From: Bugula neritina
Taxonomy: Eukaryota > Animalia > Bryozoa
DNA length: 64,000 nucleotides
Assembly (NCBI GenBank): GCA_964035545.1
Contig: OZ037766.1
Location: forward strand, 4,578,722-4,642,721
Direction: 5' to 3'
The translations under genes were made by a program, and so were the position numbers. The notes below the pieces were generated by a model that saw nothing but the letters and a program-made list of their open reading frames with translations, was not told where the DNA came from and did not search any database. Of this stretch, positions 1 to 64,000 are shown piece by piece. The number at the start of each line of letters is the position of its first letter. The stretch's first letter is position 1.

Positions 1-141
1 GGAAAAAATGCATATAAATGCCATGTAATCTGATCTACTAGTTTACCTATTAATGAAGCATACATGTAAAAAGTCTGATGAATGTGAAAGGCACTAGTAC
101 TAATAGTTCAGAAGGAAATTTTGAAGTTGTCTCATCTTCAG

Positions 142-3100
142 ATATCAAAGTTAAGGGAACAATTAAAGCAGCAGAAGAAGCAGATAGAGACTGAGGAGTC
201 AGATAGAAAGAGTCAACTGCACATCATGAAGAACACATATGAACAGGCGTCCAGTGATAAGAACAGAGTCATAGAGTTGTTTGAGTCGGTGGTGAGAGAG
301 CAGGAGTGCGAGCTAGAGGAGTTACGGAAAATCTCCGACACTCGCGGTGAGGGAGATGTTTGATCTATGTTGATGTTGTTTTTAGAAACAATTGTACAGA
401 TTTAGTGTGAGTTGAACTAACACTACAAGATACCTTAAAGAAGTTTCATAGTTTCTCTCATTAGAAGGGAGAATTTTATATTCTATTTTCTTGAAGAAAT
501 TCCGGTAATCTCAAAACATTTAATAAATTTGCTGGTCATGTTACATGATTGATATTCGGATATTGTTTTATTTAGAATTATTCATACATGGAGTGTCTTG
601 TAATGAAACTGCATATTATATATTGTATTATATATTATTTTACTATATTATATATAATTATATTATATATTATTGTATTATATTATATAAACCCGGCAGG
701 TCTAGGCACGTGCGTGGATTTTCCCAACAGTCAGGGCGGTACGGCCATCAGTCGTCTCACGACTCAACTCAATCAAGTCATTCAGGAGAAGAACGACATT
801 CTCGCTCAGTTCTGCTCGCAGCAGTCCCTCATCAAGGAGCAGCAGACGGAGGTGAAGGGGCTGCTGCGGTGTAAAGCTGAGAACGCTGACCTTCAGTGTC
901 AGGTCTCCAACCTCAACAGAACTGTCGCTGTGAGTATACGGCAGCGGTTGCTTTCATACTGGCAGCAGTTTAGCCATTTGCTGTACTCTCTCTATACAAT
1001 GGTCTATTAATGAGTAGTTTAAGGTATACGATGTACTTATAACCTAATATTTAGTGGCTAAAGTCTGGTGAATAACCTCATGTTGAATAGAGGAGAGAGC
1101 TGTAGCACTTTTATTTTATTGCATTGTATTGATTTCACTTCTCTAAGTGGTAACAGGATTGCCATATGTTGTGTGCATACGACATCAGTTTTATGGACTT
1201 GTCCACTCATTTCAATTTAGCAAATATTGTAAAAAAAATGAAATTAGTGAAAAGTTACTTTTGCTGCAACCTCATTGGTCAGTTTAAAGATGATCTGGGT
1301 TTTGCAAGTTGCAAATTTTGTCGACAGTTTAAAGTTACTTTATAATGTAGTCTGCCTGTCACGCTTACATGATAGCACTGACGGGGAGACAATTCTCAAA
1401 AATTAATTTGTGTAGCCTTTTTTTGCCTGTAATGAAACTGCGTTTGAAAAATAGTATAAACAGTTTATGTTACCGAGTGTTAGAATGAATTAGTGTTAGT
1501 TCAACTGTTGTATGTATTGAATAGACAAAACACTACACTCTATATATTGTTATAAACAAGTAACAACTTCCCTGATTCATGCTTGTTGTGACAAGTTTGC
1601 TTTGTTTGTTCTTGTCCTGTCGACTCAGCAAAGCATTTGGTGTGTTGTGACAGAATTTAACGAAACAATCTGAAGGACACAAACAGAAGTTGAGTGTCTC
1701 AGACAACGAGGTTGCTAGACTGAGATCTGAAGTAGAAAGGTTACGGCAGGCTGCAGAAACTACCCTCAGTAAACAGGCAGTAACCAAACTAGAAGAACAG
1801 AATACCAAGTTACAAGTATGTTTGACTAATCTCTGAATTCTAAACTATAATAAAGATTCTGTAAATGCTGGAGAGGATTACTCCAAATTGTGTTGAATAA
1901 TGCTGTTAATTCAGTGAGTGTATTATGATTTATATGCAGCACAACAGTTTTTATTACAAGCTAAGTAACTGTTCCCTTACTGTCAGCTCTATTTATACAG
2001 TAAACAACTATAATTGTATCTCACAATATAACATGATGAAGATAGTTGACCTTAGCATGTGTTCCTATGTGTAGGACAAGTTATTAAGGAAGGAGGCAGA
2101 GTTTGTGGAGCTGGACTTGAAACACCAGGAGAACGAGAAGCTAATCGGACAGCTAAGGCTAGATCTCAGTCAGCGAAAAGAGCAGGTAGGAGAGTCTAGG
2201 TCAAAGGTCAATGATGTCGGTTGGCTTGCTGCTTGTGTCTTTCTAAAGTCTAACTAAGTAAATTTTGATCAAAACAGATGTCAAAATTTTGCAGTAATCA
2301 TTATTACAGTTTTCTTCAAACTATTTTTTTAAATTGTAAACTTTTATACCAATTACGCTTTTTTTCTTATTAATATCAGGACTCTAAAGTTTTGTTATAT
2401 TATAAGAAACTCGCACTCTGTCAGAGTTTGTCTTCTCTTGCTACCCATGCTGCTGAAAAACAATTTTATGTGAAGTTTTTCATCTCATTGACGCCACAAA
2501 CTAAGTTTTTCTTCAGGTTGTCGAGAAGTTCGTAGAAATACCGGTGGAGAGTGAGGCGGCTAAACTCGAGCTGGCGTATTACAAGTCGGAGGCGAAAGAG
2601 TTGACTCAAACTATAAATCGTGTGAAAAATGAGCACCGAGCGGAACTCGCAGCTTGCGAGACTAGATACCAGTAAGCATTATGTCGATACGTATCATATG
2701 TTGCTGTGTGTTAGGTAATGGAGTTGTAAGTGTTTACCTGGTGTGGTTATTGTAGCTGCACATGTGTTGTTATAGGGATAATGTGGTAGTTATACACTTC
2801 AGTTTTAGTAGTAACTACTAGATGTTTTTACTGGAATAGCTGTATTGGTTGTTGTCAGTGAGACCATTGCTGGGATGCAATCAGAAATATCCGATGCAAG
2901 AGGTCAATATGAAAAGTTTTCCGCTCTGCTTAAGAACAGAGATGAAAAAGAAGAGAAGGCAAACAAGAATCAAAAAACTATTGTTGATGGGTTGGAAAAG
3001 CAGGTAACAAATTTGTGAATGCTTATATAATGCTTTTATTCAAGTAGACATAATAGTGTAAGTATCTCTTGTGTTTTTGTTCAACTTACTAAACGGTCTA

Positions 3101-6100
3101 CTGTGTGGTTAATGGTAGCTCCTTAGAGTATTCATAGTTTGATAGTCAAGCTGTACCAGGTAATAGGGAATCACAAGGTAGACCTCATGATACACTCTAC
3201 TAGTTAACTAGTCACTAATCTACTAAAACTATAAACCAGATTATATTCCACCCCCACCATCCTGCTGAAGTCTTGCGCTGTAAGTAAATGTAAGTTTCCA
3301 CTCAGTATTCAGACTAACTGTCTCTCTCATGTGTTCACAATAGTTGAGGCAGAAAAAGTCAGAGCTGACCAAGTTGAGGCAAGACATGGTAGATAAGGTG
3401 GTGGAACTGGAGCAGAGGAGAGACGCAGATCTGGAGAACCTACAGCTCAGTCTAACACAGAACATGGCTGACGCTGCCAAGGAAAACAAACGTCTGAAGC
3501 AGCGTCTAGGAGAGGTTCAGCCTCAACTTGATGAGCTGAGAGCAGATTATCTGTGAGTTTTGTTTTCTTAGGTTTATGTTGACGTCTGCTGTGCTTAGTC
3601 CTTGACATTGCTTTTATTGTAATTGTTTTGAATTTGTCTTTTGATTGATACTGATGAAATTGACCTAAAAAAGTGATGAAGTTACTTAAAAATAAGAGCC
3701 TGGCAGTGAAACAAATAATACAAGAAAAAATCTTATTTATAGTCTTTACAACTATTTATAGTTAAATCATGACTAGTTATAGTTTCACAACTATTTTCTA
3801 CACTTCAGTTTTTGAATAGCTGCAATAAAACCACACAACTTTCTCTTGACTTGGTTTTCATTTGATGGGTTGAATGTGACAAAACAATTTTATTCTACAC
3901 TTTTAATCTTCTCAATTAAAGTGAAAAAAATTAAAATATGTTATGAAAGCTGAAAGTAAGTTAGAATTTAAATACTGATACTTAAATACTTTCATGCTAG
4001 GTATTTTACCCAAGTTAATGACTAACCATTTTACTAAATTGAATACAATTCATTTTTAAATGATTACAGTCATGTGATTGAGTTTTGCTCATTTAATATC
4101 TGATAAATGCTGTAACATGTACATGTAACTTTGCTACGTTATGTTTGTGCTTGTTTTAGGCATATGCGGGAACTTTGTGTGCAGCTACAACAATTGAATA
4201 AATCAGAAACAGTTTCCGTAGCCAAGCAGTTGAATAACGCCATTTACCAAGTCAATGAGCACAACAAAGATTTGGTGAGGAAATACAGAAAAGAGGTAGC
4301 GCTCCGTAAAAAGTACCACAACGAGTTGGTTGAATTAAAAGGTTGGTATTACTTACTGAACGATTAGATATCTCTACTGACAAGTTGAAACTAATTATTA
4401 GATGAAATCATAATGATTCAGTTAATCTGAAGAATTAGTATTAATATAGGCTAATCTTGGAATTGTTTTATTTTTGTGGTTAAAAGTTAGAAAAAAATCA
4501 ATACAATTGTTGGATGCTTTGTCAGTATAAAAGTTATTTAAAGTCTTATTTATTCCTCTTTCAAGACTTCATTTTTAAATTGTAATAAATTGATTTATTG
4601 ATTTCTGCTCAAATCTATGTTGATTTGCTGTTTTCAGGGAACATCCGTGTTTTTTGTCGTGTTCGGCCCGTAATAAAAGAAGATGGCGTCTCCCCTCACA
4701 CGGTGCTGACTGCAGACGTAGATGATGAAGACGTGCTAGTGGTAGAGAACAGCAAGGGGAGGACCCAGCAGTTTGACGTCGACAAATTGTTTCTCCCTGA
4801 GATATCTCAGGAGAAGGTGTGTTGGCTGCTGGGATGATGGAGTCAGATGTGACTGAATGTTTCTGTAGTTTACTGTAGAGTATTACTGGTTGTCGCTCAT
4901 AGCTAACTGGAACATGTGTAATGTCATCGCAATTGTTGTTTGATGCCGGCAGCAACTGCCAGAGTAGTTCGAGCAGCTAATCGTGCTCTTTTATCTCGCA
5001 GGTATTTGATGAGGTAAAGGCCCTGGTGACAAGCTGTGTGGACGGGTATCACGTCTGCATATTTGCGTACGGACAGACGGGGTCTGGGAAGACCTACACT
5101 ATGGAAGGTGGGACACACACTTGTATGCATGCTGCTATGTTCATGTATGAGCTCATCATATTCTTTAGTAAACAGTGAATTGACTTGTGATGTGCTGCTA
5201 TTTGTTTGAAATTTATTATACAAATCCCTGATGTGAATTCCTAGCAGCTGTGCTGAAATTAATTAGTATTTAATGGTAGTTTCACTGCTATATTCCATTG
5301 AATGCACTATACTAACTATTATATCAACATGTGTTTGTGATATCAATTGGTATTTGGTTAGTGAGAGCTTCACTGTTACATTATATTAGCTGCACTATAT
5401 TATGTATATTATATTAGCTGCACTATATTATGTGTATTATATTAGCTGCACTATATTATGTACATTATATTAGCTGCACTATATTATGTGTATTATATTA
5501 GCTGCACTATATTATGTATATTATATTAGCTGCACTATATTATGTATGTTATATTAGCTGCACTATATTATGTGTATTAAATTAGCTGCACTATATTATG
5601 TATATTATATTAGCTGCACTATATTATGTATATTATATTAGCTGCACTATATTATGTATATTATATTAGCTGCACTATATTATGTGTATTATATTAGCTG
5701 CACTATATTATGTATATTATATTAGCTGCACTATATTATGTATGTTATATTAACTGCACTATATTATGTATATTATATTAGCTGCACTATATTATGTATA
5801 TTATATTAGCTGCACTATATTATGTATATTATATTGACATGTGTTTCTAACCAGGACCGAGCTCTGATCCTGGGATAAACCAGAGAGCTTTGGCCCTGCT
5901 CTTTGAGCAGGCAGCAGATCGGTCAACTGACTGGAGTTTTAATATAAAAGTGTCAGTTCTAGAGATATACAACGAGACAGTGCGGGACCTCCTGAGCAAC
6001 GACCCATCTGACAAACTCGATATTAAACTCAACCAGGACGGAAACTTGCATGTGCCTGGTTGGTTGCACCCAAATGTTAACTTAAATGTATAGTTTGATA

Positions 6101-7604
6101 TTTCTACCCTTCCTACTTACGGTATATGCCATGCATTGTGTACTATCAACTCGCTACTACAACTATGATATATATGTCACAGTATACACTGTGTATTGTG
6201 TGCTATCAACTCGCTACTACAGCTAGATAATGTGATGCTGTAGGTCTCTCCTGGGTCCAGGTAAATAATGTCAGCGAAGTGAATCAGACCTTCGAACTTG
6301 GACACCAAAACAGGGCGACAGCTAGCACCAATATGAATGAATATTCATCCAGGTCTCACGCACTGTTGTGTGTAGAGGTCACTGGCCTCAACAGAACCAC
6401 TGGGGCCAAGACATTGGGTAAGCTGGAGGGCATTATTTCTTCTGGAATATTCTCTAGACTGAGTTAATGTCTGATAGTAATATTTCTCATTGGAGTTCTA
6501 GTAACAGTTGGGACTAGACGCCCCCTGGTGTTTATGTGCTTCTCAAGTATAGTTCTTAACCTATCGAATATTATCCAGACTCTTGCCTCACACATCAGTA
6601 CTGAATAAAGATTCAAAGCGCGTGGTGATGGTAGCATACACTGTGTTACTACCTCCTACAGATAAACTGATTGATGGTAGCAGATAATGTGTTGTTATCT
6701 CCTGCAGGTAAGCTGCATCTAGTTGATCTGGCCGGCTCAGAGCGAGTGAGTAAGTCTGGTGCAGACGGAGCCCGTCTCAAAGAGGCTCAATCCATCAACA
6801 AGAGTCTCTCGGCACTGGGAGATGTCATTGCGGCTCTCCGTAGTAGACAGAACTTTGTGCCATATCGGAATAGTAAACTGACCTATCTTCTCCAGGAGTC
6901 TCTGGGTGAGTGTAGAGTGCTTTTGACGGGGCTAGAGTAACTTTGTGTCCGATTATTGTTACAGGAAATAATATAATGTCGTGTGTACTAGGAAGTGCTT
7001 GTAATGATACATTGTTTATAATATTTTGTGAGTAGCTATTAGCCTATAATGTATGCAATATTAAATGTTAAGTGCTTTTGCACGTGTTCTAGTTACTTAT
7101 ATGTTGTACTTAGTCTTTTGATGGTAAGTCACTTGTCCAATTTTCTTACAAAACATACCTTTCAGAATTCTTTGGCCAGTACTATTCTATGAATCTTATC
7201 TTTGTCCATCGCTTACCTCTACTGTGATCGTCAATATGCTTTAGGTGGTGACTCGAAGGTTCTCATGATTGTACAAGTTGCTCCAGTTGAACGTCACGTC
7301 AATGAAACCCTTTGCTCCCTCAATTTCGCTCAAAGGGTACGGAGTGTGGAACTTGGTGCGGCCGGCAGAAAGTTGGAGAGTGCTGAAGTCACGGCCCTCA
7401 AAGGTCGCCTAGCTCAATATGAGGTCAGTATTTTTAACAGTAATAATTGTAGAGTATTTTGTGTGTTGGAACATTGTTCACTATAATTACCCGTTTCCTC
7501 CAATCCTGTGTTTAACTTGTGAGAATTTGTTTTAGAATTCATCTCCCCTGTCAACACCCACGAAGCAGACAACACCTTATGGAACTCCGTCCAGGAGGAA
7601 ATAA
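142..7604 (+). CDS. KIFC3: Kinesin-14 family C-terminal motor protein, KIFC3-like (5' end lies before the window)
   Basis: Exons read by hand (GT-AG, phases consistent): 142-346, 700-929, 1654-1815, 2075-2185, 2517-2671, 2859-3003, 3344-3552, 4160-4341, 4638-4816, 5002-5107, 5855-6058, 6244-6417, 6708-6905, 7245-7423, 7536-7604 (TAA). Long coiled coil, then the kinesin-14 neck [24 protein letters not shown]-loop [10 protein letters not shown], switch I NEYSSRSH, switch [11 protein letters not shown], and [19 protein letters not shown] at 7928. Confidence 0.93.
5380..5836. repeat. 28-bp minisatellite, about 16 copies (TTATATTAGCTGCACTATATTATGTATA), in a kinesin intron
   Basis: Directly visible tandem units with period 28 (5381, 5409, ...). 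Confidence 0.95.
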
Positions 7605-8493
7605 ACTTATACGTTTTTAGAATTTTGCTGTCATTTTATACTGACAGTATTTTTATATACTCATTATCTGTGTTAACTGTGATGTATTATATTCTTTTAT
7701 CTTAGTTGATTTTACTGACCAATGAAAATTTACTTTTTATGTTTATTATAACTCTTTTAGATGTTGTCCTGTATTTATTATAGCAATGAATTTTAGTCGC
7801 ACCATTTAAGCATATTGATGATCTTTATAATGTTTCATGTCTAAAAAATAGTTCTTAATTTAACTCACTGTGCAACTTACCAAATTCTAACATTGATGAT
7901 TTGGTTTTGGAACTTAAGTTCACAGCAAATAAAAGTCAAATTTTACAGCTTACCACTAAATTTCTTATATTTCATTTCTTTTATGTGAAAATTCGATCAT
8001 AAACCAGAAACAGTATACGGTTTTTGTTTAAGAATTAAACTACTAAGGAGTTGGTCAATAACCATCAGTACCAGTTTATTATCTTTTTACCGTTGCCGCA
8101 AGGACTATTTTCTTTTTCACAGAAAATCAATCAGTTGCCATCACTTCCCCCCCCCCCCAGCTACTGGAATAAATTTAGTCTTTACTCATCTTATTCATTA
8201 CTCATTAATTGATACAGATGCAAATAAACATACACTATGAAGACGGCACATTTGTTCCCAACTATATAACCTCAATATTATAGAATGTTATATTCAATGT
8301 AATATGATTTGTATAAAAAATAATTTTATTTTCCTTCAATTTTATTTGTTAAAGAATATATTTTTTAAATGTATAAATCATATTGACATTAATATAAAAA
8401 ATAACTTTTAAGCAAATAAATAAAAATTGTAGAACACAAGGTTAGACACTTTACCAGTTAGATTACACGGACTAATAACTTGTGAAAATAGCA

Positions 8494-10771
8494 TCAGTTT
8501 GGTAACTCTATAACCACAGTTCCAGCTACTAAGTCATAAATGGCCCTCTTGTGCTCGTACAAGAACACCGTAAGACTGGTTGGGACAAAAAAGGACAGAG
8601 AGAAGTTCTTGATCACAGATCTAATCAGAGCACTACAAATAGAAATAGAAAATTTATAAACAGTTGAAAATAGATTTTAAAAAACTTAATAAGATTTCAT
8701 TTTTCACTTAACAATTGTGTTTACAGTATAATTGGTTACTAAAATGTATTGAGGCAGCAGTAATAATGCTCAACAGGTGCCGACATTAGATTTTAATAAG
8801 ATAATCACTTTGATAAATGAGTTGACCATGTCTACTGTAAAAGTAGTAACATCTTTTAGCTTTCAACAATGCACCAACTCCAATAGTGATAATGGAGGGG
8901 AAGGGGGGCAACACCATAAGGGGTAAGGCTATAGCATATAGAAGCAAAGTAGTGTAAATTATTGTTATACTTGTAATAATGATTTACATTACAGTGCTTT
9001 CCGAAAAAGGTCATTTAATGAGAATGACTAGCCAATGAGAATAGTTGTGTCATATTAGATCATTGTACAAACTCACTTCCGTAGCGATGGGTTTCGCATT
9101 CCAGTCACCAGAAATCGATCATTTCCCAGGGAGAAAACTTCATCACAAGAAATTACTGCTAGCCCCATAATTCTTTTACCCGGGGTAAATCCTCCCGGAG
9201 GTATTATATTGGTGACATACGCTAGACTCACACCCTGTTAATTCATAGCCTGATAGTATAATGCAATCATCAACCATTTGCATAAACATAACGAGAAAAT
9301 TTGCTGACAAATTAATATAGCATAGTTCGTATAGCATACTGGAACAAAATTTACAAAATTGCAAGCAAAATGCTTTTCGGATAACTCAGGTGATAGTTTA
9401 TTAAGTGTATTCAAACTCCCCAAAGTGGAGTCAAATTTGGAGAGTTTGAAGGGAAGCTACATACGACTTACGGACCTCATAAACAGCCACAAAAAGACGA
9501 TGTATGAACTCAACCAGGACTATTTCAGAGCTAAGCTGCATCACATCTTCTAATTCCAATTCCCCAGTTATAAAATAGGCATAGTCAAAGTCTAGTACAT
9601 GAGAAGCTCTGTAAACAGAAAACTAATACTGTATAAAATATACACGTCATCAGGGTAAGAATTATACCATAATATACAACAATATCAACGGATATTATAT
9701 CTTAATGTGATCATGAAAATGCTGCTGAAACACTGTCAAGTGCTGTATGAAATGCTTTTACTTAAAACATGCAGTAACCCTCACAAGTTTATGTAGTAAA
9801 AACATGCAGTAACCCTCACAAGTTTATGTAGTAAAAACATGCAGTAACCCTCACAAGTTTATGTAGAAAAAAAATTGGAACAAAATTATGTGAAAGTGAA
9901 ATCCACAACTGGACTAACTTGTTACTATTTTTACTCTTCATTTCCCAGTTAATCTTTTGCATTTTCTAATGTAAGAACTGAAAACAGCTGAAAAGCATAT
10001 TATATTGCTACGAATTTAGATATTACAAGCTATAAACTTATTATTACTCCTGTTAAACTTACTTGATGTCTGCAAAAGTGACCAATAAATATGTGAGGAA
10101 GAACTTTATACAGTATAAGATAACACAATCTATGCATTCGGCGGCCAATCTCTTCCCTACTGTGGGGATCTTCACCTCAGATCCTGAAATAGAATATATG
10201 TATGGGGCTACTCAACAACCACACACTACACATGTGTTTAGAGTTGCTGTAAAATCAGCCAATGAAATGAGTTGATTGGCTCAAAAATAGTTTATAAGTT
10301 ATACTTTTAATTAAAACAGTGTAATTCCAAAGTATTTTTAAAATAATTTAAAGTCTCTTCAAATGATTATAACACAAAATGGATATGATTAGTTCTAAAT
10401 TAATCATTTCAAGTCTACATCACCTCAATAAAAATACATCAATTACAATAACAATATAATAATTATAATAATACAGAAAGTGACGTAAAATGAATGTTAC
10501 AATGCTTCACATTTAACTAGAAAAAACTTTGTGCTTTACCTGCAGACAAAGGGAATGTCCTCGGAGGGGGGTGCCGTGGAGGAATTCTAGTTTGTGTATT
10601 TGTTTGTCCGAAGTTGTTAGTAGCAGCCTGATTGGTAGATGTGTATGCACTATATAAATATTGTTGGTGACAATAGCTCATCATATTGTATTGGTGTCTA
10701 GACAAATAAAGCCAGCTTCTCAGTTCTTGTGCATACTCGGACAACGGAAGTGTTCGCTTCTTTGGCTCCAT
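8494..10771 (-). CDS. FAM8A1: FAM8A1-like RDD-domain ER membrane protein (HRD1 ERAD cofactor family)
   Basis: Exons 10771-10540, 10183-10063, 9608-9476, 9234-9077, 8632-8494 (TGA). The translation contains EYAQELRSWL, IPTVGKRLAAECIDCVILYCIK, GGFTPGKRIMGLAVISCD, ALIRSVIKNFSLSFFVP and HKRAIYDLVAGTVV, matching remembered FAM8A1/RDD motifs. An acceptor at 10784-10785 implies an upstream non-coding exon. Confidence 0.88.
9765..9868. repeat. 35-bp tandem repeat, 3 copies
   Basis: AAAACATGCAGTAACCCTCACAAGTTTATGTAGTA repeated three times. Confidence 0.9.
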
Positions 10772-12806
10772 TATTCACTAATTCTGTGTTAAATTTAAAC
10801 AAGAAATACATGCTATTTGACATTAATTAAAATATAAAAAATTAAACTTTATAAAATTGAACCTATATATAACTGCAGGTGGATAATGTTTACATAAACA
10901 TACAAGTTATATTGGTGGATAAAAAAGTCATCTATTCCCAATTACCAAATGAATAAAATATTTTCTACAGTTTATCAAAAAGAATCTAATACAAATTTTA
11001 TGAATATTCTACCAATTTATGTCATTATGTTACTAGAATAGCTACTCTACTAGTATTACTATTACATTAGAATTTAAAGTTAGGTCAATCCAATTATTGC
11101 TGGTTAATAATATGCTTACGAAATAGTTGAAGAGAATAGTCTGTGCTGCAACAGTGCTGGTAACATAAAACACTAAAATAGTAAAACTAAGAGTAAGAGC
11201 AAATGACTACTTTGATTCATCACCAAAAGTCCTTTTAACCTAAAGCTAGAGATACTTGAGTGAAGAAAAAAAGACAAAATAGTAATGGATACTACGCATA
11301 TAGTTATACACTTTCTTACTATAAATTGATATACCCTTTGTAACAATTAGAGTGAAAGAGATATAAAAGTTACAATTAATTTTATTAACTTTTAAAAACT
11401 TACATAATGATAATTACAAATACATAAAGCCAATATCAACTCTAACTTAACACGTAGTACATTAACTTATAGCCTAAGTTTACTATTACTACTATAAGTA
11501 TAAGATTAAGTATTGTCTTATATTTACACTTATAGCTATATCTATTCTTATTGCCTATTGAATTTGATATTCACCTAACCACAACCATAATGATAATCAT
11601 ATCGATATTTTAATTTATAATCATAATGATAACCTTAATGAACAGTCTAAGTATAAGTATTAGTACTACTATTAGTATTAATTATAACTTATGGAGTTAA
11701 ACTATAAAAGTACAACTATAAGACCTGTAGGTATTTTAAAATAGTACCTTAATTTCAATCTGCACAGTGCATAGATAGTGATACTGATAGTCATAAGTAT
11801 AGCTGCATACTATTAGTATTACTATTAAAATGTTTTAAATTTACCATTTTGATTTACTATTACTATTAGTATTAGTATTCAGCATTAGTATTATGCTATT
11901 AAGTTTAACTATAATAATATACTTGCAGTTTTATTATAAATATATGTAACTGTTAGTATAAGATCAAATGACTTATACTTATAGTAATAGTAAGTCACTA
12001 ACTCTAAGGATAAATGTAACACTGACAAGTTTGAGTTAATTCAACGACAACTCAAACTGAAACTGTTCCAAGTGAATCAACTTTAAGTTTAGCTTACGTT
12101 AACGTTGTTTCCATTCATTTAATTTATTATGTATATTTCATTATTTGAGTAGAGTTCAGGAGTGCAATCACTCTGAGACCTGAGTGAATCAGCATCACGT
12201 TCACTTTCAATTTGAGTTTCACACTCAGTGACACTGACTGACTCACTCTCAGTCATAGTCATGCCCATAGTGATAGATTAAACTAGCTTAAGTTTATTTA
12301 ATGAGTGGAATAAATATACTTAATATAATATTATGCCCTCATCTTATCATAACTGCAACATTTATTATAAATTATCTTACATTAACAGTAATATTAATAG
12401 TAATAATATTACTAATAATAATTATTGAAGTTGATGCAAAACTGAAAGTTCTCTAGCTGTAATACGCTGCCAGGGAAAATTTGTTTTTAATGAATAATAG
12501 AGTTATCTTACCCAGCAGTTCAACGAACGGGGCATAATGCGTACAAGTGATGGAGTTATCTTTCTTGTATCATGGAAAGAAGTGTATATCCAGCTGGTGC
12601 AGTTGCTACTGCATGCCAATTTATTATTACTTTTTAGTGTCAATGCCAACATTTGACACACTGAAATGTAGTCACTGGTATTTAAAATTTTATAAACCTA
12701 TAACTGTTGGTTCGCGTCTACAACTGTGGTCATTTACATTGTTATAAAAAGACAAGTGTAGTAGAGTTTTGACTATTACTAATATATCGATCTAATATAG
12801 CCAGGC

Positions 12807-12808
<2 letters not shown>

Positions 12809-12896
<88 letters not shown>
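12809..12896. repeat. (TA)n microsatellite
   Basis: Perfect TA run of about 88 bp. Confidence 0.98.
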
Positions 12897-12898
<2 letters not shown>

Positions 12899-13454
12899 CA
12901 TATAAATGACAAATATGCCTAAATACTGTAGACTTAACTTAAATTACTCTTCAAAGTAACTATATATTACAGACATTGATTAATGATTTGCTTAATGATT
13001 TTCATGAGAAAGATGGCAACAGAAAAACCTCCAGGTTTTGCTACTGTTTGCTGAAGTGAAGTTTAAAAAGTTTTGTATGATGCATTCAAAAACTTATATG
13101 CATACAAAAACATAGACATTAAAATCTTCTAATTTTATAAAGCCATCACCAGTATACAATTAGAATTAGAAGGTATTGAACCCCTCACCTATGATGGTTT
13201 GTTGAGGAAAAAATAAACTGTTTCAGTGAAATCAATAGACGTATATTTATCTGACTTTTGACTGATACAAAACTAAGTGAAACAAAAATTCTAAACTCTG
13301 AATATACAGTTTGTGGGAAAATAGACAATGATTGATTTAGGAACAAACAAAAAACAAGATGGTGAGTGAACAGAAATGTGTTTGCTCTCAGTTTGAGATT
13401 ATAAAGAAATTAGATACATTACACATGTGTGGTTGTACAACCTCTGTTGGTGTG

Positions 13455-13465
13455 CTACAATTCAT
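13455..13465 (-). CDS. CRELD: Predicted alternative terminal coding micro-exon of CRELD (G|AT GAA TTG TAG = DEL*), giving a KDEL isoform
   Basis: Acceptor TATTCTTTTTGATGTTGTAG precedes AT GAA TTG TAG. A phase-1 internal donor AAA G|GTAAAA at 14299/14298 yields ...NSNSEKDEL*. Confidence 0.75.
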
Positions 13466-14011
13466 CTACAACATCAAAAAGAATACTACTTCAGTCTAAC
13501 TAATAATCAGAAGCTACAATAACAAAAATCGTAGAAATAACAGCCCAGTGAGAAGGCCCACATTGTATTGACAATTCTGCAGCAAACCTAGTAAAGCAAA
13601 ATTATAAAATCAAGGCATTGTTACACAACACTGGATGTGGCATTGCAACATGGAGATCGTGACATCACGTTCACACGACAGTAATTGTGTTAGCATGACA
13701 TATATAACGAGTAACGTCACTGCAATAAGGTCAATATTGCAGTTGCCACTCAACTTATCAGGTAATGATAAGTTGAAAAAATTCAAATGAATTAAATACA
13801 ACCTGGCAAATTAAGTCAAATACCATTTAAACATTACTTTTGTATACAGCTAAATATATATTGGATCAAATTATTATGCAAACATTATGTCACCAACATT
13901 TTGTGGACACACATATTATAAGACTACGAGCACAATACGGCTAAAATAAATCAATAACTGACTTTTTTTAGTCTAAAATCTTGAATAATTACCTAAACAT
14001 TTGCCTAGTGA

Positions 14012-17000
14012 CTAGGCGTATTGCCCAGAATATAAGTATATAAACACAGCGTAAATAATAGTAACTAGAGAGGTCTTGAAAAACTCAGCATGAAACACGA
14101 GGCACAAGACTAGATAGAGCCCCGTTGCGGAGCACAAGGTCATTGTGTCTAAAGTCCGGTACTTCCTCTTTTGGCCAGCAGGTAATTTACTCGACTCATT
14201 CATCATAGCATCAATATCTATCTTAGGCTTCCCACTGTCTTTACCTGACTTAGACTTTGGTTTAGGTGATTTTTTGGACTTAGTTTTGCGGTTTTTACCT
14301 TTTTCAGAATTTGAATTTTCAATATTTTCTTTATGTTTTTCATTTTCTGAGTCTGTAGAAGTCTTCTCAGCTGCAACATAGTTAAAAAGACAAGTTATTG
14401 TGTTGGATGAAATAAGACAAGTTACTAAATAAATGCATCTATATATTACATGCATCAACTTAATCAAATTGAACTCAAATTTACTGAGTCAACTTGACAA
14501 CCCTCTGGTTAAACAATGACCTTGACATCTGACCTACAGTACATCAACCTGATCTCTAACCTGTCTCAACGATGTTTATACATTGCCCGTCTTCTATTCT
14601 CTGATTTTCTTCTTTACACTTACAATCAAAAGACCCTTCCGTATTTACACAAATAGCACCGGGTACTCTGTCACACAGCTCAGGCTTCAACGAGCACTCA
14701 TCAATATCTGCACAAACAACTGAACATAACTGACACAATTCATCGCTATGTTGGCAACAGTAGACTAGATATCAAACAGAAATAAATAATATAATAAGAC
14801 AATAAAAATATAATGATTAAACAACCTAGCAGACCATGTTTTGATGTATATGTCACAGCCATACATACATGTGTGCATCACTTGGTCACAGGTTATAAAT
14901 TAGATACTTAGCCAACAGTATGTGGTCACAGAATATCAAGTGTAAATATTCACCCATCAGGAGTTACAGAGATGACATAGTGTAGAGAGAGTAATAGAAA
15001 AGTAAAGCAGTGAAGAACCGAGATACGTAACTTAGCCTGCAGACGCTAGTACAAGTATAGGTGCGTATAAGACACACCCCCGTCTAACCTTGACACGACG
15101 AGGTTGTCTCATTAGAATCTGTTTTCTCATAACCTGGAACACAGTCTTTGCAGTCGGTTGATTTAGAGCCGGTACAAGATGAGCACAAGGGACTGCATGC
15201 TAGTGGGAAATAAAATCATCAACTAAGTTTCAAAGTCAAGCAATGTTAAATAGAAAGACATGGATTTGAGTGGAAATTATCTGGCTGTACAATGACTATT
15301 CCTAGAACATTTTTTTATTTTGAGGATGAAACTTTTGTAGTTGAAATATATTTTTATTTAAAAACAACAAGTAATGGATCGGTTTATTTTTGACCCGAGA
15401 AACTTAAGAAATAACATAATTTATAAATTAATAAAAAATAAAGTTGAAAATGCCTTCAATCTTACATAAAGTAGTTTAGCAAATTAGTCAAATATACTTC
15501 GTTTGAAATTACTATTAAAAGCAAATGATCTAATTATTATTTTCTATTTTTGAAAGAACCACTAGATTGTTTTAGATAGACTTTATTATAAACTTATATT
15601 GTTCTCCTTCAGAACACTATTTTTTGCATTGGCAAAAATAGTTAAAGAGTGTTCAGTGAGTCAAAGCATGTATTAAAAATGCAGTATCAAAAATTAAATT
15701 ACTGATCAAAATAAAAATTGCTTTCAAAAATACAGAATATTTTCTAGTATTTTATGCAATTGGCAAATATTTTTCTATTATTTCAACATTATTTTTTGTG
15801 TAACCAATTAGGCCACATTATGAAAAAGAAGACAACTTCCCAGCTACTTTAAAGTTAATAATTTTTATTTATAATAGTCTATGATTACGATAAAATATCA
15901 ATTAATATATTGGGAAAATCTAGACTACAAGAGGAGCTAGTGCTACGCCGCAAACTGACCTTCACAGGTGTATGAGCCCGCACTGTTCACACAGTAAGTT
16001 GCACTGTTAGACTCACAAGGATTGTCTTCTCCATCACACTCATCAACGTCTGTAATATTTCAACAGGGCTAGAGGTGAGAGTTTATAACAGCAAACGAGT
16101 GGAATGTTTCCAAAAGAGTTAGTATGCAACTATTAAGTTTAAAAGAGCTACAAAATACATGTAAATCACAGTTCATCAACATGTAAAATAGATGGACTTC
16201 GCACATTTAGAGTTCTATCTACACTCCACCCACATAATGCTCTAAGACAATAAAATACAAAATGTTCAGACCAACAGCAAGCTAGAAGATGGGAAATTAT
16301 TTCAGTCAACCTTGACAGCCAGAGTTGTCCTCCCATACATAGCCTTCTGCACAGTCATCACAAGCCTTAGGACCCGCACCACTGCATGTATCTTCACATG
16401 AAACATCACACTCTGTAAATAGGATTTATTTATTATAATGGAGTCAGTGTCAATTTTCTTCCTTATTTTGTAATTAGCATGCTACCAAGCACCAAAGTGT
16501 ATAACACAGTAAATGCTATGGCACCTATAATATTCAATAGTTGAACTCAAGCAACACTTAGACGATAACCAATTATCGTCTGAAGTTTTATCCATAAAAC
16601 AGATATTTCTTGTTCATTTTTGATCAGATTAAAACCAATTCTTCAAAAGCCATTCACCAAAAAGATGCACTTTCCTTAGTGATAAATTCCCTAATATGAA
16701 TAAAAAAAAATCACGCAAGTTTAATAGTCATCATCTCTGTGAAAAAAACCCCTGATGGAAAGATTTTTTGTTTAATCGGGCTAAGGACTTATTCAGATGA
16801 GGCACAGGAGCAATTATGACTGGATGCTCTCCCTAACATCACCAATGGCCTTTGTCATAGCTTGAACCCATGATGCCGTGTTTACTAGGCAAACGCTCTA
16901 ACCCCTAGGCCACAACTGCTCCCTAATATAATTAAACAATAAAAAAATAAAGTAAGGAAAGACAACTACAACTAGAAAATAATGTGCTAGTTTCTACATA

Positions 17001-18584
17001 CTGAGGCAGACTTTGATAGAACCAGTCAACTGTTCATAATATTCTTCAGCACAATCTTCACACAGTTCCCCGGAATAGCCTGAGTCACATTCACACTTTC
17101 CACTTCCTGAGCGAGTGCCGTCCCCCTACAACGTACACCACCCAAAACTTATAGTCATATCAAAAGACACATATATTACAAGTATAGAAAAACATAATGA
17201 TTAAAATATTTTATCAACAGCCTTAATTACTACTCACTAATCAAAAATCAACATGTCTAAGTTTGGTTAAAGTAGTCTTAAACTGTAATAGAAAGGTTGA
17301 AACTGAACTCACTGAACATTTTCCATGTGAAGAGCAAATTCCTCCCCCAGATGTAGGGCAGTCTGTGCAATCCTTCCCGTACTGACCTTGTGGACAGCAG
17401 GCTACGAAGAAACACACACATATGTCATTACATTAATACAAACAATCCTCAAAACACTCCGGGTTTATTGTTCTTTCTGCTTACCTTTAGAGGTTTGTAT
17501 ACAGAGGTGTTCCTTCAGACTATCTGCTGAATCTTCATTCTTATAGACATTAAAATACCAGTCCTCTATTGACTCTTCATGGTTCTCGTAAAACATGTGA
17601 CACTAAAAGTTAGTCACACACATTTTTTATACACCATGCTGCTACATCTAAACACCTTCTTAGCAATAAGGTATCATCAGCTGTTTATCATCATTTCAAG
17701 TGTTGCAAATAGAGAAGCTACACTCAGGTGCTCTTTGTGTGAATACAAATAAACATTAATTAGTAACATATTACAACGTACTACAATACAAACCTTTTTC
17801 TCATTATCAGTGCATATATGGTGCTCCACTATTTCTACTAGTCGGGTTTCACTACAAATATGAATTAAAATAAGCTGTAGTGAATTAATGCTTTTACCAT
17901 GACCTTTTACCTTGACTTACTCATGTCAAAGTGCATCTGAAATTTCCCATAAATGATAAAAACTTAACAATATCTTACTTATAATATTTATAATTTTCAT
18001 CAGTTGTATAAAACAGTTATAAAGTGACTTCTTGTCATAGTTAGCCAATTATATTTATGCACCACAAAAGCTGAGAGAGAACCACTACACCAACAGCGAA
18101 CATGATTTACCTTGTTTTCCATTTTCCTAAACTGTTTTCTTCCCAGTTGGTATTTCCTCCTCCAAAATTTGATTTCAAAGTTTTTTGTAGGCCCTAACAG
18201 TTTACATTGAAAGATAAAATTTAAAAATTGGAAAACTGAATGTATTAGCTTATTTAACAACAGCACATCAATTTTGCTAAACTCAATTATTTGAAAACCG
18301 ACTATTATCTAGAGTTATACATCGCCTAGAGTAAAATAGCTGCAATATCGTCACAAAAAGATAATGTAAAAATAATGGTATTTTATACTGTACACTAATG
18401 TTAGAAATGGTTATATATAGGAAAAATTAGGCTAAATTGTGAAACAGAATAAACAACAAACCTTATTGAAATCACCCACTATGTCTTGACATATTTCACA
18501 TTGTGATTTGGCCAAAGAAAGTGCAAAGAAAGAGCTAATAACTATTGAGATCTTGGAAAGTGCATGAAGCGACAGAGTATGCAT
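14012..18584 (-). CDS. CRELD: CRELD (cysteine-rich with EGF-like domains), membrane isoform
   Basis: Exons 18584-18462, 18193-18111, 17851-17794, 17602-17485, 17401-17313, 17125-17002, 16412-16311, 16049-15960, 15199-15089, 14707-14561, 14370-14012 (TAG). Signal peptide, CXXC (CEIC), WE-domain hallmark NFGGGNTNWEENSLGKWKTSETRLVEI, CCP..YGKDC, GDGTRSGSGKCEC, furin-like and cbEGF repeats (DVDEC, DIDEC), Lys-rich linker and two C-terminal hydrophobic segments. Confidence 0.93.
16765..16923 (-). mobile_element. tRNA-derived SINE in a CRELD intron
   Basis: The minus strand begins GGGAGCAGTTGTGGCCTAGGGGTTAGAGCG (A-box-like) and has GGGTTCAAG (B-box-like) at tRNA spacing. It then has a non-tRNA body (GGTGATGTTAGGGAGAGCATCCAGTC) and an A-rich end. 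No intact acceptor stem. Confidence 0.65.
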
Positions 18585-19990
18585 GTCTAAAAATAACATT
18601 ACAAATATAAAGACTACAGTAACTATAGAAAACAAAGCATAGTATACTATTATGAAAATCATATCAATTTCAAGATAAAATGGGTATAAAGCATGCATAC
18701 TACCCTCAACAAAGTTAAAAACAACACCTTCAAGTAAATGAGAACAGTAAGTCGGCAAAATTAACTTCTGAAATTTATTTTTTGAGAATAGTGCCCATTT
18801 ATAAGACTGTTATAAATTAGCATCATTTGTAATAACACGTAATATAAAAATGCAAAAACTGTATTCCACATTACAAAGCCTACCCCTATGAAAATTTGAA
18901 ACTTGCAGCCTTCTGATCTCACATGCTGTTGAAAAATTCTTCAAGACATTTTATGATCATCAGAAAGTCTAGCGATTCACTCTACACACACACGCATGCA
19001 CGCACAACCACATATGATTATTATATTCACTTTCAGTTTCACTCAATCACAATGATATTTAATTTAATATTTACTTTGAGACTGAGTATCTCTCTAGTTT
19101 AAGAATCACTTAAGCCATAGTGATACTTAAACCAGAGTATCACTATAGTTAAAGTTAAACCATAGTGATACTCTGATAGTCATACTGCTACTCATAGTCA
19201 ACACTCGATGTTTAGTATTATGATTATGCCATAAGCATACTACTAGTACCACTAGTAATAATAGTAATAGCAAGAGTCGTACTAACTACAAACTCTAAGT
19301 CTAGTGCCATACTCATACTATTACTCATAGTGCGTCACTATGAGTATGAGTATGACTCTGAGACATGAGTATCAGTATGGTAGTATTGCTATTACTATTA
19401 GTATTAGTATTGTAATCATAGTGATAATCATATTTATAGTTATAGCTATAGTAATAGTCACTATGACTAGGGTAAGACTAAGAGTAAGTGAAAGTGAAAG
19501 TCAATAGCCAAAGTCATACTGATACTTAATCTCATACTGATACTGATGATACTGATCGTCATAGTGCTACGATACTGATAGTCATTGTCATAGTCATGCT
19601 CATACTGTTATACTCATATACATAGTGGATGCTGATAGTCATACTGATACTCGTACTCATAGTCATATTGATACTCATACTAAGTCTAATCTGTAATCAT
19701 ACTCATAGTCATACCGGTACCCATGGGCCATGGCCATAGTCGTAAGTCATACTGATACTGATTCACTCTGATGCTCACTTTCACTTTGCTGTTTGTAATA
19801 AAAAATATCACAAGAAGTTAATTGAAAAATATTGCACTTGGTGATAAAATCTGTGAGTTTATTTTGTCACATCAATAAACCATAAACTTTCTAATGAAGT
19901 TTTTGTCATAAATCAAAATAGTTTAGAGTTCAGACGATTGATTACTGCAATTTCAGGTCTCGGACTTTCTTCATTTGTTTACGTTTTTAT

Positions 19991-20009
19991 CCAATTAAGT
20001 TTTTACACG
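19991..20009 (-). promoter_or_regulatory. ERSE-like ER-stress element upstream of CRELD (CCAAT-N9-ACACG)
   Basis: CCAAT TAAGTTTTT ACACG has the exact 9-nt spacing and one mismatch to CCAAT-N9-CCACG. It lies between the CECR2 3' end and the putative first CRELD exon (possible donor at 19778). Confidence 0.5.
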
Positions 20010-20559
20010 TATTTGCTGCGGCATACAGCCTTGACCGTAATCTGCAAGCACTTGGTCTATGCCACTGAGCATTATTGAGTTCATCGGTCTATGCGCTGTA
20101 TGGAATCATAGTTGATGTTGGCTAACGAATACAGGAGGGAGTAAGTCCGAATCTAGCTATTTTTGCCATAAAATAAACTTGCCAATTAAATTATATATTT
20201 AATAGCTCCACACTAGGGCATTTTGTAGGTATAAGTTGCCAATGTAAATGTTTGCTGAGTATAAGAAATAACCATTTAAGGGACGACTAAGCTACTGGAA
20301 CACTGACAACTCCAATCATAAGAATGATCAAATTTTATTCATTTCATGCACTTGAGCTGAAAGCTCAAAAAACATCATCAATACTAAAACTTGTAATATT
20401 TACAAATGGTAACAAATAATACATATTATCTACAAATTTCTTCTTACAAGCATTTCTCATATTTAAATTAGTGGTGCTCAAGTTAGAGGTTTATATACAA
20501 CTTCATTGGTATAAAAATGAAATCACAAAAAAAATCATTTTCCTAAATGACGAATGAAA

Positions 20560-23500
20560 CTATGCGACTCTCTTATATGGAGGAGCAGAAGTGACATTTT
20601 CTACTGAGCTACGTTTCAGTTGAGCAACTAGTCCTTCAAAGGGTTGCTGAGGTCTAGTGATTTCTTGCACTTTAACAATGTTGTTGTCCCCGCCATTGGA
20701 CTGTTGCAGCGGGGGTGAAGTGAATCCATTAGAACCTGAGCTAGAATTAGACTTGCTAAGCCAGCGTGCGATATCAGCGCTTCTGTCACCACGGTTACCA
20801 GAGCTAGAATCAGGTGACTGCACAGAATTCAGATGTTTAGTGAGAGAAGACGTGTCACCAGTCTTTTCACACGCATGAGTAGGTTTAACATCGAGAGTAG
20901 ACATGCTAGAAATCCCGTTACTAGTATTTTGGACATTAGTTAGAGAGTTGCTTCTAGCTATACCAAATACTCGTCCGGATGGATTGGTGCTAGGCAATGG
21001 CATATCAGTTAATATCTGTTGGGATTGGGACATTGCCAATAGTCTAGACGACTGAGAGGGAGAGTTATGGGACATAACATAGTTGTATTGATTAGCCCCG
21101 CCACCATCTGATTCCTCGGACCCACTGCTATCTTCAGAAGAGGAAGAAGCAGTTTCAGCAACGACTCGCTTTTTATTCTGTGGCTACAACAAAACAAGGT
21201 AATGTTGGAAATATAAGTTGCGTAAAGTTCAAACTTGTTCAACACTTTCAACTATAGGATTCCAATTTATTGTATTGTTATTTTCTTTAGAGTTTTCTTC
21301 AAATTATTAGTAATACGAGATAACAGAAGGAAGTAAATCTGAACTTATAACAGTTGCCTCTTGAAAACCAGTCTTAAAATACCAAAATATTAAAATCCAG
21401 TCTAAATATAGCAAAATTGTTGAAACTAAATTCTGTAATGTACCTTTTGCATACTGGTTTTAGACATTGCGTTGGCTCGTCGTTTTGTACCAGTTTTCTG
21501 ATTATTATTCTTCTGCTTTGGCTTAGTATAGGAGGAGTCACTGTCAGATCCACTCTCCTCGGTCTGGCTGGCCGTAGACTCAGCAGAACTCTCTCCCTTC
21601 TCCATCCTACCAGCTCTCACCTGCGCCTGCCTCTGAACTCGCTGGGCTTGTGCGGGAAATGACTTCTCAATTAAACTCTCAAACTTTTCTTTCAAGTTCA
21701 AGGCCATTCTACCATACTCTACAGAAAACAACAATACAACAAGTTAGAACATTTGCAAGTGTTGAATACAAGAAATGACAACTCCCACATTACATGTAAT
21801 GCAAAACCCACCACTATCCGCTCCGTTATACTTTGTACAGTTGGTTACTATAAGGTTGAAGTCGTCCACAAACTGCTGCTTAGTGCGATATTCCTTCCTG
21901 GTAGACTTCCTGCGCAGCACAGAGATGTCCATTGGAGTATCAATGATGTCAAAATAATCCGGGGCCATTTCCTTTGTCACTGGTTCTAAGAAGGGCCAGC
22001 AGTTGCTGTTCCTCTGTAGTTGATATAAAACTGCAAGAGAAATGAGATTCCGTACAATGATTGGACAGAGCTTTTTTACAGTCAGTAATAACTAACATGG
22101 CGGAGTTTAGAACAGATGCGACACACAAGTTTTCACCCGACCATTATGAAGAGATGCCAGTTGCCCTGCCAGTAATTGCCTAAGAGAATATCTTCAAACA
22201 AACGCATATATTCTTACGTTTGTGTAATTTTTCGTATTCTTTAGGACCGAGTTGATCAGAGTTATACTCCATTTTATTTTGAGGTCTCCTGCCCCTTCTT
22301 TGACGGGATGTAATCTGAGTACCACCGGCAGTCTTGTTATACTCTTCCCAGTCTGTTTCCTAAACATATGACAGTCTATTTAGCATTTACTAATGATGTT
22401 GAACAAAGAAATACCAACAGCCTGTTTTTTATTCAGCAAAATAGTTTTTCAAGTGAACTATTGAAAATTTTGAAATGTGAAAATAAAGTATTTAAGCATT
22501 AGTGACTGCATTAATTCCACACAAGCCATAAATCTAGAAATAAAGTGATTTTCCTGGCTTCTTATTATTTCCATCAGATTTATTAGTAATAATAAGAAAA
22601 TGCTCATATAAGTTGCATAATGTTGAAAAATGCTACTGTTAATTCAACTGTCCCAATGACAACAAGCTAGAGATTAGGTCTGCACATGCATAATGTATTT
22701 ACTAAGTCATAGTTGACTAGCATACCAAGTTATAGTTGACTAGCATACTAAGTTATAGTTGACTAGCATACTAAGTCATAGTTGACTAGCATACTAAGTC
22801 ATAGTTGACTAGTATACTAAGTTATAGTTGACTAGCATACTAAGTTATAGTTGACTAGCATACTAAGTCATAGTTGACTAGCATACTAAGTCATAGTTGA
22901 CTAGCATACTAAGTTATAGTTGACTAGCATACTAAGTCATAGTTGACTAGCATACTAAGTCATAGTTGACTAGCATACTAAGTTATAGTTGACTAGCATA
23001 CTAAGTCATAGTTGACTAGCATACTAAGTCATAGTTGACTAGCATACTAAGTTATAGTTGACTAGCATACTAAGTCATAGTTGACTAGCATACTAAGTCA
23101 TAGTTGACTAGCATACTAAGTTATAGTTGACTAGCATACTAAGTTATAGTTGACTAGCATACTAAGTCATAGTTGACTAGCATACTAAGTTATAGTTGAC
23201 TAGCATACTAAGTTATAGTTGACTAGCATACTAAGTTATAGTTGACTAGCATACTAAGTCATAGTTGACTAGCATACTAAGTCATAGTTGACTAGCATAC
23301 TAAGCCATAGTTGACTAGCATACTAAGTTATAGTTGAGTAGCATACTAAGTTATAGTTGACTAGCATACTAAGTCATACTCGTGTCTCTCACCTCCGACT
23401 CTTCATCAGACATGCTATTATCGTCAGCAGAGTTGAACGTCTCAAAGGCAGCGTTGTGCTCCCTCATCATCGCTCTCATAGCTCTGGCTACAAACAAACA

Positions 23501-26500
23501 GGTAAACACCTCTATCATCTTGCTATACTATGCACGCATTACTTCACAATAAGTAGTATTGTAGTAGTACTAGTAGCACTATGTCATAGTACTTGGACAT
23601 CATACATACTTCGGCATAGTCCAAAAGATATACAACACACTACATCTGTATAAAATACCAGCTCTAGCAGTCTTATATTTAGACATTTAACTCATGATCA
23701 CACAGAGTACATATTCATACACTCTACACATGTGCACCACATGTGTTGCTATTATACTGTTGGATAAAACACCTTGTCTAGCCTGCTCCTTTGACGCCTT
23801 CTCTTCCTCCCGGGCCCTGTTCCGTTCGTCTCTCTCGCGAGCCAGGTCCATCTTGCGCCGCTGTTCAATCATTTTCTTTTTCTCCAGCTCTGCCTGCCGT
23901 TTCTCTTCCTCTTCCTCCTCCTCTAGCTGAGCCATCAGCGCTTTCTATACAAACAAAAGGAGTATTTCAGCAGACAAACCATGGCAAGCACCAACAGGAA
24001 GTTAAGGAGCAGCTGTAATACCAAACTAGTAATTCACCATCATTGCATTAACACCACCACTCAGCGTTTTTTAAAGAAATATAAATATTCATCACACATC
24101 AACACCAAATAATAACTATGTTAGGTTTATCAAACTGATTATCAGAAAATACAGCAAAACAGTTTGCAGAGACGGTAAGTGTTCGTTTAGTAGATAAAAC
24201 ATATTCTTGTTCAATAGCTGCTTTTAACTGCTAAAAATATTTTACTTCTACCAAATGCTAAATTTAAATTAGAGCTTGAAAAATATACAGCTCATCAATA
24301 AATAACCTGTTGTGTTTTCTTGAAGGTAGAAAACAACCAAAATAAGACCTGCGCATTCATCACTGTACAACACAGCTTTACATACCTGTTCATCTACTAC
24401 AGCTCGCTTTTTAGCCAGTCTATTAGATTCACGTTTCGGTAGCATTTCTAGCAACCTTTTCTTAATTGCTTTTTCCTATTTAAAGAAAAAAAACAAGTTA
24501 TTTTTTCACTTTGTACAGTCTTAGAAAGGAAATTGGAGAAAATCTTGTCATGTAAGTTTGCTATTATATCCTACCATATTTCACAGTATGTTGAGAATAT
24601 TGGACAATAGATATTATTCATGTATTCATAACAGTTGAATATTGCAACAAATATATTGCAATGCAATATATTACAATGTAAATGCAATAACTATATTGTA
24701 AGGTGACTGCAAAAACTCTATAGCAATGCAGGATGCACTAAATATATTTCCAAAGAGGCGATAGCAAAATCTTCACTTTTACAATTTTACTCACTTTTTC
24801 AACGATTATTTCTGGTATTAGAGGTAGGAAGTCGTTGACTATTATTTTCCTGAGTTTTTTATCTTGCTTGTGATGAGATTTCTTTAAAGTTTTTACAAAG
24901 TTCTGCCATTCTTCCTCGGTAGAACAGAGAAGACTCCATTTTCCTTGTATCATCTGACTCTCTTCTGCTCCATCATCACTGTCCCTGCAGCACAGCCAGC
25001 AGACATACAATCAGCAGACGTACAATTAGCAGACGTACAATCAGCAGACGTACACACACTCAGCAGACGTACACACACTCAGCAGACGTACTGCCAGCAG
25101 ACGTACTGCCAGCAGAAGTACACACACTCAGCAGACGTACACACAGCCAGCAGACGTACACACAGCCAGCAGACGTAAACAGTAGTATTGCAGCCGCACC
25201 AGATGCTAGAATCTAACACACGTGGCCAGCCCATAGCTACTACTCGTCTGCATACAGATGTTATACAAGCATGCTAACTTCTCAGAAGTGAATAATAGAA
25301 AGCATGCAAAAAATTGTGTTACACTTTGGACAACAAATGATAATGTAGGTCTAATTTTGAACTACTAATATATAAAATACTAAATCAAATTCTGCAGTAA
25401 CAGCAAATAACAGTATTTGAAGTAATACTAGGTTTTTTGCCATTGACTGAATGTAATACATATAATAACCGATGGGACTGCAGCTTTTTCGATAAGCATT
25501 TAAAATTAAAAATGTTAGGTGTTGCCACAGACAGATTTTCGAAAAAAGGTAATGTTAATATTAACTTTAAACTAGCAAAATTCGCTTTTATAGAGCAAAA
25601 TTTCAAAACTCGAAACATACAGTACAAAACCAAATTTGCCAATATATGTCCTGTTGAAAAAAATGCAGTTTAAAGATATTACGCTCTATAAATACCATGC
25701 TATATTGATAATATTATGTTCTATTAATAAAATACTAAGCTAACTTACCGATTCTTGCCTTTCTTTTTCTTGTGTTTCTCTTTGTGCTTTTTCTTCTTTC
25801 TAAAATATACAACAGGTTACAAGAATGTTGAACAACATTTTTTGCCAATGATGCCATATATTATTGACCTTGCTTTCACCTATTACACATTAAGCCATAA
25901 CAAGAATATAGAAACAATGCCAACCTAACACTATACTGCATAAAAAACGAATCACAAGGTGTGTTCAACTACTCATAATATCTTACTTGTTTTTTTCTGG
26001 CGGCTCCACAGGCTTGGTTTCTTTATACAGTCTTTCATCATTGAAGTTCCAGTAAGTTGCCCCTTCATCATCTTTGCCCACCGGTTCTACTCTCATCTCT
26101 TCACTTGATAGTTGCTGAAATACCAAAATAAACTTTCCATCATTTGTTATTTCTATATTTCAGTGGTTACAGATATTGTGTTAAAACTGACAATAGGTTG
26201 TCAAATATCTCTGTAAAGTATAAGTTGATATATATTACAACAGATCCATATTAGATAGGCTAGCAATGTGCTGGCAAACAATGCCCTGTATTTACAACAC
26301 AATATAAAAGGCAGACAACTCCAGACCTTCACACTCTCCGCTACATCCTCTGCATCTAGTCTGTACATGCACAATGAATATATGATTTCCACTTTTGTAC
26401 CGAGAGAGACATTTCTGAATTCTGCGTTGGTCAGAGGGTTCTCTTTATCTCGCTCTACTGTCCACTTCTGGTGTAAACAGTCGCGCAAAGATGACTCGTA

Positions 26501-29398
26501 ATTATAAAATCTATAACACAGGCACTTACATAAATAGATCACAGTGGCGTCTTTTTCTAAGAAGTTCAAAAATACAACATTATGGAGAGAATGTATTATA
26601 GAACCGGTTGTCAAATGTATTATATATTTAAGAGATATCAGATTGACAACCATTTATCAATAGTAGATCACCACCCTGTTGTATGAAAGTGAATATCAAT
26701 GTGAGAGTACTTTCGACAACACTCACTTTATGTTTTTGCTGCTGTAGTAGCCAGAGAGTAAACTAGCAAGCAATTGGTTGAGCAGATCTGAGCCATCTTG
26801 TGTACAGGAAGTGAGAAAAGCTTCTTCTAACTCCTGTTACAGTTTATATGAGTCACCATTAAACAACTTTCCTTACATATTTCATTGCAAATGAGATAAA
26901 TTAGCTTAATTCTAGTTATTGAAGATATAGCAAAACTTTAATAAGAAACATGATTTAACCAACTCAATAGACAAAGTATACAAATAAATTGAAAGATTAA
27001 CTACAATGGCAATGGTTAGACCAATATATGATTTAGAATAATTTACCTGATCCAACAATTATGAATATTAAATTTGAAAACAATTAGGAAGTTTCAGCTA
27101 TAGTTGGTAATGGCAACATTAATCAAAATAAGTGTAAGACTGAATGCAAACGAGTACATAACAAAAGTACATTAAGTTCTATGTCATGATGTACTAATTT
27201 GATTCTTGTTATGATTACCATAAACTAATTAACATATTAAATCTCATACTGATTGTTAGTTTATTCATAACTGTCAATATCTAAGATTATCATTCTTATG
27301 ACCAGACATTCAAATTTAATTTTAATAATTCACTTAAAAGACAGAAAGTAAAACTATTCTCATTATGTACTTATATATTCATACCGACATAGCTCTTAGC
27401 ATTAAACTTATTGTAATTTTTATACTTTAGTAAAAACGTAGCTATGCCAATAAAAATAATACTAATAGTAATAAACTTACTTTGGTTACACTTGTAACAG
27501 TAGCGGTAGTAGTAGCTCCAGTTATACTTATAGCTACAGACAGTGATAGTATTATTATAAATATTCATATCATTATTAAATTTATTTCATAATTAATATT
27601 AGCATTAAATAAGCATTAGAAAATTGAAATACAAATACTAAGTTGTAAAAATAGAACACCGATAGATTCAAAGCATAAATAAGGTTATTCTCTTCTTCAA
27701 ATTGTGGCCTCAGATTTTTCGCTAAAGTGCTTTATGGGTGGTTTATGTGCTTTTCATTAAATTACTAACTAGCCCATAGCTAATTTAAATAGAACTTAAG
27801 TTCTGATAGAGCTATGGTGGTTTTCATTACGTGAGTTAGTGAATTGTTGCTTAGGATTTGCCAATAAACATCAATAACATAAAAGAAAAATCTGTGGTCT
27901 TTTTATTTACTACAAGTTTCAGAAATAAATTGCAGTATTCACAAATTTATTGCACTAAGCCTCCTAGAGGCTTAGTGTGGTTAATTAGCCATAAGAACTG
28001 TTGAAACTAGAAATTATAGCTTCAAGCAACTATGTAAATAACAAGCTTTGACTTAAAAGGCTACCACATTACAAAGTCTATGACAAAGAATGTGTAACAA
28101 AGACAAACTCACTAACTCAGCTCTACCATCCTTACTTGAGCAAACAATAGGCACAAATGCTAAAAATTGAGCATAGGTCTTTAAAAATGTTTGAATACAT
28201 CACTTATTTACAATAAACCTATTTAAATTATTGATAAAAATAAAAAAACTTCCAAGGCACCAATATCTTAGGATTCTACTGATATATTTTTTGTAAAGCT
28301 AGGACAAGTAAAGGAGTAATTTGGGGGGTGGTACTGACATCATGTTATTTTCCCCTAAAAATAGACTGTTTAAAGCATAACAGATAAAAATAAAATTTCA
28401 AAAAGCCTCCAAGAGAGCATGAAAAGATATACAAAATGGTTTTACATTCTGTTTCTAGCCTACATAGCTTTTTGTTTTATTTGAGGCGTACATATACATT
28501 AACAATGGAGGGTTTACGACTTAGAATCCATTGGAGGTTGAGCTTATTCATACTGTGTTAGCAATAACTATGAGTAAAACTAATGACTAAAAAGTAATGT
28601 TTTCATTGCGAATCATTATCTTAAAATTAAATATAATAAATAATAAGTACTAAGTATTAGTGTTACTAGTAGTAGCACTATTACTATTAGTATAACTAAA
28701 AATATGATAGTTATAATAATAATAATAAATATTAACATCAACATAATTTAAATTATAATATTAATTATGATATAAATATAATTATGATATAAATCAAATA
28801 AAATTTTAAACTTCAAATATATAACCTTATAATTTATATTACTATTAGTAAGAGTACTATTACTATAACTATTAGTATTGCTATTAGTATTGCTTTTAGC
28901 ATACCTATGGCTATACTATCTTAGCAATAAATTAAAAATAAATGCAATAATAATAAAATAATATAATAAACAAAACATTAAATTTAATACTAAAATTAAA
29001 TTAAAAATTTTTAGTATTTTCAAATTTATCTCGTGACTTAATCTATCACTATGATCATCACACTGACAAAATAAAGGGCAATTATAGTTTACATTCTGTT
29101 AATATTAAATGTGGTGATTTCAGTACTGGGGCATGGGAATAACTATAAGTCAGAGTTCAAGTGTTGAGGGTTAATGTTAGTTACCTCCACATGAAGTTCT
29201 GGCAGTTGAAAGACTCTGTGAAACGTGGTAACAAAGTACGCTATGGAAGGTACTTCCCATCTCACCCGCAGCTCTAAAAATTAGTTATTAATCTTTAATG
29301 TTTCAACGCAAAATTGTAGCGTTCATCTAATGACAAGCTGACAAATAAATGATAATAACCACAGCTTTAAATAACTTGCTTTTGTACTTACCGTCCAT
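20560..29398 (-). CDS. CECR2: CECR2-like chromatin-remodelling subunit (DDT-WHIM-bromodomain; ISWI partner family)
   Basis: Exons 29398-29392, 29273-29185, 26833-26727, 26510-26327, 26114-25987, 25799-25749, 24984-24795, 24475-24386, 23944-23773, 23487-23393, 22359-22218, 22030-21812, 21718-21444, 21183-20560 (TAG). N-terminus MDELRVRWEVPSIAYF...LPELHVEELEEAF, WHIM motifs (LCMYRLDAEDV, MRVEPVGKDDEGATYW, WSLLCSTEEEW), bromodomain WPFLEPV...APDYFDIIDTPMDI...NCTKYNG. AATAAA (minus strand) near 20335. Confidence 0.88.
22700..23379. repeat. 23-bp minisatellite, about 29 copies (TACTAAGT[C/T]ATAGTTGACTAGCA)
   Basis: Period 23, nearly identical units, no spacers, in a CECR2 intron. Confidence 0.97.
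24995..25178. repeat. Degenerate short tandem repeat (CAGCAGACGTAC core) next to a CECR2 acceptor
   Basis: About 10 copies of variable length. Confidence 0.85.
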
Positions 29399-32300
29399 TT
29401 TGTGAACAGATGGCGTTGGTTGCTCATGTTAGACTGTGTTTTTCATCCTGTTTCAATATCGGTATGTTTATTACGTTGGTCAGCGAATTAACACCGACAA
29501 CAGTCATCGCCTTTAAAGAGAAAATAACTTTATACGTCGCTCTTGCCGCTTTCAGAGTGATCTTCTCTTTGCCTGATAAAATGACTCAAGTTTTTACAAG
29601 AAAATTATGTCACTTATGTGAAGTTGGGGTACTACTTATGTATAGTAATCATTGGTAAAGAGGATCAGCCTATGTTGCAATTAAAATATTGTTAGAGTGA
29701 GTTTGAAACCAACCAAAGAAAAAAATAACATTCAATATGCGTGAATAGACTCGCCTAAAACATAATAAGTATAACATGAACTTAATATTTACCATCCGTT
29801 GAATATTTTTTTGTTTTTTTAATTAACTATTTTAAAAAAGCAAATTAAAATTTGCAAACAAAAATTTGCTATAAACAATATTTGGATGCTGCTGCTTTGT
29901 AAATTTAGAGAGCTAAGGAAAACTCTAATAGCAATTTGAATTAAATTCTATTTACCAGCATAAAAACTTATATATGCTTACTACTCACCAACAAACATGA
30001 AATCATATTGTAATGGTCAGTGCTGCCTTCTGCGCATGAAAGACAAATATTTCAGAGTTATTGTCTCTTGTTTTTATGCAACTATTTTCAATAGTTGAAT
30101 TTGTGTAAATATGATAATTGTCTTCTTATTGTCCAACTTTCCATTTTGCCTTTATTGTTATGTAACATTTTATTATACAACTTCTAGTACTACTATACTT
30201 CCATTATATAATTGTTTTGGGTCGTTAAGTTACCTAACCGTTTATAATAGCTCACATAAAGTGTCCCATCTGCCCTCCCCCACACAGACAAGGATCTTCT
30301 ATGCATTAGTTATCATTCTACTGTATTTTATACTGTTGACATCTTCCACAGTTATACATCAGGCATCTATTGGGAAATTAAAGCTCACTATCTAGATAAT
30401 TGGAGTTGCGTTCTCAACTAGTTGATGTTCTAGTTTCAACGGCAGAGGAAACACAAAACCTTAACAATATCAGTGCTTTTCACAACAGCACAGTAACTAT
30501 TTACAATCATTGAAAAACTCTACATAGATCTGTGCAAAATACTCTCGTAATACAATTAAAATATATATTAAATACCAAAAGCTTTTCTTTCATTCTTGTG
30601 TTTATTCTGTTTATTGAAGTACACAATTCCTACGTTGATTCAGAAAAGCCTACAGTATATTTACAAAACTATTTCAGTTAATCAGACTGTATAGACAGCT
30701 ATAGCATGGAGTAGTTGGCAGGATAATTATTGAACATGTAAGTAATTACACGCACACACACACATACAGTAGATAATTGTAGATTAAAGCAGGGAGTAAT
30801 TGATGAAGATGGCACATTTAATCAGGCATGACTTTGCAGGTATGAATAGGTTAATATTGATTAAATTTTACAGTTAACAAGCACCTATACACCACAACCA
30901 AGTTTCATTCCTGACTTATACAGCATTTTTCAATCTAGCAAACTGCAACCAGAGCTGTTTGAGCTACACTCACCTGTAGTCTATAAATTCCGAACAATAC
31001 AAAGATGGATTGTCAGGAAATTGAGCTTATGCAGTTGGCAATAACTTTACAATTTAAAATACGAAGATTCTAAGTTTAGTTAAATCTCCAGAGAGACTTT
31101 CTAGAAATTTGATGTGCGTATGATCAATAACTACGGACACACGAGTGCACCTTGTGCTAGCCAACTACTTTCCGTAACTATGCATAGCTTTCACAGAACT
31201 TAATTTTTTAATTCACTGTAGAGAATTGAAAACTATGTACTACAAGAAACCTATTGTATTTGTCAAAATATTATATTCAATCAAATATTAATGGCCTTTA
31301 AGGCTTTATAAAATTAGCTTAAAATGATCAATTCAGTAATTACATTAATAATCAGCTAGATGTTAAAATTTGACTTTAGATTTGCAAAGTACAATTTAGC
31401 TTTTTGCCTGATTTAACTACTGCTTTAGACAAAATAGCGGAATTAAAGAGAAGAAAACTGTATTTCCCTTTTTTAAAACAAATTTCAATTTCTCCATAAT
31501 AACATCTTCCAGGTATTATATGTACTAGCTTTGAACTTGGTGATTTAGCCTTTTTATCATTTACATTCTTTCTTAATGCAGAAGTCCTAGAGAACTTCTA
31601 CCTATGCCAGACTTTGTTAGCAAAGGGTTGCATAAGTATTTCTCCCAGTATGTAATTTTAAAGTTGTAGAGTTAGTGTAAATTTTGTATAATTTATGCAG
31701 GATTACAGTAGCCAACACCCATTGTTTCACAAATATTAGAATGTCATGTGCCTCCATTAGATCACAAGATGTACTGAATTCATTCAAGCACCTAGTACAT
31801 ATATGCAATATTTTATAACATATTATCATAAACTAATTAGCAAGAAGCAACAAATATATTATGTTTAGTTTTCTGTTATGTTTAGTTTGTAGTCTTATTC
31901 TTGCAAGTTTACTGATATTTCAGCCGAATTATCACATTTCATCTACGCGTTGCTCAGAAGCATGGATACCTGCAAATGAAGCTTCAGTTACATTCATATA
32001 GATGCCTGAGCTACGCTCCCAAGTCAATGCACTATTGATCGCTATCTGGGATGATAAGGCCTGCATTAAGCTCTATTGTGTGATATAATATACAACTCAG
32101 ATGCTGATTACGTAGGATACGCAAGGCATACGCAAGGCGGAGCTTCAGTCTTTTTTCTTTTCTGGGCTTGTAAAGTTTATTAGTATATAACTCTGCAGAC
32201 TGCTTGCTACTCTGAAACAGCGGGTGCTAGACAGTATTATATAACTCAAGTATATATATGACAGTTTTCAAAGATTTTTTAAAGGTAAGCCTATTTAAAT

Positions 32301-33838
32301 TAGATCTCTTCTTACCCAATGGGTTTGGGTAACTCTATCAATTACCGTGAAAGCATATGTTCTTTCACTAATTCAATGTGAGCTAACACTTGCTTTGCAT
32401 TTAGTCCAAGTTTATGTTGCATGACTCTAGTTTCTAGTTTGCTCAGATTTTCACGCAACAACATCTTTACCAAAATAAAGTCAAAATGAGAACAAAATTA
32501 ATATCCAAAAGGGTCATAGTTAGCTATTTAACTTGTTTTAAATTCAATTTTAGAGTTTATAGATTAAGAACTTCAAAAGAAATAAATTTAATTATCAATG
32601 TGTCAGTACGACAAGAATATTTTTATTGTAAAAAGAAACAACTGCCTGATATAAAATATACATTGAAAGTTGCAAGTACTAGGGAGTCAATAATGCATTA
32701 TTTATACATCTATTGTTAAACCAATCAGGTTGCCAAGTTAAAACAAAACTCTGAACTACATGTTTAAGTAGTTGTTAATGCAACTACTAATAGAAAAACT
32801 AGAAACCCACAGAGGAGTAAAATTATAAATTATTAACATTTTTCCTTTATTTTTTCTGATTGAATTCAAACTAAGTTTGCTTCTGGGTGATCCTATTGTA
32901 ATACAAAGTTTAATAATCATACTTCTCAGTGGCTTCTTTTAAACCATCTAATATACTAGTTAGCTTAGGCAATATTTGTGGGCTTTACTTGGTAATATAT
33001 GTTAGTCTGTAAAGTGTGTTGGCAGTGTTAGTAGAGGTTTTATTTTGAACTGTGGTATTAGATTTTATTACCATATTTAAGATTAATGTTTTAATATGAC
33101 CAACTATAATTCTCTCAAAGAAAAAGCTACAAAGATGTTCTTCTAATACTATCACAGCTAATTTATTGCACTTACTGTTCTACTTTATAAACAAGTATGT
33201 TACTAATTTGAATTGGGTTGAAGTTATTACATTCAGGTTTTACATTTTGTAAATACTTTATTTCCTGAATCCAGTTTAATTCTGTTTGTGCTGCATTTGC
33301 CAGTCATGTTTGTTTTAACAGACTAACACCTGATTTGACTCAATACATTCAATATTCATTCATTCGCTGTAAAACAAACTTGTATAATAAAACGATCACA
33401 ACTGTTGGGTGCTACTTTTAGATATCCTAAGCTAAGGTCCACTAGTAATCTTTAAAGATGTGACTACCTCGTTCTATTGCTATGATTTGCTCATTTATGA
33501 CATATTCATGGATGTTGGTGTAAAATGCACATGCTTGCAGTTAGCTCTATTACTAAACGAAGCATTCAATCAATATGATGCTACATACTTTGGTTCAGAT
33601 ATTCATTTCCCAGAAGATATTGCACCTTTTATGCTTTCTATGAGAATTTATTCAAATATATTTTCAAGCAGCTTATGGTATTGTAGTAGCCTTGGGCTGT
33701 ATAGATGCTCCTTATTAATACTGTACTAGTATATAATGATGAATAATAATAAAGTTAGGACTATTAATCCTTATCCCTCAGGCTAAATATTCTATTCCTT
33801 TTAGTTAAGAAGATAATTGAGACTCAAATGCTAGATAG

Positions 33839-34151
<313 letters not shown>

Positions 34152-35723
34152 GATTATTACACCATTTACCAATTTTTCCAACATCAGATTCAGATTACTA
34201 ACTATGCCAACATAACATGATAGAATTGCAATATTAATGTTTTAACAATTAACTCGTAAGTTACTGCTTATTAGATTCAGTCTCCAATCATATAATGCTT
34301 AGTACAGGTGAAATGACCTGCAACAGCTCAAACTGATACACAGGGCTCAGCTTAAAATAGATTCTTGCTGCAAATGTAGGCTAAGCTAGCCTTGCTGCAG
34401 CTCTGGGTATACCCCACACACACACACACACACACAGCAACAACATTATTTTGAGTTTATCTACTATCAACATTTGTACCAGGCAAAATACTATTAGATA
34501 AGAAGGGATAATCAAATAGCATTTTATTGCTGCAGCTACAAACTTCCTGCGTCAATTCTTAAAGAGCAATCTTGCATTAATTTATAAAAAAACACTTTAT
34601 AAAAGTACACTTGAAGATCTAAAAAAATATACTGAATTGCATTCTTTAGAAACCTTGCCATATGTACATCAAATTTCCCTCTATATAGTGCAAAAAAGTC
34701 TTTTTTTAATTCAAATCTCGATAAACGATATATACTATATGCACTATATATATGCTATAATGTATACTATATTTACATATAACCAGTAATTAAACTTATG
34801 ACCAAACTAAGACATTTATCGAATAATATAATAATGTAAAGTTATTGTATATAATATTCATAATTATTATAAATACTATATGCCATGTGCCATGACTCTC
34901 ATTAGAAGAGTTTTAATTAATGCTATAGTCAAGTCATTTGCTTACCTTTATGCACTGCATTATGTAGTTTACTGTTGTACTATAATTATTAGAATTGAAG
35001 TGCAACCTGAAATTACATTATATAACCAATGTAATTAGAAAGTTAATAATATGAGAAGCTATGGTTATAAACCAGAAATTAACTGCACCGGTTCTCAAGT
35101 CCACTAACCAGTTTGATTCAATAGTCAACGTGAAATATAATTTCCTTTTGGAGTCGTATGATTGTGGGATTAAAACTAATAGAGGGACTTTTTATGGCCT
35201 TGAGGTCAGTTGGTAGTCTCAAAGTATCTCAGGTTAGCTTTTTAATACGATGGTACTCAGCTAACTCAGCTCATAATTTTTCTACTTTCAGCTCATTGCC
35301 ATATCCGTCCGCTCTCGAGATTATCACGGACACATAGTATATCTGCCTCCGAATAAAAAGAGCAGCTCCTGTTACACCAAAGTGCTTGAATGAAAACTTT
35401 TCAGGTTACAAACTATGTATTCTGTACCAAATTTATTTCAAACTATAAATTTCTTTAAACATCTTTTCAAAAATTGCATGATTAAAATACGTGAAAGCAT
35501 TCCAGCCTTTAAGATATGCGTCTCATGGTATATTTTGCAGGTTAGAAGCTATGGATTCTACACCAAATTAATTTTGAACTATAAATCTGTTTGCACACTT
35601 TTTTTTCAAAAATTACAACATGAAAGGTAAAAAGCATTCTAATTTTTAGCCTTTAAAATATTTTGCTTATGGTATATTTTACAGAAATAAGTTTGAACAG
35701 AAAAACCCAACTCATGTGATCAA

Positions 35724-38511
35724 ATGGATGCTGACCATCGGGTCATTATCAACGTTGGAGGAGTGCGCCATGAGACATACAAAGCTACTTTGAAGAAAAT
35801 ACCCGCCACTAGACTTTCAAAACTGACGGAGAATCTAGCCAATTATGATGCAGTTCTAAACGAGTATTTCTTCGACAGACATCCAGGAGTTTTCTCACAG
35901 ATTTTGAACTATTATCGAACAGGACAGCTTCATTATCCCACAGACGTATGCGGGCCTCTGTTTGAACGAGAGTTAGACTTTTGGGGATTAGATTCTAATC
36001 AAGTGGAGCCGTGCTGCTGGATGACATACACAGGGCACAGGAACACAGAAGAAGTTCTGGCTAAGTTAGACGAGTTAGATATTGACACTGAGAAGAAAAC
36101 CGAAGAACAAATTATGAAGAAATTTAATTTAGAAACTCAATTCATTGATGGCACATTGAAGCCGTGGCAGAAGATCAGACCAAAAATCTGGACATTGTTT
36201 AATGAACCATATTCCTCAAACTTTGCAAAGGTAAGGTAAATATATTCATCTTAATCTTCATTCGTCTTAAAAATAAAGCAACCAAAAATGGTCATGCATA
36301 AATAACATTCTGGTATGAAATTTCTTTCCATGGTGAATTACAAATTAGCATCTACCATTTAAAGGCTGGTTTCTTAAACTAGGAGTAAATTTCTGCATGC
36401 TCAAGTAGGAATAACACCAAATTGACTTAAACTTATCTAGATCAAGTCCTTTTTAGTTTAATGTTCATTATTTGCTAATACTTGTTCAAACACTTTTCAC
36501 ATTGATTAATTGGCACTATATCTTTCATTCAGACCAGACCTAATTATTGTGCAAGAGCTGTTACATAACAATACAGTATTGAATAACAAGCCAAATAGTT
36601 TTTAAATGCCACCTGCATTTGTAAACTCTGCATTTCAAGTTACTAAAATGTGTTTTTCAAATTAGGACATCAAGTAACCCTTCAAGCATATTATGAATAT
36701 TAATACTGTATTAAAATAAAAGTACTACTCTACTGACAATGCATTGAAAACTACAAGAATTTTGTTAAAGAGCAAGAAGTGTGTAATTCAAAAATGAAAT
36801 GCACTAACTTTCAAGACTTAAGTTCAATTATGTTGAACAATATACCTTTATATTAAATACTTATATTGATGAAAAAACTTAGCTGAATATCGGATGTAAG
36901 AGAATGATATTAATATTTATTACTCCCTGGGGACTGACTACTAACTATATATTTGTATGTATCATAAATATATATATGTGTGTGTGTAGTTTCAATAGTA
37001 TATAATAATATATTGTAACGTAGCTCATGGCATTCAGATACTCAACTTTCGTTAACAGCTCCCCTGTGTCAATAGTTGAAATTATTTCACCAGAGGCGAC
37101 AATTACTTGTAGCTCAATTGTCTAAATGCTACATATTAAAGATAGGCTGCCATTTGGACAGCAATATATGTAACCAATAGCTGCTTGTTTTAAATCAATA
37201 AAAGAGGATCAGCCAGTTTTAGTAGGATTGACTGGTGATGTTAAAAAATAGCTTTGTCGCCTCAAGCCTTCATCTGCTAGATACCCACAATAAATATATA
37301 TTACTTGTAAATAGTTAAATTTGCATCTAATTTTTCAAAGTATAGTTATGTATTCTAGATAATATTCCATGATAGACTCAATTATGTTACAATACTATTA
37401 CATGGCTATTAATTTAAACTAGAATAATTTTGTAAAGGAGAGCATGCCTTTATAGTACTGACTCTGTTAGTAAAGTAGTTATGGCTTGAACAACACATTT
37501 TAATATATAGCTATAATTTTCTTTTCAGTAATTGTTATATTCACCAATATCAAATCACTATAAAATGCCTAAACTTGTTGAAAGTTTTGCTGTAAAAAGG
37601 TGCATACCAGCTGCCTCGCATATCTATGAAAGCAGTTTAGAAAGTGCAAATGACAGTAGGTGGCAGGTGTCTGGACCAGCATGATTTTGACCTATAAACG
37701 CTGCATAACAAAGGCTATGTGCACATAATATATTTATTGGAAACTGAATATCAAAATCGCACTTACATTGTCAACAATTTTGTCAGTATAGAAAAAAATC
37801 TATAACTGCTGTTATAATATTTATATTATATATATTGGTGTGAGCGATGTGCATGTTTGCTAAGGTTGTATTGATCAGGGCAGTATATTATTAGAACATT
37901 GCTTTCGTCTGTTAGCCAAACAATGCAGACACTATTCTGTGAAGTAATGTGTGAATACTGAGGGCTGATCAAGACTAGTTGTCAATGTAAACAATATGTT
38001 TTTGTCTTTTTATAGCCAGTTGTGAGAAGATGATGGTGCTTATTTTGTCTTTTAGCACGTTTGGCTTTATAGAATAATTTAATGCATACAATTAATACGT
38101 GTTGAAAACAATAGATATAACTTCATACCAAATCAAAGTGAACACACTAATTCAGACTTTATTGGATAACTAGTGCTGCCTATATCGAATAGCTGACCTA
38201 CCAATCTATGCAAACCTCACTTCAAAGGTTTGGTGCCACCTACACATTGCAGGTTGTGTCTAATTATGGTTTACCGATAAATTAATTCAGCTTGAAAATT
38301 GTTGTCTGGCGGTAATTCTGACTGCAGCATTTCAGGAGGATTGGTCGGTCAAGAATAGCTGCTAAATTAGTTTTATACAGAGCTTAATATGTGTATTTCA
38401 AAATGAGTAAATTGAAGCATCATCAAAATATAGTAGTATATACTTGATGGTAATTAAAAGTGTGTGTGCGTGTGCGTGTGCGTGTGCGTGTGCGTGTGCG
38501 TGTGTGTGTGT

Positions 38512-38547
<36 letters not shown>

Positions 38548-41500
38548 GTGTGTTAGTAGTTATCTTGTAGTATCCATACATACAATACAATAACACTAAA
38601 CATATATGCTAGGTATATCTGCTACCCACCATATTACTTATATTTTTGTATACAGTTATGTATAAACATGTCAAGACCTGAACTATATAGCCTACACAGT
38701 CTTAAGTACATTTATTTTAAGCACCTGCACAATAATTAAACTATTCGCTGCCCAACCTACATTATAATATACAAGTACAACTCTCAATTTAAAGCTCTAG
38801 CATAATTATTACTGCAATAACTGCACACGCATGCATAACGTACAAATCTAGTATTATAATTATGTATTCATTACATGTCTTGTATATAATTAGAGTTATG
38901 AGTTTGTCTTCAACAGAGCAAGTCTTGTAGCAGTAATATTTAAATAAAAAGTATATGTGGTGAAATAACCTAGATTTTTGACATTGCCTTTGTATATCAA
39001 CCAAATTCACTAGAACAGAGCTGAATTAAAAGAGATTGGAATGAATATATTGATTTAGTTTGTAGTGTTTATTTTGAATTGTACAGTGTTATAGGCTGCA
39101 CTTACTGGTTGAAGGTAAAGAGCTGCATGCGACATATACAGCTCTGTTTATAGCAGTTTGTTTGTCAGGGTGAAGATAGTTTATTGATCGCTAACTACTT
39201 AATCTACCGACCGTATTCAGACTAATTAAAATTAAACTCTTTACTTTGCTAGTTTACTAGTTGATTAAAATTAGAACTCTTTACTATACTAGTTTACTAG
39301 TTGATTGAAATAAAATATATACTATTTTAGTTAACCTTTGAATTGGCCTCTGATAATAATAATGGCCTGATCACACTTCAAAAAAATAGACATTAATACT
39401 CTTATTGACTAAAAGTCAAATTGTGGAAGCAAAATCCAAAGCGGAACAGTTGAAAATGATCACATGACCAGACACTCTCTCAGCATGTTTTGCTGTTTTG
39501 TCAGCATGTAAATTTGTGCTCTGCAAAAGATAGAGAAGAGAGATAGATCTATATGTTGGCTTTTTTGTCTCAGCATCGTCACATTAGCTATGCTACAAAC
39601 TGGTTAACCAGGAAAATAGTTGCAGATAGTAGGCTGACACAATAAGACAACATATGACAAATAATATCTAATGGAATTCAATTATATAATCATTCAGTAG
39701 AAATAGAATATTCATTTCTTGTGAGAAAACCCCTATAAGAAGTTATTTTACCTTTATCTAAAATAGAGTAGTTAATGAAATAAGAAACAAGACATTGCAG
39801 AAAAAATATTATTGTATATTGAAAAATTGTTATTGTGATTGTTTGCTTAAAACTTTGAGGTGTTGTGCATTCACTTTAAAAGTTGCTATATTTGTATATA
39901 AAACTTTGTCTCTCTCTCTATTATAAACTTGACTTTAAGTTTAATCGTTGTACTCTAGAACAAAGTATTAAAAGTGCAAAGATTTACTGTTTTTTTCCAT
40001 AAATCATACATCAGCATAGCTTACAAGTTCACTTTGCTAGAAAGAAGTTTTATAATATGTTTAATTATTAGGAAGATATACTTGTGATTTTGTCTAACAT
40101 ATAGCCTGTGCTACACGATTCTTATACACAAATTCATACAAACGCAAACAATATAGAAGTATTATTCTATGCTTTTCATCATAACTATTTTGTATTTTGT
40201 AGTTTGTGAGCTTTGTATCAATCTCCTTTATCGTGATTTCCATAACTTCTTTCTGTCTAAAAACACACCCAGACCTTCGGATCCCATCAATAGAGAATGT
40301 GACCACAGATTTGGGAAATGGCACCGTGGTATCATGGTCCTTGCACAAGACTAGCACTAAACCACATATTGTTTTCTTTTACATAGAAGCAACGGCAAAT
40401 GCTTGGTTTACGTTTGAAATACTCATACGTTTTATAGTGTCGCCCAGTAAGTTTGATTTTGTACGAGATGTGATCAACATAATCGACGTGATTGCCACGT
40501 TGTCCTTCTATGCAGATATGATTATAACCATGCTGAATAGGTCACTTGGAAATGACATTCTGGAGTTTCTTAGTATGATCAGGATCATGAGGCTATTGAA
40601 GTTGACGAGACACTCGTCGGGGTTGAGAATACTCATACATACGTTCAAGGCTTCTGCCAAGGAACTCATTCTACTCATATTCTTTCTAATGCTATTCATC
40701 ATCGTCTTTGCTTCACTCATATTTTATGCTGAAAGATTGGAATACAATCCAGAAAATCATTTCACTAGCATACCCAGTGGGTTGTGGTGGGCTGTAGTTA
40801 CCATGACTACAGTAGGATATGGGGATATGACTCCTAAAACATATCTAGGAATGATAGTGGGAGGCATATGCGCTTTAATGGGTGTACTAACAATAGCTCT
40901 GCCCGTGCCAGTCATAGTGAGCAACTTTACAATGTTCTATACGCACACGCAAGCAAGATCAAAACTACCAAAGGAGAGGCGTAGCATTGTACCAGTTGAG
41001 GCTGTGCGACCTCATAGTCATGGTCACCATAGAGACTCCTCTCACATGCCTCGCAGGACATCTGCCTACCCTACTTCACACCACCCTGTAAGGCAAATAG
41101 GTAAATATAGAAACTAAGTCTAAAGTTCATATGCTGATAAGAGGCATGCATTTTGAATTCTACTGCATATTTTTCTGAGGCTTCTACTTGTTTCATACGC
41201 CACACTCTATAGCAATACTACATTTGTGTTAACAGGGTGTTGATGAAATGTGTAATATTATGCCAGGAAACTCTAAATAATTAATTATGATGGTAGTAGT
41301 AAATAGTAGTAAATAAACTCTCTAAAAACATAGAAAAGTTTTGTGACAATCATTTGAAATTGTAAATAAGTTATGAGTTTTCAGATTTTCTAGAAGTAGT
41401 AATTCACTTGAAAGCACTCGGGAATAGACCTTAGTAAGTTAGCGTTTTCAGGAACGACAACTAAATTCAACAGTGTATACATCAGTATTTCTAAATATTC

Positions 41501-43876
41501 ACATTCATGTTTGCAGTTTTAGGAATGATGCATCAAAATATGGACCTTAGTAAGTTAGCATTTTCGCTCTTAGCAGTTTGACATGGTTTGGGCTCTTTAT
41601 TGACCTACCTCAAGTAGTATCAAAGAAAATATACCCATGTCTGTAGCCACACTTATACGTATAACTTGAAAGTCTAACATATCTTGCAAGTTGGTTTATA
41701 AATACTTAACATTTTTTTCATCATTTGAAAGCTATAAGATATGCTGAATTTATCTGGCTTAAAGATTATTGTACAAGATAAATAAATTTCCGTGCGGACA
41801 ACAGGGATAAATGAGTACATGATCAGGGGTTTATATTTATCCCTTTGGTATACTTCTGATATCTTATATGGAAAATTTCATCATATGGTTAAATGATGGT
41901 TAAAATTTGTAACGCTTTTATGCAATAATGAAAATACAAGGTAGTGGATACAGAAATATTTTCTTTTATACTATTTCAAACGTAACACGTGGGCTGCAGC
42001 TGCATATATCTACTGCCTTTGCTCTTCCCACTCACTTATAACCTCATTTGGCCAATGAAAGACATTGACTTGTAATATGTAAACAAAACACAGATGCTTT
42101 GCACACCTTTTTGCACGTTACATTAAGTTGCTATTTATTTGGTGTGACAGACCAATGTTATATAATCAGCCATATTATTGGGGGCTGAACAGATACACCC
42201 CAACATAATACTATTATAGAACTTGGCTAACTCTTCTTTCAGCTTCTTCTTGCAAAGATCTCCCACCTTTTCTATTAAATCAGCTATTTGCATGGCAATA
42301 ATTCACATGTTCATCATGAACTCAAACATCAAACAAATCTTTAAAATATCACTCTGGTATTTTGTTTTCAATCACTCAGAAGTTCCTTTTTTTATTGGTC
42401 TCATCTCTATTTAGCGCTGAATTATTTCAGTTCTTGGTTCTCTATTATAACACGTGTATAATAAGCCTATTTGTTCAAACCTATACACAAGTGAGTAAGT
42501 AAGTAAATAGCCAGCTATTAGAGCAGTGGGTCAGTTTACATATATTAGTATTGGGTAAATACATACAATGGTAAGTTTACATAGCAAGGTGATATATTTT
42601 TATAAACTTGCATCAAATAATAATTAAGGTAAAACTTTTGCTGTGCATGAACTTTGCATGATTTACAATAGAATTTCATTCATGTCCGATAACCCAGCCT
42701 GAACACTGACTTAAATTTATGAAACAGTGTAAGTTTTGAACCTAACCTTTAAAGCCTACATGCTGGAGGCTATGAATGGTAGCAGAAGTAGAAATTATTA
42801 TCCCAACTTGATACATTCTTTCTTGCTTTTAAGGTTTGGGTTCTAGCATAGATGAGGCTATTCCTATGCTGAATATAAACAAAGCTTTATCTGCTACACC
42901 TTCACTGAATAATGAACCGATTGGAGAGGTCAAGAAAGCAGCACCATCTTCTGGCATGGGTTCAGAGCTCAAAGTGCCTCCTCGCCATGTTAAAGTGGTA
43001 GTCAATGAACCAAATGTGTCTGTACAGGAAATCAATCGTGTCAAAATTGGTAAATGTCCAATTGATAACTAAACAGATGACTAAAATTATTCTATTTAAT
43101 TATTAATTAGCAAAATGTAATAATAAAATGATATTTGGTAATACTAAATGCTTGTATTTTTGTCATGTTTTCAATGCAGAAGAGAAATGTGTAACAAAAT
43201 ATACATACACTAAACACATTGTTTAAAGATTTATCTGCTGTTTGTTTAAAATGCTATGTAATATTTTAGATGATGCTCCACTATTTAGTTCAGATGGCGG
43301 AGTTAAAGGTTAGTATACAAGGAGGGTTTGGGTTTAGTCTTTTATAAAATACGATATTGCTTGCTACTCAAATGTAGTTACTATTAAGGACAGAAAACCC
43401 TGGTCAATGATTGACAGCAAATAATATTGATTACTGGTATTCATAATATAATTAAAATAATAAATAATTTAAATTCGGGGCAATTTTGCAGTAAAAATAT
43501 CTAGCAGACTTCCATTGCACATCTTCTCACTATATCCAAAAAGTATCAGATCAGTCACAGCATCAAGGATCTACCCCAGGCCCTTGGCCTCAACTTGTAG
43601 TTGTTTAGACTTATATAATGCAAAAATTTGTAGATAAGTGATGGCCAGACTTGAGGAAGATTCTGTCTTTTTTCTTCTACCTGTCTTATCTATCTATTCT
43701 ATTTACTTATAGGCCAACAAAGTTCTTGCAATGGGAATGGTTCTGTAGCTAAAGTTTGGAATGGGGATAGAACAACAGAATCAGAACCAAATAAACACAG
43801 CGTAGAGATAAAAAGGCGCTCCTTTCGAAACTCTAACCAACTTTCTAATGACTCAGTTACAATCACAGGATTGTAG
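35724..43876 (+). CDS. Shaw: Shaw/Kv3 voltage-gated potassium channel
   Basis: Exons 35724-36230, 40203-41100, 42834-43049, 43270-43308 (micro-exon, less certain), 43713-43876 (TAG). T1 domain with the HX5CX20CC zinc motif (HYPTDVC...EPCC), Shaw-type S4 [12 protein letters not shown], pore [15 protein letters not shown]6 [11 protein letters not shown]. An in-frame stop upstream supports the ATG at 35724. Confidence 0.95.
38460..38552. repeat. (GT)n/(GCGTGT)n compound microsatellite
   Basis: Directly visible alternating purine-pyrimidine run. Confidence 0.95.
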
Positions 43877-45248
43877 GAGAATTTCAGGACTGCTTAATAC
43901 TTTATAGTGTCTGAATTTAGTTTTAGCAGTAACCTTTAGATTTTATAATACCGTATATATTTCATTCTCGGTGTTAGAATGTGTTAGAATAGGTAACAGC
44001 TTTAATGAAGGTGAAGAGTCAATGTGTGACTGTATTCTGCTTGTCATAGAGTGTGTCTCTAGGATCACAGTGCTAGCCTTCATCAAATTAGGGGAACTCA
44101 GGCTGACCAATTACATATGGAAGGACCGCTAGAGTAGTTGGAATAAATGGTAGCTTATATTTTCAGTCATGCTACCAAGATTGCCATACATTAAAGCTCT
44201 TAGACTCTCTCCCTATCCTCTTGGCCCAACAGGCTGTAATATCAGATGTATACTTCAGCTCAAAACTGTATATTTTATGTTTTACAGCAAACATCTTTGA
44301 AGCTCTACCCAAAAACACTGCAGCTAGTTGCTTTCATCAGTTAATTTGACACGCTTTCTATTTACCTGGTTCATAGATAAAACCAATTATTTATTTTTTA
44401 TTTGCATCAATGAATTATCAACTTTGTGAAATTTGCATACAGCAAATTGTGGATAATTCAGCTTATCAAATCACAGCACTGATCCACATGGCCGACATAT
44501 TATTTACAAGAAAACTCTCTTTTATTTTTGAGCAATCCTTTGCATATCTGTATGAAGCTTCAATGTATTTGTTACCAACGCAATAAGACAAATTAATTTT
44601 TATAACAAAACTAATAAATTTGCCAAAAAACTAATATTGAAGCTTGTTGAATATAATATTCATTATCATTGATCTTTAGAAGCAATATAATGAATGACAC
44701 ACTGGAAATATTTTGCATACTATATTATCATAAAAGCTTCTATGTCTGGAATGTGATGAAGTTGCAGCTATACAATTATGCATTGTGCCATTTGTTGGCT
44801 TAAAAACAAAATAAACAATTTTCCACAGCAAGTAGGAACAATGCAAAAAAAAATAAAAAAAAAATAAACGAATTTATGTCAGGTTCTCAACCAGATTGAC
44901 TTTAGAAATCTTAAGCGATCAGAAATTTAAAATCAAGTTGTAAATTTTAAGTACTTTTACTGCTTAATTTAAGTTTGAATTGATTAGGAGTCAGTTTGCA
45001 AAACTTTACAATTTTTGATTTGGTCTAATTGAGAACCTAACTAATAAATAGCATGCAGCATAAATAAGTGCTTATATATGATAAACAATATACGTAATTG
45101 AGCATGTACAAATATTTACTAACAATATATTGGACTAAACAGAGCAAAATATCATAACAGTATAAACAGTAACAAGTAAAGAGATAGTGCATCAAGTTGA
45201 GGAAACGTCATGCTTGAGCCATGGTTTATTTTGATGCCAGTCACTGTT

Positions 45249-48200
45249 TTAGCCATCCTGCTACAAAAATAAATGTATAATATTTGTTTTAAAAACTCTT
45301 GCAAATAATACAATAAATAAAGAATACAATACACTGACAACAGAATTCTAAAAATTAGTTACTGAAAGTATTTTACACCAGAAATACATTTTTTAATTTA
45401 GACAGAACTAAGTTGCATATAATATTATGTAATACGGAACAACCATATTATATAATGAAAAGTATGATAAATAAAGGGTAAACCCCAATATGCATAAACA
45501 GCAATTAACATAGAAAAGCATAACACAGCAACAAATCATGATATAATGTAATATAACATAGTATAGCATACGAGTATTATAGTACAGCATTGTATAGTAT
45601 AGCATATCATGATGTAGTATAGTATATGAGTATTATAGTGTATAGTATATAGCGTATAATATTTTATATTATGGTATAGTGTTGTATAGTACAGCATATT
45701 ATAGTATAGCACAGTGTTGTATACTACAAACATTATAGTATAGTATATTATAGTACATATATAGTATATTATAGTATAGTATATTATAGTACATATATAG
45801 TATATTATAGTATAGCATAGATTATAGTACATTAGAATGCAGCATAGAATAGCGATTTAGTAAATATAAATTTCTTACCTTCACCGCCTGAGTGGTGTAA
45901 GACGGAGTGGTAGAGACTGGAGTAGTAGAATTAGTCTCAAAACTAGGAAATATAGCCGCCCAGAAGCTATTCCATCCACTCCACCATTCTACAGGCAGAG
46001 TAGGCCAGGTGGATAGAGTGGTGGGCCAGGCCTGGGAGCTGTAAGTGGTGGAGAAGGTCCAGGGTGTTGTACTGGAACAGTTGAGTTCATCGGAGTTGTC
46101 ATCACAATCAGGTATGGAGTCGCACACCCAGTCATGCGTGATACATCCCTTGCTATCCTTGCAGGTGAACTGGTCATCCGTGCACGCACAGTTCTGCTCA
46201 TCTTCATGTTCACCACCCAAACAGTCTATTTGTCCATCACATTTCTACAAGTCAAACAATCTTGTAACAGACTTTTATATTTCAAACTTTTTATTTTATT
46301 TATCAGAAAATTTACTATGTTATTTTACTCAATCAAGTGATATATGCTTTAAAAATAGAAATTCTTACAAATGTACGTCCAATGTTGAATGACGAATCGT
46401 TAAGATATATTTTAAATAAAAAAATTACCTAGTATAAAAATCAAAGAGTTATAAGCAGGAAATGTACATATATGATTGGCTATTAGTGAGAACAGGTGGT
46501 GTTACAGTTGGTAGCCTAAGAACTTTGTATGGGAGTTACTTACCCATGCTACTGGAATGCACGGACCACCAATTATACTGTGAGTGTTGCACTTGAATTC
46601 AGTTTCCCTGCATTTAGTCTGAAATTGTAAAACATTGTTTCATAAACTCAGCCTAAACCAACATAGTTTTGTTACACTAAAAATTTTTTGTAAAATAAAG
46701 CCAATCAAATATACTAAAAACTTTCTATTATAAAACTTAACTTATCAACAAAAATTTTGCTTTAAAGCTATAAAAAATTGTATGCCATTACAGTGTAAAC
46801 AGCAAAATCAAACAAAATTTAATTCATATCGGAAAAGCATTTAATTCAAGCGTTAATATGATCTTTCATAGCTAGAAGTTTGACACAGAAAGGAGAATAC
46901 AATATTTTTAATAAGCCATTTCCCAGCTCTATAGACTTCACAGTGCACTTACAGTGTTAACGTAGCAGTGTTCTTCATCAGTGCCATCAGGGCAGTCGGG
47001 GAACGCGTCACACACCCAGTGTGGTGGTATACATTCTGTGTAGGAACCATTGCATTTCACTGTGTATGCATGACATTCCTTCATCTCTGTAACACAATTA
47101 AACACTTATTAAGAATTCATGCTCATATGAGTCATATACGGGAGAGGTAATGACCAAATATGCCATAAACACCCATTTTAGTCACACTTAACAAGTTTTA
47201 TGTCATATTCAAATGAGCTTGATGATGTCACTCATGATCGCCACAAAGCAGCATAATTCTGTTCATTGAAGATACAAAGATCATGATCTTCAGCTGAGAA
47301 TGTTATATTCTACCCTTGTGACATCATACGTCTATGTATTCAATGAGAATATTCTACCCTTGTGACATCATACGTCTATGTATTCAATGAAAATATTCTA
47401 CCCTTGTGACATCATACGTCTATGTATTCCATGAAAATATTCTGCCCTTGTGACATCATGTATTTATGTGTCCAGCAACAATATTCTACAGGCACTTAGA
47501 ATGTTAGTCTTACCGCAATACTGCTCGTCAACTGCATCTAAACAGTCTACTTCTGTATCACACCATTTAACCTCTGGTACACATTCGCCACTGAAGGGGC
47601 ACAGGTGGGTGCCAGTGTAGCAAACTATAAACACAAAACAAGTTGATGAGTTGAGAGAAACTAAACACATATCATTTTGCTGCTGCATATAAAGTGCCTA
47701 CAAGAAATACAGCACAATATGCATGTAGGGAAAAATTGGAGAACGTCAGAGAACAAAGTCTAGTTTAAAGATTATATCTAAGCCTAAATTAATTTAGGCA
47801 TATTATTTTTAGACAAAATATTAAAACAATTTTGCTAACAAAAGCAGGTTAAATTGTTAAAACCTGCAATAGCAGCTATATATTTTTTTTAACTAATAAA
47901 TATATTTTAGAAATATGCAAGGAAAAACACATTGAAATTGTTAAAAACTAATTATGCCTCAAAACATAAAAAGTTCGTTGAAGATATTGGTTGAAAGATG
48001 TATGAAGGAATAACCAGTAAACTTACCGTCAGCAGTAGTATTTACTTTAGGCAGCTTCAGACAGACATTTGGATCGGAATCTGAAGACAGTGGGAAGTCT
48101 TTGCAGTCAATCGGCAGCGTGAAATGGTAATGGTCAAAGAAGAATGAGCACTCAGTCATAGCAACTGGAATAAATAGAATAGCTCTTGCATCCGTCATAA

Positions 48201-51200
48201 GATTTTATACTTTCTAATAAAATAAGTATTTTCAACAATCTTTTGGTAGTAAATTAAGCTTTGATTGAATAAGGTAAGCATGATTTTAACAAAAAAAGCT
48301 ATAGAAATAAACACATAAACTGACTATATGGATAATATATATTTATTGCTATACATGTTTTAAATCAATATACAAATGATCAATTAGTAAAAAGATATAT
48401 CATATTTTACATCTTATATCTATATACTATTTTATACACACTACGTTTCCAAGCTTTGAATTATAAGAATTTCTTTTCATTTGATGTTTGAAAACAGTTG
48501 CATCAATGAAACCACAACTACATATTCATAGTAGGAGCATTCATACTAGGCCATAGACACGTATTAATAGTTGCAGTAGCTGAATGTGTGTGTATACCTT
48601 CACATTCCTCTCTGCATGGAGGGAGAGGAGTCTTATCTTCTGAGCACTTAGGGAAGTTGAGGGCACATGCCAGAGCTGTCATCCTGTTTCTGCACTCAGA
48701 TGTCGAGTGTAGCTGATTGAGCATGTGGACAAGATAGCTGGCCTCTGCTTGGGTGGTCTGGTGAAGGAGATTGGGGAAAGAAACTGACGTGTAGCCCAAG
48801 TCAAGAGCCGCACACACGGAGTTGTTCAAGATCTCGCAGTGGTGGTCAGGTAGTGCTATAGAAATAACAAGATTATTACACACTTATTAAACTTCTCAAA
48901 TAACAATGACTTGTAAAAGTCATTACATCTTTAAAATTATTATATTTTTATAAAATAACAAAAATAATACACCAAATAGAAAAAGAACATAAGGATGCCA
49001 TGAATTTACCAAAAAATGGCCATTACCAGTATTCTATATCATGTGACTTCTACTTTCTCATAATAATTAATGCTTATAGTAAATCTGTAACTAATCAAAA
49101 GTATTTTAACAAGTTTTAATTTACAATACTTCAGCTTTCTTTTACTAGCTGTCATCAATTCACACATTTGCTGACCTCAATCATAAGGATATATATGATA
49201 TATAGTACTGAAAGTAGTTGTTACTGTTGTTAAGCAATATTGCAGCAACGTGAACTAATTTAGACTCTAAATATAATATCTACAACGCTGGAAAACATTT
49301 GACCTGTGTAAGAACGTTTCCATGTTCAAAGATGGAATCTATTTCTTGTAATACCTGACTAATATTTAATATATAAATAATATATGATGATGATCACTAG
49401 AAATAATGGAAATGAAAATGCTTGATAAATGTCCAAATGATAGCCAACTAACCTATGGCAGGTTTGTGGGCGGGTAGAGACGTAGAGCTGTTGAGACATG
49501 TGAAGCTGGGGTTAGACTCTTGGACAAATGTCTCACAGTGCAGGTTCATCAAGTCTCTCTGCTCTTCACCGATAATGACGTGATTACATCGACTCTTGAA
49601 AGCTGTAGCAGAATAAGGTATGTATGAGAGGGGATTATTACTGCAAGGACAGACAACTTACAATGTTACTATCACACCTACTATTGTGAGAAATCTACGC
49701 CTACTTATATGCTGTGCAACTTTACCTTTATTTCCTATATTTATTTTATGCCTTTTAGCTTGATATGAGCGTAGACCATGCCAAATTCTAACAAGTTGCA
49801 TTAAAACGGGCTATTTTCATAAGTTGTCAAAATTGAATAAAACTCCTTTTTTAACAGTAATAGAGCAGCAAAAATAAAGAATATTTAAATAATAGTAATA
49901 GAGGCATTATGAACAGTTGTGGCAGCTGCAATAGTGGTAAAACCAATGAGCATAATAATGGTAGAATAATAGCCGTGAGAGTAGCTGTAGTAGTAATTTT
50001 AGGAAGTAAACTAAAAAAACTTAACTTAAGACGGAATTCAACCTTGTTATAAATAATCTAGAAATAGCCAATACTGAAACAACATAACACTCTCAAAAAA
50101 CAAGTTAATATCAGACATTAACAGAATATCAATTAGGTGCGTACTGTGACAAATATGACGACAGGGAAACAGAGGGAATCCGGATTGTTCCTGGCAAGTA
50201 GGATATCTAATAGCACAAACAAACATCATAGCCATATCGTAGCATTCGCTGTCGTTGAGGTGAGCCAGGAGTGATTCTGTGCTGATGTTCATAAGTCCCT
50301 GGATGTGAGGAGAGGCGGAGGTTTTTGTGTACGGGAGGTAGGATCTGCATGTGCTATTTTCAGCGAGTCGGTAATCGCAGCTATACTCTGGCAGGTCATC
50401 TATAATAACATAGCGACTCAACTTCAGGCACAGAGGGAAAGGATATCCTATGATGATTCATAAAAGTATAACTAAAATGACTCATAACTTCTATTAAACA
50501 TGATTCATACAAGTAATCAGTTATGATCAACACAAAACAGCTGCACGTACAACTGAGGTCGATGCAGTAATGGAGAAATTGAGAAAAGCCTGTGTTCTAG
50601 ATTAGGAATGTAGCAAAAAAAGTTATATTCTTACAAGAATTTCAACCCGCGCCCCAAACAAACATTTAATAAAAAATTATAAAACTTAGGTTATCTCAAT
50701 TTCTCCGCTACTCTGTCAACAACACTTACGATTCTGACAGTGTGTTCCTGAGAATCCGAATGGGCAAAGGCATACAGTCTGATCATGTGACATCAGTCGA
50801 CAAGTGCCCCCATTCTGACAAGGGTCGTTCAGGCAGAATGTGATGTTACTTGACGGGCCTATACAAAAACAACATAGCTGTGAATAAAACAGAGCAATAA
50901 ATTTTCTCTGTGAAAATAAATTCAACAAACTGCAAATGTAACTTTTAGTAAATTGTTTTCTTAATAAAATGTTTTCAAGTTTAAATACAAAATTTAACTG
51001 CTTTTAGCCATGCGTAGATAACTTTAAACAGTGAAATTATCAGCAAAAAAAAACAAATTACTCAACAAATTTTTGTACAAAACTTTTATACCAGTACTAC
51101 AGAATAGACAAAGATTTTGATGACATAGGTGAGCTATGAGCAGACGATTTTAATGATTTGGAAGAGTTTTAGGTGATAGTGGTCCTTTACCAAGTTACAA

Positions 51201-54200
51201 TCTACATATAACCAAAAGCTGAGTAAGGTTGCTCCATCTTGACCTAGGTTCACTTAGTTTAGTTACAGCTCATGCTAATAAGGTTGAGAATATTCACTGT
51301 GTAACACGTAGACTCGAAACACTTACAATCCCACTCGTCGGAACCATCAGAACAATCCTCTTCACCGTCGCACTTCCAATGAGGCAGCAAGCAGCTGATG
51401 GTGGGTACGAAAATATTCACGCCATTCAAGCATCGGAAAAATCCATCGGGACAAGAATCCTCGGGGTCATCTGCACAGATAAGTACATGTGTTTGAAGCA
51501 AGTCTTTAGAAAATATATACTGTAGACCAGTTGTAGAAGCAATAAGTAACCAAGTTTCTGATGAACATGATGAGACAACTCTAAAACTAAGTCAGTGTAA
51601 CTCTTACTACAATCTGCTTCATCTTCTCCACTATTGCAGTCAGTGTAGCGATCACAAACATAGTCCTCAGGAATACACTTTCCGGAGTGGCAGCGAAATT
51701 CGTCAGCGTCACATCCGCCACCGCAATCTGCATAAAAATATTATTCCATTTATTCACATTTCTCAACTCACTTTTAGTATAGATGTTCTGACAATTAAAT
51801 ATTGAATATAAATTTCCTTACTTGATTAAATGAATATGTGAAAAAATATTGAAATGGGTGAGGAAAAACTAAGTTACACACTGAACCATAAAACCAGTAA
51901 CCATCTTTGAACTGCAAAGTAAATCTATTCTATTATTACAGTCTTTAATGTTTGCAGTCCTTAAAAGTTGAGAAATTGAATTTAAACAAAAAATTTTAAA
52001 CAATACTTTTAAAAAAACTTTTTTTTCATAAATTTTACAAAATTGATATACAAAGCAAGAAAATTTCAACTGCCACCTGAAATAACTACAAAATCACAAG
52101 TATATTTTAAAAAAACACTTTCCGGACATGCTATATTCAATATTTCTGCTATGAAATAAAATATCTACTAACTTTGTTCATCGTCTCCCCCTGGGCAGTC
52201 AGCAACTGTGTCACATAGTTGAGTACGAGTAATACAGGTCTTGTTATCATTACACTTGTGCAGGTTTGAGTTACAGACTACAAAATTTAGTATAAAATAG
52301 AAACAATCTGTAATCAGGAAATTATTGCAATACCACAATATACACTGTGCCACACTTTAGTAAAGTATTGCAATATAACAATATACACTGCAGAATAAGT
52401 ACCACATATTAAGTACCACATATTATACACTGTATTTGTTTTCAAAAAAATACATTATATTTTATTAGTGATGATAGAAATACTCAATCAACTTTTATGC
52501 CACATATCAGTAAATAATATATATAATACAATCTTCTTGACAGGAATAACTTTAAAATATGAATCTATATTTTTACATGAATCTAATTGGTTAAAGAAAG
52601 CTGTCATTGATAGCTTAATTTTGCTTTATATTCTATTTTGCTGAACATTATATAACATATGAGAACACATATGAGGTACAACACATATACACACACACCT
52701 TCTGGGAGGTCTAGTATGACACAGCACATATCCACACATACCTTCTGGGAGGTCTAGTATGACACAGCACATATCCACACATACCTTCTGGGAGGTCTAG
52801 TATGACACAGCACATATCCACACATACCTTCTGGGAGGTCTAGTATGACACAGCACATATCCACACATACCTTCTGGGAGGTCTAGTATGACACAGCACA
52901 TATCCACACATACCTTCTGGGAGGTCTAGTATGACACAGCACATATCCACACATACCTTCTGGGCAATCCTTTTCATCTGCTCCATTTGGACAATTCGAA
53001 TGTCCATCACATTTCCAAGCTGATGCGATACAAGCTCCGAATGCACCGCAGCTCATTTCATTCTCTAAGCAATGACCAATAGGACACTGCACTTCATCCG
53101 ACCAATCAAGACAGTCCGGCGTTCTGTCGCACTTCTTCTCTTTTGGTATGCAAGCACCAGACGTGCATCTGAAACTGTCTGGCTCACAGGCTACAATGAA
53201 AAAGAGAATTTCCAAATCTATCGACATAAAATGATAAAGAAATTGTTGTTCTGTAGTTTTTTATTTTCTCTTGGCTTTTTGAAAAGTTATCACAACTATA
53301 AGTCATACAAAACATACTTTCATATAAAAAAAATCAAATTGCTCCCTCCGTATCTCAATAAGCTACAGGTCCAGAAACCTCGATTCATGAAAGTTGAATA
53401 CCAGATTTAACTAACGGATTCGATAAATTTGGCCATTTTGTCTATACACACATGCAAAAGCCACAAAACGAGGTCCATGCCCTTCTAGTGACATATGGAA
53501 TTTCATAAGAAATGAAACTGTGAGATATAGAGGGAGCACTGTTCAAGCAGCAAGCTATAAAAACAATTATCTTCAGTTGAAAAAGTATTATATTTGGAGC
53601 TATGGCATTACCTGGCAAAGGCTCTCTTGTCATTATACAGTTGGGATTGCTGGCATTGTTGTTATATTTAGGCATTTCATCACATTGAAGAATGATTGGG
53701 AAACCAATAGCGGACAACTCATAGGAGCAGTTGGCCTCAACCTCTTGACACACTGCAATATCACGTACAGATAGAGATATACATTCTGTGTGATATGTCA
53801 CTGTATGTGACTATTATACAACTATTGTAGGCCTATGACTATACGGCTACTATAGGACTATATATGACAATATGAATATTATATGACTATATGACAATAT
53901 GAGTATTATATGACTATATGACAATATGATTGATATATTATGACAATATGATTTTTATAGAACAATAATATGACTTTAATTTCTCTTGTTGACTACACCA
54001 ATTAGAGTATATTCAACCATATAACTTCACTAACCCAATTAAATCATTAGCTTCATAGAAATAGAAAAACTGGAGATGCACCTAGAATTTTATGAAGTGG
54101 GATGAGTGTTGCAAAAACCTAACACTTGCTTCAAATATTATAAAGACAAATAGGCCAGCATTGACCGTACATCAGTAGCAGTAAGCTTGCTGCCAGCCTG

Positions 54201-57200
54201 TATTATCATATTCAAAGCAACTCAATATATAAAGTAACGTAGATGGCTTACATTCCATGCATGGTAACATGGGTTCATCCCTTTTCTCTTGGCACTCTGG
54301 AGCCAGGAAGGAACAGGCAAAGAGCTGCATAGAATCGTGGCAGAGAGCGTGTTCACTGTGAATTCTTGAGAATATGTCCAGATATACGGATGATTCAGCC
54401 TACAACCCATCCAAAGCTCAAATATTATGCTATAAACACAGGCTAAAACCAGAACACAAAAGGTAAGGTGTGGCATTGGCGATATTTATAACATGTGGCG
54501 TGTGTGTGTTCGAGATTGTAAGAGCTATTTAGTGTGAACATGTATATATCGGCATGTTTTATTACTACAGCAACAATAATTATAAATTTTAAAATTTGAT
54601 TGTATTGAAATATAATACAATGTTGTCGAACTAAATTACATAAACCAATTAAATTAAATTGTTTAATTTATAAATAGCAAACTTCCTAATTTTCTTTTTT
54701 GTTCCGATTGCAAAATAAAATTATATTAATTTGCAAAATAGCTAGAGAAACAGGTTGGTAAAGATATAACTACTTCTCAATCAGTAGATTGACAAAAGTT
54801 CCAAGGCTGTCTAAAATTTTTAAAATTATTAACTCAAGAACCAAAGAAGATGAAACTGAAAATTTAACCTCTAGCAGCATAAAAACAGAATTTCTAAGCA
54901 TTACCTGTTTTCAATAAGATGGATTGGAATATAGAAATGTTGGGCATAATCATTATATAAATCCTCTAAAAACCACACTGTTTCAGACAGAAAATAGTAA
55001 AATAACAGAACATAGAAATAATTCAAAGCATAGAAACAATGTAACATGAAATAGGTTATACCTGCGAGACTTGTTCCACTAGATTTGGTAGAACAGTGTA
55101 GTTGTATAGGGAGCTACAGAATGGATGCTTGACTCGTTCACATCGGGGCTTGTTGACTGGGTGCAGAGGCTCGGTGAGGAACTCACTTGAAGAACTTAGG
55201 CATACGGCGTCAGGGTAGACAGACTTGTCGGGGAACTGCGTACAGTCAAAGTGATCGAGATGGGTGGCTGCCTCCCCACCCGCACATTTATGCAACAGCT
55301 CTGCAAACACAACATTACATAATATTCAGAGAAGTTCATATCTAACTTTACACTAGTGAGTAGTGCATATAGCAAGTGGCATATAAGACAATTGATTTTC
55401 AGTATAGGAGTTGTACCGCCATGCTTTAAATTTATGTTATTCAGAGTCATATAAAATGAACTTTATTTAAAATAGAAGTTCAATGATGTCTATAGAACAA
55501 TAAGAGCTATAAAATACCTCTAGAATAAGCTAACAAATGCTAAAAAGTATAACTAACCTAGACATGTATGTTGACAAGGCAGTATGGGTAATCCAGAAGA
55601 TGGCTGACAGCCGGGGAAGTTGGTGCCGCACAAGACGAGCGAGGCGACTTTGGGAGCGCACTCGTTGAGTCTGACAAACACGTCTTCCGGAACAGCGCTG
55701 TCAAAGAACAGCTGCATATCCATGGAGCTCCTAGTGTAGTTGTAATATGGCTCCAATACGTCGGCGCACCTCGGCACTAGCACACTGGTGTCGCACTTCA
55801 CAGCATGCAGGCTGAACACTACATGCAAGAAAAGCTGGTCAGTAAATCAAAAAACTATTCTGTTACAACAAACAAAATATGAAGTCAAGTATACAAAAAC
55901 AATTGCATCTTTAAGCCAATACCAGACCTAATTCATCAGAGTGTATTTTATGATTAGATTTTTAATATAGGAAATTTATAATTTAGGATAAAATAAGTCA
56001 CAAAAAACAATATTGCAAGTATGAAATTCTGCAGTATTAACAGTTTGAACAGTAGGGTTTCTGAAAGAAGCATGCCATAGCACCAACAGCATATTTATAT
56101 TACTTTTAAAACAGCTTTGTTTTTTGTGCACGAGACATTGTCTTTATCTTAAGTTAAAAAACCCTACATTAGCAACATTTTCTGAGCGGTAATACAATGT
56201 ATGTGGAATAACAGCCTACTGAGTCTGGTAGCAAACTACGTTTGTTTTAAAGGCTAAAACACAAGTTAGAGAACAAATCGCATACATTTCTGACATCTTG
56301 ATCCGCCAGTGTTTGGGGGGCATTCACACCTGAACCCGTCTATGCTTCCGGGCTCTGGGACACAAGTCCCGCCTCTGTGGCATCTTAGAACTGCGCAAGG
56401 TGAAGGACAATCCTCCTACACCAGTATGTAAACATATTATAGAAGCTTCATGGTGCAACATTAGAACATATAATAAAATAAAATAGGATATGTGTGTGGG
56501 TGTGTACAAACTTATAAACTGCATAGCTACTGTACATACATATAATCATATACTATATAATCATATTGACGTAAAGGAAATGTACTCACCTCATCACTCC
56601 CATCTGTACAGTCCTTAGAGTTGTCACACCTCCATTTTTCAGGTATACATGCTTTACCTGTATACCTATTCACTCCTGCACGACATGTGGAGTTGCCCGT
56701 ACAACCTAGAAATAAGCACATGTAGAGATTTACATTGCATAGAAAAAGTTTATAAGTATATAAAACTCTGTGATTTATATTAGCTGCTATTAGCAAGTTT
56801 ACCAACCAACCGGTACTATAGCGTTCAGTCATTACAATAAACTACTACTCACTTATCCACTTACTATATAGTAGTCATACACTGACTGTATCATAGTCAT
56901 ACAATAAACTATTACTTACTTACCATAGTAGTCACACACTCACATAGTAATACAGTGTATCATAAACTATTACTCACTTGCTGGGAGATCATTACACTTC
57001 CTTTCATCAGTGAAGTCGGGACAGTCCCAATGGCCGTCACACACCCAGTCCTTGTTTATGCACCTGCCCTGTTCACATTGGAACATTGACTCATCGCAAT
57101 GAGTAACATTCCTGCACAAAGCATGACCCTCATCACTGCCATCTTGACAGTCTTTCTCTCCATCACACTCCCAGTCCTGTTGCAAATTCAACACGTGTAC

Positions 57201-60200
57201 TTAAAAGATACAGAATTCTCATTATAAAAGTTGCATCGTCATGTTTTATGCTTATAATATAATAATAATTCAACATGTTTGGTGTGTTGATAACCAAGAA
57301 GATAGAAATATTTTCATAGGTAAATAGTCAACTATACAATTAGGCCACTCTTAACTCAATAACGGGCAGACAATAACATATTGCTATAATAAGCAAAATG
57401 GCTATGCTCCCAGGCTTTTTCTTGCAACTCTCTATGTGGGTGTGCTACAACAAAGTTTTTAACACAACGCAACTTTTTAAAAGCTGAAATTTTAAAATAT
57501 CAATCTTGAGTCAAATATGCAGTTGGTGTTGGTTGTATATTATATATCTACATTAGTTTGAAGGGAGAAAGTTTCTCCTTTTCAAGTGCAAGAAACTGCT
57601 CTATTTCCAAAAGGAGAGACTATTATACTGTCAAAAAATTATTAAATTTTTGAATAGACATTAAAAAGAGCATTTGTAAGTACACTGCAGCAATTATCTC
57701 CACTTACTTTTCGATAACAGCCAAATCCAGAAGCACACTTCACCTCATCTTCATCACAAATACCTACAGAAAAGTTTACACCAATCAAAAGAACGCTTTA
57801 AGTTACATCTCTTCAGAGTTTAACCTTGACAGCATCTCAAACTCAGAAATGCAAGATTTTCATGTTAACCACTTCCTCTAAGCCATCAATAAATTATTAT
57901 AACATTTACTTTTGTCATAAATTTTCTCTTATACAAATATAAAGAATTAATTAAAAATGACTTAATAATAGCAATTTATTGTATCACATTTCAGATGTAT
58001 GGCTTTTTCAAAAATCTTGGAACATACTGTCGCTAGGCAACCACTAGTTTACACAAACGACATGCAAGTATTCTGCACATTTAAAGACTTTCTCTCATTG
58101 ATAATAAATAAGAGGCTCTACCAAATTTGGCTAAAGATATATGCATCAAAATATAAACTTTTAAGGAAAAAATGCATCGCATATATGTATTATGCTAAGT
58201 TGAATTATTCCAAAACTGCACAATTTTTACAACTGTTCGCTTTCCCACATAGTGGATATATTTTTTAGCCTGTAAGAATATGTTTAAAGCATAAAAATAC
58301 TACTTAGAGTATCAAGTCTTCTAATATAAAACCCCTGAAGGTAGAAGACCTCTAACAGTATACATACAGTGCATCTCATCTTTAGGCGGTGAGCTTGCAT
58401 GTTTACCGGGCAAGAGAGGACAATCCCTGTAGCCATCACAAACAAATGATGATGGAATGCAGTGGCCGTTACCACAGTTGAACTCATTCCCTCTACAGGC
58501 TGCAGCGGCTGTAGGAAACAAACATAATATGTACAGTGAAATTTAACATCTTAACAAACTACATGATGTAAATAAATGTGTCGTTTCAAATCAATATTCT
58601 AATTATGGCTACATTGATAGGTACAGGAAATGTACTACAATAAAATTATTACACATGTTCTTGAAAAGTTGCTGTTAAATAAATTGAATGCAAATATATT
58701 TTATTCAAAATACAGCAAGCTAATGTAAAATGATTATACTGATATAAGGCTACAAAAGTATCAGATATACAGCAGGTAGTTAAGCAGTAAGCAATAGTAA
58801 TACTGTATAAGACCATGCTCTAAATGCTTATCAAGGACATAAACTTAGCCAGCCAACCAACCTAATGACCACAACTTAAGAAAAACCTTTCTGGCAGCAT
58901 GTAGCAGACACTTGGCAGCTATAGCTATGCATGCACATATCATTGGGACATTCTAATTAAAGATATGTTCAAAACTACAGGTATATACTGTACATATATT
59001 AAGCAGTTTATAGGGTACATACTGTACATATCAAGCAGTTCATAGGGCATATACTGTACATACATTAAGCAGTTCATAGGGCATATACTGTACATATATT
59101 CACCCTTCACCCGAACCAATCAAGCTATACATGAAGCAGCAGCATAAACAGCAACAGCAGAGAGCCATCACATAGCTGGGTGTACTTACACTGAATAGAC
59201 TATGGTCCAAAGAAAATGATGAGTGCAAAGAGTGGTGAGAGGAGATATAGGAGAGTGAATAAGCAGAGTGAAACAAAATTAGTCTACACAGCTAAACTGC
59301 AGCCATTGCCTCGACTAATCTATAAAACTCAATAAATTTTTATATTCAAATCAATTAATAAATAACTTTTATTTGGTAACAAAATGGAATTTATAAAAAT
59401 ATTACATAAAATTACAAGTTTTAAAAATGAAATAATGTTGATGCTTTTTTAATCTTAGATGATGAATAAACACGAAAATAACATCTAACTTTTTACACCA
59501 GCCAAACATCTAGGTAGACATTTGAATTCCAGTTTATGCTCAGAATGAAGCATATAATTTTTTATAAAATAAAACTGTCTGTATAACTAATACAACATGC
59601 TACAACAACACACAGTAGCACCTCTGGTACAATCACATGGGCTACTTGTGAGAGAAATAAACGTAATAGCATGATTGAGAGATCTAAGTTTATAAGGTGA
59701 AGATATTTTAGCCTATTCGAGCGAGAAACTCAAAAATAGAACCGGGAGTTGTGGTAGAGAGATTTGACCAATAGTTATCTGAAACAAAATGCGACAAAGA
59801 TTTTTTAAATCAATCAAAAGAATACCAATATTTTTCAATTTGAAACTAATATGGACGCTGATCTCGAAACACATTTTTTTTAAGCATAAATTCTTCAGTC
59901 TCGCAATACTTTTAAGCTATAAAATAAAATATTTCAGTGAGATTACAAATACTGTCGAAAATTGTTTGGAATCAATAAGATTAGTGGTTATGAAAATACT
60001 AGAATTTGAATCACCCACCACACATGACTGCCTCTTCGTCGGAGCTGTCGTCGCAGTCGGGGGCATTATCACACAGGAATTCTTTGTATATACATTCGCC
60101 ACTTCCGCACTCAAACTGGTCACCAAAGCAACCTACAGGGGAAAGTAGTTATACTTATATCTCATGCAAAATACAGGAGTTGTCTTTCCATGCACATCAC

Positions 60201-63200
60201 GTACACATAAAAGGAAATTTTTCAATGAGATTAGAAATACTTACAATATTCAAAATAGTGTAAAAGTTATAGAAAAATAGAATAAAAATAACATCAAAAC
60301 CGCTTATCATTTTTGCTAGTTTAGGTGAAGAGCTTTTTTCAGAAAAATTAAATAAGTGAAACAGATTGTTTACTATTTGGTTAGTTTTTAAACTGTTTTG
60401 TATAGAAAAATTCCACCTAGTATAAATGAAATTCAAATTTTCACTACAAAATAAAATGATGTGCAAGAGATAGCTGTTATCTTGATTTCCATAATGTCAC
60501 AAAGTTATAAATTGGAAAATTGGAACAAAGTTATAAAAATAAATTTACAAATAGAGATAACAGAACAATGCTTATCAGCATAGCTGTGAGGAAAACACTC
60601 TTCAATGTTTTTAAAAATAGTAAAATAGTTTGCAAAACAAAATTTTATCTGTTACACATATTTTTATGGAATTACACAAAACAAAATTTTGATATCACTA
60701 AGTATGCTTATATTTATAATTTTCTGGCCTGTTCACATTTTTTCACCAAAAACAGATTATACGTGATCATGGTTGCTGAAACTACTAAACGTGACTCATG
60801 TTTGACGAGTCTAAAAATGTTTAAAGAGACATATCTTTAATATAAACATTAAAAAAAAACAAAGCACTTGCCGAAACTCATTTATTTCATCATGCTTGCA
60901 TTTTTGACTATCAGTTTTTAAACAGTTATGTTTCTATGAAAACATATTGTGCCAATGTAGACATTCATTATATTGCATGTTGCGGCTCATTTACTGTTGT
61001 TTATAAAGAGAAGGCAACTCCTTAAATTTTAAAATAACACTTTCTATGGGGGCTTTCAAGTTACATCTATCGTTGAATATTAAAACTCTATAAGATTCAT
61101 GTTTATAAAATATGACCACATTTTTCAACCATGAATAAACAATAACTCTAGATTTGACATACCTTGTTTAGTAGCAGGTGGAGGTAACTGGACACAAACG
61201 TTAGGATCATCACTTTGTGGGAAATCATCACAAGTAAACGGGAATCTAAACTGCATGTGATCCATCCAATAGCCGCAGTCAAAGGCCACAGCTGTAATGA
61301 GTACGAAACATTTAGTATAATTAGAATGAAATTAGTAAATTAGTAAGACAAATTAAAACTCTTATCATGAAATAACTGCTAATCACAAATTGCAAAGTAA
61401 AATGGTAAGGTTTATTATAAACAAGCCACGAAAGATATCAATGTAAAACCAGTTTTAAGAGTAAATATATGTTCAAAATTGTATACATAAACTTCCAAAT
61501 TATCCTGCTATTTCTATCTAATTGCATTGTAACTCACTAATAATAAACATGTGAAGGCAGTATAATCGAAAATATTATTTAGAAAACAAAAAATCTTGGT
61601 GCTTGATGGCAACAGCCTTATCACACTTACTTTCACACAGGTCTTTACATGGTGGAATAGGGCCAGTTCCTTCTGCATTGCATTCTGGGACAGCCAGAGC
61701 ACAGCCAAAAGCTTGCAAAGACGGGTTACACTGGGGCATATTACTATGAGCATACTCAAACTGTCCCACAAACCAAGCAGCCGTCGACTGAAATAAACCA
61801 TCACCATTACAACATACTTTCTTTGTTATGCTACAGAAGAAGCATGATCAGTATATTGGCAATAAAATATTAGATAAGTTTCAACTCAATACAAAATATT
61901 GTAGACGTGACTGTCACCTGATGAGTCTGGTTAAAGTAATTTGGTAGGTACGTCGTGTTGTAACCCAAATGTTCACAGAAACCAATCTTCAACTCTTGGC
62001 AACCCAACTCAGAACTCTGGCCAGCTGCAAACACACATGTTATAGGTCATACAATCACAGAACAAGGGATAATAACCATTAGCTATGATTGATGATCTAG
62101 TTTCACAGCTTGTCTATGCATAACAGAGTGTGCAAAGCTTCACTACATTCACCCTACCTAAGTAGCATATAAATAAATTACAGACAACATCTATATAATA
62201 AGAAACTATTAACTCTCACGTGAAGGAGGGGCTAAAGTGACTGTGGTGTGCTCTAGTTTGAAACACTCAGCATCGGGGTAGAGATAGTCGTCTAGTAACG
62301 TGTCGCAGTCAATCAGCTGGTCAATAGCTCGATCTTCACTAAACTCGTGAGCACATTTCGATCGAAACTCTACAATTCAACACATAATTTCCACAATCTA
62401 AACACACACAAAAATTTTTACATTTCAACCACTCAAACACTATTCTGTCTGTTAACACTAATAAGCTAAAATTGCCATTAGCACTGGCCAATGTGCAAAG
62501 CTTACCTCTGCACATGCTCTTGCATGGGAACACTGGGAACGAGAAGGAACCACATTGTGGGAGTGCATACTGACACAAGAACTCTGCTGCATGTTCATAA
62601 CACACATTGAACCTGTTTAAACCATTCTACAAAACAGATGCAACGCTGCACAGTTGTGATGTAATAAATTGCAATTATTCATTATCTGCTCTTGGAAGTT
62701 GGAGCATTACTAACAGTACTAGTATGAAATATTGTTCATAGTATATACAGCAGATGAAAAGCACATGCTGCATCATCTTGTGGTATCCATGCACCATCTA
62801 ATTTTCGATTTAAATGTCATCTAACATCTAACATAAGCATTGTAAATTCTATAAGTTGCAATTGAATCAACTAAGTCCAAAAATCTAGGTATTAGATTCC
62901 TGCTTCAAGTTTCGAAAAAAAATTATTTTATTTGCACTATAAACAAATAATTCTTTTAACCAACTTATATATTTATTAAAATCTTTAAGATTCACATAAA
63001 ACATAGTATGCCTGTGATATCATGGTCATGTACTGACTAAATGCACCTACCACATCGCAAGGTTGTAGGTAGTACAGTGTAAGACTATACCTACCACATT
63101 GTAACACTATTCTTACCACACTGCAAGGCAGCACTTACTACAGTGTAGAACTATACCTACTACAGTGCAAGATTGCAACTAGCACACTGTAACACTGTAC

Positions 63201-63391
63201 CTACTACAGTATCTACCACACTATAACACTGTACCTACTACACAGCTAAACTGTTCTTACCACAATGTGAGGCATAATCAGCTGTTGACTGTCAAGTGTA
63301 GACACTGTGTTGATACGAGACTCTCCGAGAGGAGCCTTGCATTCTTCTATCGTGATTTCAGTGTTGCAGCTTACCTCTGGCAACCTCTCAA
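45249..63391 (-). CDS. Large modular extracellular protein with 6 Frizzled-type CRDs, 14 LDLa repeats, 2 EGF and an S/T/W-rich tail (5' end beyond the window)
   Basis: Exons: 63391-63261, 62626-62506, 62369-62220, 62024-61918, 61787-61631, 61291-61163, 60132-60019, 58508-58368, 57763-57708, 57176-56978, 56705-56590, 56415-56286, 55818-55558, 55300-55062, 54399-54252, 53752-53612, 53190-52957, 52277-52173, 51727-51608, 51470-51327, 50858-50730, 50399-50145, 49602-49453, 48855-48598, 48164-48027, 47624-47514, 47086-46953, 46618-46544, 46244-45879, 45260-45249 (last exon less certain). All join in frame. LDLa motifs CDG..DC.DGSDE, Fz motifs YN.T.LPN/FPN...C....P.C.....PC...C, EGF CQNGGTC..C.C..GFSG..C. 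Confidence 0.85.
45540..45830. repeat. Degenerate (TATAG)n-like low-complexity tract
   Basis: Short TATAG/TAGCA units in the last intron of the Fz/LDLa gene. Confidence 0.8.
47305..47462. repeat. 44-bp tandem repeat, about 3.5 copies
   Basis: TATTCTACCCTTGTGACATCATACGTCTATGTATTC at 47306, 47350, 47394 and partially at 47438. Confidence 0.9.
52690..52965. repeat. 43-bp minisatellite, about 6.5 copies, containing the exon end and 5' splice site
   Basis: Unit CCTTCTGGGAGGTCTAGTATGACACAGCACATATCCACACATA, period 43. Confidence 0.95.
58980..59100. repeat. About 33-bp tandem repeat, 3-4 copies
   Basis: CATATACTGTACATAT..AAGCAGTTCATAGGG units. Confidence 0.8.
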
Positions 63392-63399
63392 CTGTAATC

Positions 63400-63660
63400 A
63401 GCAGTAATAACAGTGTATATATGTTTCTAGCAGTAATAACAATGTATGTAAGTTCTTAGTAGTGACATAAGTATACATACGCGTAAGTTTCTAGTAGTAA
63501 TAACAGTGTATATCAGTTTTTAGTAGTAATAACAGTGTATATCAGTTTTTAGTAGTAATAACAGTGTATATCAGTTTTTAGTAGTAATAACAGTGTATAT
63601 CAGTTTTTAGTAGTAATAACAGTGTATATCAGTTTTTAGTAGTAATAACACTGTATATAA
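63400..63660. repeat. About 29-bp minisatellite (TAGTAGTAATAACAGTGTATATCAGTTTT)
   Basis: Several identical units at 63491-63655, with degenerate copies toward 63400 next to an acceptor. Confidence 0.9.
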
Positions 63661-64000
63661 ATTTTCAGCAACAGGTAATGATATATTGCTATACATCTTA
63701 CTTCATATGAAATGAAAGTAAGTAGCTATTTTGACACAGAGATTAATTTATAAGCCATACTAGCGGAATTAACTATCTAATGCTTATATTATTCTCACAC
63801 TAAGAAACAGTGTTGGCATTAAAGTAAAACCTTAAAACGCTTATGCTCTGTCTAATCTTATGAATCTTATCCTGTGTGGAGTAATTTATTGTGTAAAATA
63901 AAAGCCAATAAGGTTTCTAAATTATCTAAGACATAATTATCACTTTAGTAACTATCTATAACTATTAGTAATATGACACAGACTATCCACTATAAGCTCA

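What the first reader, a model, noticed from the sequence alone, without database searches (positions are those of the whole stretch)
45249..63391. Protein made of a repeated super-module [FzA-FzB-LDLa x5-EGF] with no protease or membrane anchor at the C-terminus
Seen: module 1 (63391-56286) is Fz,Fz,LDLa x5,EGF; module 2 (55818-50730) is Fz,Fz,LDLa x5,EGF; module 3 (50399-46080) is Fz,Fz,LDLa x4, followed by an S/T-rich tail and a stop. The first CRD of each pair is a divergent type (LPEVSC and LPEYSC starts; YPDAEC and YPDAVC ends). The second is canonical ([24 protein letters not shown]; SDDPNVC and DSDPNVC). This points to ancient duplication of the whole unit. Known: corin combines two Fz CRDs with LDLa repeats but ends in SRCR plus a trypsin domain; sFRPs and Frizzleds have one CRD. 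Inference: a multivalent Wnt or lipid-ligand binding scaffold, decoy or carrier that I do not recognise as a named family.
Basis: partly seen in the sequence, partly recalled or inferred. Interest (0 to 1): 0.8.

Follow-up and report, generated by a model that had tools for sequence, protein, structure and literature searches.

The report
Protease-less corin-like membrane receptor gene
This is one large animal gene, probably from a bryozoan, for a cell-surface protein anchored at its front end that carries four repeats of a [quoted passage not shown] unit and no enzyme domain. Relatives in another bryozoan and a brachiopod are auto-labelled "corin-like" or "uncharacterized" and I found no study of them.

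Summary

RNA contigs from four studies reproduce nine introns exactly. These include the module 2 to module 3 joint and a last 618-nt intron. They place the stop at 45251-45249, followed by a 3'UTR ending near 45012. So the C-terminus has no protease and no anchor.

The window cuts the gene. Upstream lie a fourth module, a mucin-like stalk, a SEA domain with a GSVVV self-cleavage motif, a type II membrane anchor, and a cytoplasmic FxNPxY-type motif. That makes at least 45 exons and about 2,320 residues, with 8 CRDs, 19 LDLa and 3 EGF. The Met exon was not found.

Collinear relatives exist in Watersipora ("corin-like", split into three gene models) and Lingula. The Lingula protein has the tail motif, TM, SEA, stalk and Fz/LDLa repeats, and no trypsin domain.

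The gene is a non-catalytic relative of corin-type type II proteins, not a secreted decoy. Ligand and function remain inferred: a multivalent capture or endocytic receptor, possibly shed. I rate it a new variant of a known kind, of moderate interest.

The parts
61163..63391 (-). Module 1 CRD pair. FzA exons: 63391-63261, 62626-62506, 62369-62220. FzB exons: 62024-61918, 61787-61631, 61291-61163.
   Evidence: Pfam Fz hits. Phase-compatible GT-AG junctions. FzA profile hits.
56590..60132 (-). Module 1 LDLa x5. Exons: 60132-60019, 58508-58407, 57763-57708, 57176-56978, 56705-56590. The second repeat is atypical.
   Evidence: Pfam Ldl_recept_a, E 2e-11 to 3e-18. Junctions.
56286..56415 (-). Module 1 EGF exon.
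   Evidence: Pfam EGF, E 5.5e-5. It ends two residues after the last Cys in phase 1, like the other two EGF exons.
53612..55818 (-). Module 2 CRD pair. Exons: 55818-55558 (FzA), 55300-55062 (end of FzA plus start of FzB), 54399-54252, 53752-53612.
   Evidence: Pfam Fz. Split-codon phase-1 donor at 54252. 39-48% identity and collinear with Watersipora P0015.
51327..53190 (-). Module 2 LDLa x5. Exons: 53190-52957 (two repeats), 52277-52173, 51727-51608, 51470-51327.
   Evidence: Pfam Ldl_recept_a, up to E 3e-22. Split-Cys junction 51327>50858.
50730..50858 (-). Module 2 EGF exon.
   Evidence: Pfam EGF, E 2.4e-5. Its donor at 50730 is joined to 50399 in RNA contigs of four runs.
48027..50399 (-). 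Module 3 CRD pair. Exons: 50399-50145, 49602-49453 (FzA); 48855-48598, 48164-48027 (FzB).
   Evidence: Pfam Fz, E 7e-8 and 2.3e-14. All four introns are seen as joints in RNA contigs. The FzB exon is closest to Frizzled-8/10/2/7 CRDs in the PDB, E 2.5e-7.
46080..47624 (-). Module 3 LDLa x4. Exons: 47624-47514, 47086-46953, 46618-46544, and the first part of 46244-45879.
   Evidence: Pfam Ldl_recept_a. RNA joints 47516>47087, 46953>46618 and 46544>46244.
45879..46079 (-). S/T- and Trp-rich C-terminal tail, the rest of exon 46244-45879.
   Evidence: Translation. The donor at 45879 is used in the RNA contigs. This is the most divergent part between genome and RNA contigs.
45249..45260 (-). Last coding piece: three codons plus the TAA stop at 45251-45249.
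   Evidence: RNA joint 45879>45260 in four runs. Translation.
45012..45248 (-). 3' untranslated region. Contigs of three runs end at 45012 and of the fourth at 45028.
   Evidence: Table 8.

Best explanation
Shown:
- A single minus-strand gene of at least 45 exons, about 30.6 kb from the TM exon to the stop, runs out of the window's upper end. It encodes a protein of about 2,320 residues.
- From the N-terminus the protein has a short cytoplasmic tail with an FxNPxY-type motif, one transmembrane helix (type II orientation), a SEA domain carrying the GSVVV self-cleavage motif, and an S/T/P-rich mucin-like stalk.
- Four diverged copies of a super-module follow: divergent CRD, Frizzled-like CRD, five LDLa repeats, one EGF. 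The last copy has four LDLa and no EGF. A short S/T-rich tail ends the protein.
- There is no catalytic domain.

Inferred:
- It works as a non-enzymatic cell-surface binding platform. The calcium-type LDLa repeats and the eight CRDs offer many ligand sites held away from the membrane by the stalk.
- The tail motif couples it to clathrin-mediated uptake, as in LDL-receptor family members.
- The SEA cleavage makes the ectodomain a non-covalently held, sheddable piece.
- It belongs to a conserved bryozoan and brachiopod family that shares its front half with corin-type type II serine proteases but has no protease.
For: Domains and gene structure:
- Domains are identified by Pfam.
- All 44 junctions are GT-AG and phase-compatible, and the coding length sums to 6,960 nt, a multiple of 3.

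Transcript evidence:
- Nine junctions, the stop and the 3' end are seen in RNA contigs from four studies. Contigs run on upstream into module 2.

No protease:
- No trypsin or SRCR exon appears in the 45 kb downstream. The next genes there are a plus-strand Kv channel and others.
- No trypsin-like exon lies near any Fz locus of the genome.

N-terminal part:
- The TM segment, the first half of SEA (Pfam E 4.4e-5), the GSVVV motif and the stalk lie upstream.
- This region is collinear with Lingula XP_013390977.1. That protein has the same tail motif type, a TM at 76-94, SEA (E 6.7e-11), a stalk and Fz/LDLa repeats, with no trypsin.

Orthologues and fold:
- The Watersipora locus carries SEA-Fz-LDLa-Fz-LDLa, then LDLa-EGF-Fz-Fz-LDLa5, then LDLa, as three adjacent same-strand models.
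- The module 2 first CRD groups with the Watersipora first CRD at 96/95 support.
- An AlphaFold model of the Watersipora CRD pair matches Frizzled CRDs with TM about 0.8 by target. Only the second CRD is confident.
Against: - The initiator exon was not found.
- The link from the TM/SEA exons through modules 0-1 rests on splice-site prediction and homologue collinearity. I could lay RNA contigs only on 45000-50950.
- The second half of SEA gets no Pfam hit by itself.
- NPxY signals are classically described in type I tails (from my own knowledge), so their use in an N-terminal type II tail is an assumption.
- No ligand is known. In the one alignment to Frizzled-8 that I read, the motif I recall as part of the lipid site is not obviously conserved (plus memory).
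- Function is wholly inferred from domain content.
Confidence: 0.6

Rival explanations
1. Soluble or shed multivalent Wnt or lipid-ligand decoy or carrier, essentially the first reader's reading. The ectodomain acts in the extracellular space like a giant sFRP, after SEA cleavage and release or from an alternative start.
For: - The second CRD of each pair resembles Frizzled and sFRP3 CRDs in sequence.
- In the orthologue it resembles them in fold.
- The SEA GSVVV motif allows release of the ectodomain.
- There is no C-terminal anchor.
Against: - A type II anchor and a conserved cytoplasmic sorting-type motif precede the ectodomain, and both are kept in Lingula. This argues for a membrane-bound life at least at first.
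- Wnt binding is untested.
- Corin and MFRP CRDs are not established Wnt binders (my own knowledge).
Confidence: 0.2
2. Structural or adhesive mucin-like surface or matrix glycoprotein. The cysteine-rich modules serve mainly as rigid spacers or calcium-binding and cross-linking units, for example in cuticle or attachment, rather than as receptors.
For: - A mucin stalk, a SEA domain, an S/T-rich tail and a large repetitive ectodomain.
- Many marine invertebrates carry uncharacterized multi-CRD arrays with varied partners.
Against: - The acidic calcium-cage motifs of the LDLa repeats and the CRD cysteine patterns are kept across about 30-40% identical modules and across phyla.
- The tail motif is conserved.
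- Both fit ligand binding and trafficking better than filler.
Confidence: 0.1
3. A true corin orthologue whose SRCR and protease exons are missed, through an alternative 3' end or an assembly gap.
For: - NCBI names the orthologues 'atrial natriuretic peptide-converting enzyme-like'.
- Type II anchor plus Fz plus LDLa is corin's front half.
- Mollusc and rotifer-relative homologues with SEA and/or several Fz domains do carry a trypsin domain.
Against: - RNA contigs of four studies splice to a stop and end at about 45012.
- No trypsin-like open frame appears on either strand in 45 kb downstream, and a plus-strand Kv channel gene follows.
- No trypsin hit lies near any Fz locus genome-wide.
- The Lingula orthologue models also end without a protease.
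Confidence: 0.05
4. Several separate genes, or a gene-model artefact, rather than one transcript.
For: The Watersipora annotation splits the orthologous locus into three models. I have no RNA evidence for exons upstream of 50950.
Against: - Modules 2 and 3 are joined in RNA contigs. One 2.07-kb and one 2.5-kb contig continue upstream.
- Every EGF-to-next-CRD junction has the same position and phase.
- No stop, promoter-like start or signal peptide appears between modules.
- Lingula has a single model spanning anchor to repeats.
Confidence: 0.05

Closest known systems
Corin (atrial natriuretic peptide-converting enzyme), a type II transmembrane serine protease
   Same: - Type II N-terminal anchor.
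- Fz CRDs combined with runs of LDLa repeats, including a run of five after a CRD.
- Automatic annotation of the orthologues as corin-like.
- On a weak tree, corin Fz1 falls with the first-CRD type and Fz2 with the second (support 52/84).
   Different: - No SRCR and no trypsin domain.
- CRDs come as adjacent pairs, not separated by LDLa.
- The unit is repeated four times and includes EGF.
- SEA and a mucin stalk are present.
- The tail carries an FxNPxY-type motif.
MFRP (membrane frizzled-related protein)
   Same: A non-catalytic type II membrane protein with an S/T/P-rich stalk, LDLa repeats and a Fz CRD (architecture recalled from my own knowledge).
   Different: MFRP has CUB domains and a single C-terminal CRD. 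Here there are no CUB hits, eight CRDs, EGF domains and a SEA domain.
Unnamed lophophorate proteins: Lingula anatina XP_013390977.1 / XP_013385766.1, and Watersipora subatra XP_067937043.1 with its two neighbouring models
   Same: - Lingula: collinear tail motif, TM, SEA, stalk and repeated Fz-Fz-LDLa units without protease.
- Watersipora: a SEA-Fz-LDLa-Fz-LDLa model, then 39-48% identity across a whole module including EGF.
   Different: - The Lingula model has three units with 3-4 LDLa each. Pfam and my EGF profile report no EGF, and only one CRD is detected in its first unit.
- Watersipora is annotated as three separate genes.
- None has been studied, as far as my literature searches reach.
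LDL-receptor family endocytic receptors
   Same: Clusters of LDLa repeats with EGF domains, and an [FY]xNPx[YF] motif in the cytoplasmic tail.
   Different: No YWTD propeller was found. The topology is type II rather than type I. CRDs and SEA are present.

Membership tests
[quoted passage not shown] | C-terminal trypsin-like serine protease domain | tested here: not met
   RNA contigs splice 45879>45260 to a stop at 45249 and end near 45012. No Trypsin hit in any exon. No trypsin-like frame downstream or near any Fz locus.
[quoted passage not shown] | Scavenger-receptor cysteine-rich domain before the protease | tested here: not met
   No SRCR hit in the Pfam scans of the exon pieces. Most exons are accounted for by Fz, LDLa, EGF or SEA hits. 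The others (the third Fz exons, TM, stalk, second SEA half) are placed by their cysteine pattern and alignment to paralogous exons or to Lingula.
[quoted passage not shown] | Order Fz1-LDLa(5)-Fz2-LDLa(3) | tested here: not met
   The order here is Fz-Fz-LDLa5-EGF, repeated.
[quoted passage not shown] | Type II N-terminal membrane anchor | tested here: met
   A hydrophobic stretch of about 23 residues preceded by basic residues, in the exon at L004:1810-1588, upstream of all ectodomain exons. It is collinear with the Lingula TM. It is a prediction, with no RNA evidence for this exon.
MFRP | CUB domains alternating with LDLa, and a single C-terminal CRD | tested here: not met
   No CUB hits. 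There are eight CRDs, none C-terminal.
Frizzled / sFRP | One N-terminal CRD followed by a 7TM bundle (Frizzled) or a netrin-like domain (sFRP) | tested here: not met
   No 7TM or NTR hits. The transcript ends after an S/T-rich tail.
LDL-receptor family | YWTD beta-propeller/EGF precursor-homology region and type I topology | tested here: not met
   No Ldl_recept_b hits. The anchor is N-terminal.
Unnamed lophophorate type II SEA-(Fz-Fz-LDLa)n family (Lingula, Watersipora) | N-terminal [FY]xNPx[YF] tail, TM, SEA with a G-S cleavage motif, S/T/P stalk, repeated paired CRDs plus LDLa runs, no protease | tested here: met
   Collinear local alignments of the TM, SEA and stalk exons to Lingula P0136. 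Architectures. Collinear 39-48% identity to Watersipora P0015, plus its SEA-bearing neighbour model.

The most novel reading that the evidence does not exclude
A lophophorate-specific class of non-catalytic type II receptors. It joins paired Frizzled-type CRDs to LDL-receptor-type ligand repeats and an LDLR-type internalisation motif. It would act as a high-avidity capture-and-clearance receptor for Wnts or other lipid-modified ligands, tunable by SEA-mediated shedding. That would be a way of shaping morphogen gradients not described in model animals.
Probability: 0.15. Interest if true: 0.65.

Novelty: new variant of a known kind. Interest (0 to 1): 0.4.

Why it matters
The front half of corin-type membrane proteases (anchor, SEA, CRDs, LDLa) exists in bryozoans and brachiopods as a large stand-alone binding protein without an enzyme. 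It was built by whole-unit duplication that predates the split of the two bryozoans compared here.

It is a concrete, testable candidate for an unexplored type of surface receptor with eight Frizzled-type domains. It also corrects misleading "corin-like" labels and a three-way split gene model in public annotation.

More broadly, the search shows that multi-CRD arrays with diverse partners are common and entirely uncharacterized in marine invertebrates. Partners include a polycystin channel, Ig, MAM, a C-type lectin and trypsin.

Tried and rejected
2. Automatic exon cores from paralogue alignments were too noisy. I set the cores by index instead.
3. Forcing whole Cys codons into exons gave poor junctions for two introns. 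Inspection showed split-Cys phase-1 donors.
4. My small FzA and FzB HMMs did not classify CRDs of distant homologues reliably. I make no A/B claim beyond the bryozoan and brachiopod sequences.
5. The CRD tree is weak: only 1 of 14 inner branches is well supported. I use only label clustering and the module 2-Watersipora pairing.
6. MAFFT misplaced first-CRD exon fragments onto the second CRD. I dropped them from the alignment used for folding. As a result the first CRD in the model is low-confidence and I draw nothing from it.
7. Four literature searches found no paper on this architecture. The brachiopod Wnt paper does not mention it.
8. The initiator exon could not be identified from sequence alone.
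9. The spliced protein was never joined. All searches were exon by exon by reference, so no whole-protein architecture search, whole-protein fold or signal/TM predictor was run on a joined sequence.
Full report
**What is in the window**

The region is AT-rich (about 33-36% GC) and has no long ORFs. The minus strand carries a string of short open pieces rich in cysteine.

Pfam scans of these pieces, each given by reference, return Fz, Ldl_recept_a and EGF and nothing else of note. Fz reaches E 2.3e-14 for 48521-48883. Ldl_recept_a reaches E 3e-22 for 52886-53260. EGF is found at 56269-56415 and 50719-51003.

- Module 1: Fz, Fz, LDLa x5, EGF.
- Module 2: the same.
- Module 3: Fz, Fz, LDLa x4 and an S/T-rich tail.

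The second LDLa of module 1 is atypical. Depending on which of two phase-1 donors is used (58407 or 58368), it is either cut short after the fifth Cys or carries an insert.

**Gene structure**

I scored GT-AG pairs between successive open pieces, requiring compatible phases and no stop in split codons.
- All junctions have a compatible pair.
- Domain-boundary introns are overwhelmingly phase 1, as expected for shuffled LDLa and EGF modules.
- Two junctions that looked poor turned out to use donors that split a Cys codon: 54252>53752 and 51327>50858.
- The three EGF exons all end two residues after the last Cys in phase 1, then join the next first CRD.
- Exon lengths from the TM exon to the stop sum to 6,960 nt. 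That is a multiple of three and about 2,319 codons in 45 exons, with a median intron of about 470 nt.

I computed lengths and phases only.

**RNA evidence**

The index found runs with small shares of the stretch's words. These were labelled with the same organism code, or as a "symbiont metagenome" RNA-Seq library. I laid contigs of four runs from four studies on 45000-50950.

The contigs are 91-98% identical to the genome, so they come from another strain or a sibling species. They show these joints exactly:
- 50730>50399
- 50145>49602
- 49453>48855
- 48598>48164
- 48027>47624
- 47516>47087
- 46953>46618
- 46544>46244
- 45879>45260

The last joint removes 618 nt. The large last exon therefore does not read into the in-frame stop at 45825.

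Contigs of three runs end at 45012, and of the fourth at 45028. One 2.07-kb and one 2.5-kb contig continue upstream beyond module 2's EGF exon. So modules 2 and 3 are one transcript, and the mRNA ends without any further domain.

Downstream on either strand I see only other genes:
- a plus-strand Kv channel with the TVGYG pore signature, at 35.7-41.1 kb;
- a minus-strand bromodomain gene;
- a CRELD-like EGF gene;
- a plus-strand kinesin.

**The rest of the gene**

The window is G000:C2:4578722-4642721. In the next 12 kb (L003, L004) the same strand carries:
- a fourth module (module 0) with the same order: FzA, FzB, LDLa x5, EGF;
- an S/T/P-rich stretch of about 80 residues;
- two exons of a SEA domain. 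The first half gets Pfam SEA at E 4.4e-5. The second half has no Pfam hit but contains the GSVVV self-cleavage motif known from MUC1-type SEA domains (my own knowledge);
- an exon with a hydrophobic segment of about 23 residues preceded by basic residues. Before that lies a hydrophilic stretch containing F-N-N-P-I-Y, which matches the FxNPxY internalisation motif of the LDL receptor (my own knowledge).

That exon starts at a good acceptor in phase 0 and has no Met. At least one short 5' exon is therefore missing, and I could not identify it. A dihydrouridine-synthase-like gene lies further upstream on the same strand.

The protein is thus a type II membrane protein with 8 CRDs, 19 LDLa and 3 EGF.

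**Two CRD types and module history**

- A profile of the first CRDs (A1) scores 100-119 bits on three of this gene's four first-CRD exons. Module 1's, which is split over two exons, scores 65.5 and 42.3. It scores about 26 bits on its second-CRD exons and at most 34.5 bits anywhere else in the genome.
- Pfam Fz scores the second type higher. In the PDB the second type is closest to Frizzled-8/10/2/7 CRDs (E 2.5e-7). The first type reaches only E about 0.02.
- First CRDs of different modules are 32-39% identical.
- In a small tree, position labels are clustered: 3 changes against 7.3 for shuffles, with none of 200 shuffles as low. Module 2's first CRD pairs with the Watersipora first CRD at 96/95. 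So the unit was already duplicated before these two bryozoan lineages split.
- Corin Fz1 falls with the first type and Fz2 with the second, but at support 52/84, which is only a hint.
- Exon fusions differ between modules. For example, the end of FzA and the start of FzB share one exon in module 2, and two LDLa share one exon in module 2. Introns were therefore lost or gained after duplication.

**Relatives**

The profile search over 1.84 billion representatives gave 134 hits.

Exon-sized fragments 54-84% identical to my exons are ORFs from DNA or RNA contigs of related bryozoans.

*Watersipora.* P0015 is Watersipora subatra XP_067937043.1, named "atrial natriuretic peptide-converting enzyme-like". 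It is collinear with module 2 at 39-48% identity and reads LDLa2-EGF-FzA-FzB-LDLa5. Its locus holds three adjacent same-strand models: SEA-Fz-LDLa-Fz-LDLa (1,097 aa), then P0015, then a 138-aa LDLa piece. This is most simply one gene split by the annotation.

*Lingula.* Lingula anatina XP_013390977.1 (1,426 aa, "uncharacterized") and XP_013385766.1 ("corin-like") share an architecture:
- Y-D-N-P-G-F in the tail;
- a TM at 76-94;
- SEA at E 6.7e-11 with a G-S-V motif;
- an S/T/P stalk;
- then Fz-LDLa4-Fz-Fz-LDLa4-Fz-Fz-LDLa3, with no trypsin.

*Relatives that do carry a trypsin domain:*
- true corin from a bird (P0073/P0139; named, its trypsin domain from my own knowledge rather than a scan here);
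- Mytilus "corin" (SEA, Fz x4, trypsin, MAM);
- Aplysia and Seison proteins.

*Other multi-CRD arrays.* These occur in coral, shrimp, sea cucumber, starfish and amphioxus. In Ptychodera, 12 Fz and 19 LDLa sit in front of a REJ-GPS-PLAT-polycystin channel. All are unnamed.

*In this genome.* I found no trypsin-like exon near any non-frizzled Fz locus.

**Structure**

An AlphaFold model of the Watersipora CRD pair was built from a nine-row alignment. Mean pLDDT was 70.7. The second CRD reached 80-93, and the first CRD was poor in its N-terminal half. The model matches Frizzled-7/5/8/4 CRDs with TM about 0.8 by target. This confirms the fold of the second CRD type only.

**What it most likely does**

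Shown: the architecture, the 3' end, the absence of a catalytic domain, and conservation of the front-end elements in a brachiopod.

Inferred:
- It is a surface binding platform, held out on a mucin stalk.
- Its ectodomain is cleaved in the SEA domain and can be shed.
- Its tail motif recruits the clathrin machinery.

The ligand is unknown. Wnt or another lipid-bearing ligand is a reasonable guess for the Frizzled-like CRDs. However, the motif I recall as lining the Frizzled-8 lipid site is not obviously kept in the one alignment I read. Corin and MFRP CRDs are also not established Wnt binders (my own knowledge).

**Organism (inference only)**

The evidence points to Bugula neritina or a close relative:
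- The closest named relative is a cheilostome bryozoan.
- The genome is 216 Mb, against 214-221 Mb reported for Bugula neritina (PMC7576161).
- RNA holders include a "symbiont metagenome" study.

**Verdict**

But it is an N-terminally anchored membrane protein, not a free scaffold, and collinear orthologues are already in public databases under automatic names.

I rate it a new variant of a known kind, a non-catalytic relative of corin-type and MFRP-type type II proteins. Interest is moderate.

Noticed in passing
window 52678-52964: A 43-bp unit repeated 6.7 times at 98% identity. It starts inside exon 53190-52957 and copies that exon's end together with its splice donor. The intron therefore begins with a row of near-identical candidate donors spaced 43 nt apart, which is out of frame.
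   Followed up: partly
window 63403-63665: A 29-bp tandem array of 8.9 copies in the intron between the module 0 EGF exon and module 1. Arrays about 70% identical occur on at least five other contigs of the genome, so it is a dispersed satellite family.
   Followed up: no
P0001 (Ptychodera flava XP_070577742.1, 4406 aa): A hemichordate polycystin-1-like protein (REJ, GPS, PLAT, PKD channel) whose N-terminal 2,250 residues are an array of 12 Fz and 19 LDLa domains. It could be a real fusion architecture or a merged gene model.
   Followed up: no
G000:C1:30877000-30883100, minus strand (L025/L026): A second gene in this genome with a Fz CRD followed by at least three LDLa exons. No trypsin-like exon lies within 20 kb. 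It may be an MFRP-like or truncated corin-like gene.
   Followed up: partly
L007 (Watersipora subatra OY755161.1:37675074-37712494): The orthologous locus is annotated as three adjacent same-strand genes: 1,097 aa with SEA-Fz-LDLa-Fz-LDLa, 693 aa, and 138 aa. This probably splits one gene.
   Followed up: partly
window 88-7483 (+), 13.4-17.5 kb (-), 20.5-26.5 kb (-), 35697-41114 (+): Neighbouring genes read from open frames: a kinesin motor, a CRELD-like EGF protein, a bromodomain protein, and a voltage-gated K+ channel with a T1 domain and the TVGYG pore.
   Followed up: no
window 47305-47489: A 44-bp tandem repeat of about 4 copies inside the intron between the first and second LDLa exons of module 3.
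   Followed up: no
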